A stretch of DNA of 64,000 nucleotides from a virus (Duplodnaviria; Caudoviricetes). A program made the translations under genes and the position numbers. Below the pieces are notes generated by a model. That model saw nothing but the letters and a program-made list of their open reading frames with translations. It did not search any database and was not told the DNA's origin. The DNA lies in the IMG/VR virus record IMGVR_UViG_3300028591_000011, positions 32,001-96,000 of that record; one strand, given 5' to 3'. How positions within the stretch are numbered: position 1 is the first letter of the stretch; each line of letters begins with the position of its first letter. Below are positions 1 to 64,000 of this stretch, piece by piece.

Positions 1-420
1 AATATAATTGCTGTGTCTAATGGCAAAAAGTTATGTACCACAAACACATGTCATAAAGGTAAGACTACTTCTTATAAAATAGTTATAGAAGGCGCTCCTT
101 CAGATGTAAATTACGTTTTAGGAGAAGAACTTGTAATAAAAACAGAAAGCGGAATATATGTCCATATGCCCTATTCTCCAGCATTTAAACTGTAGAGTGG
201 ACAGACTAGAACTATATCTTTATACATGTCATCTGATGAAGAAGTGTTGTCTGTAAAACATATACTCGATAAGTATCCAAATGCTAAACTGAAATGGGAT
301 AATGGAAGTTCTTCTACATCAAAAACTATAAAACCTTCTGACTTCCTAAATACATATACATTAACTGTTAATGTAGGAACTGGCATTAAAGAAGAAGCCA
401 GTCTACCTACTGGAAAATAA
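1..420 (+). CDS. 5'-truncated virion-module protein (TAG=Gln); possibly the body of a ring-type protein
   Basis: ORF fragments 13..195 and 226..420 share frame 1 and are separated only by TAG at 193-195. The frame is open from the window edge and ends at TAA 418-420. Confidence 0.6.
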
Positions 421-428
421 TTCATATT

Positions 429-575
429 ATGAACTACGATTTTGGAAATACAGAATTTGAACTGTCTGACACAATGGCAGAAGAGCTTATACAACTAGCA
501 GTAGCAATGGCTTTAGAAAACGTGGAATCATCTAGATTGCAGTCTAAATTATCAACCTTACCCATTGAATCATGA
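429..575 (+). CDS. 48-aa peptide resembling the C-terminal helix of crAss ring proteins
   Basis: MNYDFGNTEFELSDTMAEELIQLAVAMALENVESSRLQSKLSTLPIES*. It resembles the C-termini of the next two genes (CELPMEVFEDIVSGAVDLY; FEDYIWLEIIKIAAQMYLENQSDQRY). Its TGA overlaps the next ATG (ATGA). Confidence 0.6.
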   Translation: MNYDFGNTEFELSDTMAEELIQLAVAMALENVESSRLQSKLSTLPIES

Positions 576-1291
576 CATTAGATGAGACAAGACAGCTTGG
601 TATAGAGTTTGAACGTAGGATACAGACTATGATACCTGAGACAGAAACTATCTCAAAGCTGGACACAGAAACTATATATTCGTACTTAAACTAGTATCAA
701 GATAAGTTTATACATGATATATATAGAGCTGTAGATAAGGTTCCTACATCAAATAGTTAGGTATATTTAGAAAATATATTACAACCTTTTATGTAGTCTA
801 CTGATTTGTAGATGTCAAAGGCATAGAATAAAGGCGGTCAATATATTATACCTTTACCTACTTAGTTTGGACTGTACATTGATAGTTATTCTAATGTCGC
901 CAGTTCATATAGGTTTAAAGGAGCTAATGGATACGGTAACGTACCTAATACCTGGAGTACAGCAAATGACGCAAATAAGGCCATTTAGAAGCCCTATGAC
1001 AGCATGAAAATACTTAGGAGTCCTATTGTATGGCTGACAGAAAATAACTCGTTAGGAGCGATTTATGACACTCATACAAAGCCTAATTATATACATATTA
1101 ATTACTACAGATTGCCTAAGTATATGAACCTTATGGAGTCTATACCATGCGAGCTTCCTATGGAGGTATTTGAAGATATTGTATCCGGTGCTGTAGATCT
1201 ATACGTACAATATGTAGCTGGCGCAGAAGCTAGAAAGAAGCAGCTTGCACAATAGGCTAAACAAAATAAAAAGAAGGAGGATGAAGAATGA
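572..1291 (+). CDS. Tail ring-type structural protein (TAG=Gln), 239 aa
   Basis: MTLDETRQLGIEFERRIQ...YSYLN(Q)YQDKF... continues in frame into ORF 1004..1255 and ends at TGA 1289-1291. Only TAG interruptions; ATGA overlaps at both ends. Confidence 0.75.
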
Positions 1292-1974
1292 GAGGAATAG
1301 ATATAATCGGAGGATTTGAACTAGAGATAAATAAGCTCGATGATTCATTACAAAAGCCTTCTACTGATGATTCTTTGTACTGGGTTAACTAGGCTATTGT
1401 GAAGTTTGCTAAAGATAGGTTTAATGGCAATCCTATAAAGAGAACATCTTACGAACAGAATGAGAAGCGTACTAGAGACTTAATCAATTTGCTTAGAGAA
1501 GACAAAACTTCAGAGTTTACAGTATCTTCACATGTTGATTATGATCAATACGAGTATCATTACCCTTCAGATATGATGTTTGTACTTAACGAAGATGTTG
1601 TTATATCCAATATGGAAGATCAGTATCCAATGGACACGTGTGTCTTTGAGTGTACTGCAGATAGTTTCATGTACAGGATTAATAATAAACTTACAGATTT
1701 CCATTATAGATTCCATAGAGCTCGCCCTTTAAGGATTAGAACTAAAAACGGTTTCAGACTTCTTACAGACAAGAAGTATAAAATAAACAGCTATACGTTG
1801 GGGTACCTTAAAGTCCCCGATGAAATAACATCAGAAGATCCGTATAAAGAATATACGGACTTTGAAGACTATATTTGGTTAGAGATAATAAAAATCGCTG
1901 CGTAGATGTACCTTGAAAATCAATCAGACCAGCGATATAAAACTTTAACACAAGAGGTTTTAACTCAAGAATAA
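1288..1974 (+). CDS. Tail ring-type structural protein (TAG=Gln), 228 aa
   Basis: MRGIDIIGGFELEINKLD...YWVN(Q)AIVKF...SYEQNEKRTRDL...YLKVP...IIKIAA(Q)MYLENQSDQRY. The motif pattern is typical of crAss ring proteins; ends at TAA 1972-1974. Confidence 0.8.
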
Positions 1975-2048
1975 TTTTAACGCGGAAACCCCAGCTAGTT
2001 AGGTCTAGACATAGAAATATAGGGGGAGTAGAAAAAATTAATTAATTT

Positions 2049-3128
2049 ATGGTAAATTATGTAAACACTGTACTGGTTAGTAATTTGTCAACCGGTGCTA
2101 TTATCAACGCCGCTCCTAGCAACACAGGAGCAATGAACACGGCTTCTACTGATGCTGGTAAGTTCATTATTATGAATTGTGATCCTGATGTAGCTTCTAC
2201 GAAGCTGTATGATGTTACTGATGCTAATGCAGGTGACATCAAGACTATTAAGGTTGGTATTGTTACAAAGAAGAATTGTGTTCTGCGTAAGCCGGATGGT
2301 TCTGCCGAGTATCGTCCTATCATTAAATGGTCAAATGAGATTAAGGCTGCTGACATCAAGAGCTTCAGCAAGCTCACTTATACCGCAGACACTGAGGATA
2401 CCGCTGTCATTGATTTGACTAGCATGACCGATGTCGTTGGTGGAAGCAATAGCGCAGAAGCTGGCAAGCGTATTATTGTACGTATTACGTATAAAGATAT
2501 GCCTCATCGTATGCGTAAGTGGACTGAGAGTTATGAGTATGTCACTAAGGCTGGTGATACGAAGGCTCTTATTGCTACCGGTATTGTCAATATGATTAAT
2601 AGAGAGTATAAGCGTGCGCGTGTGGTTGCTTCGGTTGTCGATAGCACTAAAATTCAGCTTGTTGCTCTTCCTTATGATGATGACGATAGCGCTGATTCGC
2701 TGAGCTGGGCTAATAAAGTTCGCTTCAACGTCAATATTTATTGGACTGATCCTTCTGCCGACGGTTGGGAATCTAAGAATAAGTACTTCCCTAAAGGTGC
2801 TACAATCACGAAGACTCCTGGTAAACAGTATCCTGCTTCAGCTAAGCTTGTTCGCGATCGCGAGAGCTGGGCTATGGGTTATCAGGGTATTCTGAACCGT
2901 GGTGAAGGTACTTGGCCGATCATTAAGCCTGACATGGAGACTCAGCTTGATAAGCACTATGACGCTATTACTCTCGAGTTTGAGAACATGTATCGTGCTG
3001 CCGATGATATTCAGCGTAAGACGAAGCAGACTCTTGAAGTTTATGGAGTCACTGGTTAGTTGTCTGATCTTGCCGATATTCTCGAAGCATTTGTCACTGG
3101 CGTAAATGCAGAGCCTACCGAAGGCTAA
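2049..3128 (+). CDS. Abundant virion protein, probably auxiliary capsid protein (TAG=Gln), 359 aa
   Basis: ORF 2049..3059 is extended through a single TAG (3057-3059) to TAA 3126-3128. Codon usage is strongly biased (GCT/ACT/AAG/CGT), as in highly expressed genes. Syntenic position follows the ring genes. Confidence 0.65.
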
Positions 3129-3147
3129 TTTTAATTGATATAAGCAT

Positions 3148-4227
3148 ATGATGAAAATAAGAATAGGAAACGACATTAATCTTACAGTAAACCTGCTCGG
3201 CAGTAAAAATATAGATGCTGTAAATCTGCAGTCTGTAAATGCATATCTCATAAATAAAACCAAATATGAAGATTTGCTTGACCAGCAGCATAGAGAACAG
3301 GCTTTGATGCAAGATGAAATGGATATCCGCAAGGCTCGCGTAAAGTATGTGAGCAGGTTTCCAGTCGAGCCCTATCCTATTGAGTTTCGTCCTACTCCAT
3401 ATGATCTTTGTTGTGGCGGGGTTCCTTGCTATCACGCAAGGCCCCTTCACTACATTCCTGTTTATCACGGATTTGGGGTGTACCCACATACGTTTGAATC
3501 TGGAATTTGGCACAAAGATGATATGGAAGACCTGTATGTAAAAGCAGGTTTTAAATATATGGATATGCAGAAAGAATATGATAGATGTAGATTCTTAGCT
3601 CCAGTAGAAGCTACTGATACTAAGAACCGCATCAAGGTGTTCTTCCCTGCAGAAGCCCAGTTATATACAGGGGTATACAAGCTTGTGATAGTAGCAAAGC
3701 TTTACGAGCCGGGATACTCAAAAAATAATCTTCGTACAGTGACTATGGACTACGAGGATGTATTCGAATTAGTTAGTAAATCAGAAGATGGTATGGATAC
3801 AAGTGTTTATTTGACAATAGGCAATACCAAACAGGCTACTGGAGTTGTTGTTAGCGGAAGTACAATGCTGAAAAAGAATGCAGATGGACAGCTTACGGCT
3901 ACTGTTCTCCCGTATGACATAGACGATTCTTCTGTAACTTGGAGTATTGTTAGTGGAAATAGTATTCTGATTGCGTTTACCGAATCGTCCAAATGCCAAT
4001 TGCGTTCAGGAGAAACTACTGGAAGCACAGTTATACGCGCTACGTCTGTAAAAACTCCTGAGGTGTATACAGATGTTACTGTCCAGGTAGTTGAAGGAGA
4101 TGTACAGGATATTTACGTAGATAAGGCGTCCACTCTTAGATCTGGTAAGATTACTCTCGGTCGCACCGAAGGCGGTACCGTGGATCTTGACCTCAGTAAC
4201 GAAACTGAATGGTATATTGGGAATTGA
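3148..4227 (+). CDS. Virion protein with C-terminal Ig-like (Big_2-type) domain
   Basis: Intact 359-aa ORF. C-terminal QLTATVLPYDIDDSSVTWS...GSTVIRATSVKTPEVYTDVTVQV is an Ig-like group 2 signature. Confidence 0.7.
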   Translation: MMKIRIGNDINLTVNLLGSKNIDAVNLQSVNAYLINKTKYEDLLDQQHREQALMQDEMDIRKARVKYVSRFPVEPYPIEFRPTPYDLCCGGVPCYHARPLHYIPVYHGFGVYPHTFESGIWHKDDMEDLYVKAGFKYMDMQKEYDRCRFLAPVEATDTKNRIKVFFPAEAQLYTGVYKLVIVAKLYEPGYSKNNLRTVTMDYEDVFELVSKSEDGMDTSVYLTIGNTKQATGVVVSGSTMLKKNADGQLTATVLPYDIDDSSVTWSIVSGNSILIAFTESSKCQLRSGETTGSTVIRATSVKTPEVYTDVTVQVVEGDVQDIYVDKASTLRSGKITLGRTEGGTVDLDLSNETEWYIGN

Positions 4228-4228
4228 T

Positions 4229-4480
4229 ATGAAACAGTGGAAAGACGTAGTGCAGTATTCTACTGCAGTTGTATCACTTGTTAGTGGTATTGTGTTGACG
4301 TGCTTTCAGTACTTTGATTCAGGCGATATTACAAATGGAATGCTCGGCTATGTGGCTCAGACGTTAATCTATGCGGCTAGCATCTTCGGAGTCACGATGT
4401 ATTGGAACGGGAAATATAGCGAATTAAAACAATTAGTACAGAATAATGAAAAAAATGCTAACGTGGTTAGCAATTCATAA
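4229..4480 (+). CDS. Putative holin (2 TM helices), 83 aa
   Basis: ATG at 4229. Two hydrophobic segments (YSTAVVSLVSGIVLTCFQYF; MLGYVAQTLIYAASIFGVTMYW) and a polar C-tail. Confidence 0.6.
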   Translation: MKQWKDVVQYSTAVVSLVSGIVLTCFQYFDSGDITNGMLGYVAQTLIYAASIFGVTMYWNGKYSELKQLVQNNEKNANVVSNS

Positions 4481-5102
4481 AAATAAGCTCGTAAAGGCCA
4501 TTTGCGGCCTCTCTGTTGGGCTTTTATTGGCTTGGGGTATAAATACAAGCATACAGAATAAAAAGCTGTCAGAAAGCCTAGAAATGGCTTAGAATAACAT
4601 TGAGGCCTATTAGGGTTCCTTAAAGGAATCTTAGTAGGCCAATAATGTTTTAAGGGTGTCATTAGATGAATTGCAAGACCAAAATGATATACTCTTATAT
4701 AGAGTAGATAGTGTTATGAAATAGCATAACATTAAACCAAAACACGTGTATTCTGCTGCAACTCAAACGCAGATGATAGACGTTAGTAATGGTAAGGGGG
4801 TAGGGGGTGATTTAACAGAAATCTTAAAAGACACTGTATACAGTGATACTCTAAAGTATAATGATCTTACCACAATATATTATACTATAGGTAGAGATAC
4901 AGTAAGTATGGATTTAGATATAAAAAACACTCAATACTTGTACCTTTATACAGATAGACAATATAAAAATAAAAAGAGTTTTATAAAAAGACTCTTTACG
5001 TTAGATTTTAAAAAGATCAATAAATATAAATATATATTAGTAAATACTAATGATCTTTTAAAGACTGACGATGTAAGAATAATAGAGATAATAAAGAAGT
5101 AA
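4446..5102 (+). CDS. N-terminally membrane-anchored coiled-coil protein, spanin-like lysis accessory (TAG=Gln), 218 aa
   Basis: MKKMLTWLAIHKNKLVKAICGLSVGLLLAWGIN... followed by a coiled coil with five TAG codons, in frame with ORF 4746..5102. Overlaps the putative holin. Confidence 0.55.
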
Positions 5103-5103
5103 T

Positions 5104-5835
5104 ATGGCAAAGATTTCTTTAAAAACACTTACCGATGATATACTTCTTCTTGTCAGGAATAATAATATAAGCGAAAGCGAAGACTTCTCTAGAGCATAGA
5201 TACACAGCTGGATAAAGACGTACAAAAATCTTATATGGAAAGAAGAGCGTGATAAAAGAAAGCTCCTAGCTAAGTAGTACGGATTTGATGTTGAAAACAT
5301 TGGCGACGATGAATTCTTAAAGAAGGTAGAGATAGGGCCATTGGAACTAGAGAAAGTAGAATCAAAGACAGATAGACCTACATTTACCAAACGTACGATA
5401 GAGGAGATTCCAGATGTGATGGATAATGACGGTAGCAGTATTCTTTCTATCCACGATCAAGAAGGTGAGAATATACAGTATATGGATCATATGAGGCGTC
5501 ATTACAATTACTGGAGAAAGTATACATTTGGAGAAATGACAGGGTTCTACTCTGATGATAGGCATATATACATACAAGGTACAGCTGATGCAGATTAGCT
5601 TAAGTATATATATGTTTTATACCTGAAAGAAGTTAAAGATGATACTGATGATGGTGAGTCGGATGATAGTAAGGATGAAGACGATATAAAAATACCGGCA
5701 TGGTTAGTACCTTCTATAAAAGAAAGAATAATGAAAAACGAACTTGCTTTCATGCTGAATAGACCGTCAGACGATAGTAATAATGCCACGTTGGCCAGCG
5801 TAAAACCACACGGGCCGCAAGATGATGAGGAATAA
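5104..5835 (+). CDS. Tail ring-type structural protein (TAG=Gln), 243 aa
   Basis: MAKISLKTLTDDILLLVRNNNISESEDFSRA(Q)IHSWIK...IPAWLVPSIKERIMKNEL...PSDDSNNA. Frame 1 throughout with only TAG breaks; TAA at 5833-5835. Confidence 0.7.
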
Positions 5836-6268
5836 GCAATCCGTAACATTCAGGGATATGTATCGTACAATGCCCGTAGAGGTCGATTACAGGCTCTACA
5901 AGCGCGTTTTAGATGAAATGTGTAAAATTATACTAGATCACGTTTTAATGCGCTCAGAGGGCTTTAAAATGCCTTACGGGCTAGGTTTTATATAGATAGG
6001 TAAATATAGACCAAAGAATTTAAACGACCAGTCTTTATCTGTAGATTATAAAAGCAGTAAAGAATATAACAAACGAATATTTCACTTGAACGAACACTCT
6101 GATGGTTATAAATACAGGCTGTACTGGTCAAAAATACCTCGCACATTCCCAGACAGATACAAGTATTAGTTGCAGCTAGTGAGACAAAACAAACGTAAGC
6201 TAGCGCAACTAATTTTTAATAAACAAGATTATATAGATATAAATGATATACAATTATACAAAGTGTGA
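5825..6268 (+). CDS. IHF/HU-like protein of the crAss tail module (TAG=Gln), 147 aa
   Basis: ...GFKMPYGLGFI(Q)IGKY...VDYKSSKEYNKRIFHLNEHSDGYKYRLYWSK... matches the crAss IHF-like family pattern. It is absent from the ORF track because of TAGs. Confidence 0.7.
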
Positions 6269-7121
6269 ATCAGTCATAGCAAAGATCATGGCTGATTTAG
6301 ATTCCTCTGAAGTAAAGTAGCGCATAAGCGACATCAGAGAATGGATTTTTGAAGCCGTTGACAAGATTGGTGCTCCTATGTAGTATATCAGTAAAGAATC
6401 CGGCGTAGAAGGCAATCCGATACTTTAGATATAGGACCGTCAAGTTCCAATGCCTTCAGACCTAGTAGTTTTGGACGGTGTTGCTTTTTCATTGACACCA
6501 GAAGGTCCGTGGGTACCTATGAGCACTACTACTGGAATATTCCACGATACAAAAAGACATCATAATCACCCGCACCACCACCCAGAAGCTCCGATGATGT
6601 ATAAATGGCCTACTACACAATCGTAGTTTTATACAATAAATAATATAAAATACATCAACAGGATGTTCGGAAACGGTAAACTTGAAAAACCAGAATATTT
6701 TATAAAACCTGGGTGGATTGTAACAAATCAAAAGAAAGGTTTTATAAAGCTTGCATATAAAGCAATTGCTGTAGATGAAAGAGGATACCCGTTGATACCA
6801 GACCTTACATCATACTAGGAAGCTATATACTGGTATGTAGTAATGAAGCTTACATTCCCTAAGTTCATGTCTGGAAAACTGGGTGGCAATTCTAAATTTT
6901 CACAGAAGTATGCAGCTCAGTCTTACTTCTATACACAACAGCAATGGAATTTTTACAGGAATCAAGCATACGCAGAAGCCATGATGCCTACTGCAGATGA
7001 TATGCAAAATATAAAGAATGATTGGAATAAGCTTATCCCAGACTGGGATGGAGACGATACGTTCTTTAAGAATATAGGAAAAGAAGAAATAACGTATAAC
7101 GATTATAGATATGGGTACTAA
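6243..7121 (+). CDS. Tail tubular / ring protein 1 (P22 gp4-like; TAG=Gln), 292 aa
   Basis: MIYNYTKCESVIAKIMADL...IREWIFEAVDKIG...YKAIAVDERGYPLIPD...EAIYWYV...QQWNFYRNQAYAEAMMP; in frame with ORF 6843..7121. Confidence 0.75.
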
Positions 7122-10100
7122 TGAAAACTTATAGCAGGTAAACACATTCATCAAAGGCATGAACACTGATGTATCTGACATGATGTTGGATTCACAGGCG
7201 TATCGTTATGCGGAAAATTTAAGACTTGTTACAGATTCTAATAGTAACAGTGGAGAGCTTCGAATGATAGAAGGTTTGAAGAATATCCATACTTTTGCCG
7301 ATGGTTATACTCCTGCTTACTTAGATTTTGTTAGAGGTTATCATGTAGCAATATTATACAAAGGGGGTTCGTGGAGAATACAAAGATCTACAGATCAAAC
7401 AAACTGGAAGACTATCTTTGGAGATTGTACAGAAAAGATATGGAATGGAAACAATACACCTCATATATCTGCTGTACTGAATTACGAATCTGATAGCAAT
7501 ATAAAACTTTACTTTGTAGACGATACCGGTAAACATGGTATAATGTCTATAAATATAACCAAAGAGAATCAAGGAAACAATATAAAAACTCTTATCGGGA
7601 ATATAGGAAGAGTACCAGAACCTGCTACTATAAAAGTGTCTACTAAGAATGGGTCCTTAGATTCTCCAAGAGTATAGTATGCATATAGATTATACAACGA
7701 ATTTGGGTCTGCTAGTAATGTATCAATACTAAGCAAATTATTGTCTGTGTTTAAGACTGGCGGAGAAGGTTTTGGTAAGATTAGATCTACTAACAGAGCT
7801 GTAGATATATCTATAAATCATACTATGTCATTCTACAATAAGATAGAGATATATCGCATAGCGTATTATGATTCTGGACAGAAGCCTAGAATATTCTTAA
7901 TAAGAGATATAGACTTTACCGGTAACATTACAATAACAGATATAGGCGAGAACATACACGAAATATCTGTAGAAGAGTTTCTAGCGTTAGACAACACTGA
8001 GATAAACCCTAAGATAATAGAAAACAAGAACAATTATTTGTTTGCTGCAAACCTGTCATATGCTAGAGATCTAGTAGATGAAAAATTCAAAGATTGGGAT
8101 GCTACATCTTGGACTTCTGGATAGACTGTGAAAAAAGATGTATATAATCATAAACAATTTACAGACGGGTATACAGAATACAATGTGAATTGGTGGCGTC
8201 CAAGCGCAGGTAGTAATAAGATCGGTGGTACTGGAAAATACATAGATTGGGAGCTCGTAAAAATAGACAATAAGATATCTAGAATAAAAGATGAAGCGAA
8301 CAAAGATACGTATCATGGATTTAAGCATGATGAGACTTATAGGTTTGGTATAATTCTATATGATGAAGATAAAAGAGCTTCTTCTGTAAAATGGATTGCA
8401 GATATACGTATACCACCAGTTGATCCCGTAGAAGATATAGTTATAGCTAATCATAATACGTGTACATATAAAACGTATGCAGTAAAATTTAATATAAAGA
8501 AGTTACCTGAAGGATGTTCTGGATATGAAATAGTAAGATGCGAAAGAAAAATCGCTGATAAACATACTGTGTTTTAGGGTATTGTTGGTTGTGCAATGGA
8601 TTAGTATACTACAGATGTAACCAACCCGCTTCCTTACTCATTGTTGCATATATTTGGTTTAACTAGTACTACTCAAGCAATAAAAGAGTAGTTTATATAT
8701 CCGTCCGGATTATTTACATTACAGTCAATATTTGCTACGCAAAAAAGTTCTAACGAGGGTAATTATACTAATGAAAAATGGACTACAGCTAATTCTTCTA
8801 ATAAGTATTTATAGTTTGCATGTCCTGAATATTGTTATTTACCTGACGCATCTAAAGATGTGCTAGATACATATAAGTATAATGTAAGATTAGAGTTGTC
8901 ACATACGTTCGATACTTATTAGGAGCCGTATCCTGGTACTGGGTATTGGTACGAAGGTGAAGAGTTGCGTATGTTTACGCACGATAGATCTAAACCTCTG
9001 CCGTATACATGGAATGTTACAGATCACGATACATATAGTGGTACACATGAAGGTATGTATATATACGTAGATCCAGAATTAATGTATAGTAATATACATA
9101 CAAAAGGATATATACAACCTGACTTAGATCAAACCGGTATTAAACCTAATGGTGGGTCTAACGTATATTGTAATTATGGCGTACCTAAACAAATAACAAA
9201 CAACCCACAAAAGCCGTATTATCCTTTTACGAAAAAGGTATCGTTTACTGATATAACAGATATAGCATATTGTACGTCACCAAGATGGGATGAGTTTGCT
9301 AAAGAACGAAAGTATACATATAGGGACACTCCTACTGTAGTAGGTGGAAAATAGTTTATAAACTGGAGTACTCCTCTCATAAACGACAAAGATCTTGATG
9401 GTATGACCAAAGGCTTTGTAGGTTATAACGATGATGGTAATTCTCTAAATTGGGGTGTTCCAACTAATGCTGACCCAAACAGAATGTATTATCCTATAGG
9501 GGCTGGAGGTAGTTGTATACTGTTCGAAATGAAAGATAGAGAACAATATCAATATACTACAGATAAGAACTTAGCACCTATATCTATAGCAAACTTAGTT
9601 AAAGATTGTGTACCGTATGGAGGTCATACTAAAGATGCTATCGAAGCAAGTGTATACTATTCTTATGGGGACTATAAAAACACTATCGGAACAATAGAAG
9701 TTAAATCTGGAGACTGTTATCCTGGTATATTCGTATATAATGCTGCGCACCTATGGAACGATGCTTTATTTATATGTGCATGTAAGATGTCTACAATATA
9801 TGCAGTACCTATAGAAGCTGATATAGATTTAAACGCTTAGAGTGGATATCAATACCATTCTGATAGAGATCTTGACTTCTGTATACAAGATGAGGCTGCA
9901 TCTGTATCTGGATTTAACTATGTACAGGAGCTTGGTTCATACATATATAACAACGTATATCATGTACAGCCTACTGTGAAATCATTCACATACGAAAAGC
10001 TGGTAGATAGTAACTACGATACTAGAGTGCATAACTCAGACGTAAAGAGTAAGAATGAGACTATAGACAACTGGCTTAGGTATCAACCTATAAATTATAT

Positions 10101-11019
10101 AGATTGTGATTCTAAATACGGTTAGATAACCCAAATAGATAACTACAAAGATACACTTTTATTCTGGCAGGATAAGGCTACTGGTATAATAAGTTCTAAT
10201 GAGCGTAATATTATACAAAATACAGACGGTGTAAACCTTATACTTGGCAACGGCGATGTGCTGCAAAGATACGATTATATCACTACTATATACGGAATGA
10301 AGTATGGGTAGTTTGCTAATGCCCAATCTGATAATTCAGAATACTGGTGGGATAGTGTAAACAAGGAGATTTTACAGTATACTAAAGGTAGTTTTCCAAC
10401 TCCAATATCTACTACAAAGGGGGTTAAAACTTACGTGCAATACAATAATGAGAGTTAGAAACCTCATGTGATGTACGACAATAAATATAAAGAAGTTGTA
10501 TTTAACGTTGTTAACGATAATAGTATATCGTACACAGAACAACTTCAGGCTTTCCAGTCTGTATATACATATCCAGTAAACTTTAGTACTCATACGGACA
10601 ATAATGATTTAGTCGTTATAGATAAATAGCTGTTCATAAATGATACTAATGCTGAAGTCGGAAAAGCGGTAGGAATAACACAGCTGTTACCAAAACTCAA
10701 GTATGTAGTAAACAAGAGTACTACAATGAATAAAGTATTCGATATACAAACGTTTGGTGGCAGGTTGTATGGAGGTGATAATTTGAAGAGTTTGATATTG
10801 AAATATGATACGCCACTCAAACAACACGGAGAGACTAAAGGAAGCAATATAACAAATATCGAATACGATTTTAGAGTTGCTGTACCCAGACATAACAACT
10901 CTGAGTATGGAGACAGGCTTAGAGGTAAAACAATGCAATGTGAATTGAGTTCTACAAATAACTCCACTGATTTCTCATTGCAGTATATAATTACAAAATA
11001 TAGAATATCATGGAGTTAA
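7111..11019 (+). CDS. Muzzle / tail stabilisation protein (P22 gp10-like; TAG=Gln), ~1302 aa
   Basis: Six frame-1 fragments join via TAG. Family-type motifs: NTFIKGMNTD, YRYAENLRL, NYLFAANL, ETYRFGIILYD...WIADIRIP, GDCYPG, RLRGK. Confidence 0.8.
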
Positions 11020-12668
11020 GAGATAGAAAGTTTATATAGAACAACAAAAAGGAGCTCGCAGAATTTGTAAACGGAACACCTCCTTATATGCAATGGAGAC
11101 GTTCTGAACAGTTTACACCGAACGGTGTTGTTGGAGATATTATAAAAGATAACGACACTTATTTGGATTTGCAACCACTAGACGGAATTTCCGTAAGCGG
11201 ATCGTCTGCAGATGGACCTAATATTCCAGACACTTTACCAGATATTAGAACCGAAGAGAAAGATAAAAAGTCTATTGGAAAGAAAGAAAAGTCTGATATT
11301 TCTCCAAATATAGGTTCTGCTATTGCTGGTGGTATTGGCGCTATAGGTAATATTTATAATAACTATGCTTCTAGTCTAAGAAGTATAGATGACTATCTAA
11401 AAGGTGGATATAAAAATGGAAAGCTGCCTAGATATGCTAATGGCGTATATGGACCAGATATGTCAAAAGTAAACAAAGAAATAGAAGGTAACACGTTAAA
11501 TTCTACACTTAGCGGAGTTGCCAGTGGAGCTAGTGCTGGAGCAGTATTAGGACCTTGGGGTGCAGCTATAGGTGGTGTAGTAGGTGGAATAGGTGGAGCC
11601 GTATCTGGTATAATAAGTGGAAATAAGAACAAACAAGCAGCCCTTGATGCTAGAGCTATGGCTGGTAGCATAAATAACTACGACAGAAACGTTGACTTAT
11701 CTAACTATTTGAACGAATAGTATTTACTTGAAAATGGTAATACCAAGTCGCAGAGTTTTGCACATGGAAAGCCGGTGTATAACGGCTGGGGTATGACAAA
11801 TATGTTACCTGCTACTGGATAGGTATCTAGTGGAGAAACGTTAGTAGAACCAGACGGATCTTCTTATGTTATTCCAGGCAAACCCGACTTTAAAGATGGA
11901 AAACGTGCATATGTCGGACGTGAAACAGCGGTATTGTCTAATCATGGAGCATCGTAGTATTATCAGTTAACAGGAGATTTAGACGGGGCATTAGATCTCG
12001 ACAAACAGCATAGGTATTCTAAAGGTTTGAATTATAAAAACGGAAAATTACCTAGATTTAAAGAAGGATGGTGGAGAGCATTTGTTCCAAATGCTTTAAG
12101 TGGTATAGCAAGCATAGGGCAAATGATATAGGCAGGCAGCCAAACTCCTTACAGAACTAATACGTACGAGCCAAATAGGTTGGCTAATCGCGCATTAAGT
12201 ACGCTTGCAGGTCTTAGAGTCAATCCTTATAATATTTATCCGACTATATGGGATGCATACGGACGTGCTACATCATCTATAGATAGATCTGGAGGACTTA
12301 GCTCTGGATAGAGAGCCGCTGCTAAAATAGCCGCAATGTCTCAGACTCAAGGTAATATTGCTAATATGCTTACACAACATCAAGTTCAGAATAACGCATA
12401 TAAAGCAAATTGGGCGCAGCAAGCATTGTCTGCAGGGGCACACGATGCACAGAATAGAATGGCTGCTAACCAATTTGATGAGAATTATTTCGCTAAATCT
12501 CATGCATCTAGACAGCAAGGCTTACAAATGGGTCTTTACAATCTTATTAATTCTGTACAGAACTATTATGCTAACGACTTTAAACGTAGACAGTTTAATG
12601 ATACTATGGATTTGTATAGAAGTCAAAACTAGTTGGATTGGAATAAATATTATAAATCGTTAGGTTGA
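11010..12668 (+). CDS. Virion cargo/ejection protein with Gly-zipper TM segments (TAG=Gln), 552 aa
   Basis: Frame 3 is open apart from TAG. Contains GASAGAVLGPWGAAIGGVVGGIGG and a duplicated YKNGKLPR[YF]xxG motif; lies after the muzzle gene. Confidence 0.7.
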
Positions 12669-12670
12669 TT

Positions 12671-14617
12671 ATGGTATACGCAAATGATCAATGGGTATAG
12701 CTCCCAGTGAGGGATCTATATGACTCGCAGATTATGGCTATGGCTATAAACGCTGCGAAGGATATGTATGAAAAAGGACTTCAGGAAATGAAGGACTTTA
12801 ATAAGGAGTATGGAGATTTTATGACGCCTATAGCTGCAGATTAGGATTGGTATAATAAGAACGTTACAGGTAGAGTAAGGAATGTTGTAAATGCCATATA
12901 TGCAGCTGGTGGAGATCCACTTAGAGATCCATAGGCAAGAGCAATGATTAGTAGAGAGTTAGCAGGACTACCATACGGAGATATAGCTATGATTAAAACT
13001 AGCGCAGAAAATGCTAGAGAGTATTTGAAAGCAAGACGATAGCTAGAAATGGCAGGGTTGTATAATCCACTTTACGCTAAATATGATGGTCCAGATTTAT
13101 CTACCTATGCGACTGTTGGGGAAAACGGACAAGGTATATGGGATAAAATGAGTCCTACTCCGTTTAACAACATATCTGCGTTTTCTAAAGATTATTTTGA
13201 AGGTTTAAAACCAAATATACGTACAGAATCTAGGAACGGAATAACTTATCAAGTTAAAGAAATCTCGGAAAACGATTTACGTAAAATTGCAGAAGATAAG
13301 TTTAATGAACTTAAGAATACACCTTAGGGATCTTTAATGTATGCTAGATATTTGGATATCACGGGTGATGAAGATGCTGCAAGACAGATGTTTAACGATG
13401 CCATAGTTAATGCAAATTTGCGTAGGACATATCGTGAAGATAACTATGATGACAACTATCTGGAAATGGAGAAGCTTAAAATGTAGCAAGATATGAATCA
13501 ATGGAAGAAACAAGTAGATTCTGCTACACTTGAATTGCAACGTCAAGCTTTACAATTAAAAGCTCTTACAGGAACAGGTAGTGGTAAAAAAGGTACTGGT
13601 ACATCTGGATTAGGGTATGATTATGAAGATTATTTTAACGAAGATGAATGGTAGCTTGCGAATAATTTAGGTGCAGCGATGGCTTCTACGGATGTTGGTA
13701 AAAGTAACGGAATATTAGATTATACGGATTTCGACCCGTTGAGTCAAGGGGCCCTGTGGCCGCAAGCATATGAAGAAATTATAGATAGAAATTACGGAAA
13801 TATTCTATCTAAGAATACTACAATTAATCGTAGTGAAAATTCTGATTATATAGCACCCTCTGATAATAAGTTAGGTTTGTCTACAGATCGTATAAATATT
13901 GGCATTACACCTGGATACGGATATAGCGATATCTCCGAAGGAATTACAGGAAAGTTCTCTTTACCGTACTCTTTTGACAAGAAGATATTTGGCGGAAAAC
14001 GTCTCAGTAAAAGTTAGCTTAGCGAAATTAGAGTTGCAAATTAGAACTTTATCAATGATATATCGTAGTCATACGATCCTGCCAAGTTTGCAAAATGGTG
14101 CAATCGTAGTACAGTATCGGGAGATGATACAATGATGAATGTTTGTAACGATGACGACTTTATAAATAGAACGCACCATACTGATGAAACAACCGCGAAT
14201 AGTTATGGTATAGGATACAGTCAGGATTAGATAGATCAAATGAAAGAATATACCGATTCGAGGAGAAAAATACTTAATAAAAATAGAGAAAATTTATACG
14301 CGAAAGGCGTAGGAAAAATATATTCTATATTAGGAGTAGACGGTGTAACTCATCTGTACGTACCAGTAAAATTTTATAAAAAGACTGGAAGAGGATCTAA
14401 TGTAAGATACGAAGAACTTCCTGGTGGAATAAGTGCCTTTGATATGGGAATTTCTACTAGAGAAAATCCTAACTTTGGAATCAATGGACAAGCGGTGTCT
14501 AATTTATATATGAATCCAAATTCTGACTCAGACGTACGTCTTGGAGGAAACATACACGCCGGAAAGTATTTGGGGTTATAGAACCCTAGTATAAAGATGA
14601 ATACAGCAATACCATAA
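12671..14617 (+). CDS. Virion cargo protein (TAG=Gln), 648 aa
   Basis: Frame-2 fragments 13049, 13679 and 14240 join via TAG. ATG lies 2 nt after the previous stop; ends at TAA 14615-14617. Confidence 0.7.
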
Positions 14618-14628
14618 AATAAAACAAT

Positions 14629-17600
14629 ATGAGAAAGTTAAAAAATCCAAGTGCAGGTTCATTAACGCCCAATGATATAAATGTTGGGCGTTATATGTAT
14701 CAAAAAGATTTAGAAAGATACAATGACGTAAATGGACCTACGTAGACATATTTACAAGAACATCCAGATTTCCAACAAGTAAAAAGCACCCTTGGAACGT
14801 CTGATATGTTCAACACCTACGAGAACGCCCCCACATTGGATGACGACAGTGGTATTTTAGATTATACTCTAAACGCCCTAGATTACGTAACAGGTATGTC
14901 GTCTAAAGCCAAATTATTGAAAAACGGACTTAATTATTTTGGTAAAAGGTGGGTTGATGATTCATACAATGCAGATCTTGCCGATTTATACGACATAAAT
15001 ACAGATTAGAAAGATCTAGAATTCGTTTAGGATTATTTAAAACTAAAATAGGAATTATATCAAATACAATCCGAATTAAGAGATAATAAAAACGCAGATG
15101 CCGATCGTTTGTCAGATAGGTACGAAGAAATAGTTTCTAAAATAAAAGAATACGATGACTATTTTATGGGAGAGGGCAGAAGCCATAAAGTCGTTTAGGA
15201 ACTTATGTACGACGCTGATAATATGAATGCAGCAGATGTTGTTGGATCGTGGAACAAAAGTACTAGAAGAGCTTCAAAACAAATTTAGGATTTTATAGAT
15301 TCTACTGGATACAATGGTCCGATACTGAATAAAGCTGCAAAAACTATCGGTACCGGTGTTGCGTCTATTGTAGGACACTTAACTGATTTAGTAGACCACG
15401 CCACTGCGTTTGGACATGCTTTGTCTGAAGGAGATTGGCTTCATGGTGACAGTGGGATATCTCAATATACAGAGTATATAAAAAACAAATACGTAGAATC
15501 TCTAGATAAGAGTAATCCTGCTGATTTAGATGCAATAAGAAGATTGTACAAAGGTATACAAGAAACAGACGCATATAAATCACCGATAGACTCTGAAAAA
15601 ATAAAAAACTGGAAGAGTTATAATGAAGACCTGATACGCGAAAAAGTAATAGATATAGATGACGATATTAACGATATGATCAATGGTACAATATGGGGGA
15701 TAAAAGGTGTGTTTGACCCAAATATATCAAAAGATTATATCGCAGAGCAAGAAGAATGGATGGCAAAACCTCTATGGAGGTAGGCGTTGAGCCCAATAAA
15801 CACGTTCCTATATTCTATACCAGAAATCGCATCTACTGTAGGTTTATTTAAATATTAGCTCGGAGCTATAGGGTATGACGTAGCTGTAACAAAAGGTCTT
15901 GGTCTGTTAGCTAGAAGACATCCTTGGTTGGCAACTGCACAAGCAGTAGCGTAGATTCCAAACTATGTACTTCCTGTTGCAGCAGCGGAGTTATCCAGAG
16001 AAGAAGAGACTGCTCTAGAAAAAATAGAAGGTGTGACCAACAGGGTGATTCAAAATTCACTAGAAGGAAACAGAAATCTGCCAGATATTTTAAATATATT
16101 AAAAAGTAAATTAAAGAGTATTGGGTATAATGTAGACGCTCTGGATGAACAGCAACTTCTTAAATTGGGTATAGCACATGACATCCAAACCGGAGATCCT
16201 GCGTTTGAAAAAGAAAAACGAGAAGCTAGAAAAGGTATAAATACTCTTATAGGAGCAAATAACGCACTGGCTGCGCACGATTATCTTCAATCTCTGGCTT
16301 TCATGTCTTACGGTGGTAGTGCGTTAAATAAATTTGTAAAACATGCTGGAGAATAGATAGCAGATACAAAACTTGGAACTCTTTTGTCTGCAGTAAAAAG
16401 AAACACTGTTGGAAAAGTCGCAAGCAAGTTCTTTAATGATGATTTACCTAAAGGATTTTTGCATAAAAAACATTTGGGAGATTGGCTGATAAAAAGATAG
16501 GCTTTGCTGCTTGGAGAAGGTATAACAGAAGGTGGTGAGGAAGTTGTACAGGAAATACTTTAGAGTAGGTATCAAAGAGGTCTGTACGACGATGTTAATT
16601 CAGACAAATCTATGATACCTGTAGATGGTATTTTTAGAGCCGTAAAACTTGCTGGAGAAGCTATTCCAGACTATCTTGGTCTTCATTCTTGGGATCCAGA
16701 ATTGTCGACAGATAATATCTAGCGTGCGTTTAATGTTGGATTCTTATCGTCAATGTATTTCTCCGGTGCTCTTCGTGGAGCATCTAACATATGGACTGCA
16801 GACAACGAAAACTTGCGTGGAGTTGTGTCGCAAATGAAGAGCGATAATGTCATATCTAGACTTGTAGGTGAATACTATAATCAAGTACAGGATCAATAGC
16901 ATATGAGTCTTTTTTACGACGCAATGCAAAAGTTTGGTGTAAATTATCAAAGACTTTCGCAAGCATTACGCGATCTTAAAGGCAAGTAGTTTTCTTAGAA
17001 TAAAGATATAACTGACGAAGCTATAGATAACGACCTGTTGATGTTGCGAAATATGAATTTCGCGATGACTTCTGATACGTTTAATGAGAATTTTAAAGAA
17101 GAGGGCATCAATAGAAAAGATCCTAGATATAAGTAGTACGTAATAGACGCTGCAAAAAAATTGACAGATTTGGATAAATCTGAAGAAACTGTTTCTGAAA
17201 GACGTCTTAGATTGGGTTAGATGGAGGAGTCTAGGAATAATATAGCTAGACAGATATACGATCTAATAGAGGCTAGACAAAAGGAAGAATAGGACGGTAT
17301 AGCTGGAACTGTAGCATCAGAAACATAGGAATATGAAAATCTAAAGAAACAGTTTCCAAAACTTTTTGAAATGGTTCAGTATTTTTCTAGAAAATTTGAT
17401 GTTAGAGGAGAATCATCAATAAAAGGTTCTAGAAAACAAAGGTTAGATAAAGCAATTTCGTTCTTTACTGAAATATCAAAAGATGAAGATAAAACTATAT
17501 TAGTAGATGCTATTGCGGATGAACTTGGATATACCCCCGAAATTACAGAAGTGATGGAGCTTCGTAAGAACAATGATCCAATTATAAAAAGGGCCATTCG

Positions 17601-20600
17601 TAAAGCTGCTGAGCAAAAGGTAAAACAAGATTGGAAGTCTTCCATATTAGGAAAGCGCGAGTTTATGTCTAGCGCGTTTACTAGACAAGCTGCTATTAAT
17701 TCTGGTGCAAGTAACGTAGAAGCTTTTTTATCTAGCGCATACGACAATGAAAGCATGCGTGACGATCTTTTAAATAAAGCTTACGATCTTTCTTAGGATA
17801 GAGACGCAGTAAAGAGATCTTATGTGTTAAATCACATTGCTTTGTTTGTAGAAGCATCTCAAGCCGCTAGGGTAAAATATATACAAAATGTAACTCGTAA
17901 TCAAGAAGAGCTTCTTGATATGTTCAAACGTATTACTGGGTTGGATCTGGACGTACGCAGATTGAAAGGTATAAGATCTAGATTGGACGATCAATTGAAG
18001 CAGTTATAGCAAAGAGAGAAATAGAATCTTAATCCCGACAATACTCCAGGATATGCAGATACGTATGAAAAATATTTCGAAAAAGATCCTGTTTCTTTCG
18101 ATGACCAAGAAGAATACGACAGATTGTTTGGAGAATATTCTCTCATGCACGCCATAAAAGATGTGCAACAGGTTCTTGCGGCTGCGTATAAGTTTGGAGC
18201 GGTAAACCCAGAATCTCTTGAGAAAGCTTTTTATAATGTAAGTGAAAACAATCCAATATCTGCTATAAGTAAAGAATATAGCAAAAGAAAGGCAGAACAG
18301 TCTGTCGAAATGGACGAAGAAGTTACGCAACGTTTTGATCCATTAAAGCAACATGATTTGTACGAACTGAGTAAAAAAGCAGCTTGGGCGTACATAAAAG
18401 ACTAGTTGCATGAGACAGAAGAACGTAGAAAAATAGCAAATCGCAGATGGGAAGAAGAGACTCCAATGACTTCTTCTAAAAAAGACGTACAAGAAGCTTA
18501 GGAAGAATCTGAAAATGAGTCTAGCGAAAAACAGACACCTGAAGAATCTGTAGAAAGTGGCCAGCAGCAACAGGAAGAACAGAATGGCAATCAAGCATCT
18601 AATATACCAGGTGCACAAATGAGTGATTCTGAGAAGAACTTAAGATAGAAATATAATAATGAGAAATAGCTAAGTGAAAAGAAGGCAGAAGAGATTGCTT
18701 AGAAACTGATAGAATCTGAGAGAAAACGTGCTGAAAAAGAAAAAACAGGAGAAGAAGAACCTGAACCTACTGAACAGCCTGAAGTTGCTCCTTAGCCAGC
18801 TGCAGAAGAACAGCAACCGGAGCCTGAACCTGAGCCAGAACCGGAACCTGAACCCGCTGAAGAAGTTCCAGAAGCGGAGCAAGCCAATCGACAAGCTGTA
18901 GACGATACACCGCCTGCGCCACCTGCTGTTGATTCCCCTTCCGACGATGACAGAGATAAAGATGAAGATCAAGCACCTCATTTGGATCCTTCTGTAGATT
19001 TACCAGAAAATTCTTCTGACGTATTAGAGCCAGACGTATAGCAACCAGAACCTATACTTGAACCACCAGTTGATACATACGATCCGTCTAACGATCCGTT
19101 GGATGTATACGATTAGGATTCTCCAGAAATAGAACCTCCGTTTGAAGGATTTTCTGATGAAGTAGATCCTCTTTCTGTTGTTTATAAAGACGGATAGGCG
19201 TTTATTGTAGAAGAAGATGGAAAACAGTGGACACCGTTAGATTATTTATTTTCAGATGCTCTTCTAGACGAAGCTAAACTGCAATTAGAATCAGAAGGTG
19301 CTACTGTATCTTTAGATGAAGTTCCAAATGGCAACATGTCTTAGGAAGAAAAAGTTTCTGTTTTGGATCATGACGATGTGTCATCTATAGTTTCTAGTAC
19401 ATTCTTTTATAACCCATTTAAGGTATTAAATAAGAAGAATGGAAAGAAAGAAGAATAGACTGTCTAGATGGTTGTAGGTGAAGAATAGTTGAAATTTAGA
19501 AAACCTATAGCATCTGGTGTAAAACTTGCAAAGAAATTAATACAACCTGGATGGCTTGCTTCTACAAATAAATTCTATGTTGTTTCTGATCCTATAAAAC
19601 GCCACGATAAGAAATTACAATATACAGATGATAGGGACATGCTTACTGTCGCTATCGCTTTAGAAGACGACGAAAATACATATTTGGTGTTCTTACGTCC
19701 TCTATATAAAACAATCTCCATAAAGGATCAAAATTCGTATATAGATAATACAGAAAATGACGTTCTTGACTATGTTCTATCTTATGGTGCGAATTGGAGA
19801 GCCGTAGCTGAAACTTTGGGGTTGGATGAAACCGCGTTGCTTGGAGAAAACACAACTACTGAAGATAGAATATCTGCGTATAAAAGAGCTGTGGCAAAAC
19901 TTGTTACAGAAAACTTGACCGAAAGCTGGGAAAAAGCTAGAAAGACAAATAAAACGTTAGATAAGGCACAATATATAAGAAAGTATTGGGAGTCCGAAGA
20001 GGATCGTGTAAGACAATCTCTTGCGCACAAAAATAGAAAAATTTATTCTAGAAGTAGAGCAAAGTAGGAAGTTGAAAAGCTACGTAATTTCAGAAATCAA
20101 ATCATAGATAAATACGCTACCGTAAATAATGACGGAACAGTAAATGTACCAAAAGAGGTACGATACGACGTAATACCAGTTTCTGTTAGACAATCTAATG
20201 GTAAATTCGATAACTAGACTAATGATACTACCGGTTTACCCGAATATAGACCTGTTACCGGTAAAGACTCGTTAGAAGAGATACAGACTAAACTTGAAAA
20301 CGGAACTCTACAAATAGGTTTTGGTAGGGGTTTATTTGCTTCTAAAAACAACAGATATAAAATAAATGATGTTTTACACCCAAGTAAAACTACATTTGGA
20401 GGAAAGGGGTTATCTGGTAAGTTATATTGGATGGTTCGCTCATTGTTTGATCCTTCTGTAAAAGTTCCTGTAATGCTAGCAGAAGAAAAATTCAACTCTC
20501 AGGTTAGATTGGTGAACGGAAAATCGGAGGTCTCTTTTATAGGAACTGGTATAAAAAATCCTGTAATTTGCTTGGAATAGGATATAGAAGGTAATTGGGT

Positions 20601-23600
20601 AAATACCAATAAAAAAGGATATCTTCCGAGCGCAGCTGAGATATTATTCTTATTGCTTACGAGGTAGATAAATCTTGGAACTACTGATGATTCTATACAT
20701 CAAGAAATAATAGAACTGTTTATACACAGTGGGCAAAATACTCTTGCAAAAAATCAACCTAAGTTACAAGAAACACCTATTGCTTAGTTTTTGAGTAAAT
20801 AGTTGTGGTATGGTATATAGGAAGGTGAATCTGTACCAAAATTACACATTGCTATAACTAGAGGGGATAGTGTACAATATAAAAGTTATACACAGCAGCA
20901 GCTCCAAGATCCTCAGGTAAAAATGGAAGTCATTAATGCACTTGCTACGTAGTTCCATTGGAATACGGATATAGATTTTATGAGTAAAGCTATGTATATA
21001 AATACCGTAGACTCTAGTGCGCTTTCCACTTTGTTTTCGTATATGATTAGGCAGCATACTGGAAAACTCACAGCAGATTCTAAACTTTCTTTGTTTGGAT
21101 GTCCATAGTTCACGTTCAGATTGGGAGATTTTATGAACGTGGTTAACGGGTAGGCACAACCAAAAAAGGGAGTTTCGTACTTAGCGTGGATGCTTAAAAA
21201 TCAGAAAGTAAAAACTGACGTGTCTTCAAATGTATTTTTTGCACCTTATGTATTTGCGAACGGAGTTGCAGTAAAAGGCGCGCAAGACGCTGTAGATACT
21301 TCTACACATCCTGTAGATGGTAACGACGAAGTTAAAGAAATAACAAATCCGATTATATATAAAGATTTGAATGACGTTACTGTTCTTCCGGAAGGTGAAG
21401 AACTTCAAGAAGCTATGTAGGAGGCTTCACAAAGTATGATTTCTTAGCAAAACGGAGGCACATCTGCTATTTATGTGTTAAAAGGTGTAGATCCAGATAA
21501 GATTTAGTTGGACGGTCAAGAAGAGGTCGAAGATGCAGCAAAGCAAAAAATAAAAGAAGCTCTAGATATACATAACAAAAAACACGGCACGTCTTACGAC
21601 ATAAAAGACTTGTAGTTAAAGATGAACGTTAGAAAAATGATGCTTCCTCAATATTGGGCTACAGGTTAGGCATTTATTAGGCTTGAATTGTTTAATAATG
21701 GCAAGTTTAACGTTACTGTACGTAAAAATGAGGATGTTGACAACGCCGGAATGATTGTTACTGGTGCGTTTAGTAAGACTGGTGGTTTGGCTACAATAGA
21801 TGCTGAGCGAGAACGTGATTGGATCTGTGAGACACTTGGCATAGATAAATCCAATGTTGTTGTTACTAACGCAGTAATGAAAAGTATGTCTGGCGAAGAC
21901 GTTTTTGGTGTTACAAATGTTGTGACGAATGTTATTACTGGAACCTTAATGGGTGTGATAAAGTTATCTTCTAGGGGAAATAAAGGCATGGGTTATCATG
22001 AGGCGTGGCACTATGTTAATCTGTTGATACACGATACAAAAACACGCAGAAGGATATACGAAGCTTATGCAAAAGCTAACGGGCTGTATAAACCAGGTGT
22101 CAAGCTTAGAGATATAGAAGAACATATGGCAGATGCATTCGCTAAAGATGTAATGTTAAATCAAGATACTACGTTATTAGGTTCTACTAGACGTTTGTGG
22201 AGAAATATTCTCGATTTCATACTTGTTACTGGAAACAGAAAACTTTATCGTTCTGTATTTAATGCCGTATAGACTGGAAAATATAAGAAATATTCCAAGT
22301 TAGATGACAGTTCTGTTTAGGAGTTTAGGAAAGCTTACGATTCTGGCGTATTTGCTACAAGTTATGTTCCTGGATATCCAAAAGAAGTAACCGATAATCT
22401 TAAACATATAGATCACTATTACCAACTTCTCGACGGAATGGATGCTGTTGTAAGAAGGATATTTGCAAATATACCTTTCGCAACCCAAAAAGAATTGGAA
22501 ATGTGGGCCAGCGAAGAGGGTTTGGAGATAATAATTGGGTTTGTAGATGAAATGATCGAAGAGCAATCTGACGAGAAAAAAGCTGATAGATTGAGAGATA
22601 TTAAAAACAATAAAGACTATCTATTCGAAAACGTAATTGCCGAGTTTAATAAATATGGATATAGAGTAAAAAGAAGGAAACCTGATAAACAACCTGAAGA
22701 TGTATCAAAAGATCCTGCTGCAGAAGAAAACGAAGATCCTATAAAAAAAGAGGAAAAGCCGGAAAATACTTGGGACAAGTTTGCGTTAGAGTATAGTAGG
22801 TCTGAAAATGTTTCTAATCACGTGAAATTCTTTTTATCCAGAATGCCGCAATACAAAAAAGTATGGATGCCGAATGGAAAGAGCAAATATATAGTTGAAA
22901 TTGACGATTATAATACACCTCTTTTCTTTGATTTGGATAAAACAATAAGAAAACTACATAAAGATCTTTGGTGGATAACTTCGTTTGGTGAATTAGAAAC
23001 CAATCCGGATTCCGGATACATATATAAACGTACATCTTTAATGGGTGCTATAGAACGTAGAAAAAATTCATAGGATTTTTATTATTCTATGTATGAATAC
23101 TTAAGTAAATACGCGCTCAAAAATACATCTGGTTCAGCAATGCTTAGAAGCGAACTGTTTAATGCTATAAACAGTAGCAAACAAAATATAGATTTATTGA
23201 CTATCTCTAATCCAAAACAACGAAACTTTAGCGGTCTTGCTTCGGATGAAGTTTTAGCTACTGCTGCAGCAAATATAGCTGAAGAAGATAGTCCGGTTAT
23301 TATAGCAAATACAGATAAAGCTGTTGCTGATAGACACAGAATATGGTCATTCTAGATAGACGAATTCTTGACTGCTGCTAGAAATACATTGAAATTGTGG
23401 TCGAAAAATCTCGCTGCGTCCAGTTTTCTTTCTTTTAATGAAGAAAAACAAGACGTATCTGTTGATCCAGAATTTACAAAAATAGTAGCAGATAAGTATA
23501 ATAGTCTTCATCAATCTTTAAATTCAAAAGATGCAATAAACAACCTTCGTAGTTTGAGATCTTCTTTTATAGATCTCATGAATACTGTAGGAATTGATTG

Positions 23601-26600
23601 TGATTTGTCATCATTAGGTATATTTTTAAATATATTACGAAACGATAAATCAGAAAAAATTGCTGGTAAGCAAATGACCGATGCCGAATAGGTAGAACTT
23701 ATGAAATCTGCAATAGACTCTGGTGATGTTGGATCTATAGGTGATATTATACAAGGAATTGCTTAGATACGTAAGAATAAAAGCGGAAACAAAAAACGTA
23801 ATCAGATCGGTGGACGAGAATTGGATGAGATTTTTACAGGATACTCGGATGATTCACAAATTCATTTATTAGCTGTTGCATGGGATTCTGCGTATCCTTC
23901 TCCGCAAGATTTTAGTGTAAAAGATGCAAACGGAAATAGATTGTATCCAGTGAATCTAAATAGCCATTTTACAGATAGAATAAATTGGTTAAACACTCCA
24001 GAAACCGGTTATGCAGACCAATTGAAACAATCTGCGTATTCTTAGCATTCATTGTTAGCAACTGTATGTGCTGATCAAGTAGATGAAAATGATCCGTCTA
24101 CTAAAATAAAAGCTAGAGCTTTTGTTGGTATAAGGGATGATGATACATAGGAAGGTGGAGATTATTTCGGTATAACTCCTCAAGAAGATTACATAGCTAA
24201 AATGATGATAACAGAACGAAACTGTCTGTTGTCACCGACAATGGCAGATAAAAAGTCTTGGGATTCGATACAAAGTCCATTTTTAAAACTATCACATTCT
24301 AGGATGTGGACTAGTGGCGAAGTTGGAGTATTAGACGATACTATAATCGAAGAGTTTTCTAAAATTAATCCATACAATCCAAAAGATAAGAGGTATGGAG
24401 GTATTGAAAGTAGATGGTGGTCTGCAGCTTTTAAGTGGTATGACAATTTGGAGGAAGACGATCCTATTAAAATAAGAATAAAAAAGTCTCCAATTTTAGC
24501 ATTAAAACAAAAGTCTGTAAATAATGTTGGTTATACTGTAGATGTGAATACAGGTACTGTAATGCCTAAGTTTGACTTCAGTACACTTAATATATTTGCA
24601 GGGTATGTTCTTGATGAAATAAATGCTCTTATAGGATACTATAGTGCGGAACACATTAAAGAAATGATGTCCGATAATAGCATGCGTTTGGATAATTTTT
24701 CAGGAACTGTCGATTCTAAAACAGGATTGCTTAATTGTGACGGAAACGGAGGATTCTTTAGATATTTTTACGACATATTGGATGGTATACCGGAAACATA
24801 TCATACACTTCAGATAAACGGAAATGACGATTTAAATCTCAATCATCATATACAAGCGTTATTTGAGTTATAGAAAAAAATCAGGTCCGGTGAAGTCGAT
24901 AACGTTTTAGCAGGAAAATCTAGATATAATAAGGTTACTGAATCATCAATATCTAAAGATGGTTAGGATTATGACGGATTTGAACTTATTAGACAATTTC
25001 TAGATGATTTGAAGAATTCTTTGTTTGGCGAAAATGAACAGGCTAACGATTATCTTTTGAATTAGATAAATAAAAAGCTTGTTAATATGGCGTACGAAGA
25101 ACTTGAAGAATTGTCTACCGAAAGTTCTCCGTTAAAAATGGCCAAATATGATGAAGATTCTGGATTGTATATACCTACTGGCGTACCTGAATAGCTATTG
25201 CGTCCTTACATAGAGGACTATATAAAATCAGGAATGATAGACAGTATGGATACTGGAGATCTGTATAAAAATGCACATAGAGACAAGTAGAAATATGCAT
25301 TAGGAAATGCGTTCTTTTCTCTTATTGCAAATCATGTAGCCAATACTGCTATTTCTATAATCGAGGTAGAAAAAGTTATTACCGGAGATCCTGCTTATTT
25401 TAAAAGAAAGCTTAATCCTGACGACAAGAAATCCGAGGTGCAAATGTCTATTCAGCTCGATAAAAATACAAAAGCCGAAAACGTAACTCTTTCTGTAAAT
25501 AACATTTATGATACATTCAGTGATAAAATAAAGCGTTTGGGAGGAACAATGTCTCCTGGTAGTGAAATACGACCAGACTATTCAGAATGGGAGATAGCAT
25601 AGGATCCCACTTTAAAAAACACTAAGTATACAAATCTTGTTGTAGAAGACCTTATTGTACCATCTGCTATATTAAAGACTATTTCTAATACATTTGAAAC
25701 TCAACTTATCGTAGATGTAATACGAACTTCAAACAACAATTATATAGATAAAATACGAAAACATATAGTTAGTATCGCTAACGATAAATCTATAAAACTT
25801 TCTGATGAAGATGTTATAAATGCGATATATAGAAACAAGAGGGTTCGTAAATTTGCATATGATTCTTTAAAAGATTACGAAAAGTCTTATATAAAAAATA
25901 CACTTAACGATCAAGTTGGTCCTTATACAGGTATTACAGTATCTGATGCACAGGTGTTTATCAGGCCTGCATTATATCGTAAAATACGTATAGGACTTGG
26001 TTTGTGGTAGTGGGAAAAGGATGCTGACGGTTATAGTGATGAGATAGCGTACAATTTAATATAGAATGGCAATGGCACAGAATGGATGTCCGATCCTAAG
26101 GCTAGAGAAATTGTTAGTAAGTTTGAATTATACGCGTTAAAGATGTCGTATTATCAAAACGATATTGTAAAAGTCAGCGACGATTTCTCTTATATGAAAC
26201 CTATTTATGATAAAATGGCCATATTCCCCATGTTTAAATATATGTAGTCAACTGATGTAGGAGAAGCTATATATAATAGAATGAACAAAAAGGATAACGA
26301 ATTGGATATGATTTCATTTAAGAGTGCTGTGAAAGTAGGTGCTCCCGCACAAGCTGCACAATTAATGGAAACTACTAAATCGAAGGCTATAAAAAAACTT
26401 AAAGAGGCTCATTAGAATGAAGAATCCTATTCTCCAACAGATCAAGAGATTGCTGATGCTATGGAATCCGAAACCATATTAAGTAAACTTAGCAAACAGT
26501 TCTAGAATAACAGTAATAAATATATTGATCAAGAAACTGGCGATATAAACGATCGTACAGGTGATGATTTACTTACTGTGGAAATTCAAGATCTTAAAAA

Positions 26601-29600
26601 TTTAAGAATGCAGCTTAATACAGAAGCACATGAAGCAGACGAACGTGCAATAGGTACATAGATGTTTAAGATTGCTTTCTCAAATATAATAGACGATACA
26701 CAATATGGGCTTGGAAAATCAAATCATAAGATAAGACTTGGTTCTGAAATAAAAAAATCTATCATGCGTAATATAAGCGCTCTAACTTAGTGTGGAGTGC
26801 TTCGTGAGGATTCTGATTTCTACGAAAATGGCAAATTAAGTTATAAAAAAGTAAAGAATTTCTTATTGCGAATCGTAGATAACAATAACTTGGGAGATAT
26901 CGCAAAAGCTATAATTAATGACGGCGGTGTTGTTAGTTCTCTTGTCAAAAGAGAAGTTTTTGAAATGTCTACTTCGTCTCATGTAAATAAAGATATAGTA
27001 GAGATACATACTAACGGTGGTACTGCAATTCAGCAGTCTATGTTTGGTTTTGCTGGATATGGTTCTGCTAATGTCGGTATACAGTATAATGGAGGTAGAG
27101 AGTTAAAATGGAACGCAAAAGAAGGTTCTATGGAAGTCATACTTTCTATGAATCTTTTACGAAGTGTCCTTCCTTCTGAATTGAAAGATAAATCGTTTAC
27201 AGAATAGAGGCAGTGGCTGATAGATAACGATATTATACTTGGTAATAAATTAGATGGATCTCAATCTGATCCGAAACCTTTTGGTATTGGTTATCGTATT
27301 CCTACACAGGGTATGTCGTCAATGTTCTCATTCATTGTAGCAGATGTAATACCTGAGCAATCTGGAGACCTTATTATAGTACCTAGAGAATTTACTGCTT
27401 AGACAGGTTCTGACTTCGACGTTGACAAACTGTATTTATCTACATTTGCATACAGTGATGGAGAAAGGTTATCTGCTTCTGATGAAGAATTATCTACTGT
27501 TCTTGGTGAAGATCCAAGCGGAATTGATATATCGGAAATGTAGAAGAAAATAGCAAACAACTTACTGCAGGACTATATTGATTTGGTATCGGATGAAAAG
27601 AATTTCGCAAACGCAAGAGCTTCGATTGATGCTATAACTAATGTAGTAAAAGACAACTTTTTAAAGAGGATTCGTCCAAAGAAATAGGGATATATAACTG
27701 GCATGACTGAGTTAATGCCTTCGTTCCAGTCTAGAAAGAAAATGGAGTTCAAAGTCGGTAAAGATGGAATTTCTCCGTTCGCATTGAGTATTCCGCATCT
27801 TGCAATGACATAGTTTACGCATTTGACAATAAATTTTGGTTCCGCAGGAAAGGCTTATGATTTAAATCCTCTCGATAGGATATATGGAAACGATAAATAG
27901 CGTATATCTGACTGGCTTTCTGCTATGGTTAATGCACATGTTGACGTAGCAAAGGATTCATATGTATTTGATCTTAATTTAAATAACAATACGTATAATC
28001 ATGCTGTATTGTTATTGCGTGCAGGTAAAGGTTTGTCCACGTTCTCATTTTTAGCACAGCCGCTGTTGAAAGAATTTTCTGACGCAGTAAATAATGCCGG
28101 CGGTGTATATGGGCGAAACATGGACGGGCTTATTGTAGAAGATGATAGTGGTACGTATCGCAAGAATATCATACGTCAGAAATTAATGTAGAGGTATGTA
28201 AAAATATTGAAAGATATTGCTACCGAACATGATTTATACGGCAAATGGAAGGATCATATAGAATATCTTGAGTATTAGTCAAAAGATAAAGATTCAAAAA
28301 CGAAATCTAAAAAACAATCTAAAGAAAAAGGCGATACTGATTATAAACTTCCAGAAGGTTTTGAAAAGAAACTTGTATTTGATATCGAAGAAGGAATTCG
28401 TTCAATTAATAATTTTGTGTACGACTTAAACAAAGTAAACAGCAAAAATGCAGAAGATTTTGTAGAAAGTTTAATATTTAATTTACATTGTCTAATTGCA
28501 TATCAAGATTTGAACAAATACGCAAGAACATTAAACGAACTTGTTTAGAATTCGCAAATTGATACCAAAAAGTTTGGCAAAACGTTTTATGAAAAAATAA
28601 ACTTTGAGAATAGACTTTATACGTTTATAAATAATTCTCAGTTATTTACTGTAACTGATCAAAAACTTCTTGGAAAACTTACTAAAGATTTAAAGAAGTC
28701 TGACAATGACGAATATGATCCGAAAGATGTATCCAGAGAAGTGCTGATGTATTACTACAACAGTACGTTCTTAATGAGAAAGCTTAGAAATGCTAATAAA
28801 TATTGTAGAGAAATTTTAGCAGGGCAGGTGTTTATGGCTAATCCGTTGTTTGAAGATGTATTTAAGACTATGATGATGTCTATATCTGGGGATGCCGAAA
28901 TTTTAGGTAAACACGGCGAACGTCTTAAGTTATATTCTCCTATATATAATCAAAATTCTTTAAAGAGTATATCCCACGCTGCTGAAAATGTAGCAAGATT
29001 TAATTCTTTAATGTCGTTTGGTCCTGGAATATATAAGAGAAATAAAAAAGAAGATCCTGATTCAGATATGCTCGACTTTACTGAAAATGGTGATCGGGTA
29101 GCCGTATCAGAAAGATTTAAGAAGCTATTGTTTGGTAACGATAAAGAATAGTCAATTTTTGTTCGTGCAAGAAGCCTTATCCGTAAAATAAAAGAAACTT
29201 CAGATACTAAACAATATGTGGGTCTTGTATCAAACGGTAGAATATTAAACGACCTTCTTGTCTATATAAGCCCTCTTACTCCTACTAAGAATTATCCAAT
29301 AGGTAGAATGATCTTAAGATCGTCTTAGACTGATAATAGAAACAAAGACGAAGTAAGATTGTCTGCGGCGTTTGCTTAGCTTTTATAGCATCCGAATGAA
29401 GAAGTTAGAAAGTTTGCTGAAGATCTTGCGTTTTACGCATATTATTCTGCATATGACTAGAATACGAGTAACTCGTTCTTCCATTTAGTCCCTCCTGCAT
29501 ACAGAAAATAGTATGACGCTTCTATATCAAAAGCTCTAGGATATTTAAATTCTACTGAATATGAAAAAAATAAAATAGGTCTTAGGGCTATTGGAGGAAT

Positions 29601-31203
29601 TGCCCCAGGAGGTAGATTTACTAGAGCTCAGTTGGTAAACACGATAGCTGAAAATTATATTTAGACTATAGGAAGGAATTATAGTTACGATTCAAATATA
29701 GTTCCTGTTTGGAAGATGCCTAAACGAATTAGTACAAGAAAATTCCAAGCATATCTTACGCCTAGTGATCGTGAAAAAGGAATGCGAGAAGTTGTTCTAG
29801 GCAAGACGGCAATGGTAAAAGGATTGAAAACTCCAATCAGAACTTTTATAGCATTCACTGAAACTACTTCCGGCGGAGGATACTTTTTTAAACTTCCGTC
29901 TGGTATACTGTATAGAAAGATTGGTGAAGTCAGAAGAAAATATAGAGGTAAAGATGGAAAAGACCACAACCTCGCTCCGTATTTTGTATATGCTGTTGCA
30001 CAACGTGCTGGGTATAAGAATAAGAAGTTACAGTTGTTTGAATTATTTTCTGGATACGATAAACCTTCTATATTTGCTGAAAATAAATATATCAGCAGTA
30101 CTTCTGAAGATGCTGTAAGAGAAGAAGTTTTGAACGTTGTAAAAAATAATACTGGAAATGTTGAGTTAAGTGTTGTATGGAATTCTAGCGAAATTCCAGA
30201 TATGTATAGATCTACCAATGCTGATATGTTTATGTAGCCTGATCAATTTATGGCACAGAAGAACGTTGGACAACAGTGGCAATTTGGTAAAGCTGTTTCT
30301 GCTTCTACTGTATACGGTGCTGAGTATAAATCGTTCTTAGATGCTGATGTTATACTTAATATAACACCATCTGAAATGGAACATAACGATTCTACGTTAA
30401 ATAATATTCCAGAAAAGTTTAGACCTAAAGTTGTTAATGTTGCATTAAATGGAAAGGGCTTAGCCAATGCAATAAAAGCTATAAAGAAGATATCGGAAGG
30501 CAATCGTATTTCAATTACTATAACGTCTCCTATTAAGACTGATTATTAGTGGTATAAATCATATATAACAGACAATGATGTTGACGATTATATCAATGGC
30601 AGAAGAAGTGAGCTTGAGGAATTATTTAGAGATTCTGCTGATGCAGAAAGTCAAATAAAGACAATACTCGACAATACTCGCGACGATTCTCAACATAGAA
30701 ATACTATGACTAATAAAAAAGTAGCAAGTGATTTTAATGATATTTTTAATAGGATATTATTAAGTCAAATAGAAGTATCTAAAGTTTCATCTACTATGGA
30801 CAAAGATAGACACGTTTTTGCTGCTATTGTCGATAAAATTTATCTTGAACATGGAAATAGTCTAGATTTTTAGTCCGGAGAGTTATATATCCCGTCTTAG
30901 TATAATCTTAACAAATTCGCAAGAGACATTATGCAATTGACCACGGTACCATTAATACAAATTACTGAAACACAAAAATCTGTTTAGGGTTCAGAATAGG
31001 TAGAAAAGATTATAGAAAAAGTCCAAAATGAAGATAAACCTGAAGAAAAAACAAAACCTGTTTCTAAAATAGTATAGGATGTAGAAACTTCAGATAGTAA
31101 AAAACATGAAGATTGTGGAGAAGGCACTACCGTAATGAAACCAACTGGTAAGAAGATGAATAATAGAGGTAGAGCCGGAAGAACCACTGAAATAATTGAT
31201 TAA
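14629..31203 (+). CDS. Giant virion-associated RNA polymerase polyprotein with zincin-like protease motif (TAG=Gln), ~5524 aa
   Basis: About 19 ORF-track fragments share frame 1, and the breaks I checked are TAG. Catalytic GSDFDVDKL (DFDVD at 27412-27426), GYRIPTQG, KRLGGTMSPG, SDAQVF, SAVKVG; HEAWH at 21997-22011. Not every codon was checked for TAA/TGA. Confidence 0.85.
18757..18857 (+). repeat. Pro-Glu low-complexity linker repeat inside the RNAP polyprotein
   Basis: EPEPTEQPEVAP(Q)PAAEEQQPEPEPEPEPEPEP with varied synonymous codons, so selection is at protein level. Confidence 0.8.
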
Positions 31204-31207
31204 TATT

Positions 31208-34200
31208 ATGTTTTGTCCTTATTATAAAAATAGAGAAGTTTTTGATGGCTTCAACGAAATTGTATAGGCATTTGGTGGTGACCCTTTGACAGAGGAAGAA
31301 TTTAGGTCCAGTGAGCTGAGAAATCAGCGAACTGGTCCTAATTATTCTGCTATGGAAGCCGCATATATAGTATACGATAGGAACAACGGAAATATGTTGG
31401 ATTTTACTCCTGATGGTCAACCTTCTATACTCTTTCAAAAGTTGTTAGATTATTATGGAGATAGAAATTCTGCAATAATCGCTAAAAGTAACGCTTATTC
31501 TGATGAATTTCTTGATAAGAAGAACTGGCTTGCCCAATATGATGATGCGCCAGACGGTGTTACAAAAACAGTTCAACAAACTGAACCAGATATATCAGAC
31601 GTTGTAGATGGTTATATAAACCCTTAGGAAACAGATGTTGCCATAAACAATAAAAACATAGAAGGCTCTATAAGACGCGCATCTGTAGAGTCTATAGGCG
31701 TAGACAATTATACCAAGTTGGCGAACGGAGAAACTGTTTCTTCAAAGAATATAATACAGAGCTTAAAAAAAGCGTTTGCATTTTCTATTCAAAATAGCAT
31801 GTTGGCGGATATATTCGAAATACATGATATACCTGTGACATTTTATTCTGATTTGGATAACGTTACGTTAATGACTAGCGAGTTATTATCCGATGGAACT
31901 TCTGTTATAAGAATCAATAGGAACTTGATAGGAAAAGTTACGCAAGATTATATTTCTGAAGCGTTTTTGCACGAGATTGTACATTCATTAACAATGTCCG
32001 CTTTTAGACTAAAAGCTACTCCAGAATAGGTATAGTTAGTAAACAGTACTAACAAGTTACTCAAATCGTTACGAAAAGAATATTATGGGAATTATAGTGC
32101 TTATAATAATGTAGACTCCATAACGCATGCTTTAAAAAACAGTAGAGAATTTGTATCAGTATTCATTACTGATGCAGAAGCTAGAAATGAATTATTTAGT
32201 ATTGCAAAACAACTAGATGATAAAAAATATGGAAAGCATTTAACAAGACTTGTAAATTTTATAAATTCCGTAACATAGTTTCTTGTAAACAAAAATCTAA
32301 TAAACTCAAATCAAAGCTTATTAAACAGGTATCAAAAAATTGTATATGACTATCTTAATAACAGACAAATGATAAAAAACGGAAAAGTACTATCAAAAGC
32401 CGAAGTTAAGAAGATATAGAGTTAGTTGGATAAGCGAGCAATTTTAAATGGAGAAATATTAGATAGATTCAAACACGCTCAGTTGTTAGTCAATGTAATA
32501 GAAACTAACCCGTATATTATAAAACGTAGACTAAATAAAAAAGAAGCTAGCGCAGCTTTACCTACTGAAAGTTTATATAACAATATTATAGATGGTATAA
32601 AAATAAGAATAAACGCATTACGTTCTTCTGATTTGCAATAGGTGCAAAAAAATAAGCTAATACAGGAAGCTAGAACGTTTGTCGATATGTTTGAAAACGA
32701 AGGAATTGTTAGATACGTAGCTATATCATCTATGTTATCTTAGGTTATACCTAATTTGTTAGATGACATAAAACAGCTTAGGGCTGCTGTTAACGAAAAT
32801 GCTGTCATTGATTCTAAATCTGTAAATTACCATATACATAGTAATTTTGGGTTATATAAAAATATAATTCAGTCTTTGTCTACAATGTTTACAAGTGAAG
32901 ATTATATTACAGATTTGGTAAACGAATATAATTCCAAACAGATAAGTGAATCCAATAAAATTAGCAAAGATGACGCTTTAGAGTTAAAACAGACAATTTC
33001 TGATATATCTTCTGTTATTACAGACGGTCTAGCTTTATGTGAAAGGTTGTTGAATAACAGCGGGTATTCCATATTAGAAGAAACTGGTAGAGCGGTAAAT
33101 AATCCGGACATAGAATAGTTTTTATCGAATCTAGAAACAGATCCGTCTATAGTATCTACCGGAATAAATGGAGTAGAGGCAATGTTTTCTGCCGCAGATT
33201 CCATGGATAACATAATTGTCAGAACGATGGAAAATATGCTAAATAATGCATTGGTTGGTGCTGACAATAAAGTTACCGACAGAGCGTCTGAGATTATGAA
33301 GATTATATCTAAAATCAATCCTCATGACATCAAACTTTTATACGAGTTCGACGAAAAAGGTAGAACTACTGGATATCTTGTACGAGATAGAAATTTCGGA
33401 AAAATGTATAAAGATTATGATGAAGAGATATAGAGAATAAATCAAATAATAAAAGACAAATATAATCTTACCAACCTCGATGTAAAATTAAACAGAACAG
33501 CTCCATATCAAGAAGATGCTAGAATAGAATGGAATCAGATGGTAAACGCTTGGAAAACTAAATACACAGAACGTAAAATGCTACCAAAATATTATGATCT
33601 GTGGAATGGTGTATCCACTACGGCAAAAAGTGCAATCGGAGCAATTAATACCGAGATTTCATTATTGCTACAAAAACCAGGTGTTGTAGACGAACTAGGA
33701 CATAGGCATTTGGAACTACTTACAGATGATGAATTTTGGTAGTATCAATAGCTTTCTATACAAAAGAAAGTGTTACGTAGCGATAGAGACGAATTTGGCA
33801 GATTAAAGGATCCCAATAGCGAAGAATACAAAATAGCAAAAGAATTGTAGACTTTATATTCTGAGTTGTATAGCGATTCTAAAGACACCGAATACGATAC
33901 AGAAGCTTGGTAGTCTGAACTTGATTATAATATAGATAACGTTTGGGGAGGAAGAGAAGAGTATAATAAATATTTGAGAGGCGAAGAAAACGATTTTGAT
34001 ATAAAAGCGTTTAGAAAATGGCATTCTAAGAATTCTGTCTATAGACTAAAATAGGACGATGAAGGTAAAGCTATCGTATATAAACTCATAGAACAAGAAT
34101 TAGGAATGGTTGTTGATTATGGAGAAGAGGTCGAAGATTTGCTTCAGCAACGTAGAGAGATATACAATTTATATAGAGGAGTCAATTCGGATATACTCGG

Positions 34201-36886
34201 TTCAGAAATACCAGATACCTTAAAAGGTTAGCTTAAAGACTTAGATAGAAGGATAGATATAGCTAAAAATAAAGCAAAACGTAAGAATAGTGCATTATCA
34301 AAATATAGAAGCGCATATCGTAAAGTGTAGAAAAAATATATAAAATTTATAAACACTGACGAATTTGAAAGATTAAAAGCAGAAGCAAAAAGAATTGCTG
34401 CAGGAAATGAAGTCGAGTATTATAAAATAATGCTTCAGTACGGATATTCAGGTACAGACGAATTAGGAGAAGAATATTACAAACCTTATTCTTGGTTTAC
34501 AAAAGCAGTAGCTGTCGATGAAAATCTTATGGAGTATGTTCCTAATTTTTCTTGGGCTAAAAAGGAAGAGAACAAATGGAGTAATCCGGATTTCGATGAT
34601 TCTTATGGTTCTAATATGATACCGAAAAAAATAGATAGGTATGATAATTCTGAAGCATTTTCTAAAGTAAGTGAAGAAGGTACTCCGTTGAACGATTTAT
34701 ATAAAATTATATTAAAGACGTATAAGGATTCTAATTCTATGCAGACAAATCGACAATTTGTCGATGATTATTTGTTAGCTCAGTAGACTGGATCTATATG
34801 GAAGAAAATGAAAAATCATGGATTTTTTGGAGCAATAGGTGTGTTGATAAAACATATGCTGGAATCCATAGGTTTGGGTATAGGTAGATTTTCTAGATCA
34901 TTCACTGAACAAGATCTTGTAGATACTGTATAGAATAGCGCGCTTGATCTGATAGATGACGAAGTTGGTGTAGGCTACGGACGGACTCCTATAAGAGGTT
35001 AGTATCCAGATGGAAGAGAGTTTCATGTAATACCTCAATACTATACAAGAAAGTTAGAAGATCCTTCATAGCTGTCTGCGGATTTGATTGGTATAACGTT
35101 AAACTATTACAAAATGTCTTGCTATTATGAAGCAAAATAGAAGATTCGTGATGATTTGGAACTTTTGCTTGATTATATGAGACAAGATAGGTTTAAATAT
35201 AATGAATCTTAGTTTGCAAGTAGTATTAAGAAAAAACTCAAAGTAAAAGGTGCTGTAGATTTTGCAAAAACTTTTCTTGAAATGAATCTTTATGACGTTA
35301 GAAGAGATAGCAAAGTATTGTTTTAGGGTACTCCTTTAGAGTTTTAGTATACTAAATTCTTAAACCAATTTAAGAATTATACTACCACAAGAAACTTAGG
35401 ATGGTCGCCAAAGGTAGCGTTGGTTGGTATGGCTACTAGCCTACATGCCCACCATATAAACATGTTAGTCGGCCAGAATTACGGATTTAAAAATGCAGCA
35501 AAAGTTACTTGGTGGGTTTTAAAACATGTGTATTTAAAAAACATAGGAGGTGCAAATCTTGTTGGTGATAATTACACAAACGACATCATAACATTAATTG
35601 CCGAAAAATTTAGACTTGCTAATCAGTTTGAACGTAAAACTTAGAATTCAAACAGAAAACGTGGGGTACGTATATTGTCTCGTATAAGTGATGCCTTTGG
35701 TATGTTATCTTATGTAGATTATATAACAAAAGTAATTATAGCTGGATCTGTAATGGATAATTATCACAAGGTTGGCAATTCTTATGTAAGTGAAGACGAA
35801 TTGAAAAACGAACGTTATAAATATTCAAAAGAAGATTTTGAAAAACTTATGGACTCCTATAAATCTGGAAGTTCTTTACTTCATGATCTTACAGTATCCG
35901 AAGACCATCGGTTAGTATTTCCAAATGAATATTCCGAGCATGTAGATAAAGTTCTTACAAATAAAGTGCAAAAAATAGCAGAACTAGCAGATGGTATGGC
36001 TACACCTCTTCAACGTGCAGCAATTACTAAAAGCTGGATAGGATGTTTTGTTATGATTCATAAACAATTCTTACCACTTATTTTGCAAAGAGCGTTCGGT
36101 AAACGTGTGTACGATTATGATATGGAATAGTATAAAAATCACGTTTTTGGTACTGTTTTTGAATACGTTTATCAAGTGGCTTTAAATAATTTATTTGCTG
36201 GAATAGGATTGGGTTCTGTATTAGGATTAGCATTTGGAAACGGTTTATTTGTTGCCGGTGGAGCTTCTACTGGCGCTATTATAAACATGATAGGTAGATA
36301 TAGAAGAAGTAAATCTGGACAGAAAACAAAATCTATTCAGGAAATAAATGACGAATTTTTTTCGAATTATTCGGACAGAAAATCAACTATGATATCAAAC
36401 GCAAATAGATATAATTTTAGAGAGTTTATGATTAAAGTTGCATCTTATCATATGATAGCTCTATTAGTATCTATGTTATGCGCAAAAGCAGATGATGATG
36501 ACGATAAACTTTTAGATTTCTTAGCATATATAGCCAGAGCATTTTAGTGGGAGTCTTATACGGAGTTTAGGTTGGACGATATGTTAAACACAACAAAATC
36601 TCCATCTCCTGCTACAGGTTCTATAGATGCTACGTAGTCTGCTATAAACACAGTCGTTAATACAATTTCTCCACAAGGAAATTTCCTAGACTTTCTGTCA
36701 TCTTTTGACGGTTATGACGATGAAGAAGATGATATAATATATACTCCAGGTACTTATGAAGGATGGCACAAGTGGCAAAGAGATATATTTAAAGCAACAC
36801 CTTATCATAATTTCATAGAACAAATTTATGATTCTGATAAAAAACGTAATTACTTCGAGAATTAGATAATGAAGCAAGACGATTAA
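31208..36886 (+). CDS. Large virion (ejected) protein with zincin HExxH motif (TAG=Gln), ~1892 aa
   Basis: Frame-2 fragments join via TAG from MFCPYYKN to TAA 36884-36886. AFLHEIVHSLT (HEIVH at 31970-31984) with a downstream EF. Confidence 0.75.
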
Positions 36887-36898
36887 AAATAAAAAAAT

Positions 36899-36933
36899 AA
36901 ACCCTAGGACTTTCTCAAGCCCTAGGGTTTTTT
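36899..36933. terminator. Bidirectional intrinsic terminator at the junction of the two arms
   Basis: AAACCCTAGG...CCTAGGGTTT inverted repeat flanked by an A-tract and a T-tract, between convergent genes. Confidence 0.8.
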
Positions 36934-37244
36934 GTATCTAGCAAGTTGTTAAATAGTGGATAGTCTTTGTGCGATAATGCAGTTAACAACTGTACATATT
37001 TTGATTGAGCATAAAAAGATACAGACAGTTTTCCATCAACCAATGTATGCTTTATGTACTGTCTTTCTTTCCTAGCTTTATACAAAATGCTGTTTATATC
37101 TGCACTATTTTTTATATCGAAATAAAGAATGTATTCGAAGATTTTTCCAAACCTTTTATATTTAACGTCTGACAATCTTTTGTCGTTTAAAAGATCTGTA
37201 GACGTTAAGATATGTGCTCCGATGCATTTGTATTGTTGCTCCAC
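36915..37244 (-). CDS. Hypothetical protein
   Basis: 109-aa ORF with GTG start, packed against the upstream ORF. Confidence 0.6.
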   Translation of the reverse strand: MEQQYKCIGAHILTSTDLLNDKRLSDVKYKRFGKIFEYILYFDIKNSADINSILYKARKERQYIKHTLVDGKLSVSFYAQSKYVQLLTALSHKDYPLFNNLLDTKNPRA

Positions 37245-37432
37245 TTTCCTTTTCTTATAAACCTTTTTGCATTAATACTTGCATTTTCATAATCTACATA
37301 TATTCGTATATCTTCCTCATATACATAGTTTTCTAGAACAGGTTCTTCTTCAAATATAGCATCCGTAATATCTATCACGTTTTCTACTATACCTTCTACT
37401 CTCACTAAATCTTTGTTTTCTGTATTATTCAT
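37205..37432 (-). CDS. Hypothetical acidic protein
   Basis: 75-aa ORF overlapping the stop of the upstream nuclease. Confidence 0.6.
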   Translation of the reverse strand: MNNTENKDLVRVEGIVENVIDITDAIFEEEPVLENYVYEEDIRIYVDYENASINAKRFIRKGKWSNNTNASEHIS

Positions 37433-38472
37433 AATTTTAACGTTTCAGAACCATTGCCTTCATAATATTCTCTACTATGCTCCCACTTACCTGTAGCCTG
37501 ATGCCAAGCAATATGTTCTAATGCATGCTCTATCGTATCAGCGTGTGGATAGATTTGATCTTTTGTAAATTTAAATACTCGTATTTCATTAGAACCAGTT
37601 GTGTCGATTCCAATAATATACCATTCGTGAGACCAATCTTTCAAATCTTCTCCTAACTCATACTTTAGATACCAGCCGACAGCCATTGTGTAATACATCA
37701 GCTGTCTACAATAGTCATATTGCTCTACACTATCTTCAAAGTGCCACAGCTTTTGTGTAGTCTTTAAGTCGTAGATAATAGCCTTCTTATTATTAAAATC
37801 AAGAGTAAGACCATCGAGTAACGATTTACAAGCTATTGGCATCTCACCATAGAATTCCCAGTTTATATGGAATTCGTGATAATCAGATATTGGCGATATC
37901 CCAGGATCTCCAGTCACCGGAATAAAGTCTTCTATATCTAAACCACGTACTCTACTGTTACGTGGCCATATGATATCTGCTGCAAGTTTGTGAGATATAA
38001 TGTTATGCTTGATTTTTTCAAGCATTTTGGCATCCCAAGGACTAATCATAGTTCTTCCATCATTTGCTTTCAGGAAATCTATGTAATCTTTCAACGTAGA
38101 GGCTATTTTAAGGCCTTCTGACAGCATTTTGTCCTCGGACCTTCCTGCTGTACTGTAAGCATCTTTAAAAGCGCTCAGAATGGCTCTATTAGGCTCTATT
38201 TCTGTTGAAAATGCTAACGCCTGACAGAACTTCTCCTGTTGTACAGAAGAAGGTCTACTTTTGTCCCAGACTACATAGTCTTTTTTGAACTCTTCAGGCT
38301 GCAGAATATATTCGTGGATCATTGTTCCACGCTCCAACACAGCATTCTTTTCTTCTGGTGGAGGATCTGTTAGCATTTTATGTAAATAGGCTGGTCCCTT
38401 TTGTAGAAACCAGCCTATATTACTATTGGAAATTCTACTACGGTCTTCGTAGTATGGAATAGAAATGTCCAT
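37429..38472 (-). CDS. PD-(D/E)XK exonuclease (RecE/ExoVIII, DUF3799-like)
   Basis: ISNSNI...GTMIHEYILQPEEF...CKSLLD...IYDLKTT...YCRQLMYY. Confidence 0.8.
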   Translation of the reverse strand: MDISIPYYEDRSRISNSNIGWFLQKGPAYLHKMLTDPPPEEKNAVLERGTMIHEYILQPEEFKKDYVVWDKSRPSSVQQEKFCQALAFSTEIEPNRAILSAFKDAYSTAGRSEDKMLSEGLKIASTLKDYIDFLKANDGRTMISPWDAKMLEKIKHNIISHKLAADIIWPRNSRVRGLDIEDFIPVTGDPGISPISDYHEFHINWEFYGEMPIACKSLLDGLTLDFNNKKAIIYDLKTTQKLWHFEDSVEQYDYCRQLMYYTMAVGWYLKYELGEDLKDWSHEWYIIGIDTTGSNEIRVFKFTKDQIYPHADTIEHALEHIAWHQATGKWEHSREYYEGNGSETLKL

Positions 38473-39248
38473 TAATCCTTCTTCTCAACATTAAGGTCTG
38501 CTATAATGCTTTCAAATGATTCATCAGGATTATTCTTGACTTCCTCACCGAAGATTATAACATTGTCGTAAGACACTACACGTATGTTATTGATGATAAA
38601 CTCTGTAGCAGCTTCTGCCTTCTTCTTGTCCTTAATGATATCATTAAGTACACCAGATACAATCTGCTTACTGAGAGCATTAAATGTACGCTTATATCGT
38701 ACACGACTACAACGATCGTTCAAATACTCATCGACTTCCTTCTCTTCATTTGCTGTGCAAATCACAAGCTTCTTGCAAGACGGCTTAACACCATCTAAGA
38801 AACCAAGCAAATAACGAGAATTCCAGTACTTGTCTATTTCATCAAATATAACACATACGTTTATTGACATCTGAGCAAAGAAATTCTCTATATCAATAGC
38901 ACGAACCTCTTTGTCTACAACAATAATAGGCAGATTAGACTTTTCAGCTATCTTCTTTGCCATAAGCGTCTTACCACTTCCCTTCATGCCAGAAAGCAAT
39001 ACACCTGTAGTAAGCTTTTCGGTCTTATTGAATGTGTTTATAACCTTAGTTGCAAATGTATCATCTTCCTTAGTGCTATAATAGCGCTTAGGGAATTCAA
39101 ATGCTTTATCTTCTGTAATATACAACAAATCAGTATATTTATCTTCTACTAATCGATATACATTACCAGCTTTAAGGTTATAGTCACTACCTACAGGTTT
39201 AGGAGTAATTACATTTCCATTCTTTACGAAGTGTGAATTATTTTCCAT
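38472..39248 (-). CDS. AAA+ ATPase
   Basis: Walker A GMKGSGKT, Walker B VIFDEIDK, sensor TAN, DRCSR arginine finger. Confidence 0.85.
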   Translation of the reverse strand: MENNSHFVKNGNVITPKPVGSDYNLKAGNVYRLVEDKYTDLLYITEDKAFEFPKRYYSTKEDDTFATKVINTFNKTEKLTTGVLLSGMKGSGKTLMAKKIAEKSNLPIIVVDKEVRAIDIENFFAQMSINVCVIFDEIDKYWNSRYLLGFLDGVKPSCKKLVICTANEEKEVDEYLNDRCSRVRYKRTFNALSKQIVSGVLNDIIKDKKKAEAATEFIINNIRVVSYDNVIIFGEEVKNNPDESFESIIADLNVEKKD

Positions 39249-39627
39249 TTTTTCTTGCTTTTAAAAGTTCTTCGATCATCTCGTCTACCTGCTTATGGTT
39301 TCTGACGAGATATAGTTTTGTTTTTGCATGATGTCGTTTAAGATAATACTTAAACAACTTCCAACGAATAGGGAACGAATCCCCCATAAGACCTTTGCAT
39401 TCTACTATAAAACCTCGTCCTACGAAGTCTGGTAGATATGTAATAGGTCTTATTTTTTCGCCTAAGAACTCGAACTTTGGAAGTAAGGTAAAATGCTTTG
39501 GCTCATATTTAACAGGTATCCCTGCTTTCATAAAAGCTTCATACGTATAGAGTTCGAGTTTACTACGAAAATGTAGCCCATACGCATCGACAGCTGTCGC
39601 ATTTTTTACCCTACTTTTAGTCTTCAT
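39238..39627 (-). CDS. Small PD-(D/E)XK endonuclease (DUF1064-like)
   Basis: FRSKLE...YEP...YLPDF...VECKG. Confidence 0.75.
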   Translation of the reverse strand: MKTKSRVKNATAVDAYGLHFRSKLELYTYEAFMKAGIPVKYEPKHFTLLPKFEFLGEKIRPITYLPDFVGRGFIVECKGLMGDSFPIRWKLFKYYLKRHHAKTKLYLVRNHKQVDEMIEELLKARKNGK

Positions 39628-39754
39628 AGAATTTTATTCGTATATCAGCGTTATATTGCTTTTTTACGTCTTCTACAATTTTCTTATAAGAGTACACATA
39701 TACTGCAATTACTCCTATACATGCACCTAGAAAGGCGCCAAAAAATTCAATCAT
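39617..39754 (-). CDS. Small single-TM protein, 45 aa
   Basis: MIEFFGAFLGACIGVIAVYVYSYKKIVEDVKKQYNADIRIKFYED*. Fills the gap exactly and overlaps both neighbours. Confidence 0.6.
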   Translation of the reverse strand: MIEFFGAFLGACIGVIAVYVYSYKKIVEDVKKQYNADIRIKFYED

Positions 39755-40721
39755 ATCTTTCTACTGTTTTAGTTAACCATTCTTTTACGGCAAAGAATCC
39801 GTTATCTCGAACAGCATCGGATATGTCCTTTGCCTTAAACTTCTTATGAACGAATATAGCATCTAATTTATATCGTTTACTATATTGCCTAGCATTCTTT
39901 ACTCCAGCTTCATCTCTATCATACAAGATTACGATATGTTTGAATCGTTCTTTAAGGCTTTCTAACACATCATCTGGTATAAATGTAGTTTCACTGGATG
40001 GAGATACAGCACTGAATCCCATTTCATACAAACACATTACATCCTTAAGAGACTTAGTTATAATCAACAGATTACCGAATTCTGGTAGTTGACTATATCC
40101 TTGTATATTAGCATTAGTTAGATTAGTCCTCCATTTAGTATACTTACTGGCTAATGGACGATAAATCTTAAACCTATTGTCTACCTTGTAGGCATACATA
40201 GGATTCTCTTCTTTGTATATTGCACGAACTACGTCGTTACACAAAAAGTATTTAATGCTAAACACATCGAATTTCTTAAGAGTATTCATAGATATATGGA
40301 ACTGTTTCCAGTACCGTTTATCTACTTCTGTAAAAGGTTGTCGTACAATGCCGAAGTTAAGCTCGCTAGAGCCATTTTCAGCCCTTCTGACGGCCTTTTG
40401 TGTCGTCTGACTAGGATTTACCCACTTGACTATTTTTAAGAGCTCACGCTCCAATTCTTCGCGGCTATCAATACCTCTGTATAGCTTAAGAAACTTAATA
40501 GCATTGCCTGCTACTCCAGTACCGTGGTCTTTAAACAACAAAGCACCATCTTTCGTTGGAAATATAGCGAACGATGGCACATTATCATCAGGCCTTAATG
40601 GACTATTTATAAGCTTCTTTGGCTTTATAGCACCTAAGTAATAACTATAGATGTCATAATCGCTTACTTTTTCCAACAAGTCTCTAAGACTCATTGTGAT
40701 AGCTGTTTTTGTACTATACAT
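39747..40721 (-). CDS. DNA primase (DnaG-like, TOPRIM)
   Basis: SPLRPDDNVPSF, FKDHG, ITKSLKDVM, LYDRDEAG, KDISD. Start placed at ATG 40721 (MYSTKTA). Confidence 0.85.
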   Translation of the reverse strand: MYSTKTAITMSLRDLLEKVSDYDIYSYYLGAIKPKKLINSPLRPDDNVPSFAIFPTKDGALLFKDHGTGVAGNAIKFLKLYRGIDSREELERELLKIVKWVNPSQTTQKAVRRAENGSSELNFGIVRQPFTEVDKRYWKQFHISMNTLKKFDVFSIKYFLCNDVVRAIYKEENPMYAYKVDNRFKIYRPLASKYTKWRTNLTNANIQGYSQLPEFGNLLIITKSLKDVMCLYEMGFSAVSPSSETTFIPDDVLESLKERFKHIVILYDRDEAGVKNARQYSKRYKLDAIFVHKKFKAKDISDAVRDNGFFAVKEWLTKTVERYD

Positions 40722-40737
40722 AAGCTTAAGCTTTGTG

Positions 40738-40771
40738 TGGACAGTACGGGATTCGAACCCGTTAACTGTCC
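40738..40771 (-). ncRNA. tRNA minihelix-like element (acceptor stem + T arm only)
   Basis: GGACAGT-TA-ACGGG-TTCGAAT-CCCGT-ACTGTCC-A: perfect 7-bp and 5-bp stems with a canonical T loop; no D or anticodon arm. Confidence 0.65.
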
Positions 40772-40782
40772 TTAACATTGTC

Positions 40783-40920
40783 TTACTGACTCTGTTTTTG
40801 TCTTTCGCGTTCATACTCTCGTATATAACGCCTCGCTTGAACTTTTTCTCGTCCTCCGCGATTCCAGTACCAGTCCATCCAATACTCAGATGTTCCTGGT
40901 TTAAGTTTCTTTTCTTCCAT
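40783..40920 (-). CDS. Small basic protein, 45 aa
   Basis: MEEKKLKPGTSEYWMDWYWNRGGREKVQARRYIREYERERQKQSQ*; lies between two tRNA-like elements and has an A-rich leader. Confidence 0.6.
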   Translation of the reverse strand: MEEKKLKPGTSEYWMDWYWNRGGREKVQARRYIREYERERQKQSQ

Positions 40921-40944
40921 TCTTTATCGTTATGTTAAATTATG

Positions 40945-41000
40945 TGGATGGGACGGGAATCGAACCCGCTTAGACTCTTGTTTACCAATACCACCCTACC
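40945..41000 (-). ncRNA. Degenerate tRNA-like element lacking an anticodon arm
   Basis: GGTAGGG...TGGTA...GCGGG-TTCGATT-CCCGT-CCCATCC-A: canonical T arm; acceptor stem pairs at 5 of 7 positions. Confidence 0.5.
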
Positions 41001-41070
41001 AGGGCTCTTTTCTGCTCTCGATGTAACCTGCCCATTTGCTACACCAACAAGGGTCAACTTAGTTGACCTC

Positions 41071-41311
41071 CACCACTGACCTTTATTTGCAAAATCGCTA
41101 CCTCCAATAATTTGGATAATGGCTCTCTTAATAGTAGCATTGGCTCCCCACGACGTTGATTCACAACTTAGCAAATTGGTTGTCAGCACCACTGACCTTT
41201 ACTCTCATCCGTGTGACTCTGTTTCATCTGGTTAATGTCTTTCGACCCATTCAACAGCTCCAGAGGTTCTTGAGGTTCTTATGTTTGGTTGTCAACACCA
41301 CTGACCGTTTA
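41071..41311 (-). repeat. Three copies of a GGTCAGTGGTG hairpin motif
   Basis: Plus-strand caccactgacc at 41071, 41187 and 41296. Two copies form GTCAG-TGGTG-YTGAC stem-loops followed by AACCAA. Confidence 0.75.
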
Positions 41312-41359
41312 TTGTTCGAAATTCCAACTTGCTTGCAAATTTGCACGCAAATTTTTCTT

Positions 41360-41965
41360 TCAAAATGGCAGGTCGTCAGCACCTGTAGAGTCTGCAGTCA
41401 CCGGAGCGGCTGTTGTACCGAGCGGATCGTCTTCCTTATCTGGCTGGACGGGACGCTCCAGAAGATCGTTCTTCCAAAGCTTAATCTGAGACTCTTCCAC
41501 ACTCATAGGTTCAACAAAAACACCAAGAGAGCTAACTTTCGTATAACCCTTCTTATCGTAAACAACCTTAAGACGCATCGGTGCAAGATTTGCTAGGTTT
41601 TCAGCATAAGCTTTTGTTAACACATTCTTTACCCAATTAATCATCTCTGCAAAGGACGAACCTTCGAAATCCGGATGACTCCCAGTTGCTGCATCTATAA
41701 CCTGTAGAATACGACCAAACTGCTGATTATCACGATTCTGAAGATCTTCATCAGTCTTAATCCACATATTCTTCTCGTTCTTCCATTCAGTCATAGTTGC
41801 TGTCTGACCCTGTTCATTCTCAAAGATTATCTCTAAGAAATCCCGACCTTGAGATGTCTTGTTTACATTAACTTCTTTCAAAGTCACGTTTTCGTTGATG
41901 CCTACAGGCATGTATGAGCTTGTAAACTCACTATTGTTTATTGTTGCTGTTTTTGTGCTATACAT
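41360..41965 (-). CDS. Single-stranded DNA-binding protein (crAss type)
   Basis: Acidic flexible tail ending GADDLPF; adjacent to a Sak4-like ATPase. Confidence 0.7.
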   Translation of the reverse strand: MYSTKTATINNSEFTSSYMPVGINENVTLKEVNVNKTSQGRDFLEIIFENEQGQTATMTEWKNEKNMWIKTDEDLQNRDNQQFGRILQVIDAATGSHPDFEGSSFAEMINWVKNVLTKAYAENLANLAPMRLKVVYDKKGYTKVSSLGVFVEPMSVEESQIKLWKNDLLERPVQPDKEDDPLGTTAAPVTADSTGADDLPF

Positions 41966-41970
41966 AATTC

Positions 41971-42711
41971 TTAGTCTTTCTTATAAATTCTATCCCAATA
42001 GGTTGTTATAGTTCCATTCTCATCTCCTGTGGCAATGATGATGTCTTTACCTGCAATATGGCGAGCTCTTGCTTCCATAATTGTTCCATCTCCTCCGGAT
42101 TTGAATGAGATATGTGTTTCGTTATCTTTTCGGTACACATATCCAACAGCATCCGCCATTCCGCAAATGATTTTTCCCAATTTTCCGACGAGGTCGATTT
42201 CTTTTGCGTTAATCTCTTCGCCTTCTTTATCGGTGATACTATCTTTGACATGTCCTACTAAAATAAATTCGTCACAAAGTTCTTTAAACATATCAATGAC
42301 CTTTTTAACAGCATCTCTTAGATACTTGTAACCTGCTCCACGGGCGAGTGTAGTAACGTCATTTCCTTTCCAGTTCTTGCCTAATTCGGTTTGCCTGTAA
42401 AGGGTGCACGCGTAACTCATACAAATATCTTCAAGACGTGTAGCATTGTCAATTGTTATGTGTTTATAGAAGTTATGTCCAACCTCCGCATTCTTAGCTC
42501 TAATCGCTTGTGCAATCTCACCGAGATCGTTTATTGTTCGAGCTTGTATTGCCATAGCATCTAAGAATAGAGAACCACCTTCTAAATCAATTATCAGATT
42601 ATTCTCTAACTGTGCTAAGCAACTTGTCTTACCAGATTTTGGCAATCCGTATAAGACTAAATACGTAGGGTTTACAGAAACAGCTTTTACTTTTCCAGTT
42701 GGTAAAGTCAT
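41971..42711 (-). CDS. AAA_24 / Sak4-like ATPase (ssDNA-annealing recombinase family)
   Basis: LYGLPKSGKT, IIDLEGG, ITIDN, GAGY, LVGH, DAVGY. Confidence 0.8.
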   Translation of the reverse strand: MTLPTGKVKAVSVNPTYLVLYGLPKSGKTSCLAQLENNLIIDLEGGSLFLDAMAIQARTINDLGEIAQAIRAKNAEVGHNFYKHITIDNATRLEDICMSYACTLYRQTELGKNWKGNDVTTLARGAGYKYLRDAVKKVIDMFKELCDEFILVGHVKDSITDKEGEEINAKEIDLVGKLGKIICGMADAVGYVYRKDNETHISFKSGGDGTIMEARARHIAGKDIIIATGDENGTITTYWDRIYKKD

Positions 42712-42712
42712 A

Positions 42713-42727
42713 GGCTCTATTAGGCTC
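42713..42727 (-). promoter_or_regulatory. GAGCC-TAATA-GAGCC motif 1 nt upstream of the Sak4-like ATG
   Basis: Minus strand GAGCCTAATAGAGCC-T-ATG; the same motif recurs elsewhere (see findings). Confidence 0.7.
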
Positions 42728-42742
42728 TAAATTGTTTTTTAA

Positions 42743-43219
42743 TTATTTCTTAATGGTAATCTTCAGACTATCCGTATAGATAGTACAAATAGTCTTCTTC
42801 TCCTTCGGAGGAAGGTTGAGGAAGAATGTATCATCCATCAGATTGAAGAAATACATCTTCTCATTGATGTGGATATAGTCGTCAGTGATCGTAATGATCG
42901 TACCATCGCTAAGCTCATACGTCTTATTCTTCTTGAAAGGATAGAAGTAATTCTTCTTGCCATAATTAGCAAGGAAATCAGAAGCCTTCTTAAAGTCCTC
43001 GTCGAAGATAGACGGAGAGTTATACTTCTTACTACCAGTAATGAACGCAGTCGTCAAATCGTCGCTCTTATTGTAGTTCAACCAACTATTCTTCTCGATT
43101 ATATCGTCAAATATAAGATCATCAAGAATCTTAGAATAGTCTGTAGACTTATAAAAGGGGTTATTAAACTTGGTATTACCGTTATTATTGTTGTTCAGAG
43201 TAAAAGTATACTTCTTCAT
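42743..43219 (-). CDS. Hypothetical protein
   Basis: 158-aa ORF, co-oriented with the operon. Confidence 0.75.
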   Translation of the reverse strand: MKKYTFTLNNNNNGNTKFNNPFYKSTDYSKILDDLIFDDIIEKNSWLNYNKSDDLTTAFITGSKKYNSPSIFDEDFKKASDFLANYGKKNYFYPFKKNKTYELSDGTIITITDDYIHINEKMYFFNLMDDTFFLNLPPKEKKTICTIYTDSLKITIKK

Positions 43220-43259
43220 AATTCAGCCTTTCTTTTAAATGTTAATACTATTCATCTGA

Positions 43260-44186
43260 TTAACATTCGACCAAATTGTTATACATTAGTTCGTTTTCGA
43301 ATTCTAAAATACAAGGTTTACCTGCATCTCTATTTTTTAACATGTGCATATATACCTTGTTTCTGACTGGTAAGTGATTTGGTCCGTACTCCTGTATATT
43401 TAACAATTCTGGTCTATGTATTACAAGCACATAATCGCTGGCTTGAAATATAGCATCAGATGAAGACAAGTCACTACGCATTGGATAGTGACTCATCGGA
43501 TTGTTTATCCTTTCAGAAGCTTCGATGTTTCTATTCATCTGTGCAATCTGTATGATCGAAGTAAATGGTAGCTTTTTAAGCTGTATAAACTCTCGTTCCA
43601 ATTCACTTATAGTCTCTATTACAGAGCCTATTTGCTTTGTTAATAAAGCATGATCATATATGATTACAAAATGTTTACCAGTACCTTTAACATACTGATT
43701 ATAAAAACTTCTTATAACTTCACCTACTTGCATGGGAGTCATCGGGTTGTCTACAAAGTAGATTGGATACTCTTTTAGCGAGTTGGAAACAGCAATGACT
43801 TTTCTGAACGTATCGTCATCGAGGCTCGTTTCCGAGCTATACAAAGTCGAAGTCGTTTTCTTGAGCTTATTAGAAAGCGTCCTTCCAACTTGCCTAAATC
43901 CAACCATCTCTAACGAGAAAGTAAGTACAATTATATCTTCTTCAGGATTTAAATCAATCAAATCAGTTTGAACCAAATTAGCCCAACTACTTTTACCACT
44001 ACCGGAAATTCCAGCTATGGTCATAACGGTATTTGGTTCAATACCTCCCATACACTGTGAATTAAACTTCTTCCAACGAGTTTTCAAAGATACAATATTT
44101 TTGTCTCTTCGTCCCTCTATATAGTTTATAGCTTCTTGAGCTACTACAGACATTGGTCTTACTATATTAGATAAGTTCTGTTCCAT
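43260..44186 (-). CDS. Replicative DnaB-like (SF4) helicase
   Basis: AGISGSGKS, FSLEM, IYDH, AQMNR, SDLSSSDAIFQASD, KNRD. No intein. An alternative start exists at 44213. Confidence 0.9.
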   Translation of the reverse strand: MEQNLSNIVRPMSVVAQEAINYIEGRRDKNIVSLKTRWKKFNSQCMGGIEPNTVMTIAGISGSGKSSWANLVQTDLIDLNPEEDIIVLTFSLEMVGFRQVGRTLSNKLKKTTSTLYSSETSLDDDTFRKVIAVSNSLKEYPIYFVDNPMTPMQVGEVIRSFYNQYVKGTGKHFVIIYDHALLTKQIGSVIETISELEREFIQLKKLPFTSIIQIAQMNRNIEASERINNPMSHYPMRSDLSSSDAIFQASDYVLVIHRPELLNIQEYGPNHLPVRNKVYMHMLKNRDAGKPCILEFENELMYNNLVEC

Positions 44187-44733
44187 AGCTGTTATAATTT
44201 TGCTTTGATTCATCTTTCATTTCATCTTCAATAGCTTCCCATTGACTACGTGTTAACCAATTCCACATGGTCATCATATAGCTTAGAGAACCTTCACGCA
44301 TGCGTTTTGATATCTCATAATCGAGACACTTTATCAAATGCTCTGCCATTGCAGAACTCTTGCCGCATTTTGTATTGAAGAAGTGCCGACACTTATTTAC
44401 ATTAGCTCGTAAATAGCTCTTGCTGCCATCACTGCGCATTACATACACAGGGTACATGTCATAAAACAAATCAAAATAATCTTTAGCTGGTGCTATAGCT
44501 TCTTTTAACTGTTCTGTTGGCATATACGTGACAGAATCACCTCTCTCGATCGAGGTGATCAAATTCATGTCGATTAAGCTTGATATTTCGTCATCACCAA
44601 TAAGGCTGATAATCTGGTGGACGTCTTGATATTTGGGTTGATTCTTATCCAATACCAAGCTTAAAAAGAATAGCTGATTTAGATTGATACTTGGAAATTT
44701 ATCCAAGATTTTGGTGTTTACTTCAATAATCAT
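44167..44733 (-). CDS. Putative replication initiator / replisome organiser
   Basis: N-terminal wHTH-like segment, FDLFYDMYP and WNWLTRSQWE. Sits between polB and dnaB; function inferred from position and motif style. Confidence 0.5.
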   Translation of the reverse strand: MIIEVNTKILDKFPSINLNQLFFLSLVLDKNQPKYQDVHQIISLIGDDEISSLIDMNLITSIERGDSVTYMPTEQLKEAIAPAKDYFDLFYDMYPVYVMRSDGSKSYLRANVNKCRHFFNTKCGKSSAMAEHLIKCLDYEISKRMREGSLSYMMTMWNWLTRSQWEAIEDEMKDESKQNYNSYGTELI

Positions 44734-44736
44734 ATA

Positions 44737-44751
44737 GGCTCTATTAGGCTC
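44737..44751 (-). promoter_or_regulatory. GAGCC-TAATA-GAGCC motif 3 nt upstream of ATG
   Basis: Minus strand GAGCCTAATAGAGCC-TAT-ATG. Confidence 0.7.
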
Positions 44752-44758
44752 TAAATTA

Positions 44759-46618
44759 CTAAAATAATTCTAACTGTTGTTCAGCAAAGTCAGCAATTAT
44801 CTTTTTGGCTTCACTGATATAGTAACGATAGTTAATCTTTCGATCTTCTATCGGGCGATCATCAAACTTATTCAGGATTGTTACTCCTGACTTCGTTAAC
44901 ATATTAGACACTTTGTCAACGTCATCTCCATCTTGTTTAAACAGATATGGACCATCTGTACTTGCATAAAATCTATTGATACGTTGTACAGGTTTATCAC
45001 CATGTATAACTTTGAACTTCTTATCTACTGCTTGTGACATTAAGAAATCCCGGATATCTCTATCCTTCTCAATAAATTCTGTCACTGGTATTTTGTGGAC
45101 AAAGTATGCCATGACTGCTTTCGGTATTACTACCGGAGCTAATCCTTTACCAAGTTTTGTCTTAGTAATAAACATACCTTTTTCTTCTATCTCACCATTT
45201 TTCAAGACACCAAAGTAGTCGTTGATGGCATATTGATAGAATGCTTCGTACTCATCTACTTCAAAATTAAGTTGTGTGATTCGTTCCACCTTAGAGATGG
45301 CTTCCTGAATTCCTTCTTTAAAGCTGTTTTTAGCCTTGTAGACAACGCCATCAGTATTGACCTGAATAATTTCACATCCGAGGTCTAAAAGCCTGTCTAC
45401 GAGCATTAAAAGGATTAGTTGACCGTTTATTCTAATCTTAAAAACGTTGAACGGATCATACATCCAACTCACCTCCTGCTGCATTTTTCCGGTAGGAGAA
45501 TTAAGCACGATCTTTAGAAACATATTCTTAATCTTTTGACCAGTACGTTTTGCTTCTACTCGTTCGCCGTAAAGCTCTTCGAATATATCGCAAAATAGTT
45601 TTCCCAAATGACGAGGTCCCCATTGATATTTAATCAGGAATGAGGGATACATGGACGTTACATCAGCATGTCCAATGTGCTCATCATCTCTTGGAAGGAA
45701 TATCTTAGGTGTATGGATAGAATGTATCCCTCCTACTCCTACAGAATATACCACATTCGAGAGAACAAACTTCTTCTCGTAGCTTTTGCGTTCCTTCGAG
45801 TATACTACATGTTTCTTCATATCCTCTAGAACGTCTTGTAACTTTGGATTTTTGTATTTTATAAATGGCAAGATGACGTCCTTCAATGTAATATAATCCA
45901 TTGGCGAACGCCATTCCTTTATAACATTTTTAGGAACACCAGACCTCTTGGAATATTCTTCCAAAAGAAAGGTTTCTGCCATTTTTACGGAGTCCATTGA
46001 TAAACAATCGATTCCGTGTTCTTTTTCAATAAACAATCGTAGTTCTATTTCTCCATTGAGCCTATTTAATAGCTCAGTAGTAGACTCTACGTCATTTACG
46101 TTATATGCAATCATTTCGTCTATATTTTCTTTCGGTAAGAATGCGTTAAAATCCCCGTCGTATTCTTGCACATTCTTATAATGCATTGTTACCTGCATCG
46201 TCTTAAGACCTACTCGTAATTTTCGACTAAACTGCATAGTTAACAAGTCCATAGAGTAGAAGTATTTTGCATACCTCCACTTCTTTAACTTGTCTGCGTT
46301 TCCATCTTCGTCTTCCACTATGCATTTTGATAAATTGTACAAAGATTGTGTTATACGCACATAAGAGTATTGGTTTAACTTATCTTTGTATTCTATCATA
46401 TAATTTACGATAGTATCATCGTAATGCTTGTTATTATATCCACAGAACATTCTGCTTTTATCTAAAAAGAAGTCAACCAGCTTGTCTAACTGGTTGACTC
46501 TTTCTGATATTTCGAACTTGAACATTTCATTCAATTCCGTATCATAACAACAACAATGGAAAACATTAGGAAACACCTCAATGTCAAAGACATTTACTGA
46601 AGCGTTCTTAATAATCAT
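44759..46618 (-). CDS. polB: DNA polymerase family B
   Basis: ExoI FDIE, ExoII GYNNKHYD, ExoIII YNVND; motifs DVTSMYP, KIVLNSPTG, NTDG; C-terminal QLELF clamp-binding-type motif. Stop is TAG followed by TAA. Confidence 0.92.
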   Translation of the reverse strand: MIIKNASVNVFDIEVFPNVFHCCCYDTELNEMFKFEISERVNQLDKLVDFFLDKSRMFCGYNNKHYDDTIVNYMIEYKDKLNQYSYVRITQSLYNLSKCIVEDEDGNADKLKKWRYAKYFYSMDLLTMQFSRKLRVGLKTMQVTMHYKNVQEYDGDFNAFLPKENIDEMIAYNVNDVESTTELLNRLNGEIELRLFIEKEHGIDCLSMDSVKMAETFLLEEYSKRSGVPKNVIKEWRSPMDYITLKDVILPFIKYKNPKLQDVLEDMKKHVVYSKERKSYEKKFVLSNVVYSVGVGGIHSIHTPKIFLPRDDEHIGHADVTSMYPSFLIKYQWGPRHLGKLFCDIFEELYGERVEAKRTGQKIKNMFLKIVLNSPTGKMQQEVSWMYDPFNVFKIRINGQLILLMLVDRLLDLGCEIIQVNTDGVVYKAKNSFKEGIQEAISKVERITQLNFEVDEYEAFYQYAINDYFGVLKNGEIEEKGMFITKTKLGKGLAPVVIPKAVMAYFVHKIPVTEFIEKDRDIRDFLMSQAVDKKFKVIHGDKPVQRINRFYASTDGPYLFKQDGDDVDKVSNMLTKSGVTILNKFDDRPIEDRKINYRYYISEAKKIIADFAEQQLELF

Positions 46619-46619
46619 A

Positions 46620-46633
46620 GGCTCTATAGGCTC
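46620..46633 (-). promoter_or_regulatory. GAGCC-TATA-GAGCC motif 1 nt upstream of the polB ATG
   Basis: Minus strand GAGCCTATAGAGCC-T-ATG. Confidence 0.7.
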
Positions 46634-46642
46634 TTTAGTTAG

Positions 46643-46734
46643 TGAGAGTAGGGAGACTTAAACTCCCTAGATGATCTTACCACGCATAGCAGTCATCATC
46701 CTTTAGGTACAATCCGCAGACTGACATTACTCTC
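46643..46734 (-). ncRNA. tRNA-like element with non-tRNA interior
   Basis: GAGAGTA...GGGAG-TTTAAGT-CTCCC-TACTCTC-A: perfect 7-bp acceptor and 5-bp T stems; internal GATGAT/ATCATC helix instead of D and anticodon arms. Confidence 0.6.
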
Positions 46735-46743
46735 TAAGCAGAC

Positions 46744-47661
46744 CTATGCTGCTTTTGGTAGTATTATCCTACCAGTTTTTCTTTTGTGATCTCTCAAATT
46801 CGTACACACTAAGTTGTTACTCTTTTTGTGTACTTTATTTGTGATCTTTTGGGCTGTTTTTAGTAACTTTGACGTTTCTGGCTTTAGGCTGTTTACCCGA
46901 TGTCCTTCTCCGTCTATATCTTTAATGTTTGCTACTATTTTCTCTTCAAATTTGTGGTCGTCTATTTTGAATCGACCCGTAAGTGGTAACTTGTCATATA
47001 TAGAGATAACGAAATCTCTTATACGTTCGGTTGCCGTCTCTCGCATTTGTTTCCATGGGATAAGATATTCGTTTTCGAACATATCTTGTTGCATTCCGTC
47101 TTCTTTTATCGGACACGGATTCTTTCTTTCCCACTTTGCTAACTTATGCTGTACAAGTTTTTCCCAGTACTCAACCTGGTTCATCTTCTTTTGAGTATAA
47201 TCAGGATATTCTGACTTGTTGTCATACTTTTCTAAAGTTACATACAGTAGCTTATTACCAGCAATCCTTTCAAATACTGGTTTTAATCCACGCTTACGCT
47301 TTCTAAGACTTTTTGTCTGCTTTCCGTCTATAGGTTCCCAACTATGGTCTTGCATGTGGAACCTCATTCCAAGATTGTCAGGTTTATCAGATATACGTAA
47401 ATATCTTCCATGCTGCCTTACTTCAAATGTTCCTCCGTCTGATTTAGGTAAAAATATAGTACCAAACCCTTCCTGTGCATATAGTTTATCTCTAAACTTT
47501 GTCACTTTTATAGGTTCGCTACCTTTATTATACTCAAAATCTACGAGTTCTGCCTTTCCAAACTTACGCTCGTGGTTCTTTTTATCGAACTGCTTAGAAC
47601 GAGCTCTAAGGATCGCTACTTTTCTTCTACGAGCCTTAATACGAATGTTGCTATGTCCCAT
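46744..47661 (-). CDS. Hypothetical basic protein ending in -KAA
   Basis: 305-aa ORF with TAG stop; internal QQDMF resembles a clamp-binding motif. Confidence 0.75.
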   Translation of the reverse strand: MGHSNIRIKARRRKVAILRARSKQFDKKNHERKFGKAELVDFEYNKGSEPIKVTKFRDKLYAQEGFGTIFLPKSDGGTFEVRQHGRYLRISDKPDNLGMRFHMQDHSWEPIDGKQTKSLRKRKRGLKPVFERIAGNKLLYVTLEKYDNKSEYPDYTQKKMNQVEYWEKLVQHKLAKWERKNPCPIKEDGMQQDMFENEYLIPWKQMRETATERIRDFVISIYDKLPLTGRFKIDDHKFEEKIVANIKDIDGEGHRVNSLKPETSKLLKTAQKITNKVHKKSNNLVCTNLRDHKRKTGRIILPKAA

Positions 47662-47686
47662 ATTACTTTATGTATTATGTTAAACA

Positions 47687-48430
47687 TCATGCAGCCTTCT
47701 TAAGTTGGTTAGACTTCTTCTTCTTGATCGCTACTGTCTCTGCTTTTTCACGTTTAGCGGTTATCAGACGGATTTTCTTCTGAAGTTTAGCAAACGCTTT
47801 TCCTCGATTTTTCTTTCGATTCTTTGCCGAATCTTTATTAGCCTTCTTTCTGGCAAGTTTTGCGGCAGCAGCAGCTTTCTTGTGCTCTGCCTTTGTCAGA
47901 GGTTTCTTTGCTTTCTTGGGAGGATCTTTTGCAGGCAAGACGGACGGCTGTTTCTCTGCATACGGATGTATCTTAGTCCCTTCTGGCATAAGCTCTCGTA
48001 TCTTCTTCAAAAGCTCCTGATCTCCCTTTACGTAGAGATGGCTATCTGAAGACATCAACACTTCTATTTTGTTGTTCTTCAGCATTTCCATGATCATCTT
48101 CTTGTTCCCCTTCTGGAACAGTACTAATATCATGTACTTCTTTGGTGCATCAAGCTGTTCGCACAACTTTTCAACTAATTTCTTTACGTGCTCTTCTGGA
48201 ATTCCCATGCGTGCTGCTCTACGCTTCAGTGCAGCTATACGGAATTCACGATATTGCTTCTCTCGAGCTTCACGTCGCTTCTTCTTATCGACTAAGTTCT
48301 TCACTTTGCCTGTTGGCACGTTTGTCTTCTCAACAGTGTTAAGCTTCTTATAAACGAACGGGTGCTTATTTTCTGACTTAGGAGTCTGACCCTTCTGGGC
48401 AGTGTCTACCTTATAATTCTTTCTACTCAT
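47687..48430 (-). CDS. Lys-rich hypothetical protein (possible nucleic-acid binder) ending in -KAA
   Basis: 247 aa with very basic termini; CATTATCAAA-ATG leader. Confidence 0.75.
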   Translation of the reverse strand: MSRKNYKVDTAQKGQTPKSENKHPFVYKKLNTVEKTNVPTGKVKNLVDKKKRREAREKQYREFRIAALKRRAARMGIPEEHVKKLVEKLCEQLDAPKKYMILVLFQKGNKKMIMEMLKNNKIEVLMSSDSHLYVKGDQELLKKIRELMPEGTKIHPYAEKQPSVLPAKDPPKKAKKPLTKAEHKKAAAAAKLARKKANKDSAKNRKKNRGKAFAKLQKKIRLITAKREKAETVAIKKKKSNQLKKAA

Positions 48431-48564
48431 TTTGATAATGTTTTTAGATTGTTAATTACTTGCGGTTCTTACATTTCAACATTCGAACCGCGTTTTCGTA
48501 CTCTCGTTGTTCGTGAATGAGCTGCTTTGCACGCTCTTTCACGAATTTTTCAAAGTTGTCCATG

Positions 48565-48615
48565 TGGTTAGGAGAGGCATCGACCCTCACTAAAAGTCCT
48601 TATTACACTCTAACC
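48565..48615 (-). ncRNA. Degenerate tRNA top-half-like element
   Basis: GGTTAGA...GAGG-GTCGATG-CCTC-T-CCTAACC-A-CA; acceptor stem pairs at 6 of 7 positions. Confidence 0.4.
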
Positions 48616-48624
48616 TGTATATTA

Positions 48625-49167
48625 TTACGCAGCAAGATACTCCTTGATGTCCGAAATATTGTCAGACAACTCAATAGAAGACTCATTATTAAACTTCTCG
48701 AGCGCTGCATCATACTTATTTGCAGCGAGCTGCTGATCATGAATCAGCTGTGCAATCTTAGCACTCGTAAACGTTTCCTTTTTACCAGTACCATTTGCAC
48801 CCTTCTTTGCCTTCTGTGTAGGATTAATAGTAGGAATCATCTTCAACAGAGTAATATCCTCCTTTGCCTCACATGCCGCAAAGATTGCGTAATAATTGGT
48901 TTTCTTAAATTTATCATAATCAAACGATGTAATACCAATATTCAAATACTGGAGCATACCCTTGATTATAATACGCTTGTTTCGAAGCTGCTGTATCAGA
49001 TTATACAGAGCCTTAAGATCCTTACCGGAACCAAGACCAGCTTTAATAGCCTTAGTCGATATCACATTCTCACCACGAATAATGTGGCTATACTTAGTTA
49101 TCTCAGCATCAATATTCTTCTTGATACTAATGATGTTACTTGCATTCAACTTTATTGATTTAGTCAT
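48625..49167 (-). CDS. Hypothetical protein ending in -YLAA
   Basis: 180-aa ORF, co-oriented with neighbours. Confidence 0.75.
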   Translation of the reverse strand: MTKSIKLNASNIISIKKNIDAEITKYSHIIRGENVISTKAIKAGLGSGKDLKALYNLIQQLRNKRIIIKGMLQYLNIGITSFDYDKFKKTNYYAIFAACEAKEDITLLKMIPTINPTQKAKKGANGTGKKETFTSAKIAQLIHDQQLAANKYDAALEKFNNESSIELSDNISDIKEYLAA

Positions 49168-49262
49168 ATTCTATTGATTTAAGTTAGACATGTTAATTAG
49201 TTGAATTCGAACATCACTTACCAGTAATCTATGGCGGAATCACACCCCCATAAATTTAAAAG

Positions 49263-49315
49263 TATAGCGTATAGAGTACATGGCCCCTCGCAAAGTTCCT
49301 ACTCTATACGCTATA
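49263..49315. repeat. Perfect 16-bp inverted repeat with 21-nt loop
   Basis: TATAGCGTATAGAGTA ... TACTCTATACGCTATA in intergenic DNA. Confidence 0.8.
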
Positions 49316-49433
49316 ATGTCTCTGGATATAAATTTTTCGTTTCAGTTACTTTCTTAGTTTATTCTAGCGCAGCTAACAATGTGTCACATCCCGCAGGCTG
49401 ACACAAACCCCCGCAGAGGTTCGACTTAACCGC

Positions 49434-50039
49434 CTATCGTCCACCAATCCAGCGAACATCTACTACTTCAAATACATCACCAACTGAGTCTACGACTCGA
49501 ACTGTTGTCGGCTGACGTTTCCGTCGTGGTTCAACAGTTACTTCTACTTCGTCGGCATACGGCGCCTCATTACGGCGGCTACGGACACGGTTGTTTATAT
49601 CCTTATCCATACCCTGAGACTTCCAATATCCGTCTGAAGTTAAATGTTGACAAACGTCAAAGAATCTATGGAGAATCTTGGTATCCTTATTGTGGATACC
49701 GTTCAAGAGCGTCTCCCGAGAGAGACCTTCTAGTACAGCTTCATGCGCAGGCATTCCTGCTGTCATCTCCACCAGTGCGTCCCACACCTTGATGTAGAAA
49801 TCATCAAATGTGATATGGTCACAGCACTTAATCAAATTATTCATGAAGCCTCCGAAACCACCCCAGCTGTACTTTCCAAAGCGTATACGTTGAAGCTGCT
49901 CATTGACTTCAATCTTCTTATAGTCGCGAGCCTCTGGTTTAAGGCTCATCGTTACTTTCTGTTGGATTTTAGGTTCTTCCAGCAACAATGAGATCATTCG
50001 AGAAGCCGACGCCTTTTTATCAACGTCGTACTGTTCCAT
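49434..50039 (-). CDS. Hypothetical protein
   Basis: 201-aa ORF with TAG stop. Confidence 0.7.
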   Translation of the reverse strand: MEQYDVDKKASASRMISLLLEEPKIQQKVTMSLKPEARDYKKIEVNEQLQRIRFGKYSWGGFGGFMNNLIKCCDHITFDDFYIKVWDALVEMTAGMPAHEAVLEGLSRETLLNGIHNKDTKILHRFFDVCQHLTSDGYWKSQGMDKDINNRVRSRRNEAPYADEVEVTVEPRRKRQPTTVRVVDSVGDVFEVVDVRWIGGR

Positions 50040-50051
50040 ATGTGCCTACTA

Positions 50052-50654
50052 TTAGACAATAACTGTAACAGAATTGCCCTCCTTCACGTCGATAGGCTGC
50101 TTGAACTTCTCAACCTGAGCAAGGTACTCGTCTACCTTCTTCTTGTTAGAGGCGATAGCAGACTGTATGGAATCCTTAATTGCATTCCAATACTTAATCT
50201 GCTCGTTTACGCGATCCAGTTCACACTGATTAATCGCGTTAGCTTTCGTACAAATCTTCACACCGTTAGCGAAGACACGGCTCTGTCCCTGAAGGGCATC
50301 CTTCATGGCCTCATCGGTGGCCTGACCAAATGTCACATCACCAGCAACCACAGTTGCTTGAGCGGAGTCATCGGTATCGGGATTGAACACTACGACACGG
50401 TTACCCTCCATGTCAGTCTTAAACTGCTGGGTAATTACGCTATGATCCTTAATGTGGATCACACGAGGACTACGATTGGCAAGGAACTCCGGACTTGTGG
50501 GGTTTGCCAAAAGATTCTGCTTCTTCTTTTCGTACTGCTGATCGATGTCCTTAGACTCGATAGTATAGAACTTTGCTCCAGTTGGGAGCATTCGGCTAAT
50601 GTTCATTACCTGACCACGTACAGGGTCAAGTATGTTTTCAATTTCTTTATTCAT
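50052..50654 (-). CDS. Hypothetical protein with C-terminal coiled coil
   Basis: 200-aa ORF with biased codon usage; stop TAA-TAG-TAG. Confidence 0.75.
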   Translation of the reverse strand: MNKEIENILDPVRGQVMNISRMLPTGAKFYTIESKDIDQQYEKKKQNLLANPTSPEFLANRSPRVIHIKDHSVITQQFKTDMEGNRVVVFNPDTDDSAQATVVAGDVTFGQATDEAMKDALQGQSRVFANGVKICTKANAINQCELDRVNEQIKYWNAIKDSIQSAIASNKKKVDEYLAQVEKFKQPIDVKEGNSVTVIV

Positions 50655-50699
50655 TTCTAAATCCTTTTTGAAATCGTCTTTGATAAACCAACGATTTAG

Positions 50700-52820
50700 A
50701 TTAAACTTTGCCCTCTCGGCTCGGGCGTTGCCGTAAAATATATAAATGTGGATGCTTACACAGTTTTTATTTCTTCAGTTGCTGTTCTAATGGGAAGCAC
50801 GTTTTTCTCGATGATTAGTTATACTTCTATATTCCTCGGCCCAATACGTTTAGGTATGGCAAATGTGAAGCTCAACTCGTATAACGAGGATTCAACGGTA
50901 GAATCATCCATGCTCATCATCATCAAGATTTGTTAAAACTTTAAATGCTGAATGTGTATATCCAAATACTAAACCTGTTTTAAGCATAATGTTTATTTTT
51001 CGTGAAACATACAACATTCATCCGTCAAAGGCTCTTATATAGGCTCAGGAAGGCTCTGAAGAGAGTTCCAGTGCTGAGATGTTTGTTGTCGAATTTAGTT
51101 TTTACCCAGGGTTTCGCCTGGCCATAAGAGTCTGTGAATATTTCTTCTTTAGTGTATTTTTGAATCTTATTCACATAAATACTTCTGATTATTTTACAAG
51201 CCTAACAGCAGTATGAACGTGCTTGTTTCCTGTTTCAATAGCTCCATAACTATTGTTTTTACGTGAGGAGTACGTTTCATTATCGGACGGCCCTATGACG
51301 TATCTGTGCGTCGGCCCTACGGCTTTGTTTTTTATCTTGGCAAGTGCTTGCCTCATTATTTATAGTGCACGAATACTGGAGGGATTCCACCTCATACGCT
51401 ATAAGATTTATCACCCACTTTACCTTCTTTGTACACACTCCGAGACAGGGAGTAGTAGTTCCTGCATACGATTATATCACTGCGTTTAATCAGTCGGTAA
51501 AGCTGCCTTGCATCGTTTGCGTATATTGCTTCATAGTTCGGACGCACCACTTAGATTTGCTGTCTAAGCTTCTGGCCTACTATCTTGCTACTTAATTCTC
51601 AGGAACGGTTGGCACTCGATTTCCAGACGTGAGGCGCTCACAAGCGTTACAAACGGAGCCTTTCTCTTCCCCAGCTGGCGACATCAATTTTTGTTTGACA
51701 TGTTAATTATTATTTGGTTTCCTCTGTATTTATTTTCATATGACTATCTTGTTTAATAGAGTTATAATGACGCAATAGTATCTAGGCTTACTACTCCTCA
51801 GGGACTATTGTTTTGAATGTAACAATCTAAACATCATATTATCTTCATACTTGGACGCCAGCGACTTATTAATATACTGGAATATATATTCTTCGGATCG
51901 ACCAGCGTTAATCTTGTTATTTGTTTGGCTGTCAAGGAGCCATCTACTACATAGCATTTCCTCTTACATGTAGTTCAATTCTATAGCGAAACCTTGCTAA
52001 AGGGCTCTACTAAAGTCTTATCAGTCTTTGAACGCGGACTCTTAACGCGACGCACATATCCATGCGTTAGGTTTTACCCCTTATCTTCCTGCATCGAAGA
52101 TCCAGTCATTTTACTTTTATATACCGCATAAACGACTAAAGCCTGGCGGTCATCTTCAACATTCTTTCCTCAGTACCCCATCCCTGGACACTCTAAGGTG
52201 TTGCAGCCTTGCATATCACCAAACTACCATTTAATACTCTCATAAGTTCTTTTGCAAGACACTTTTTCGAATCGAACGGCAAGGGCTTCTTCAAGGACCG
52301 TAGTTACGGTACAGCGTAGATATTTTAAACCTTCTACTAGGTATATGAACTCAGATAGTTTTCATCCCTCAATGCTGGTTTTGGAGACCAGTGACACTAG
52401 ACTAAGCAAATGAAACATCAGTATAGCTTTTGGCCTACTATACTGTTCAACTCGTGTTACGTTATACAGAACCTCTATGTTTCTCTCGAAAGGCTGCATG
52501 TCCGATACGTATTCGTTTACAACTCGTGTGCGTCTTCCTTACTAATAACCCACACTTCATGAGTCTGGCAAAGCATAAAGAACTCTGCTGGTATTTATTA
52601 GTGTTAGGGTTGAATAAACGCTGACCCTACTTACTGCAAGCTTTTCTACCATGTAGTATGTCATGGAACTTACAGCATTTCATTCTACCTTTTGGTTAGT
52701 CTATGGAGATAGACATACATATTCTCGAATCAAGTTATACTATTTCGCACCTGGGCTAATGAGACCCATCTGAAATGTGCTGACCGGATTGCCTACGGCT
52801 GGAAAGCCGGTAAAGCAGTA
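50700..52820 (-). ncRNA. Candidate large structured non-coding RNA locus (~2.1 kb; boundaries uncertain)
   Basis: No sense-strand ORF of 60 aa or more in an otherwise gene-dense arm. Many short hairpins, an internally repeated TAGTAGGCCARAAGCT motif and a tRNA-Trp-like anticodon arm. Confidence 0.5.
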
Positions 52821-52823
52821 TCT

Positions 52824-53309
52824 TTACCGACCTTCCTCCGCGGAGTGATTATCGTTTTCTGATGAATATACAACCTGACCGTCGACAGTCAAGCTGATGC
52901 TGCTTCGCTTAGAGTTCTGCAGCTCACCATGAGATTGCTCCTCACGATCTCCAGAAATTTTGTTTTTAACAGCAATACCGTCCAGCTTCCCTGGAATGGG
53001 CATAGGACAGTATACAGTATCTGTCGTACTTCTACGCTTCTGAACGTATACATACTTTGGTTTTACCTTGAACACAGTATCCCGTAGTACTACTGTGTCC
53101 GTTTTCATACTCTCTGTACTCGTGCCCTGACTACTCTGAGTCACGAGCGGCATCCCTACGTTCTGCAATCCCTGTAAGGGCTGCAAATGCATGGGCGGGG
53201 ATGCGATTGCTACCTGATGGCCTGGGAACACTGGTGCGTCCATGAGAGCCATAAAAGCTCCACATACCATAAATATAAGGCAGCAAACAACTGTTGTAAA
53301 ACGTTTCAT
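52824..53309 (-). CDS. Signal-peptide / membrane-anchored hypothetical protein
   Basis: MKRFTTVVCCLIFMVCGAFMAL...; start chosen at ATG 53309 (track start is 53354). Confidence 0.65.
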   Translation of the reverse strand: MKRFTTVVCCLIFMVCGAFMALMDAPVFPGHQVAIASPPMHLQPLQGLQNVGMPLVTQSSQGTSTESMKTDTVVLRDTVFKVKPKYVYVQKRRSTTDTVYCPMPIPGKLDGIAVKNKISGDREEQSHGELQNSKRSSISLTVDGQVVYSSENDNHSAEEGR

Positions 53310-53402
53310 ACTTTGATAGTATTTATTCGCCGTATAGCCATTTGTCGAAGGCATTATGGATGCGGTTTACCAACCTGCGAATAACGTTAGTTGGCTCCGC
53401 TT

Positions 53403-54770
53403 CTATTTTTTTCCTTCTTCAGGCTTTACTTCAACGAGTTCGACCAAGTTACCTTCTCCGTACATGGCCAGCTGCGATGCGGGATCGCGGAACAGGTTGA
53501 TGATAATTCCAGCATACTGCTTGAAATTGTTTTCAACACACTCGGCCTCGTACTTCGACATATCCTGATTAGGATACATCGTCTTGAGAATAGAGTCAAC
53601 AATGTTTACAACAATGTTGTGCTCCTCGTGATTCTCATCGTTGTATATCTCAACAATGTTGTCCACTATCTCGGCTGACGGATTTGTCACAATGGCAATG
53701 ATGTCATTTGCGTACTCAATATCAGCCTTCTTGTTCTTGATATTCTCGTTGATTGTGGCGATTGCTTCAGCGTTCTTCTTCTCGTCCAACTTCTTGAGCT
53801 GACGCTCCTCCTGAGCAATTGTGGCGTTAGCCTCATTGATCAGAGCCTCTGCTGACCAGATCACATACGTGCGACAGATAGCAGCGATAAGTCCAGGCGT
53901 GGCTTCCATATCGCCAGTCTTCCGGTTGCGACCTGAGCGATACAAGGTGCAATAAGCATCAATCGGCGTACTGGACTTTGCCACAAGATCGCGTAAGTAC
54001 TTAGCGATTCCGCTATCCTTATAAGGACAATTCCCAATAAGGCTTTTGATGTCGCTGAGAAGGTCGATGTCAGTCATTTCCTCAATCTTCTTGAGTTCCT
54101 CCTCGTTATCCTTCACCTGAAGTTTCAGGTAAGCACGATAGAAGTTAATTGCCTTCTTTGCGCGTGCAACCGGACGATCACCCTTTACAAAGATGTTGAT
54201 CAAAGCGGCCTTAAGACCAGCTTCGTCTTTCACATCCGTAGGTGTCTCTGCGGGCTTAGATCTGACTACCTTCTGCTCTTCTGCAATCTTCTGCTGAGCC
54301 TTCTTGTCAATGTCCTTCTTAGACACTGTAACGACCACCTTATTCTCGGGCGACTCGTTTTCGAGACCTGCAGCCTTCATCTGCTCCTTAGTAGGCGCAG
54401 GAAGAAGCGCTAACGCTGGCAACTCGATGTCATACATCTTAGCTGCAAGCTGAAGAGCTGCATATGCCTTGGGGCTCTTCTCTACGATCTGGTGGATTAC
54501 TGTATCGCTATTCACAGCCTCTTCTGCGAAGATGGCGATTCCCAGAATATCCGTCATTACGTTCATACCACTCAGGAACTGCGGAGAACTTTTCAGATCT
54601 TCAGGAATATTTTTAGAATAACGATCGTGATACGTTGCAAACAGCGTGACTTTTGCATCAGGTGATAAGCCTGCCATCTTTGCTGTTGCAGGATTTATTA
54701 CTGTCGATGTAGCAGGCTGTGCTTCTTCGACTATTGGTGCCTCTACTACAGGCTTTTCTGTTTTCTTCAT
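53403..54770 (-). CDS. Hypothetical protein, 455 aa, helical/coiled-coil
   Basis: Long ORF with CATTATCAAA-ATG leader and TAG stop. Confidence 0.85.
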   Translation of the reverse strand: MKKTEKPVVEAPIVEEAQPATSTVINPATAKMAGLSPDAKVTLFATYHDRYSKNIPEDLKSSPQFLSGMNVMTDILGIAIFAEEAVNSDTVIHQIVEKSPKAYAALQLAAKMYDIELPALALLPAPTKEQMKAAGLENESPENKVVVTVSKKDIDKKAQQKIAEEQKVVRSKPAETPTDVKDEAGLKAALINIFVKGDRPVARAKKAINFYRAYLKLQVKDNEEELKKIEEMTDIDLLSDIKSLIGNCPYKDSGIAKYLRDLVAKSSTPIDAYCTLYRSGRNRKTGDMEATPGLIAAICRTYVIWSAEALINEANATIAQEERQLKKLDEKKNAEAIATINENIKNKKADIEYANDIIAIVTNPSAEIVDNIVEIYNDENHEEHNIVVNIVDSILKTMYPNQDMSKYEAECVENNFKQYAGIIINLFRDPASQLAMYGEGNLVELVEVKPEEGKK

Positions 54771-54843
54771 TTTGATAATGATTTTGTGGGTTAATAACTA
54801 ATGTTGTCTTTTGTCTTTTGGGTCAATAATGTTTATTCTTCTT

Positions 54844-55233
54844 TCATGAAGTATCAAACATTATTGTATCCACTGGTTGATCGCGTGCTCCCCGACCAAC
54901 CCCACTCAGATCAGGATTGTTAATCTTGCTAGCTGTATCCTTACCTGCAGGGACAGAAGAATACTCTTCTACGGTGACCAAACCAGATAAGTCTGCCAAA
55001 CTACAAAGTATGTAGGACTTACTGGCAGGTGCCTGCATGGGCTTGCTAGTGATAACAACTTCCTTGGTCTGCTTCTTTTCGCTACTTAATGCATTTATTG
55101 CAATAGTAGCTGCTCCATATGTACCAATGAAGGAGATAAGGAGCTGCCAGAATAACTTCTCATTCTCATTGTAGCGAGCTACAAGAGTAATAATCAGTAA
55201 ACCGACAAGAAAGAATGAAATCGTCGTTACCAT
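54844..55233 (-). CDS. Two-TM membrane protein directly downstream of the sigma factor
   Basis: ISFFLVGLLIITLVA and LLISFIGTYGAATIAINAL hydrophobic segments. Confidence 0.7.
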   Translation of the reverse strand: MVTTISFFLVGLLIITLVARYNENEKLFWQLLISFIGTYGAATIAINALSSEKKQTKEVVITSKPMQAPASKSYILCSLADLSGLVTVEEYSSVPAGKDTASKINNPDLSGVGRGARDQPVDTIMFDTS

Positions 55234-55238
55234 TGTTG

Positions 55239-55799
55239 TTAAACTTTTAGTTGTTTTTTAAGTTTGCGTCTTGTACGCGCTAATCTGGCTTTTATTGTAC
55301 CAGTGGGCATCTTTAACGCTTTACTAATCTCTTCTACTGTCATACTATTCTCATAGAACAGTTCGAATACCTTACGAGTGGATTCTGGTAGTTCATTAAA
55401 TTGATACAGAAGCTGTTCGTATGTCATCCGGTTGACAAGGTCGTTTTCATACGATTCACTTATCAATGAAGGTGCTTGTCTAACATCTTTATCGTTAAGA
55501 GTTCCTGCATCATGTTTAATTGATCTGAGATAGTCTACAGCAGTTCGATTAGTTATTATTCTTAACCATCCTCCAAAGGAGTCGTAAGTTTTGAATGTCG
55601 AGAGGTTTTCATACACTTTTAAGAATACTTCATTAGCTACAAATTTAGCTTCATCTGTATCTTTTAAATATCCTTTAAGGATTCCTTCTACAAATGGTTT
55701 ATACTTGTAGAATAGTGTATTAAAGGCTTTAATGTCACCGCCTTGTGCTCTTTTGATAAGTGCTATTTCCTTTTTTGTAATTTTAGGTACAGCTTCCAT
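55239..55799 (-). CDS. ECF-type sigma-70 factor
   Basis: LIKRAQGGDIKAFNTLFYKY; region 2 EVFLKVY...FGGWLRIITNRTAVDYLR; region 4 LPESTRKVFEL...EEISKALKMPTGTIKARLARTR. Confidence 0.9.
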   Translation of the reverse strand: MEAVPKITKKEIALIKRAQGGDIKAFNTLFYKYKPFVEGILKGYLKDTDEAKFVANEVFLKVYENLSTFKTYDSFGGWLRIITNRTAVDYLRSIKHDAGTLNDKDVRQAPSLISESYENDLVNRMTYEQLLYQFNELPESTRKVFELFYENSMTVEEISKALKMPTGTIKARLARTRRKLKKQLKV

Positions 55800-55857
55800 A
55801 TCAAACAAATTTAACCGGTTATTAAGGTGTCACTCCTGTAACAGACGGCGCTGTTTG

Positions 55858-55897
55858 TGGGCTGCCGGAATACCAATCCGGATTAGGTTGTCAGCCC
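55858..55897 (-). ncRNA. Possible tRNA top-half-like element
   Basis: GGGCTG-ACAACCTAAT-CCGGA-TTGGTAT-TCCGG-CAGCCC-A-CA: 6-bp and 5-bp coaxial stems with a 7-nt loop. Confidence 0.4.
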
Positions 55898-56331
55898 TAG
55901 AACGGTAAATCTTCTGTACTAATTTCGTAGTGCAGATTCAATACGTTCTTTGTAAGATTTGAATGTAGAATATAATACTTATCGGCTTGCAATCTTCCGC
56001 TTTCTTTCAATTTTGTAAGCATACTACATATTATACGCAAATGTACACCTACAGTTTTATAAGATATTTTTCCTAATTTTAAAAGAATATTGTGATTTGC
56101 CCAACGAACTACTCTCATTAGCTCGTAATCATCATGTATATATTCAAACAATTCTTCATCTTCTTCAGGATTTAGAACAAATAACCTAGTGCAATCTTCA
56201 ATTCCCTTTACGCCTTGATTGTATGCGATACGCAACTGGTTGAATATTTCACTTGGTGTACTTTGTTCCGTAAGATTCACGATCTTTGCCTCATTTAAAG
56301 GCTTTAAATAATCAAAAAATACACTAAACAT
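55897..56331 (-). CDS. Hypothetical protein with SSB-like C-terminal tail (EDLPF)
   Basis: 144-aa ORF ending STEDLPF, TAG stop. Confidence 0.7.
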   Translation of the reverse strand: MFSVFFDYLKPLNEAKIVNLTEQSTPSEIFNQLRIAYNQGVKGIEDCTRLFVLNPEEDEELFEYIHDDYELMRVVRWANHNILLKLGKISYKTVGVHLRIICSMLTKLKESGRLQADKYYILHSNLTKNVLNLHYEISTEDLPF

Positions 56332-56336
56332 TATCT

Positions 56337-56837
56337 TTACTGAATATTACCTTCAAAACAGTCAATCAGAAAGTCTGCCAAGTTGTTCACGTATATGGTT
56401 TTATCTTTGATTTCTTCTTCCGAATCTGTTTTTTTCGGACAGAAATCAATCAACCATTTTTTCATCATTTCGAATTTACATTTTCGAATTGATTTTCCTG
56501 ATGCAATAGAGACAGCATATGCATTTTCAATATACATATACTTAGATCTAAAGAAATCAACCCAAGAACATACATATTTCCAATAATGTACTTCTTCTGG
56601 AGTTAAATCCTTCCAACAAATTGTGTTATAGAAATCAAAATGGTGACTATTTCCCTGTATACCAAGGATAAGTTTCGTTTGGTTTAATCGTTCTTTTTTA
56701 GAACTAAGCGGCCAAATTTGATTTTTATACACATAATCTAACCATTTCTCTTTGGCTTTACACCATTTGAGAGCATAGCTGACAACCTTCGGACATCTAT
56801 CTCGAAGCATTTGTCTATATCCAGTGTTTTTGTTCAT
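56337..56837 (-). CDS. Hypothetical protein
   Basis: 166-aa ORF starting just downstream of the tRNA. Confidence 0.7.
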   Translation of the reverse strand: MNKNTGYRQMLRDRCPKVVSYALKWCKAKEKWLDYVYKNQIWPLSSKKERLNQTKLILGIQGNSHHFDFYNTICWKDLTPEEVHYWKYVCSWVDFFRSKYMYIENAYAVSIASGKSIRKCKFEMMKKWLIDFCPKKTDSEEEIKDKTIYVNNLADFLIDCFEGNIQ

Positions 56838-56853
56838 ATTTTTGAAAATAAAG

Positions 56854-56927
56854 TGGACCCTGAGGGGCTTGAACCCACGACCTCTAGATTATGAGTCTAT
56901 TGCTCTAACCAACTGAGCTAAGGGTCC
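56854..56927 (-). tRNA. tRNA with CAT anticodon, most likely tRNA-Ile2 (lysidine type, reads ATA)
   Basis: GGACCCT-TA-GCTC-AGTTGGTTA-GAGC-A-ATAGA-CTCATAA-TCTAG-AGGTC-GTGGG-TTCAAGC-CCCTC-AGGGTCC-A. Overall pattern resembles Ile2 rather than Met; CCA is not encoded. Confidence 0.85.
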
Positions 56928-56930
56928 GAT

Positions 56931-57071
56931 TGCTCCCACTTAGGTAGGGAGCACACCCGATCACGCCGCCTCCTTGAGGCCAGTGTAATCAACAACGTTT
57001 ATGTTGCCAGTTAATTTATATCAAAGCGCTTAATGTATTTACTTCCGCTGCTGTCTAATACATTCAGGCCC
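56931..57071 (-). ncRNA. ssrA: Permuted tmRNA, coding piece (5' acceptor strand + tag reading frame)
   Basis: Begins GGGCCTG...GACAGC. Resume context TAACT-GGC. Tag frame 57008..56961 encodes GNINVVDYTGLKEAA*, with the stop in a hairpin (GATTAC/GTGATC, GCCTC/GAGGC). Confidence 0.85.
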
Positions 57072-57233
57072 TTATAGTTCATGAAAGAATGCATTAGCAT
57101 TACTTTCGTAATCATCACCTCCATAATAACCTTCTACAGTACCTAATGGAGATATTGTACCTTTTTTAAGAAGATCTTCAAAAGCTACGGCATCTTTATC
57201 GTTTACTTTATATAACACTATATATCCTTTCAT
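57072..57233 (-). CDS. 53-aa ORF inside the tmRNA intervening segment
   Basis: MKGYIVLYKVNDKDAVAFEDLLKKGTISPLGTVEGYYGGDDYESNANAFFHEL*. A-rich leader; its TAA directly abuts G1 of the coding piece. Confidence 0.6.
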   Translation of the reverse strand: MKGYIVLYKVNDKDAVAFEDLLKKGTISPLGTVEGYYGGDDYESNANAFFHEL

Positions 57234-57247
57234 GATTTTGAATTTTG

Positions 57248-57300
57248 TGGACCTGGAGGGTATGTCTCCCTCGTCCAAACAGCTTACCTCATACACGCTA
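57248..57300 (-). ncRNA. ssrA: Permuted tmRNA, acceptor piece (5' boundary uncertain)
   Basis: ...AGCGTGTAT...GCTGTTT-GGAC-GAGGG-AGACATA-CCCTC-CAGGTCC-A. CAGGTCC pairs with GGGCCTG, giving G3:U70 and discriminator A. Confidence 0.85.
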
Positions 57301-57309
57301 AGATTGGAA

Positions 57310-57430
57310 AAGAATGAGAGGTGGTATTTCCTACTGATTTATAGAAGGCAATAGAGTGCCATTAACCTTCAACAGCAGCCTCGCCCCAGCACTCTCTGGT
57401 CTGACCCACTACGGCTCTTCTCTCATTCTT
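57310..57430 (-). ncRNA. Candidate structured RNA closed by an 11-bp stem, with possible pseudoknot
   Basis: AAGAATGAGAG/CTCTCATTCTT closing stem; internal AGAGTGC/GCACTCT, GAAGG/CCTTC and AGCC/GGCT pairings that cross. Confidence 0.5.
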
Positions 57431-57698
57431 TATATTTTTCTTAGTCCAACAGTTTATTCTGGGACACGCTAAGATTTCTTTAGAGATGAATGCTTGTGAC
57501 AAATTCTGAATATAACATTGTTAATATTCTATAGCATTCAATAGTGAACTCTACAATGATCAGTCGTAGAATTCGATTTAAGGCTATTTACAGGCTCTAC
57601 AATCGCTTATTACAGCTTTTGTGGTCAGCTAATCCACTCAAGTACATAAAAACGATTGTAGAGCTTTATTTGGCCTTCAAAACAAACAGTGATACAAT

Positions 57699-57991
57699 GG
57701 CTCTAATAGGCTCTTGTGTATATGTTTCCAGCATTCTTGATATACTGTGCAGGTTTAACTCTCATATTATTTACCCGGCTCTAATAGGCTCAAACACAGC
57801 AATGTGATCTAAATGGGATATAGTTTATTCTCCGTATCTTCAGAGCTCGACATCCGAACTGGCTCTAATAGGCTCTTGTTCGACATGTTAATTCATGTGC
57901 CCGAGATAACCCCATCTCTCGACTTTAAAATACGTAATATTCGTAGTCCCTATGGATCCGTGATCTCATTCCTATTGGCTCTAATAGGCTC
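57699..57991 (-). repeat. Array of four exact GAGCCTATTAGAGCC 15-mers in non-coding DNA
   Basis: Plus-strand ggctctaataggctc at 57699, 57777, 57861 and 57977. Confidence 0.9.
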
Positions 57992-58027
57992 TTAAGGATG
58001 GATGTCGAATTTATACGTCTGTACGGA

Positions 58028-58504
58028 TTACCAGCGAGAATCCCACTCATAAGAGTAATAGCCCGGGAAGCCCTCACGCAGCTCGCGTACCTGCTTGTCA
58101 AACTTCTCGTTACTCTTGTTTATGGCCTCACGCTCTTCCTTACAGATCTTCTTCCATTCGGCTTCGTACTCGTTGGGGGTAAGCTTGCTCGAAGTAAGCT
58201 TATCCAACAACTCCTTGGAAGCATCCAATGAAGCCTTCATGGCATGCTCCTCACGACGATTCTTATTGAACAGAAGCTTCTTCTTCAGGTTGATATACCT
58301 CGCCATATTCTTACAGCGGCGGTACTCACGAATCTTCCGTTCTTTCTCTTCCTCCTCGTCCTTGAGGTCGCCGAGTGCGGCAATATCCTCATCAATGAGG
58401 TTACCTTTTCGGATCTCTTCCTCTACAGAAAGATCCTCGTTTACTACTTGAGCCTGTGCTGATACACGCTCCTCGGCTGACTTGTTTTTCTTGTCTTTTC
58501 CCAT
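58028..58504 (-). CDS. Charged coiled-coil hypothetical protein
   Basis: 158 aa; CATTATCAAAATT-ATG leader. Confidence 0.75.
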   Translation of the reverse strand: MGKDKKNKSAEERVSAQAQVVNEDLSVEEEIRKGNLIDEDIAALGDLKDEEEEKERKIREYRRCKNMARYINLKKKLLFNKNRREEHAMKASLDASKELLDKLTSSKLTPNEYEAEWKKICKEEREAINKSNEKFDKQVRELREGFPGYYSYEWDSRW

Positions 58505-58556
58505 AATTTTGATAATGTTTATTGGTTAATACTTGTGCAATTGATTTGCACGTTGA

Positions 58557-58670
58557 CTATTTGTATTCTTTGTCTAAATCTTTCATCGAATACTTTTCCC
58601 GCTTGTATGGAATTGCATTTTTGTGTCGTGCTTTTTCTTGCGGGGGAATGAAGCGTCTTGTTTTACACAT
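58557..58670 (-). CDS. Small basic protein, 37 aa
   Basis: MCKTRRFIPPQEKARHKNAIPYKREKYSMKDLDKEYK*. TAATG coupling to the upstream stop; TAG stop. Confidence 0.5.
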   Translation of the reverse strand: MCKTRRFIPPQEKARHKNAIPYKREKYSMKDLDKEYK

Positions 58671-59152
58671 TATTTTGCATGTATTACCATGTATCCGATT
58701 CTAGAGATTGCTTCAAGAATTCTATCGGAGATGCGATATTTTGCGCGGATTTCTGTCCTAATGTTCCATGTGGATTTATCAGACAGGATTTTAATGGCGT
58801 TTATCATCTCTTCATCTGCTCCAGTAAACGATACCGATGCTACGTATGCACTAAAATGTGCAACGAATGCATCATATCTAGTACTAGTACCACCTAGCTC
58901 TAGATCATCCCAGAATTTTGTAGCAATATAAATAATTGCATTTTCTTCTGGTGTATACGAATTCTGAAGTTCTGGAGATGAGAAATGCATTGTTGATAAT
59001 CTTGCTGCAATCTCTTCTTCGTTTAATGCAATAACAGAAGCTTTTGTGTTTGCTTCACCAAATTGCTTCAATACATTTTTTAATTGCTGTATATGGTTGT
59101 CATTAGGACATGCACCATGATACAGGATTACTAACGCGCGGAGTTCACTCAT
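58670..59152 (-). CDS. Hypothetical protein
   Basis: 160-aa ORF overlapping the upstream gene end. Confidence 0.7.
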   Translation of the reverse strand: MSELRALVILYHGACPNDNHIQQLKNVLKQFGEANTKASVIALNEEEIAARLSTMHFSSPELQNSYTPEENAIIYIATKFWDDLELGGTSTRYDAFVAHFSAYVASVSFTGADEEMINAIKILSDKSTWNIRTEIRAKYRISDRILEAISRIGYMVIHAK

Positions 59153-59696
59153 TGTATTCTACTAGTTTTGTTTCTATTCTGTATTTTTTGCCTTCAATAA
59201 TAGTATCTCGTAGATTTACAGAGAGTGTAGTCTCTTTAGGTATTTCAACCCTTGTAACACGTGGTCCCTCCAGCACCGTATCCTTCTTTTCAGCTATGTC
59301 TATACTTCGTGGGAGAGCTGTATAAATGTCGATATTTTTTGTATATTCTGTTACTAAATCTCGTCGCTTTATACTAGGTCCACGCTTTAAACACACTGAC
59401 GCTACGTTTCTGATAGTTTCATCATCCATTGACATGAATACACTGTCAATACGAGCGTTCTCGTTTTTGCATTTCCTATACTGTAGGATTTGCGATGTGG
59501 ATGTGAACTCAGGGTTGATGATGTGATCTACGTACTCGGCGAAGAGTACGGAATCATTCTTGACAGTCTTTTCTGTTGACTGTCCAAATGGCAACAAGTG
59601 TCTGTCGCCTTTACATGATGAGCATAAGACGACACTCACCATGACCACAAGGAGCAAAACTAAATATGCTCCGATGATTGGAATTTTTCTTTTCAT
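59145..59696 (-). CDS. Putative lipoprotein / membrane-anchored protein
   Basis: Basic N-terminus and hydrophobic stretch ending VLCSSC (lipobox-like); CATTATCAAA-ATG leader. Confidence 0.65.
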   Translation of the reverse strand: MKRKIPIIGAYLVLLLVVMVSVVLCSSCKGDRHLLPFGQSTEKTVKNDSVLFAEYVDHIINPEFTSTSQILQYRKCKNENARIDSVFMSMDDETIRNVASVCLKRGPSIKRRDLVTEYTKNIDIYTALPRSIDIAEKKDTVLEGPRVTRVEIPKETTLSVNLRDTIIEGKKYRIETKLVEYNE

Positions 59697-59875
59697 TTTG
59701 ATAATGATTTAAATGTTAATAAATTAATTTATTTTTATGGGCTAGACCCAAAAGACATTCGTCTTAAAGTGTACTATCTTCGCAGACAATACACTCGTAT
59801 GCTGTTTTCACGGCCGAACGGAGGAGCAAGTAATTTCCTTTGAAAACCGATCTTCAGGGACAGCAATAACCCTTG

Positions 59876-60450
59876 TGATTCTTGCAGGACTCGAACCTGC
59901 GACCCACAGCTTCCTGCTACTCTATGTTACCATAGCCAACCCAAGAAACAAATACTACATACTCACCATAATTATGTATGCTGGATTATTTTCAGTAAGT
60001 TTCTTTTAACTGTTGTTGTAGTCTGGAATACATCTTTACCATATTGAAATTCTTGCAAGTAACAGCAACTTTTATATTCACTGGGTGTTTTTAATGACGT
60101 TCCCCACCTCGTCACATACATTACCGTAATTTCAACTTAGGTATCTCCTATATACTATCTACACATTTATGAGGCTAACTTGTTTTCCCAATCTTGACAA
60201 GCATTTGAAGGCATAGTCTCTCAATTTAGCACGGTATTATCCTTACACATTATTGGTTAGTGTGCAAATTATAATGTAAGTGCTTAAAGCTAAATGATAA
60301 CGCTTCCCTTAAATTTGCTTGGGGCACTTATCTTACTTACATATTTCAAAGGACTTCCACCGTTTTAGGGAGATTCTACCATGGGATTTCTCGCCATAGC
60401 ATCCAATTTTCATAGAAGGCTGTTGCTCTATCCAACTGAGCTAAAGAACC
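59876..60450 (-). tRNA. tRNA-Arg(TCT) interrupted by a group I intron (exons 60450..60414 and 59912..59876)
   Basis: Spliced sequence GGTTCTT-TA-GCTC-AGTTGGATA-GAGC-A-ACAGC-CTTCT^AA-GCTGT-GGGTC-GCAGG-TTCGAGT-CCTGC-AAGAATC-A forms a complete cloverleaf. Confidence 0.9.
59913..60413 (-). mobile_element. Group I intron (501 nt, IC3-like, no evident homing endonuclease ORF)
   Basis: 5' exon ends in U and the intron ends in G. P1 with GAAA loop and U:G pair; P3 ATCTCC/GGAGAT; P4 ACGGTG/TACCGT; P5 TCCTT/AAGGA; R GTAGATAGTA; S AAGATGTATTCC. Confidence 0.85.
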
Positions 60451-60523
60451 AATAACTCCCTACTCGACAAACCCTGTCTATTTCGCGCTGAGGGTGTCCC
60501 ACCAAACCTCCTCGGGAGTATAT

Positions 60524-60838
60524 TTATCTAATTCGTAGTGGAAAGCACGACAAATCAGATTTACGCATACATTTTGTACAAGCTTCACTTTTACAATAAC
60601 CACATGGTCTGAAGTGATTCATTGTTGCACAAAATACACATCTGTGAAATTGTATACATTTGTATCTATATAAAGATCGCATTCTGTATACTTTTCCATC
60701 AATCGTGATCAGTCTTCCAGCTGTCCACGTTCTTTGTTTTTCTTTTGCTTTTCTTCTTCTTACTTTTTTTCTTAAATTTCTTTTTCTACAACCAGTAAGT
60801 TTTTTGAAGCAGCAATTTTCTTTATTATAGTTTATCAT
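60524..60838 (-). CDS. Basic Cys-rich hypothetical protein (possible Zn-binder)
   Basis: CxxC clusters (CVFC, CGYC, CTKC). Confidence 0.55.
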   Translation of the reverse strand: MINYNKENCCFKKLTGCRKRNLRKKVRRRKAKEKQRTWTAGRLITIDGKVYRMRSLYRYKCIQFHRCVFCATMNHFRPCGYCKSEACTKCMRKSDLSCFPLRIR

Positions 60839-60860
60839 ATGATTATGAATTTACTATAAA

Positions 60861-60890
60861 AGTTAGAGGTGTTTCACAACACCCCTAACC
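60861..60890 (-). terminator. Putative intrinsic terminator
   Basis: GGTTAGGGGTGTT-GTGA-AACACCTCTAACT followed by a T-run on the minus strand. Confidence 0.55.
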
Positions 60891-61422
60891 ACGATAATCT
60901 GTAACCTTAAAAATACGTAATTAAACTTTTATTAATCATGTTGAAGATTATCGTATTAGATCCCGCAGTTGCACTTACGGCATACGTTAACAAACAGCAT
61001 CCTTACGCCAAAAGAGGTGCGACCTCTAGGGCTGTAGCTACGTGTGTCAGCAGTTTTCTGCGACATATTTCGACACGAGATTTCTGTTTACGACTGCGGG
61101 TTGTCCGATCTCACATTTATATACCGTTAAATGGTTAGTGAGATTAACGGAATGGACGGACTCGTTTTCATACCGATTTCCCTTCGGTACCACAAGGTTG
61201 GTTTACAGGTAGAGGACTCTGGCAAAGTCCACATTTCTATAAACCGTTGCAATTGCACCCTCTCCTCATTGGTTGTTGATCCTGTGGGCTAATTACCTTC
61301 ACAGTTTACACTACACTCTCCTAAATTAGTTAGAGAGTTCAACAACTGGCAGGCCTTGAGGTTTCCTACTATCTGGTGAGTTCTATGCAATTATTTGGAG
61401 TGTGGGACTAAGCCCACACCCC

Positions 61423-61614
61423 TTATACTTTTTGTAGGATGATACGATCACTGACACAATCTAATTTTTTTGTTTTAGATTTACTGTCCAATATACCCGG
61501 ACACAAAAAGAATGAATTTTCGAAGAAACATCCTTCACATCCGCAAATTCGTTTCTTTGCTCTAAGTACAGTACCGTGTATTGTACATAATTGTCCATTC
61601 TTTAAGTGCATCAT
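61423..61614 (-). CDS. Small Cys-rich protein
   Basis: CGCEGCFF...C...C pattern common in small proteins of Bacteroidota phages. Confidence 0.6.
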   Translation of the reverse strand: MMHLKNGQLCTIHGTVLRAKKRICGCEGCFFENSFFLCPGILDSKSKTKKLDCVSDRIILQKV

Positions 61615-62036
61615 AACAGTGGTTGTCTATGTATTAGACGGTCAATGAATATCCTTACGATCTTTTCTCTCAGTAGCGGTTGCATACCGATGTGTTCAAC
61701 AGTACACCACGCTTTCTTCCACCCATCTTGGGTGTAGAACATTACAACTTCAATTTGGTTGTTTAGAAGTTTTTTCCACGCTGGAGTAGCGATATGAGAT
61801 ATCACTATATCTCCGTGGAGTATTCTCTCCATAGCATCGTTCGATACGCATACTTGCGCAGTTTTTGGCTTGTATACGTATTTTCTGCCTAGCATAATAA
61901 CATTTTTTCCTCCAATATATTTTGCATATACATGGGAGGAATTAGCTACTTCTACTAGCATCCATTCGCCTATTGGTATTCCACTGATTGTCTTTTTGCG
62001 TATCAGTGTTCCTTTTGAAAATTCTCGTTTGCTCAT
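61611..62036 (-). CDS. Hypothetical protein
   Basis: 141 aa; ATGA overlaps with both neighbours. Confidence 0.7.
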   Translation of the reverse strand: MSKREFSKGTLIRKKTISGIPIGEWMLVEVANSSHVYAKYIGGKNVIMLGRKYVYKPKTAQVCVSNDAMERILHGDIVISHIATPAWKKLLNNQIEVVMFYTQDGWKKAWCTVEHIGMQPLLREKIVRIFIDRLIHRQPLL

Positions 62037-62389
62037 TTCCTTTTGTATTTGTTTTTATATCGAACAATTGATGTGATTTGTCCGTTACGGAAACGGATTC
62101 CGAGAGATGGTTTGATACCATTTTTCTTACACATATCTATATATGTTAAAACAGACTCTGATACAGGAATTAAGTCTGAAATATCATACGTAGAATCTGT
62201 GTATACAGCATACAGTTTGATTTTACCCGATTTTGTCTTTTGTGGGATAATCTTCTGTATACACTCATTGTGACATTTTATTGTATCACATTGAGCTTTA
62301 CAACAAACAGGCATTGCGAACAGGATTACTAATAATATTAACCCTATCCAGAATCCCGGGTCTAGAGGCTTATTGTTTGTAATTGTCAT
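62033..62389 (-). CDS. Membrane-anchored / secreted hypothetical protein
   Basis: FWIGLILLVILFAMPVCC hydrophobic segment. Confidence 0.7.
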   Translation of the reverse strand: MTITNNKPLDPGFWIGLILLVILFAMPVCCKAQCDTIKCHNECIQKIIPQKTKSGKIKLYAVYTDSTYDISDLIPVSESVLTYIDMCKKNGIKPSLGIRFRNGQITSIVRYKNKYKRK

Positions 62390-62402
62390 TTTGATGATTG
62401 TT

Positions 62403-62636
62403 TTAATGAGTCCATATTAGTCTTCCCTCTAACTTCGTGCCTAGGTCTGTGAGAATGTTCTCTAGTACATTTTGTACAACTTTTGCGCCATTCTCTGTAA
62501 GACCTTTTGCCAAGAGCATTGTAGAGTTGCCACTTTTAAAGTATACTCTACGCTTATCGTTCCCAGCTACGTCCACACGCTTCTTTTTTGGAAGCGGTGG
62601 ATGTAACTGGTTTTGTTTCTTAACTTTACTGTCCAT
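62403..62636 (-). CDS. Hypothetical protein
   Basis: 77-aa ORF overlapping the upstream gene end. Confidence 0.6.
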   Translation of the reverse strand: MDSKVKKQNQLHPPLPKKKRVDVAGNDKRRVYFKSGNSTMLLAKGLTENGAKVVQNVLENILTDLGTKLEGRLIWTH

Positions 62637-63129
62637 ATATCTGAATGAATGCGGTTAGTAGTTTCTTCATCAGGGTACCAGAGATACTACCAGGTGCAAA
62701 TCCATTCTTCCAGAAGGCCGTGTAGCTAACACCAAGAAGTTCATCGTCCTTAAAGTCTTCTAGCCAGGACTTGACGAATTCCATCTCTTCGTCCGTAGCT
62801 GATTCGACTACCTGTTTAGCTTCATCAATTGCGGCTTCTTCTTTAGCCGGAATCTCTAAGTTATTGATGATAGTACATACGTCAGTACAGTTGTCTTCGA
62901 AATCACTTAATTCATCAAACGTGACATCTAGACCCATCATTCTTGATAAACGCACATCTTCCCCTTCTTCGAGTTGTAGTTGGAAATCTTTGAGTGCTTC
63001 TTCTATGCGCGGTCTCAATTCTGGGTGATGCAGCTTTTCTTTGTCTACGTCTGTGATAATAGCTACTGCTTTGAGCGTGACATTGCTGCCTTTCTCATTT
63101 TTTCTTGCGATTTTTACAAATGGTTTCAT
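62626..63129 (-). CDS. Acidic hypothetical protein
   Basis: Start placed at ATG 63129 because of its CATTTATCAAAA-ATG leader. Confidence 0.7.
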   Translation of the reverse strand: MKPFVKIARKNEKGSNVTLKAVAIITDVDKEKLHHPELRPRIEEALKDFQLQLEEGEDVRLSRMMGLDVTFDELSDFEDNCTDVCTIINNLEIPAKEEAAIDEAKQVVESATDEEMEFVKSWLEDFKDDELLGVSYTAFWKNGFAPGSISGTLMKKLLTAFIQIYGQ

Positions 63130-63160
63130 TTTTGATAAATGTTTAGTGTTTGACACAAAC

Positions 63161-63394
63161 TTAGCCTATTGTGTCTTTAGGCGTTTTTGTTACAGGTGCA
63201 TCAGGAATATACACCTTGCGTGAAGAAGTGTCGGAACGATTTATGTTCCCAGTATTACAGCAACTATAGTTGCACAAAATAGCAATCACAGCCACTATTA
63301 TGGCTACAGTACACATATTTATAGTATACTTTAATTGCCTAGGAGAAGTGTTGAACAGTTTACTCACATGTTCAGGTGCGAGATGATTACGCAT
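63161..63394 (-). CDS. Small membrane / lipoprotein-like protein
   Basis: VAIIVAVIAILCNYSCC hydrophobic segment. Confidence 0.55.
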   Translation of the reverse strand: MRNHLAPEHVSKLFNTSPRQLKYTINMCTVAIIVAVIAILCNYSCCNTGNINRSDTSSRKVYIPDAPVTKTPKDTIG

Positions 63395-63598
63395 AATCTA
63401 CGGGAAGATTAATGACTCGTGTATGACCGGGCCACTTGGTTACTTCACGCACATATTTCCTATTCGCTATATTCATTGCATACTTATCATAAGTCATAAC
63501 CTACAAAAATAATGTTAGAATATAGACGAATGTAATCCCTGTAATCATTGCGAAATACAAAGGATGGCGCTGAGAGATTTGATACTTTTTCATACTGA

Positions 63599-63703
63599 TT
63601 AGTGTTGTAAGATTGCTGCTAACGCTATAAGTGCAATCAGCACGAATAGCATACTACATGTTACTAAAGCATACAATATCGCAGCGTATGTCTCTTTTTT
63701 CAT
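63599..63703 (-). CDS. Small hydrophobic protein, 34 aa
   Basis: MKKETYAAILYALVTCSMLFVLIALIALAAILQH*; ATGA overlap with the upstream gene. Confidence 0.5.
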   Translation of the reverse strand: MKKETYAAILYALVTCSMLFVLIALIALAAILQH

Positions 63704-63954
63704 ACGTATTCCCATTTTATTTCTAATTCAGGATACTGTATTATTTTCTCCCATTGTTCGGGAGTGATAGAAGACTCGTTTAAGAGTAGTGTTCCATAGA
63801 CATACTTACTTGCATGCCAATCATAATTCATCACTGAGTCCACAATATTTTTTGCTTCCAACAATGATTTACCTGTAGAATCTTTAATTGCCTTTACAAA
63901 TTGTAATTTGGTTGGACAATCCAAGATTGCAACACGTTTGTGATTCTCGTTCAT
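63700..63954 (-). CDS. Protein with ribosomal bL12 (L7/L12) C-terminal-domain-like motif
   Basis: KLQFVKAIKDSTGKSLLEAKNIVD matches the bL12 CTD pattern [24 protein letters not shown]. Confidence 0.7.
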   Translation of the reverse strand: MNENHKRVAILDCPTKLQFVKAIKDSTGKSLLEAKNIVDSVMNYDWHASKYVYGTLLLNESSITPEQWEKIIQYPELEIKWEYV

Positions 63955-64000
63955 ATGTTTGTTGTTTGAATTGATTTCTGACAAAATGCTGGTCTACGGG

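Follow-up and report, generated by a model that had tools for sequence, protein, structure and literature searches.

The DNA window analysed here, a stretch of 64,000 nucleotides, comes from a ruminant-gut crAss-like phage of the Oafivirinae type that has a complete genome of 105,735 bp and reads TAG as glutamine in its late arm. The gene order running leftward includes a sigma factor, genes encoding proteins of 129, 455 and 176 aa, a gap, and genes encoding proteins of 200 and 201 aa, onward to PolB. The gap (50655-52823, minus strand) follows the 176-aa gene, whose stop codon is at 52824, and precedes the 200-aa gene, whose ATG is at 50654. It has a G+C content of 40%, shares the orientation of the early/middle genes around it and is part of the replication-gene arm, with PolB some 4 kb farther downstream. 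The two flanking genes are separate, and each has a start and a stop codon of its own. Neither a promoter nor a U-tract terminator was evident at the gap ends or inside the gap in a scan restricted to sigma-70-type signals.

The neighbouring proteins were without a match in PHROGs, Pfam and PADLOC except for the sigma factor, which is of the ECF type. The 176-aa protein is membrane-anchored and gave a sub-threshold match to Phage_ProQ_C_like (E 0.05) that was not counted as evidence. The 455-aa protein, encoded two genes upstream of the gap, lacked a YxDD motif and any Pfam or PADLOC match, and the ESM Atlas gave no lead. Its AlphaFold model was all-helical (pLDDT 82) and resembled only generic helical repeats and hairpins (Foldseek best E 0.11; VIA-align Z at most 8.3, which is the helical-protein background). 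A search for related loci with the 200-aa neighbour protein found no relatives, while DNA anchors succeeded. The features of the gap are listed in Table 1.

Table 1. Features of the gap locus, listed in the direction of the minus strand
Feature	Coordinates	Strand	Basis or remarks
Whole locus: ORF-free, conserved, base-paired, putative ncRNA	50655..52823	-	no ORF, collinear blocks, no codon periodicity, compensatory helices
Strong boundary hairpin of 15 bp spanning the 176-aa gene's stop codon	52800..52838	-	inverted repeat; sequence varies, pairing kept in relatives
First universally conserved hairpin, loop GGUCUCAUUAGCC	52752..52768	-	alignment
Conserved 5' blocks GAUUCGAGAAUAUGU and CAAAAGGUAGAAUGAAAUG around covarying hairpin 52713-52702	52676..52731	-	second block used as an independent search anchor
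Hairpin described in the initial annotation	52418..52446	-	position conserved, stem covaries
Three hairpins: 52391-52375, 52337-52316, 52315-52297	52297..52391	-	each with 5-6 pairs changed on both sides
Module represented by covariance model R1	51989..52197	-	82 matches, E <=2e-14
Pseudoknot 1	52105..52150	-	ACCGC 52150-52146/GCGGU 52127-52123 crossing GUCGU 52136-52132/AUGAC 52109-52105
Hairpin AUCUUC/GAAGAU, GAUGCAG-type loop	52083..52101	-	6/6 pairs changed on both sides
Pseudoknot 2	52023..52049	-	CGCG 52049-52046/CGCG 52036-52033 crossing AGUC 52040-52037/GACU 52026-52023
8-bp hairpin, then A/U-rich linker	51772..51811	-	7 pairs double-changed
Start of the 3' half	51549..51705	-	anchors AACAUGU and GAUGUCGC; helix 51678-51673/51628-51623; GAGUGCCAACCG 51617-51606 conserved; hairpin 51569-51549
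Most conserved core	51261..51419	-	AGUGGGUGA pairs with UCGUGCACU, enclosing the GAGG/CCUC hairpin
3' domain hairpins: 50969-50956, 50905-50889, 50885-50818	50818..50969	-	each with 4-5 pairs double-changed
Terminal conserved hairpin (AAAUCGUUGG...ACGAUUU), then CAAAAAGGA and ATG 50654	50655..50697	-	also present in Bearivirinae and Boorivirinae

Coding capacity of the gap

An initial annotation of this DNA reported that no sense-strand ORF of 60 aa or more occurred over about 2.1 kb, and this was borne out as the longest ORF in the gap was 55 aa on the minus strand (83 aa on the plus strand). Small ORFs and other genetic codes were also ruled out, and reading the gap with table 4, TAG=Q or TAA=Q opened nothing long. 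Stop codons of all three kinds numbered 26-62 per frame across the six frames, where about 50 were expected from composition. Only 20% of indels in the gap were multiples of three versus 97% in the neighbouring 455-aa coding sequence, and mismatch autocorrelation peaked at lags of 3, 6 and 9 in that coding sequence while the gap displayed a monotonic decay. Indels of 1 and 2 nt broke the frames within the most conserved blocks. These sequence comparisons establish that the gap has been non-coding over evolutionary time.

There is very little to recommend the explanation that the region codes for protein, either as small ORFs, as antisense ORFs of the kind annotated in cr7_1 or in an unusual code. 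Plus-strand stop-free runs of 80-150 codons were found in all homologues and the GenBank record of cr7_1 has an antisense CDS of 160 aa in the gap, but composition alone predicts about as many stop-free runs as were seen. By our estimate the share of sequence within runs of at least 40 codons would be about 0.7 on the T-rich plus strand and about 0.5 on the minus strand, and the observed values were similar. The lack of 3-nt periodicity, the scarcity of indels in multiples of three, the frames broken in conserved blocks and the frequent stops everywhere also oppose a protein-coding function. Current annotations place spurious small ORFs into this region (Dulem virus 42, cr7_1 gp52).

Conservation, base pairing and strand

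The gap was syntenic, with a size of 2.0-2.3 kb, in more than 120 related viral contigs. The pattern TATTCGYGYACTATAAA identified 106 loci, 103 of them with blast matches that were mostly in the same block order, and a second anchor located 1.4 kb from the first recovered the same contigs and 23 further ones. An alignment set of 39 non-redundant full-length homologues (2.04-2.34 kb) was assembled. Islands of sequence in these relatives were 70-86% identical to the window sequence versus 21-48% for the flanking coding sequences, and the 455-aa neighbour protein was merely 24-33% identical in the same phages.

Eight matches were found in GenBank, all from Oafivirinae wherever the taxonomy line was read, and Oafivirinae keeping the locus at one fixed place came from human, pig, macaque, lemur and ruminant samples. 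The genomes cr6_1, cr118_1 and cr50_1 had an identical order of sigma factor, three genes, a 1.9-2.5-kb gap and two genes of about 190 aa, so that the same gap and gene order occurred in three other Suoliviridae subfamilies, the Bearivirinae, Uncouvirinae and Boorivirinae. The window shared collinear islands and conserved hairpins with cr6_1 and cr50_1 (Bearivirinae and Boorivirinae), and no sequence match was found in the cr118_1 gap. The R1 model gave no significant match outside the Oafivirinae, the best (E 0.58) being at the collinear place in cr6_1. By synteny, size and collinear blocks the gap meets the description of a putative giant gap RNA of the Suoliviridae sensu lato.

Consensus folding of the 39 sequences with RNAalifold predicted 258 pairs, with about 19 helices that were at least 85% canonical and had at least 3 pairs changed on both sides. 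In cross-validation, pairs predicted from 18 sequences were 73.5% canonical in the 21 held-out sequences versus 34-42% when slid, and held-out pairs changed on both sides were 66% canonical (n=1490) versus 32-41% in the slid controls. The module at 52197-51989 was 88% paired in a first test, with 190 double-change cells versus 23-41 when slid, and none of 500 shuffles reached the observed value. With 81 distinct sequences the R1 module was 93.7% paired and featured 411 double changes versus 46-106 in the controls (0/500 shuffles). The covariation that the initial annotation had left to be checked was thus strong and survived cross-validation as well as the slid and shuffled controls, and the alignments demonstrate that about 20 strongly supported helices, more weaker ones and two pseudoknots have been kept by compensatory substitutions. 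The helices of pseudoknot 1 were 96-98% paired, with changes from CG to AU, GC to CG and CG to UA or AU and with 22 G-U versus 14 G-C, while those of pseudoknot 2 were 100% and 95% paired, with CCCG/CGGG in 3 sequences and AU, UA, CG or GU at one pair. Folding energy gave no signal, which counts against a structured RNA: that of the window's own sequence was no lower than that of shuffles, with a gap mean z of about -0.6 (13 windows), and flanking coding windows as far as 50350-50051 had a mean MFE z-score of about -2.1.

Several sequence elements singled out in the initial annotation could be placed on this alignment. The hairpin CAGTATAG/CTATACTG (52445-52419) was present and is kept in relatives with compensatory stem changes, and the conserved motif UWACACGAG (52459-52451) adjoins it. 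An RNAalifold pairing of 52442-52437 with 51742-51737 was dropped in favour of this local covarying hairpin. The hairpin GAGG-TGGAATC-CCTC (51393-51379) was likewise present and covaries (GAG/CTC, GGGG/CCCC); the core that encloses it continues with UAUUCGYGCACUAUAAA, AAGCCGUAG...CGAUAA and a hairpin ACGU/ACGU that is ACGC/GCGU in relatives. Other elements exist but are less widely kept. CATG-ACATACTA-CATG (52664-52649) falls within a variable, lineage-specific insert, only the second of the two copies of ACACGAGTTG (52529-52520 and 52457-52448) is conserved, and a real 16/17-nt repeat (51567-51583 and 52425-52441, one mismatch) has its second copy in just one relative besides the window. The boundary hairpin had arms GGAAGGTCGGTAAAG/CTTTACCGGCTTTCC versus GGACCGGCAGTGA/TCACTGCTGGTCC and others in the alignment, and the terminal hairpin of R1 near 52004-51991 carries a GGUAAGCG-type loop.

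In pairs predicted on both strands the ratio of G-U to A-C was 135:63 in the training sequences and 265:141 in the held-out sequences, and a single pair of the R1 module was G-U in 52 sequences and G-C in 24. The RNA was assigned to the minus strand because G-U exceeds A-C about 2:1. A DNA-level element without any RNA, such as a replication origin, a packaging site or hairpins of single-stranded DNA, is highly unlikely on these grounds. The placement in the replication-gene arm, with PolB some 4 kb downstream, would suit such an element and hairpins are also possible in single-stranded DNA, but the frequent strand-specific G-U pairs would be A-C mismatches on the other strand. These pairs make unlikely the origin of replication that the initial annotation had listed among possible refutations. 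In addition, iterons or tandem repeats were not found in the gap, the cumulative GC skew had no turning point there (the turn is at about 37 kb, at the switch in gene orientation), and the two pseudoknots are kept by covariation.

Expression and nature of the putative RNA

Sheep and cattle gut RNA libraries from four studies contain the stretch, only as contigs that also cover flanking genes, and DNA carry-over or simple read-through is therefore not excluded. Summed depth was 4-10x higher over 51339-52672, although this may sum related strains. Neither transcript ends nor strand could be read from the RNA-library contigs, and uncovered parts in two runs prove nothing.

We favour, with a probability of roughly 0.55, the reading that a very large structured ncRNA of about 2.1 kb is encoded by the gap on the minus strand, either as a single gene or as two closely linked ones, while a discrete transcript has not been shown. 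The earlier suggestion, which was for one or two large, structured ncRNAs and perhaps a new class of them, is supported by the non-coding character, the covariation and the lack of an Rfam match; transcription and the number of RNAs remain to be shown. It is inferred that the RNA would be transcribed with the leftward operon from the sigma factor to PolB and that the hairpins at 52838-52800 and 50697-50672 may bound or stabilise it. A stable RNA might then accumulate and act in trans during infection as a folded scaffold, a ribonucleoprotein core or a decoy. Such a trans-acting RNA is likened to the early long non-coding RNAs of phi14:2 and to GOLLD and ROOL, and its biochemical activity is unknown.

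A further proposal, which we hold only tentatively and consider possible, is that the whole 2.1 kb forms one RNA with a defined three-dimensional architecture and its own activity, which might be catalytic, consist in self-assembly or involve capturing a host machine (e.g., the ribosome or a defence complex), rather than a mere scaffold. If true, a single 2.1-kb RNA would be the largest structured non-ribosomal phage RNA known, in a whole family of abundant gut phages.

Several smaller structured RNAs cut from an operon transcript, such as two RNAs (about 1.0 kb on the 5' side and about 1.05 kb on the 3' side) or a larger number, are a rather unlikely but serious alternative. The AT-rich break near 51.7 kb that had been suggested as a boundary between two modules is real (51.78-51.70 kb) and corresponds to an A/U-rich linker (51780-51720), poorly conserved and often gapped, beside the anchor AACATGT (51704-51698). 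No long-range helix joining the two halves across the linker had convincing covariation, the RNAalifold proposals being invariant or inconsistent, and the supported helices were nearly all local. A brute-force helix search over all column pairs was too noisy for long-range pairs or strand. Phage phi14:2 also has two separate long non-coding regions. Against division, the modules co-occur in every homologue in the same order with near-fixed spacing and a total length within about 15%, and no internal promoter or terminator was seen in the sigma-70-type scan. Pairing over a distance of about 1 kb is conceivable between the anchors GAGAAUAUGU (52725-52716) and AACAUGU (51704-51698), although both are invariant and covariation is thus uninformative.

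It is improbable that the gap acts in cis as a giant operon leader or spacer controlling read-through, processing, stability or translation of the 200-aa, 201-aa and replication genes. Its location inside a co-directional operon without an evident promoter or terminator of its own would fit such a role, as would the finding that conservation reaches most widely in the final block. There the hairpin is followed by CAAAAAGGA, 6-9 nt before ATG 50654, and the block is shared even with Bearivirinae and Boorivirinae. This terminal block may belong not to the RNA but to the region where translation of the downstream gene starts. However, conservation extends over the whole length and not just near the downstream start, and we know of no cis-regulatory leader that needs 2 kb, dozens of conserved helices and pseudoknots.

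Comparison with known RNA systems

Large folded RNAs outside the ribosome are rare, and RNase P, group II introns, OLE, GOLLD and ROOL each revealed new RNA biology or architecture. The locus is two to three times the length of GOLLD, is more conserved than the adjoining proteins and must pay its way because it occupies about 2% of a tightly packed genome. The same gap is present in three other subfamilies of the delta crAss-like phages, which are among the commonest human-gut phages, and cryo-EM, chemical probing and genetics in crAss-like phages gain a concrete target in the locus.

A cmscan search at Rfam 15 gathering thresholds, a check called for by the initial annotation, gave no match in the gap to GOLLD, ROOL, OLE, HEARO, raiA or others, and a permissive scan of 50300-53200 to E 10 returned only a chance SNORD48 match (E 8.4). 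A group I or II intron was rejected as Intron_gpI, Intron_gpII and group-II-D1D4 had no match at E 10 and the flanks are separate genes. This exclusion by Rfam is limited because Rfam also missed an intron-like insert in a tRNA at 60447-59873. Elsewhere, a tRNA at 56854-56927 was the only gathering-threshold match in the whole window.

UG27 loci of Bacteroidota phages comprise a protein of 380-450 aa and two accessory proteins, together with an intergenic region that is long and structured (bioRxiv 10.64898/2026.09.22.753630). Their arrays resemble the locus as long, structured, pseudoknot-containing intergenic regions in phages of the same host phylum, and the 455-aa protein encoded two genes upstream of the gap is what suggests an array of reverse-transcriptase RNA templates of this kind. 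The suggestion can be virtually set aside as the complete genome had no RVT_1 match while control genomes did, and the 455-aa protein has neither a YxDD motif nor a Pfam or PADLOC match and has an all-helical model. UG27 units measure about 135-167 nt. A repeat search of the gap showed only short two-copy direct matches and detected no repeated units of about 150 nt, and the blocks of the gap are orthologous position by position rather than variable array units. Retron or DRT template RNAs were rejected because of the missing RVT_1 and the lack of PADLOC and Pfam matches to the neighbours. The dCas12f-sigmaE and TIGR-Tas readings, which call for a Cas12f- or TnpB-like protein or a Nop-domain protein beside the RNA, were considered and dropped. 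The 455-aa neighbour of the sigma factor has an all-helical model and no Pfam match; RuvC-type and Nop-type folds were both absent from its fold-search lists, which does not exclude an unlisted family.

GOLLD is about 800 nt long and ROOL about 580 nt. Like the locus, GOLLD (RF01998) and ROOL (RF03087) are large, folded, phage-borne ncRNAs of unknown function with pseudoknots that were discovered through comparative genomics, and rumen and gut samples are a source of ROOL too (PMC12286853). The locus differs in being about 2.5-3.5x longer, in having no match to their covariance models even at E 10 and in lying inside an operon of a virulent-type crAss-like phage, and there are no data on cage formation.

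Apart from a remark on phi14:2, no described structured RNA of crAss-like phages was found in the literature. This Cellulophaga phage belongs to the Steigviridae, its gap has a G+C content of 30% versus 40% at the locus, and positions 1-12000 gave no motif, blast or R1 match, only one RNA module having been modelled. It is the sole case with expression data. RNA-seq showed that its early operon, upstream of PolB, contains long intergenic regions whose transcripts exceeded those of most genes and persisted late (bioRxiv 10.1101/2020.03.07.982082). The phi14:2 g004-g006 regions are, like the locus, ORF-free stretches of 1.7-2.1 kb in a member of the Crassvirales that lie in a co-directional early operon 4-5 kb upstream of PolB, and the gap qualifies as a region of this phi14:2 type by being long, ORF-free, co-directional and located in the early operon upstream of PolB.

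Genomic setting and conservation of the gap

The complete virus record is 105,735 bp long with direct terminal repeats, and the window covers its positions 32001-96000. The closest GenBank relatives were crAss-like phages of the subfamily Oafivirinae (Buhlduvirus cr273_1 and cr272_1, Cacepaovirus cr131_1 and cr130_1, Bohxovirus, Burzaovirus cr7_1, cr124_1 and Dulem virus 42), placed in Suoliviridae by the records and in Darmviridae by current NCBI taxonomy. Long genes in the plus-strand late arm (1-37000) appeared only when TAG was read as glutamine, including ORFs of 5524, 1896 and 1302 aa, and the standard code was used in the minus-strand arm (37000-64000). The window yielded no suppressor tRNA, the only ARAGORN hit being a tRNA-Met.

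The ORF-free region of the minus-strand arm (gap) had counterparts in cr273_1, cr131_1 and cr7_1, where the interval between the same two flanking genes was 2.0-2.2 kb and had no credible gene. Searching IMG/VR with a 17-nt pattern taken from the block of highest conservation retrieved 106 loci, 103 of which had blast matches to the gap, mostly to several blocks with order and spacing preserved, and a second pattern 1.4 kb away recovered the same contigs and 23 further. The 39 non-redundant copies (97% identity cut-off) were 2.04-2.34 kb long, and 29-50% of their aligned positions differed from the window. In islands along the window, identity over the whole set of 39 rose to 70-86%, compared with 21-48% at the neighbouring coding ends. 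Identity of the 455-aa protein encoded two genes upstream was no more than 24-33% in these phages. By sequence comparison, the gap is both conserved and syntenic.

The initial annotation had described the region as lacking sense-strand ORFs of 60 aa or more, and this held along its full length with minus-strand ORFs of at most 55 aa. The longest plus-strand ORF was 83 aa and recoding TGA, TAG or TAA as sense opened nothing long in the gap. Stop codons of all three kinds occurred in all six frames at 26-62 per frame (about 50 expected from composition). Plus-strand stop-free runs were about as frequent as the T-rich composition predicts, by our estimate from base frequencies, and were interrupted by 1- and 2-nt indels within conserved blocks. 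Mismatches between relatives in the flanking 455-aa gene showed autocorrelation at lags 3, 6 and 9, and its indels were multiples of three in 97% of cases, whereas in the gap the autocorrelation fell smoothly and the proportion of such indels was just 20% (n = 9984). On this comparative evidence the gap is non-coding. Public annotation places a 160-aa antisense CDS (gp52) in the homologous gap of cr7_1 (NC_055895.1, 3367-3849) and a dozen ORFs of 30-100 aa in that of Dulem virus 42 (3381-5389); these are probably spurious calls over RNA.

Features of the window
Feature	Position	Strand	Remark
5524-aa ORF	14629-31203	+	95 in-frame TAG
Gap	50655-52823	-	stop of 176-aa gene (52824) to ATG of 200-aa gene (50654)
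A/U-rich linker	51780-51720		poorly conserved
Module of model R1	51989-52197	-	two H-type pseudoknots
Hairpin	52446-52418
ACACGAG	52457		conserved among relatives
AAACGAYAATCAC-TCC	52842-52858	-	last codons of 176-aa gene
Coding flanks	52901-54700, 50051-50800	-	folding-energy z down to -4.3
tRNA-Met	56853-56927
tmRNA_permuted (RF04321)	56961-57302	-	sub-threshold
Split tRNA gene	59873-60447	-	insert of about 500 nt
5' half, GGTTCTTTAGCTCAGTTGGATAGAGCAACAGCCTTCTAT	60447-60409	-
3' half, GCTGTGGGTCGCAGGTTCGAGTCCTGCAAGAATCA	59911-59877	-
High-depth bin	60010-60676

Base pairing and covariation

RNAalifold predicted 258 pairs from an anchor-refined alignment of the 39 gap sequences. Approximately 19 helices, spread from 52713 to 50689, were at least 85% canonical with at least three pairs changed on both sides. 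To avoid circularity, a structure was predicted from 18 sequences of the window's clades and scored on the remaining 21, in which 73.5% of cells paired versus 34-42% with the partner slid by 1-3 columns. Where both bases were unlike the training pair (1490 held-out cells), 66% still paired versus 32-41% when slid. A hand-written structure of the R1 module was 88% paired and had 190 double-change cells, compared to 23-41 slid and 64 ± 6 shuffled, and none of 500 shuffles attained the observed value. The covariance model R1 built on this module found 82 copies from 100 sources; 81 distinct sequences showed 93.7% pairing with 411 double-change cells (46-106 in controls).

Every hairpin and repeat pointed out in the initial annotation was found in place. 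The hairpin in the table and the GAGG/CCUC hairpin were kept in relatives and covaried, whereas the 17-nt repeat, the first ACACGAGTTG copy and the CATG hairpin were restricted to the window's near relatives. No long-range helix in the gap had convincing covariation, which leaves the number of molecules, one or several, open; the A/U-rich linker is a natural border between possible separate RNAs. The window's own sequence gave no folding-energy signal (mean z about -0.6 in the gap versus about -2.1 in coding flanks). Two coding stretches were unusually negative, below the ncRNA itself.

Strand, ends and transcription

When only pairs predicted on both strands were counted, G-U exceeded A-C in the training (135:63) and held-out (265:141) sequences, and G-U/G-C alternation was seen at single pairs, indicating an RNA co-directional with the surrounding minus-strand genes. 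Neither a sigma-70-type promoter nor a U-tract terminator was found at the gap ends. The 3'-most conserved block (hairpin, CAAAAAGGA, then ATG) may serve the downstream gene. The AAACGAYAATCAC-TCC motif was kept across several clades while the remainder of the 176-aa gene end varied, and could be a signal linked to the RNA start. RNA-library contigs from four studies, of sheep and cattle gut origin, spanned gap and flanks alike, which makes transcription of the gap likely but does not demonstrate it.

Elsewhere in this arm, a tRNA gene was split by an insert in or beside the anticodon loop. Pairing is intact in its acceptor, anticodon and T stems, and UCU is a possible anticodon. The gene was undetected by ARAGORN and Rfam, and no group I intron model gave a match at E 1. 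The high-depth bin was 45-300 times deeper than its neighbours in all four RNA libraries. The tmRNA_permuted match scored 32.1 bits (gathering score 47, E 7e-4), and a tmRNA is annotated in the syntenic region of cr50_1.

Other subfamilies and known systems

Homologues of an ECF-type sigma factor encoded 2.4 kb upstream of the gap occurred elsewhere in Suoliviridae. The same order of sigma factor, three genes, gap and two genes of about 190 aa recurred in Bearivirinae cr6_1, Uncouvirinae cr118_1 and Boorivirinae cr50_1, with gaps of 2.08, 1.92 and 2.51 kb, respectively. Oafivirinae shared collinear hairpins (23-80 nt, 77-100% identity) with both cr6_1 and cr50_1. R1 was not significant in these three genomes; its best match (cr6_1, E 0.58) was collinear and retained the AGNN/NNCU helix.

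UG27-type template arrays (bioRxiv 10.64898/2026.09.22.753630) were excluded because the genome contains no reverse transcriptase. The predicted model of the 455-aa neighbour was all-helical and fold searches gave no recognisable fold; Cas12f and Nop readings of this protein were set aside.

The proposal of a large structured ncRNA, possibly of a new class, was supported by covariation, non-coding evolution and the lack of an Rfam 15 match for the gap. The gap is a real, conserved, structured ncRNA locus of a new family on the minus strand, of which function, ends and transcript number are unknown. The nearest precedent with data is the crAss-like Cellulophaga phage phi14:2, in which transcription of long early-operon intergenic regions upstream of PolB exceeds that of most genes and persists late (bioRxiv 10.1101/2020.03.07.982082); the place is analogous, but no homology was detectable. 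The locus is similar in kind to GOLLD and ROOL and two to three times longer.

Follow-up and report, generated by a model that had tools for sequence, protein, structure and literature searches.

Do two short minus-strand segments of a crAss-like phage genome, carrying the two ends of a tRNA-like stem in reversed order, form a transfer-messenger RNA (tmRNA), and is this copy of the gene still active? We addressed this question in a window of 64,000 nucleotides, the whole stretch of DNA analysed here (positions 32,001 to 96,000 of IMG/VR virus record IMGVR_UViG_3300028591_000011), which forms part of a complete, 105,735-bp virus record bounded by direct terminal repeats. The original prediction, made from the letters of the window, read the locus as a circularly permuted two-piece tmRNA in a crAss-like phage. 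The first part of that reading stands on homology, covariation and conservation of the tag frame, which place the locus within a family of such genes; the second agrees with the DNA polymerase (PolB) of the window genome, which is 75% identical to that of crAssphages cr272_1 and cr273_1 (Suoliviridae, Oafivirinae). We are therefore confident that the locus represents a phage-encoded, circularly permuted two-piece tmRNA gene belonging to a lineage of Suoliviridae/Oafivirinae-type crAss-like phages.

Anatomy of the locus

The gene order on the minus strand of the window is acceptor piece, intervening segment, coding piece and tRNA-Met (Table 1). The permuted order had been predicted with the same coordinates, as had the acceptor stem, which consists of 7 bp with G3:T70 (G3:U70 in RNA) and discriminator A, and the GGC resume codon that opens a 15-codon tag. 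CCA is not encoded at the 3' end, where the discriminator A is followed by CAA. The stop codon had been placed inside an H5-like hairpin, and this detail required correction: TGA lies 7 nt upstream of the terminal hairpin.

The RNA is about 200 nt in size, in line with the predicted minimum of about 195 nt. The pseudoknot ring had been described as largely absent, and the layout bears this out: the stretch from P2b to the resume codon is only about 16 AU-rich nt long, which leaves no room for PK1, and a single covarying hairpin with an invariant loop follows the stop codon. A small pseudoknot is possible between GGUG before the terminal hairpin and UACC in the hairpin loop, both of which are invariant. 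Because pseudoknots are reduced in other minimal tmRNAs, their reduction here does not disqualify the locus as a tmRNA gene.

Table 1. Features of the candidate two-piece tmRNA locus, in window coordinates
Feature	Position	Strand
Partial duplicate of acceptor-piece start, 32 nt	57475-57444	minus
Insert, 139 nt, between duplicate and full acceptor piece	57443-57305	minus
Acceptor piece of two-piece tmRNA	57304-57248	minus
P2b strand AGCGT+GTAT, acceptor piece	57299-57291	minus
P2a strand CTG-T-TTG, acceptor piece	57282-57276	minus
GGAC, acceptor piece	57276-57273	minus
T arm GAGGG-AGACATA-CCCTC	57272-57256	minus
Non-canonical T loop AGACATA	57267-57261	minus
Acceptor 3' strand CAGGTCC	57255-57249	minus
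Discriminator A	57248	minus
Intervening segment, 176 nt	57247-57072	minus
ORF of 53 codons in intervening segment	ATG 57233, stop TAA 57074-57072	minus
Coding piece	57071 to ~56928	minus
Acceptor 5' strand GGGCCTG, coding-piece 5' end	57071-57065	minus
P2a strand CAGCAG, coding piece	57053-57048	minus
P2b strands, coding piece	57038-57035 + 57029-57025	minus
Resume codon GGC	57008-57006	minus
Tag ORF GNINVVDYTGLKEAA, 15 sense codons	57008-56964	minus
Tag stop codon TGA	56963-56961	minus
Terminal hairpin, covarying, invariant loop	56953-56931	minus
tRNA-Met (CAT), 3 nt past coding-piece hairpin	56927-56853	minus

Detection by standard tools

Both detection programs proposed with the original prediction gave a split outcome for the window. 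Under default settings, ARAGORN called the tRNA-Met alone and no tmRNA, while at 80% stringency (-ps80) it reported a permuted tmRNA at the locus. At the Rfam gathering threshold, no tmRNA family reached its cut-off in the window. In E-value mode, the permuted model RF04321 (tmRNA_permuted) aligned over its full length to 56961-57302 with 32.1 bits, below its curated cut-off of 47 bits, with an E-value of 1.5e-4 when 1 kb was searched and 3.8e-6 when the genome was searched. Atypical copies such as that of the window thus escape default annotation tools.

A family of relatives in crAss-like phages

Two motif scans of IMG/VR returned 26 loci, which reduce to 21 distinct ones; most of the contigs that carry them are about 100 kb long. 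The same two-piece layout was found in 22 distinct relatives on crAss-like contigs. A blastn search of a phage collection matched crAssphages cr272_1 and cr273_1, with the feature 'transfer-messenger RNA, SsrA' under both matches; the RefSeq record of cr273_1 annotates a tmRNA, and, judging by the feature label of the match, that of cr272_1 apparently does too. ARAGORN reported the cr273_1 gene as permuted with the tag GNINVVDYTGLQEAA, of which the window tag shares 14/15 residues, and RF04321 scored it at 46.2 bits. Whether the gene had already been catalogued, a point raised by the original prediction, thus has a double answer: a homologue is annotated as tmRNA, and the window copy is passed over by default detectors. 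Elsewhere in the family, 13/15 loci scanned passed the RF04321 cut-off, at 49-71 bits, and ARAGORN in default mode reported a permuted tmRNA in 6/6 relatives run.

The intervening segment ranges from 17 to 176 nt across the family, that of the window being the longest. A tRNA or a tRNA-like element begins no more than about 120 nt past the coding piece in each relative examined, and often directly past it. A shortened tRNA-like structure (GAGTGAG...CTCACTC acceptor plus T arm) takes the place of the full tRNA directly past the coding piece of L004, L009, L010 and L016, and also at L001:3113-3181; this element is possibly a processing signal only. A further permuted tmRNA was observed in cr131_1 (Cacepaovirus simiae, NC_055902, ~90662-90902; L081:1410-1773), with a shorter tag, GNYNVVDYTHVA and a stop, and an RF04321 score of 35.3 bits, under the cut-off.

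A bacterial source of the lineage was also considered and set aside, as two motif scans of species genomes gave no counterpart. The tag and hairpin motif was absent from 185,579 prokaryote species genomes (one genome per species), and the matches to a looser acceptor-piece motif in the species genomes were unrelated standard tmRNAs (Acidimicrobiales) and high-GC fragments. These negative scans do not by themselves establish the independent permutation put forward in the original prediction.

Covariation and selection on the tag frame

Covariation across crAss-like homologues and conservation of the -AA tag had been named as checks on the original prediction, and both were carried out on an alignment (A1) of 21 distinct intron-free sequences. 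The covariation model comprised 34 pairs in the T arm, acceptor stem, P2a, P2b and terminal hairpin, and each of these helices covaries. In this alignment, 94.5% of pair cells are paired, versus 28-47% when the partners are slid by 1-3 columns, and both sides change in 21/34 pairs. The covariation score was 0.376, compared with 0.135 for shuffles, and 0/500 shuffles scored as well. G3:U70 is kept in every one of the 21 sequences, while acceptor pairs 5:68, 6:67 and 7:66 covary. P2b, whose AGCGT-GTAT strand had been predicted correctly, is 88-100% paired, and a small hairpin over the resume codon covaries as well. The P2a helix was shifted in register: the pairing first proposed, AGACAGC/GCTGTTT, is 88.6% paired with 3/6 pairs changing on both sides, whereas the Rfam-like CTG-T-TTG/CAGCAG is 96.8% paired with 6/6 pairs changing on both sides, and this register replaced it.

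The tag is kept in the family as an in-frame coding sequence of fifteen codons with the consensus G[ND]x[NK][VIL][VA]DYT[GD]L[KQ]EAA. Its variable columns are distributed 4/3/10 over codon positions 1/2/3, and the stop codon is TAA or TGA in 21/21 sequences and never TAG, demonstrating purifying selection on the tag frame.

These results bear on two other readings of the locus. One is that it is a chance resemblance, a set of tRNA fragments or an attachment-site remnant, an idea suggested by the likeness of its 3' end to that of the neighbouring tRNA-Met. The two-piece layout is, however, conserved and covarying in more than 20 phage genomes, and the RF04321 scores of the family together with the covariation refute this reading, to which we assign almost no credence. 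The other is that the RNA does not tag and instead serves as a decoy, either sequestering host SmpB or AlaRS or blocking the host tmRNA. The minimal structure without PK1 fits such a role, and so does the tag end EAA, given that tmRNA tags usually end in hydrophobic-AA. The strong codon-position signature, the in-frame conservation and the invariable use of TAA or TGA as stop are, on the other hand, features that a decoy would not need. There is a precedent in the CDS-less tmRNA of mycobacteriophage DS6A, which PMC11915505 cites as having been reported to be a decoy or host-tmRNA blocker; for the present locus we judge a decoy role improbable, and a tmRNA that encodes a tag is the reading retained.

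Group I introns in the T loop of relatives

In three relatives, the permuted tmRNA gene carries a group I intron in its T loop (L010:3540-4768, L016:7057-8174 and L009:6171-7304, minus strand). The introns scored 86.8 (L010), 81.6 (L016) and 65.9 (L009) bits against Intron_gpI, and they interrupt the T loop at position 2 (L010, L016) or position 8 (L009). The exon junctions of all three obey the -1 U and omega-G rules, and the P1 guide matches the T stem (GAGGGT/GCTCTC in L010, GCGGT/GCCGC in L016). Each intron contains a reverse-strand ORF of 165-210 aa in which HNH-like motifs were read by eye.

The window has a partial duplicate and an insert where these three relatives have the intron. The 3'-exon context ...CCAGGTCCACAAA is common to the window and L009, L010 and L016, and the GACATA of the window T loop equals the first bases of the L016 intron P1 loop. 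An intron scar produced by simple deletion, from the guide sequence to the T stem, was rejected, as it predicts a 12-nt loop compared with the 7 nt observed. A link between the odd loop of the window and intron gain or loss, or endonuclease attack, is a low-confidence lead.

Rearrangement and remodelled loops in the window copy

The upstream duplicate copies the acceptor piece from its start as far as GGAC (32 nt) and includes neither the T arm nor the acceptor strand. Its surroundings are the ancestral upstream context, and it matches the L010 5' exon at 37/38 nt. The possibility that it is a fossil of the original permutation was rejected: it is missing in all 19 of the intron-free relatives aligned, and its match to the L010 5' exon is 97%. 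The 139-nt insert is closed by a 12-bp stem, with a fold z-score of -2.4. An Rfam search gave no match for it, and none of the fetched loci contains a homologue. Homology to L010 ends exactly at the GGAC of the upstream copy and resumes at the CCCTC of the T stem, and the 183 nt of the window in between occupy the position of the T-stem strand and group I intron of L010. This combination of a partial duplication and a foreign insert indicates a recent rearrangement at the locus. The full acceptor piece of the window is co-adapted to the window coding piece, a sign of continued constraint.

The window copy also has an altered elbow. The T loop AGACATA is unique to the window, as 22/22 relatives have a TTCGAAT-like loop, and the D-loop analogue reads GT in the window and GG in 22/22 relatives; compared with the canonical elbow of a TTCRANY T loop and a D-loop GG, the window has neither part. 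The T loop had been described at the outset as non-canonical, which is accurate for the window and proves peculiar to this genome. These non-canonical loops lower our confidence in the activity of the window copy, not in its homology, and because both the T loop and the D-loop are remodelled, that activity may be reduced. A search of IMG/VR and JGI metagenomes for a second genome with the AGACATA loop found none, and a scan with the subclade-specific tag returned only known contigs and one truncated contig.

These peculiarities raise the alternative that the family is functional and that the rearrangement at the window T loop destroyed the T-loop/D-loop elbow, so that the gene is now in decay and may owe its retention solely to the ORF of the intervening segment or to the tRNA that follows. 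Loops found nowhere else in the family, an allele for which these searches gave no second genome, an orphan copy of 32 nt followed by 139 nt of foreign sequence exactly at the site of the L010 T-stem strand and intron, and a locus that default detectors miss would all be in keeping with decay. Yet all helices of the window copy are intact, and relative to its nearest relative, L018, two pairs are compensated (T-A versus C-G in P2a; A-T versus G-C in P2b). The stem sequence of the terminal hairpin is unique yet perfectly paired. The tag ORF is intact and differs from that of L002 by synonymous changes only, and the T arm keeps its stem and a loop of 7 nt. The D-loop change from G to T could even allow pairing with A56 of the AGACATA loop, although this is a single case. 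It also speaks against decay that AlaRS charges minihelices and does not need a T loop. We therefore regard a disabled copy as rather unlikely, and we lean, with some uncertainty, towards the view that the window copy is still active.

An ORF in the intervening segment

The 53-aa ORF of the intervening segment ends in a TAA that directly adjoins G1 of the coding piece. A homologous ORF of 59 aa occupies the same place in the intervening segment of L010 (L010:4444-4620). The two share 33/53 aligned residues, with an in-frame 6-codon indel and a dN/dS of about 0.5. The 53-aa ORF matched no Pfam or PHROG family, and tblastn and protein database searches returned no relative except that of L010.

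These observations on introns, loops and ORF can be drawn together in one scenario, which we put forward as a single claim and regard as rather unlikely. Oafivirinae-type phages would own an independently permuted, essentially pseudoknot-free tmRNA lineage that has become a battleground for selfish elements: HNH-bearing group I introns would home into the T loop of the family, the window allele would be the survivor of such an attack, in which compensated remodelling of the T and D loops (U19:A56) removes the homing site, and the intervening segment would have been co-opted to encode a small protein, with the RNase P site marking the end of its mRNA.

Genome context

TAG-recoded late genes were part of the original prediction, and the window supports them. 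Reading TAG as Gln opens giant plus-strand late ORFs, one of them of 5,524 aa with 95 TAG codons, and these ORFs open only with TAG as a sense codon; a Table 4 reading does not open them. The late-gene block concerned spans 7111-36886 (plus strand), and the early and middle genes around the tmRNA (minus strand) are open in the standard code. The window genome encodes a suppressor tRNA with anticodon CTA, and 7/12 complete relatives yielded either a CTA suppressor tRNA or a gene homologous to that of the window, a count that stands without a control set. A link between the tmRNA and TAG recoding is neither shown nor excluded.

Two further observations concern the neighbourhood and the suppressor tRNA. 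In G003, the record that contains L009, about 1 kb interrupts the gene homologous to the CTA suppressor tRNA of the window (C1:82468-82501 + 83497-83537). The break falls in the anticodon loop, after position 34 and before position 35, and the gap is probably another intron. Upstream of the tmRNA, at 57476-57895 of the window (minus strand), lies a conserved non-coding region of about 400 nt that is present in 17/17 loci (alignment A3). It contains three or four hairpins whose stems seem, by eye, to covary; the loops of these hairpins show GAGCC-N3-5-GAGCC, and another hairpin has a CTGATCA loop. The region may be a separate structured RNA, a regulatory array or part of the precursor.

Proposed mode of action and significance

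In anatomy and in the selection acting on it, the family behaves like a functioning two-piece tmRNA. We infer the processing, charging, SmpB dependence and tagging as follows. The acceptor piece, intervening segment, coding piece and tRNA-Met would be transcribed as one minus-strand precursor. RNase P would make two cuts, one at G1 (57071) and the other at the tRNA-Met 5' end, the second presumably setting the 3' end of the coding piece, while the acceptor piece would be trimmed to A57248 and receive CCA from the host. The 7-bp acceptor stem, P2a and P2b would then hold the two RNAs together, and host AlaRS would charge the RNA via G3:U70. Together with SmpB, which would have to come from the host because the phage genome contains no SmpB gene, the charged RNA would enter stalled ribosomes; translation would resume at GGC, append (A)GNINVVDYTGLKEAA and stop at TGA, and ribosomes would thereby be freed during infection.

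An abundant group of gut phages has its own compact tmRNA lineage, about 200 nt in size, with no room for PK1 and flanked by tRNA. Studies of tmRNA structure and mechanism could use it as a naturally occurring minimal form. The tag end EAA and the stop codon that is never TAG raise the question of how a TAG-recoding lytic phage benefits from its own ribosome rescue.

Comparison with known systems

The closest annotated relatives, cr273_1 and cr272_1 (NC_055904/NC_055903; Suoliviridae, Oafivirinae, Buhlduvirus), have the same permuted order as the window, a tag that is one residue off (Q for K), G3:U70, the same terminal hairpin loop and a downstream tRNA-Met. Unlike the window, they have the T loop TTCGAAT and a D-loop GG, an intervening segment of 76 nt without an ORF, and no upstream duplicate; acceptor pair 5:68 is G-C in these phages and C-G in the window.

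Two-piece tmRNAs are textbook knowledge for three bacterial lineages. As in the window, those of Alphaproteobacteria, Betaproteobacteria and Cyanobacteria (RF04321; RF01849-51) are encoded with the 3' half of the tRNA-like domain ahead of its 5' counterpart, and the window type would share with them the joining of the two RNAs by acceptor and P2 helices, alanine charging, by analogy, and a tag ORF. The window lineage differs in that it is carried by phages, is much smaller (about 200 nt), lacks room for PK1 and has at most one small putative pseudoknot, and has a coding piece bounded by a tRNA.

A 2025 tmRNA database paper, for which RefSeq viruses were scanned, tabulates standard, permuted and intron forms, and no combined permuted and intron form (PMC11915505). 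L010, L016 and L009 share the T-loop group I intron with the intron-form tmRNA genes described there, and they differ in being permuted and intron-bearing at once and in having their endonuclease genes on the opposite strand; at that site the window itself shows just an altered loop and lacks an intron. The family thus includes permuted forms with introns and a protein gene within the intervening segment, neither of which was found in the literature searched, and that search likewise returned no paper on the crAss-like tmRNA lineage or its missing pseudoknots.

Phage two-piece tmRNAs are known, for example in methylophage Melnitz, and aquatic samples account for 50 of the 53 two-piece forms that ARAGORN called in a phage collection from 2021 (PMC9004378). 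Like the window genome, phages of the Melnitz type are lytic phages with their own permuted ssrA and no smpB. The Melnitz type is alphaproteobacterial-type and marine, whereas the lineage of the window comes from crAss-like phages that inhabit human and animal guts, with a separate tag family, DYTGL[KQ]EAA.

Follow-up and report, generated by a model that had tools for sequence, protein, structure and literature searches.

A conserved small gene with its own RNA fold, probably relocatable cargo, inside a permuted tmRNA gene of a crAss-like phage

The intervening segment of a permuted (two-piece) tmRNA gene in a crAss-like gut phage is occupied by a gene for a small acidic protein with no match to any known family, and the RNA of this gene folds into a conserved structure of its own. 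The best explanation, to which we assign as a whole a probability of about two in three, is that the segment holds a self-contained, relocatable cargo cassette, which is folded on itself, cotranscribed with the tmRNA-tRNA array and released by RNA processing. We regard the cassette as relocatable cargo because its site in related phages alternates between the tmRNA spacer and other gaps that separate tRNA-like elements, and because it is absent from most tmRNAs of the clade.

The DNA analysed here (the window, 64,000 nt) comes from a complete virus record of 105.7 kb that has direct terminal repeats. Its nearest named relatives at the DNA level are the crAss-like phages cr273_1, cr272_1, cr131_1 and cr130_1 (Suoliviridae/Oafivirinae), which come from pig and macaque faeces. 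The tmRNA locus lies in an early-type region of the minus strand, upstream of a gene for an ECF-type sigma factor, and comprises the following features, listed in the direction of transcription:

57444..57475, minus strand: truncated second copy of the 5' half of the acceptor piece, of the allele type of L019/L025/L026 (alignment)
57305..57443, minus strand: about 139 nt between this remnant and the working acceptor piece (sequence; no Rfam match)
57247..57302, minus strand: tmRNA acceptor piece, with a P2 strand, the T-arm 57272-57256 with the unusual loop AGACAUA, the acceptor 3' strand CAGGUCC (57255-57249), the discriminator A (57248) and C 57247 (Rfam RF04321 alignment, sequence, relatives)
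57234..57246, minus strand: 13-nt A-rich leader of the small gene, AAAAUUCAAAAUC (sequence; relatives)
57072..57233, minus strand: 53-codon gene and its TAA, whose RNA has a conserved multi-helix fold (ORF list, homologs, dN/dS, fold z-scores, covariation)
56928..57071, minus strand: tmRNA coding piece, with the 5' acceptor strand GGGCCUG, the D-loop analogue, a P2 strand, the tag frame 57008-56961 and a 3' hairpin (Rfam alignment, sequence, tags of relatives)
56853..56927, minus strand: tRNA-Met (CAU), directly after the coding piece (ARAGORN and Rfam)

The small ORF runs from the ATG at 57233-57231 through 53 sense codons to the TAA at 57074-57072, and the first nucleotide of the coding piece (G1) is at 57071. 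An earlier note on this DNA, made from the sequence alone, had described a 53-codon ORF that nearly fills the spacer, with an A-rich leader and a TAA adjoining G1, and its coordinates are confirmed in the window; the spacer length of 176 nt that it gave becomes 175 nt (57246-57072, the leader plus the ORF) when C 57247 is counted with the acceptor piece. An A-rich leader like that of the window accompanies the small gene in most relatives, both inside and outside the spacer. Downstream, RNase P cleavage at the 5' end of tRNA-Met would set where the coding piece ends. Several relatives have, in place of this true tRNA-Met, a tRNA-like element after the coding piece (L002:1613-1681, L003:1612-1660, L004:1606-1657, L017:1410-1472), which is either an odd tRNA whose anticodon loop has shrunk or a minihelix of acceptor stem and T-arm; either kind of element would provide an RNase P site that defines the coding-piece 3' end.

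The tmRNA itself is easily overlooked. ARAGORN called no tmRNA in the window, and the tRNA-Met at 56927-56853 was the only element reported by ARAGORN and by Rfam at gathering thresholds. A permissive Rfam scan yielded an end-to-end match to tmRNA_permuted (RF04321) at 57302-56961 (32.1 bits, E=2e-4), which is below the gathering score of 47 that L004 (54.4 bits) and L017 (48.3 bits) pass, and in this alignment one insertion, at the intervening loop, accounts for the whole of the excess length. The pieces follow each other in the order acceptor, coding, which is also the order in the relatives where ARAGORN calls permuted tmRNAs at the syntenic site (cr273_1, tag GNINVVDYTGLQEAA; cr131_1, tag GNYNVVDYTHVA; cr130_1, tag DNYNVVDYTHVA; L026, tag GNIKVVDYTGLQEAA; L027, tag GNYNIADYTGLQEAA); the RefSeq annotation of three of these ARAGORN-called relatives is SsrA. 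The tag frame of the window (57008-56961) encodes GNINVVDYTGLKEAA, nearly identical to the tags of the relatives, and ends with a hydrophobic C-terminus and the stop TGA. A 7-bp acceptor stem (GGGCCUG:CAGGUCC) is formed in the window, and in relatives the pairing is retained through compensatory changes (GGGCGUG:CACGUCC in cr273_1, GGGCCAU:AUGGUCC in cr131_1, and also GGGCUUG:CAGGUCC), with G3:U70 always present. Together, the syntenic tmRNA calls, the tag and the covariation of the acceptor stem make the tmRNA call in the window secure. Its low scores are explained by an unusual T-loop and D-loop analogue: the canonical UUCRANY T-loop and the GG of the D-loop analogue are replaced by AGACAUA and UGUAUU (57272-57256 and 57064-57053), where all relatives have UUCGAnn and UGG. 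From the sequence, a U19:A56 elbow pair may replace G19:C56; alternatively, the tmRNA may be decaying. The AGACAUA/UGUAUU allele recurs in at least four other samples. The molecule is a minimal form without pseudoknots, and the phage encodes no SmpB gene.

The locus bears traces of allele replacement. The acceptor-piece remnant (57475-57444), which we interpret as a leftover of such an event, lies 159 nt upstream of the working acceptor piece and is absent from L015/L016 and from the run X4 strain; the stretch 57475-57305 (minus strand) is flanked by the direct repeat ATCTTAGCGTGT. As read from the sequences, the P2 strand GUGUAU of the working acceptor piece matches AUACAU in the coding piece of the window, and GUGUC of the remnant matches GACAU of the other allele. 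Between strains whose upstream flanks are 95-97% identical, the acceptor-ORF-coding block (289 nt of tmRNA plus ORF) is 100% identical, which suggests that it was exchanged as a unit. We also considered whether the ~139 nt at 57305-57443 could be a decayed group I intron, a candidate without Rfam support: RF00028 gave no match in window positions 56500-57800 at E-values up to 10. Group I introns do occur at this locus in relatives (L019:1209-2052, L020, L021, L022/L053, L075 and L111; RF00028, up to 89.7 bits), in the T-loop of the acceptor piece and apparently after loop nucleotide 1 (GAGGGU|...G|UCGAAUCCCUC), and they carry a reverse-strand ORF of ~203 aa.

Homologs of the 53-aa product are beyond the reach of the simpler searches: tblastn against 50,697 phage records gave only a chance-level match, a single-sequence peptide-pattern scan of IMG/VR found nothing, and a word-indexed protein search returned matches from the same phage only. 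An exhaustive HMMER search identified two full-length homologs (P0005, 53 aa, E=5e-8; P0007, 59 aa, E=7e-7), a profile search reported 14 clusters, all of 53-77 aa and none named, and DNA-level searches added L022-L025. Two long repeat proteins were discarded as spurious hits, namely P0004 (570 aa), whose match lies in the variable middle of the window protein (residues 21-42, GTISPLG...YGG), a stretch absent from the true homologs, and P0006 (1461 aa), which has no discrete matched stretch. The diverged homologs of 53-59 aa (51-62% identity) have conserved ends: they share the N-terminus MKGxIVLxK, a helix and a C-terminal GDDYE...F..L, and the middle is variable with a 6-residue indel.

The pattern of nucleotide changes points to selection on the encoded protein. 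The reading frame, followed codon by codon, is intact in 8 of 8 distinct sequences and in all 11 of a later alignment; the sole length change among the aligned homologs is an in-frame indel of 18 nt, and the frame is open in every copy despite 26-38% nucleotide divergence between three sequence types. Nei-Gojobori dN/dS values for the 8 distinct sequences range from 0.00 to 0.76 and are below 1 in 28 of 28 pairs. Between L019 and L020 there are 4 synonymous changes and no non-synonymous ones, and in four independent pairs the changes at codon positions 1, 2 and 3 sum to 21, 19 and 38 (pooled synonymous excess p=1e-4). The contigs L013-L016 gave no dN/dS information because the peptide they encode is identical. 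At the level of comparative sequence analysis, the ORF is a real gene under protein-level purifying selection, which bears out the earlier claim that the spacer is protein-coding: the ORF is conserved, and a check for disrupted frames turned up no broken copy.

The product could be assigned to no named family or fold in Pfam, PHROGs or ESM Atlas, and the best Foldseek match in the PDB had an E-value of 7. AlphaFold2, run with 7 sequences, gave a moderately confident two-helix model (pLDDT 73.5). A complex prediction with SmpB of Bacteroides thetaiotaomicron scored 0.00, which is to be taken as 'no answer' and counts neither for nor against binding. We speculate that the protein is perhaps an early host-takeover or translation-related factor rather than a dedicated tmRNA subunit.

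The same nucleotides also form a structured RNA, a property that the earlier reading, which took the segment as coding, had missed along with the burial of the start codon. The leader-plus-ORF RNA of the window is more stable than its shuffles (z=-3.4), and for 8 of 9 homologs z ranges from -3.0 to -7.2 against dinucleotide shuffles and, for the same 8, from -2.8 to -7.0 against permutations that keep the protein and the codons. The fold of the 59-aa type, in particular, beats permutations that preserve protein and codon usage; that of the window is not clearly better than its synonymous permutations (z=-1.5), and L017, which is without the closing stem, scores -2.3 against dinucleotide shuffles and -1.35 against synonymous permutations. 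The start codon lies within CAUGAAAGGA, which forms the closing stem with UUCUUUCAUG near the stop, and the rest of the fold consists of a second long stem and internal hairpins. In the RNAalifold consensus of 53 pairs, 94% of the cells are paired, vs. 42-56% with the partners slid, and double-sided changes occur in 10 pairs, vs. 3.8 +/- 1.5 in column shuffles (none of 500 had as many as 10) and 0-4 with slid partners, in a sample of 11 related sequences and with the structure derived from the same alignment on which it was tested. In both the minimum-energy and the centroid fold predicted for the entire precursor, the fold of the ORF is enclosed by the 7-bp acceptor stem, so that the insert need not hinder assembly of the tRNA-like domain. 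The cassette is thus both protein-coding and a conserved RNA structure, the fold being backed by covariation and by the synonymous-permutation controls. In the predicted structure the closing stem buries the start codon, which counts against efficient translation and suggests that translation is regulated or low.

This fold raises the alternative that the segment is mainly a structured non-coding RNA, i.e. a folding or processing scaffold or a stable small RNA derived from the tRNA array, with an ORF that is hardly translated. Such a reading would accommodate the strength, conservation and covariation of the fold, the start codon buried in the closing stem and the complete identity of the tmRNA-plus-ORF block between strains with less similar flanks; moreover, phage tRNA clusters can hold stable small RNAs, as in phage T4. 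However, selection at the RNA level is blind to codon position, so the concentration of changes at third positions counts against it, as do dN/dS values below 1 in every pair, a frame kept open in every copy at such divergence, a length difference that respects the frame and a moderately confident protein model. We consider it unlikely, though the least unlikely of the alternatives.

The cargo reading implies a route by which the cassette is accommodated and released. The first codons of the cassette would pair with its last codons and bring the two ends of the 175-nt insert together, so that the flanking acceptor strands of the tmRNA could still pair. The tmRNA and the tRNA array, with the cassette, would be transcribed as one precursor; RNase P would cleave in front of tRNA-Met as well as at G1, and the acceptor piece would be trimmed 3' of its discriminator and receive CCA, an addition that we propose because CCA is not encoded. 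A spacer RNA of ~175 nt, ending at its own stop codon, would be released in this way, and its translation would require the closing stem to be opened and would probably be low or regulated. Excision as a mini-mRNA by tRNA-processing enzymes is plausible by analogy, because tRNA-like elements bracket another small ORF in the same phage: two anticodon-less acceptor/T-arm minihelices of the window (40996-40944 and 40771-40737, minus strand; the second is perfect, with a TTCGAAT loop) enclose a 45-aa ORF (40920-40783), whose A-rich leader is 23 nt long and whose stop is separated from the next minihelix by 11 nt, a layout like that of the gene in the tmRNA spacer. The region is present in RNA-library contigs from four studies, with a depth no less flat than that of the neighbouring genes, as DNA carry-over would also give, and, since the material consists of assembled contigs, RNA ends, strand and level are not readable from them.

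Transcripts punctuated by tRNAs are familiar from the mitochondrial punctuation model and from the ORFs within the tRNA cluster of phage T4. The present arrangement resembles them in that short coding segments lie directly between tRNA-type structures, from which RNase P and 3' processing could release them. It differs in that a tmRNA, through its split tRNA-like domain, supplies one of the two flanking 'tRNAs', with the ORF inside a functional RNA gene and not between two genes.

A more elaborate version of this route would make the released RNA a self-folded mini-mRNA whose expression is mechanically tied to tmRNA maturation and whose role is to tune trans-translation. The acceptor and closing stems would keep the start codon shut as long as the precursor is intact; the excised RNA would end at, or within a few nucleotides of, its own stop, so that translation would terminate on a nearly truncated message; such a message would be a natural substrate of the very tmRNA from which the cassette was cut, and the small acidic protein or the excised RNA would tune trans-translation during infection. 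We judge the full scheme improbable, placing it second among the alternatives to the cargo reading.

The case for cargo comes from the position of the gene in relatives. It resides in the tmRNA spacer in the window, L017, L018/19, L020, L022 (same contig as L053), L025 and L026, and outside it in L023, L024, L027/28 and L029/30. In the latter group the tmRNA spacer is short (62-73 nt) and the gene is flanked by the tRNA-like element that follows the coding piece and by the next tRNA; in L023 it comes immediately after tRNA-Met and has a near-identical AAAUAAUAAAAAAU leader. In L024 the small ORF is followed by a tRNA-Met-like gene (410-460), not called by ARAGORN, whose similarity to tRNA-Met stops just past the anticodon (...CAGATTCATA, with unrelated sequence beyond); this gene may be truncated or interrupted by an intron. 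The closest pairs of ORFs differ in position (L022 inside and L023 outside; L025 inside and L024 outside), and therefore relocation has been recent and repeated, or recombination is frequent. Even within the spacer the placement varies, with the stop separated from G1 by 0 nt in the window, 87 in L017, 4 in L018/19, L020 and L022, ~168 in L025 and 3 in L026; the contact between stop and G1 to which the earlier note had drawn attention holds in the window and fails as a conserved trait.

The gene is also absent from most tmRNA loci of the clade. A tag-end motif scan of IMG/VR was too loose, true tmRNA loci making up 17 of 119 stretches; among these 17 loci, which belong to the EAA-tag clade, only one (L053) has the small gene, and the other 16 have unrelated spacers of 16-196 nt with no ATG ORF longer than 15 codons. 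The gene is absent from the RefSeq relatives with a tmRNA. In a strain from run X3 with flanks ~98% identical, exactly 57071-57247 are replaced by 170 other letters. The comparison of spacers across loci proposed in the earlier note thus reveals contents that are unrelated between relatives, including one strain in which precisely this spacer has been swapped. We conclude that the tmRNA spacer is a cargo slot and the small gene one relocatable cargo, not a fixed or obligate part of the tmRNA. The earlier suggestion of cargo at a neutral site fits best, given that the same gene sits in other inter-tRNA gaps of relatives.

These data also bear on the possibility that the protein is a dedicated partner of the tmRNA (associated with SmpB, the ribosome or processing) and made in step with tmRNA maturation. 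The gene is within ~400 nt of a tmRNA in every locus with enough flanking sequence and so may have some functional link with it, its stop is 0-4 nt from G1 in at least 4 of 7 spacer-resident lineages (window, L026, L018/19, L022), and the phage, having no SmpB of its own, must interact with host factors. Yet linkage is explicable by the shared synteny of a small RNA-gene array, 16 of the 17 IMG/VR tmRNA loci of the clade and all RefSeq relatives do without the gene, its position relative to the tmRNA pieces is not fixed, and the product has no similarity to SmpB or any known family. The partner protein envisaged in the earlier note accordingly lacks support, and we hold this reading to be more doubtful than the two above. 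Finally, that the ORF is a chance open frame in a non-coding spacer, as its 71% A+T and a product named in no database might suggest, is refuted by the conservation data, i.e. same-size homologs at 51-62% identity with conserved ends and dN/dS below 1, as well as by shuffles of the spacer, in which a complete ATG ORF of at least 53 codons arises with a frequency of 0.05% (probability 0.0005), and by natural spacers of 168, 186 and 196 nt in relatives, whose longest ATG ORFs have 5-9 codons.

Permuted tmRNA genes are known from alphaproteobacteria, some betaproteobacteria and cyanobacteria (Rfam RF04321; PMC11915505). The cargo-bearing gene of the window resembles them in the order of acceptor piece, intervening segment and coding piece, in G3:U70, the T-arm and a tag frame ending in AA, and in an intervening segment expected to be removed by tRNA-processing enzymes. 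It differs in its occurrence in a crAss-like phage, in a segment that holds a conserved, protein-coding and structured cassette, in a T-loop that reads AGACAUA rather than UUCGAAU, in the lack of pseudoknots and in a score below the Rfam gathering score. The tmRNA database paper, which includes 79 phage tmRNAs, distinguishes standard, intron and permuted gene forms, and lists the latter two separately with no combined form (PMC11915505). It describes a tRNA-Ala inside the intervening sequence of one permuted tmRNA as a 'unique feature' (PMC11915505); there, as here, the intervening segment has a functional gene as its cargo, but the cargo of the window is protein-coding and, in relatives, is found in other slots as well. 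The tmRNA T-loop is likewise a known site of group I introns, some of which carry homing endonuclease genes (PMC11915505), and relatives of this locus have such introns themselves (L019-L022). The cassette shares with them a protein-coding sequence embedded in a tmRNA gene and removable at the RNA level. Unlike them, it lacks a ribozyme core and encodes a product much too small for an endonuclease, and it is not an intron because nothing is ligated after its removal. Literature text searches returned no report of a protein-coding intervening segment in a permuted tmRNA, and the database paper mentions no protein-coding case in such segments (PMC11915505).

Intervening segments of permuted tmRNAs are usually treated as disposable; this locus indicates that the segment can serve as a cargo slot, with a cargo gene that is both coding and structured and that moves between tRNA-flanked gaps in crAss-like phages. 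It offers a natural system for asking what size of insertion a split tRNA-like domain tolerates, whether tRNA-processing enzymes release translatable mRNAs in Bacteroidales phages, and how coding and structural constraints are reconciled within ~170 nt. For annotation, it is a warning that a tmRNA with a large spacer or an unusual T-loop can escape detection at the thresholds of ARAGORN and Rfam.

Other contents of these slots deserve mention. In L025 the small gene is followed within the spacer by a second ORF (716-862; 48 aa, MEEKLIDLAG...), whose TAA adjoins G1. The ORF-less 196-nt spacer of L119 resembles the sequence after tRNA-Met in L029 (300-480) and L030, with the stretches GGATTTACAGGTC and AAATGCGAAATGGTTAGAGAGTAATCT in common; on this sequence similarity, a second, non-coding element seems to use both kinds of slot as well. 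In cr130_1 (L004:1386-1466; identical in L008) the ~100-nt spacer looks tRNA-like by eye: it has an acceptor-like stem and a T-arm whose loop is TTCGACT, it encodes CCA, and UGUUAUA resembles an anticodon loop. We do not claim it as a tRNA, as ARAGORN makes no call on the spacer alone. The corresponding position in the close relatives L006 and L011 is taken by ~60 nt of unrelated spacer. Finally, cr131_1-type phages have a hairpin with the conserved loop motif GGTTCGTGAGAATAG in the tmRNA spacer and once more shortly before the next protein gene (L003:1440-1475 and 1712-1742, L004:1726-1752, also L006, L011 and L012); it may be a promoter, a terminator or a processing signal.

Follow-up and report, generated by a model that had tools for sequence, protein, structure and literature searches.

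Does a doubled pentamer that recurs in a crAss-like phage genome, both within a non-coding locus rich in inverted repeats and directly ahead of the start codons of replication genes, belong to one regulatory system, and is it read as RNA or as DNA? The preliminary description of the locus had offered two answers, a phage RNA-binding protein that represses translation of the replication genes and is competed for by a multi-site decoy RNA, or the iterons of a replication origin whose initiator autoregulates its operon. The window analysed here is a stretch of 64,000 nucleotides (bases 32001–96000) of a complete 105,735-bp record, from a phage placed in the Crassvirales as Suoliviridae and Oafivirinae-like, with a polymerase 75% identical to that of cr272_1 (Oafivirinae). 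DNA of this phage is present in public runs from the gut of sheep, goats and cattle. In animal and human guts, crAss-like phages rank with the most abundant viruses, and their early-gene regulation is poorly understood. Transcription has been studied in phage phi14:2, where the early region was reported to produce non-coding RNAs that are abundant and unexplained, and no motif was common to the sequences ahead of early transcripts (bioRxiv 10.1101/2020.03.07.982082). The early or replication module of the present phage occupies the minus-strand half of the window and contains genes for a PDDEXK exonuclease, an AAA ATPase, a DUF1064 protein, a Toprim primase, an AAA_24 ATPase, a DnaB-like helicase, polB and an ECF sigma factor.

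The window carries four exact copies of the 15-mer GAGCC-TATTA-GAGCC on the minus strand (57699, 57777, 57861 and 57977; spacings of 78, 84 and 116 nt), just as first described, and three further minus-strand copies with one mismatch in the spacer (38182, 42713 and 44737). The pattern GAGCC-N5-GAGCC has eight matches against 0.04 expected, a count reached by 0 of 100 shuffles, and all eight lie on the minus strand, which bears out the claim of a common orientation. The rest of the 105,735-bp genome contains no further tandem motif on the minus strand and one tandem GAGCC on the plus strand, in a late gene. When the motif was made degenerate, the early module of the window phage yielded 11 sense matches and one antisense match (0.76 expected), one of the sense matches being the T-arm and acceptor end of a tRNA. 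The sites outside the array, together with the gene whose start the second of them precedes, are:

46620..46633, minus strand: tandem pentamer with an N4 spacer, 1 nt ahead of the polB ATG, in the short spacer after a tRNA-like element
44737..44751, minus strand: tandem pentamer, 3 nt ahead of the ATG of the gene at 44167–44733, filling the 25-nt spacer after polB
44167..44733, minus strand: gene for a 188-aa winged-helix protein, upstream of the DnaB-like helicase gene, with the motif at its own start
42713..42727, minus strand: tandem pentamer, 1 nt ahead of the ATG of the AAA_24 (Sak4-like) ATPase gene
51030..51056, minus strand: intergenic triple GAGCC, the positional counterpart of a hairpin-loop site in relatives
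41265..41278, minus strand: possible GAACC-type site in the spacer before the primase region, found in the window by regular-expression scan only
38182..38196, minus strand: copy within the exonuclease gene, five in-frame codons, judged to lie outside the system

The distances of 1, 3 and 1 nt to the ATGs of polB, the 44167–44733 gene and the AAA_24 ATPase gene, and the triple GAGCC cluster, are as the preliminary description gave them. The start-codon copies almost fill the 25-nt and 31-nt spacers that separate the cistrons. Across relatives the motif generalises to GARYC-N2-5-GARYC, and the spacing of the half-sites varies from N2 to N5 even inside a single genome; helical phasing is thus not conserved. 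The 10-bp period, from which helical-turn spacing had been argued, holds for the window phage and its closest kin, but relatives have N2–N3 spacers.

For comparison, relatives were gathered via polB and via the motif, and three GenBank records of named genera were added, namely cr272_1 (Buhlduvirus), Bohxovirus sp. and cr124_1 (Burzaovirus), giving 20 records in all (G000, G001, G005–G019 and these three). A search for related loci with the 158-aa protein encoded next to the array returned close kin only, and BLAST of the array against GenBank phages returned no match because its sequence is too poorly conserved. In 20 of 20 records, tandem sites form an array at one conserved position, with the same order of elements, directly after the gene for the helical 158-aa protein and directly before a phage tmRNA/tRNA-Met; G014, G015 and G018 have three tandem array sites, not four. 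Its parts in the window, listed from the 5' end of the minus strand, are:

58028..58504, minus strand: gene for a 158-aa lysine/glutamate-rich helical-hairpin protein, a candidate partner, ending just upstream of hairpin 1
57660..58016, minus strand: element core (P1, hairpin 1, hairpin 2, site 3 and the two-part hairpin 4), ~350 nt, in 20 records
58000..58008, minus strand: 5' arm of P1, pairing with 57847–57855 as a 9-nt perfect inverted repeat
57970..57998, minus strand: hairpin 1, with site 1 (57977–57991) in its loop
57854..57883, minus strand: hairpin 2, with site 2 (57861–57875) in its loop and a conserved GAATTAAC-like segment ahead of it
57847..57855, minus strand: 3' arm of P1, partner of 58000–58008
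57777..57791, minus strand: site 3, with conserved flanks and no local stem, present in all arrays
57676..57742, minus strand: hairpin 4, an outer and an inner helix, with site 4 (57699–57713) in its loop
57594..57664, minus strand: 15-nt inverted repeat (57594–57608 with 57650–57664), downstream of hairpin 4 and before the tmRNA-like gene

The earlier claim that this stretch is free of ORFs holds, no convincing ORF being found in it. Both inverted repeats noted at the outset exist as well. The first is longer than had been described and extends over 57594–57608 and 57650–57664, and the second, 57847–57855 with 58000–58008, is helix P1.

Pairing was conserved where sequence was not. The stems of hairpin 1, 4–8 bp long, are divergent in sequence yet complementary in 16 genomes, with a mean helix length of 5.6 against 2.9 for shuffled flanks; the corresponding values are 5.1 against 3.0 for hairpin 2 (14 genomes) and 5.5 against 3.4 for hairpin 4. 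Such stems are short (4–8 bp) for loops of ~20 nt. Site 3 has no local stem by the same measure (3.75 against 3.77 for shuffled flanks). The long-range helix P1 encloses hairpins 1 and 2, spans ~150 nt and is kept in 14 genomes despite different sequences, scoring 7.1 against 4.86 (sd 1.0) for shuffled arms. A hand-drawn two-helix structure of hairpin 4, laid on the MAFFT alignment, left 75.9% of cells paired as compared with 28–44% when the partner was slid; the covariance-model alignment gave 78% against 21–54%, a comparison that favours the structure because this alignment was fitted to the model. Two-sided changes occur in 11 of the 13 pairs of hairpin 4, amounting to 46 such cells against 15 ± 3.3 in shuffles, and none of 500 shuffles reached that number. 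When the covariance model built from relatives was run on hairpin 4 of the window, the match was weak (19.7 bits, E 0.24). RNAalifold predicted no pairs for hairpins 1 and 4, the variable spacers having been misaligned in the raw MAFFT alignments, and motif-anchored helix scans, the hand structure and the covariance model were used in its place. The folding energy of the single array sequence is unexceptional (z = −1.2 sense, −0.85 antisense), as it is at the 51030 site, the 41265 site and the polB leader. Counts of G-U against A-C, taken for the strand of the structure, were 21 and 15. The array is a conserved, folded non-coding element of ~350 nt rather than a series of loose repeats. Covarying hairpins and a helix spanning ~150 nt favour recognition of a single strand, most simply the sense RNA.

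Searches for known elements in this region returned little. In an Rfam scan of the window the tRNA-Met alone passed the gathering threshold, with no match for the array, and a permissive Rfam scan of 56800–58100 placed nothing on it. A scan for sigma-70 promoters and terminators found sites no commoner than in shuffles. The GAATTAAC-like segment before hairpin 2 was considered as an internal promoter, an idea that was dropped because the segment lies within the P1-enclosed domain. In two sheep-gut samples, RNA-library contigs run across the array and into both of its flanks. The preliminary description had looked to RNA-seq for an abundant transcript; the contigs do cover the array, but its bin has at most ~2x the depth of its neighbours (~2x in three of four runs), and these are assembled contigs that give no reliable level, strand or ends.

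The placement of the motif at start codons, for which the preliminary description had proposed a scan of relatives, recurs in them. Of 16 related loci, 12 have it directly against the polB ATG, as does Bohxovirus, and 11 have it 0–8 nt before the ATG of the 44167–44733 orthologue. The ATG of the AAA_24 ATPase gene in relatives either falls within the motif spacer or abuts the motif, and in some loci the motif also precedes the 41360–41965 orthologue, the primase gene and the AAA ATPase gene. At the ECF sigma gene it forms codons 2–6, in six of the 16 loci. These start-codon copies are not flanked by stems (4.4 against 3.8 and 4.3 against 4.0), and the counterpart of the 51030–51056 cluster is the loop of a covarying hairpin in 14 loci (helix 5.2 against 3.5). 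In the clade formed by G014, G015 and G018 the array is kept and the start-codon copies are missing, which indicates that titrating those mRNA sites is not the sole or original role of the array. Judging from this distribution, the array RNA has a separate function, and the mRNA sites may be later additions.

The strongest connection between the array and the start-codon copies comes from lineages in which the pentamer itself has changed. The array of cr124_1 has the same scaffold as the others, but four of its four sites read GTATC-N3-GTATC. The same pentamer occurs elsewhere in this genome in codons 2–6 of the sigma gene, in an intergenic hairpin loop that corresponds to the 51030–51056 site, abutting the ATPase ATG and in a hairpin loop inside the primase gene; altogether the GTATC variant has eight sense matches in cr124_1 against 0.09 expected, and none in the window. 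One reverse-complement GTATC pair lies inside a cr124_1 gene and looks like chance. The peptide encoded at the sigma gene differs between the GARYC and GTATC classes while the motif class is kept, which implies selection on the nucleotides. A second switch was seen at close range: at eight of eight array-region half-sites G015 has GTGCC where G018 has GAGCC (as does G014 at the four that it shares), with only one other such change across a 28.5-kb alignment. A concerted change of the pentamer at the array and at the start-codon copies implies that one lineage-specific trans factor reads them all, and comparison of these genomes strongly supports a link between the two kinds of site through a single trans-acting factor of lineage-dependent specificity. 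The exonuclease copy, which the preliminary description had counted with the others, is indeed present at 38182, but it is in-frame coding sequence that ignores the motif switches of relatives. We judge it to be a coding coincidence outside the system, since it stays GAGCC in G015, where the array is GTGCC, and is absent from cr124_1.

The account that we favour, with middling confidence, is that a phage-specified RNA-binding factor reads the doubled pentamer, controls initiation of the replication and sigma genes, and is competed for by the four-site RNA. A folded non-coding RNA of Oafivirinae crAss-like phages would present three or four tandem pentamers, mostly in apical hairpin loops, each consisting of G-(A/U)-R-Y-C twice, 2–5 nt apart. 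Pentamers of the same sense, unstructured, would mark the starts of polB, the winged-helix gene and the AAA_24 ATPase gene, and in relatives the targets would extend to the primase gene, another ATPase gene and the first codons of the ECF sigma gene. All of these sites would be recognised on RNA by one lineage-specific trans factor, most probably an RNA-binding protein encoded by the phage that works as a dimer or with tandem domains. At a start codon the bound factor would govern translation initiation, with occlusion, and hence repression, as the simplest reading, while the multi-site RNA would compete for the factor and set its free amount, as CsrB does for CsrA. We infer the protein nature and phage origin of the factor, the sign of the regulation and the titrating role of the array from the patterns described above. 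A bolder version, which we hold only tentatively and would sooner doubt than accept, is a self-contained Csr-like circuit in which a phage RNA-binding protein reads the doubled pentamer at the starts of the replication genes and of the sigma gene, whose product would drive later transcription. The four-site RNA would be dedicated to titrating this protein and would thereby time the passage from early to replication and late expression, the protein–RNA code having been rewritten at least twice (GARYC, GTGCC, GTATC).

Two proteins encoded beside motif copies are circumstantial candidates for the binder. The 158-aa protein gene lies immediately upstream of the array in every genome, with 36 nt from its stop to site 1 in the window and 16–48 nt in the 14 relatives measured. 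The protein diverges fast, its homologues in cr124_1 and Bohxovirus, the most distant relatives, being 29–33% identical, and AF2 models it with confidence as a long helical hairpin (pLDDT above 90 for residues 70–140). It matched no family and no fold significantly, generic helical bundles (including domain I of ribosome recycling factor) being weak leads only. The 188-aa protein, by contrast, is highly conserved; its AF2 model has a pLDDT of 70–88 for residues 1–85 and is poor beyond, its fold matches are weak and to winged-helix proteins only, and it has no Pfam or PHROG match. On the strength of this model it is a replisome-organiser-like candidate, and it would be the natural binder if the sites were read as DNA. 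Searches of Pfam and PHROGs with 20 early proteins gave nothing beyond the replication enzymes and the ECF sigma factor, the protein atlas and fold searches on the candidates gave no significant match, and a PDB sequence search gave noise only. The CsrA family (PF02599) had no match at E ≤ 1 in the complete phage genome, nor was a homologue of T4 RegA (PF01818) found in it.

The sites could instead be duplex iterons or operators for a phage DNA-binding protein such as the winged-helix protein, the array being an origin or regulatory hub and the start-proximal copies transcriptional operators. They are direct repeats, a winged-helix, replisome-organiser-like gene next to that of the DnaB-like helicase has a site at its own start, as autoregulated initiators do, and concerted switching would be equally expected of a DNA-binding protein. 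Iteron origins, among them those of plasmid RepA/pi and of lambda O with ori-lambda, likewise combine clustered direct repeats with a nearby gene for a winged-helix protein that has a copy at its own start. They consist, however, of at least three tandem ~17–22 bp repeats in phase, whereas the array sites here are not tandem but lie 78–116 nt apart in covarying hairpins, and the half-sites follow a variable period of 7–10 bp (N2–N5). Such hairpins and the ~150-nt helix suit a single strand, not a duplex; other copies sit in operon spacers of 25–31 nt, overlap ATGs or form codons 2–6, and their orientation strictly tracks transcription. The test of GC skew that had been suggested for an origin gave a negative answer, with no inflection at the array and no turn in cumulative skew, and the array has no AT-rich unwinding block, AT being 58–70% across the locus, like the rest of the genome. 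The iteron-origin features that could be tested failed, and a DNA-level reading is in our estimate rather unlikely. Of the two readings put forward at the outset, the origin thus fits less well, while control at the RNA level with a decoy-like RNA, now leaving aside the exonuclease copy, is favoured, short of proof, by the fold, the placement at start codons and the variable spacing. The position of copies in short spacers, over ATGs and in early codons, together with their co-orientation with transcription, favours the RNA reading in the same way.

Other explanations also place the sites on RNA. One that seems unlikely, though it accounts for several features, is positive control or a ribonucleoprotein scaffold, in which the factor would switch on translation or make the mRNAs more stable, or the neighbouring protein and the non-coding RNA, as structural core, would form a particle with a separate function, the start-codon copies being secondary recruits. 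One clade has the array and no start-codon copies, the link to the upstream helical-protein gene is strict, and the element belongs to a cluster of translation-related RNAs (tmRNA, tRNA-Met). The host group is thought to prefer A-rich, unstructured initiation regions. A G+C-rich motif on an ATG is more simply an obstacle, and there is no positive evidence for activation. Also unlikely in our view is that the pentamer is the recognition site of a phage-specified endoribonuclease like T4 RegB, which would cut the starts of early mRNAs and the loops of the non-coding RNA. Sites that are sense, lineage-specific and single-stranded, in loops or unstructured initiation regions, would suit such an enzyme, and tRNA-like elements that punctuate the early transcript suggest heavy processing; against this, the searches with the early genes turned up no nuclease candidate, an elaborate fold with conserved display of four sites looks more like a binding platform than a substrate, and the repeat itself is enough to explain contig breaks at site 2. 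Pairing with host rRNA or tRNA, or a promoter for a phage polymerase or sigma factor, is very improbable. Four of four GARYC variants could wobble-pair with one GGUUC-like partner, but the switches to GTGCC and GTATC are incompatible with a conserved host RNA and so exclude pairing to it, and no complementary RNA partner that changes along with the motif from G018 to G015 (GGCTC to GGCAC) turned up in a search of the phage; the host-pairing version is already largely refuted. The motif does lie close upstream of genes, as a promoter would, but transcription would then start within or after the ATG, and some copies lie after it. Mimicry of a tRNA T-loop by the half-site was also considered, and was given up once the GTGCC and GTATC variants had come to light.

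RNA-level control by a single factor, the reading that we prefer, has partial counterparts in several known systems. As with CsrA/RsmA and CsrB/RsmZ, a multi-hairpin RNA shows a motif in its loops that recurs at the initiation regions of putative targets, and two adjacent copies of the motif would suit a dimer. The motif differs, being a tandem G-W-R-Y-C pentamer (the loops carry GAGCC, GARYC, GTATC or GTGCC) where Csr/Rsm has A(N)GGA. The present system is also phage-borne, has no CsrA-family protein, would target replication genes and a sigma factor gene, and has a motif that varies by lineage. In T4, a single phage factor, RegA, works at sites that overlap the AUG of several early mRNAs, of which many encode replication proteins. 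Sites that lie 0–8 nt from, or overlap, the ATGs of polB, the next gene, the ATPase, primase and sigma genes resemble that regulon. Unlike it, they come with no RegA homologue and with a well-defined, doubled motif, and RegA has no companion decoy RNA. By analogy, the element is Csr-like in its logic and architecture and T4 RegA-like in its targets, and is a member of neither family, because the defining proteins and the GGA motif are absent. T4 gp43 and T4 gp32, with their autogenous operators, and the coat proteins of MS2 and PP7, with an operator hairpin, also bind RNA at or near a start codon, and the operator may be a hairpin loop; these are single sites for single targets, unlike the putative regulon and four-site structured RNA described here. 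GOLLD and ROOL are likewise conserved structured phage non-coding RNAs found beside tRNA or tmRNA genes, but the present element is smaller, has a different fold and no Rfam match, and is accompanied by matching motif copies on mRNAs.

A search of the literature found no description of the element, and as far as we can tell the feature is real, conserved and undescribed. Its cis-code, shared by a whole subfamily, ties a structured RNA to the initiation regions of the replication genes and of a gene for a sigma factor. The motif switches could yield RNA–protein pairs that, if this reading is true, would be naturally orthogonal. The element also adds an RNA gene to public records, since the stretch that holds the array has been left as an unannotated gap in GenBank entries such as NC_055903.1, NC_055899.1 and PV686213.1.

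A tRNA-like element, comprising a 7-bp acceptor-like stem and a T arm, is present on the minus strand of the window (46643-46734), and the polB ATG lies about 24 nt past its end. The position of this element before polB, together with the presence of a T-arm sequence at the equivalent place in most relatives, suggests that tRNA-type processing releases the polB message. A split tRNA lies at 59880-60450 (minus strand), and the insert between its two halves, roughly 490 nt long, may be a group I intron:

from 60450, minus strand: 5' half of the split tRNA
near 59905-59880, minus strand: T arm and acceptor end of the split tRNA

Once joined, the two halves yield a tRNA fold (ARAGORN). The choice of junction decides the anticodon: taking the 5-bp anticodon stem at face value would give UCU, and CUA is possible under other junctions. 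The depth of assembled RNA-library contigs, which is not a reliable measure of level, strand or ends, is about 30,000 (contig set X2) and 12,000 (contig set X4) in the bin 59928-60591 vs tens to hundreds elsewhere, and many variable joints occur among the contigs in this bin. Positions 56961-57302 on the minus strand match permuted tmRNA in Rfam weakly (32.1 bits, under the cut-off of 47); an annotated tmRNA occupies the equivalent position in the GenBank relatives cr272_1 and cr124_1, with a tRNA-Met after or before it.

The late genes (1-36886, plus strand) are broken under code 11, which leaves the early minus-strand genes intact. When TAG is read as sense, the late genes turn into giant open frames, for example:

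14629-31203, plus strand: frame of 5524 aa with 95 in-frame TAG
31196-36886, plus strand: frame of 1896 aa with 31 in-frame TAG

The minus strand also harbors a 2.1-kb stretch without ORFs (50655-52823), which is ~70% conserved in the related record G001. Within it, the depth of X2 contigs, subject to the same caution, rises at 51296-52623 (665 and 530), and large skips distinguish the contigs of relatives.

In cr124_1 (L181 21559) and two related loci (L133 16641 and L141 17009), the lineage's own tandem pentamer is located in a hairpin loop within the primase gene, just 5' of an internal ATG at which the last 151 residues (C-terminal) begin; these may be translated separately as a short primase form. 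The first residues of the primase and of the gene preceding it are identical in several genomes. The phage also encodes an ECF-type sigma factor (55239-55808, minus strand; Sigma70 r2, r4 and ECF domains). The tandem pentamer lies within the first codons of this gene in relatives; the first codons of the window's copy lack it.

A second start-proximal motif, CATTATCAAA, immediately precedes the ATG of early genes forming a set different from that marked by the tandem pentamer:

48430, 54770, 58504, 59696, 62389 and 63129, minus strand: gene starts with CATTATCAAA

A TATTAAC-like sequence lies 7-10 nt farther upstream, and the two together may represent a promoter plus leader for another gene class. 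Start-proximal motifs of the CATTATCAAA type are also carried by relatives.
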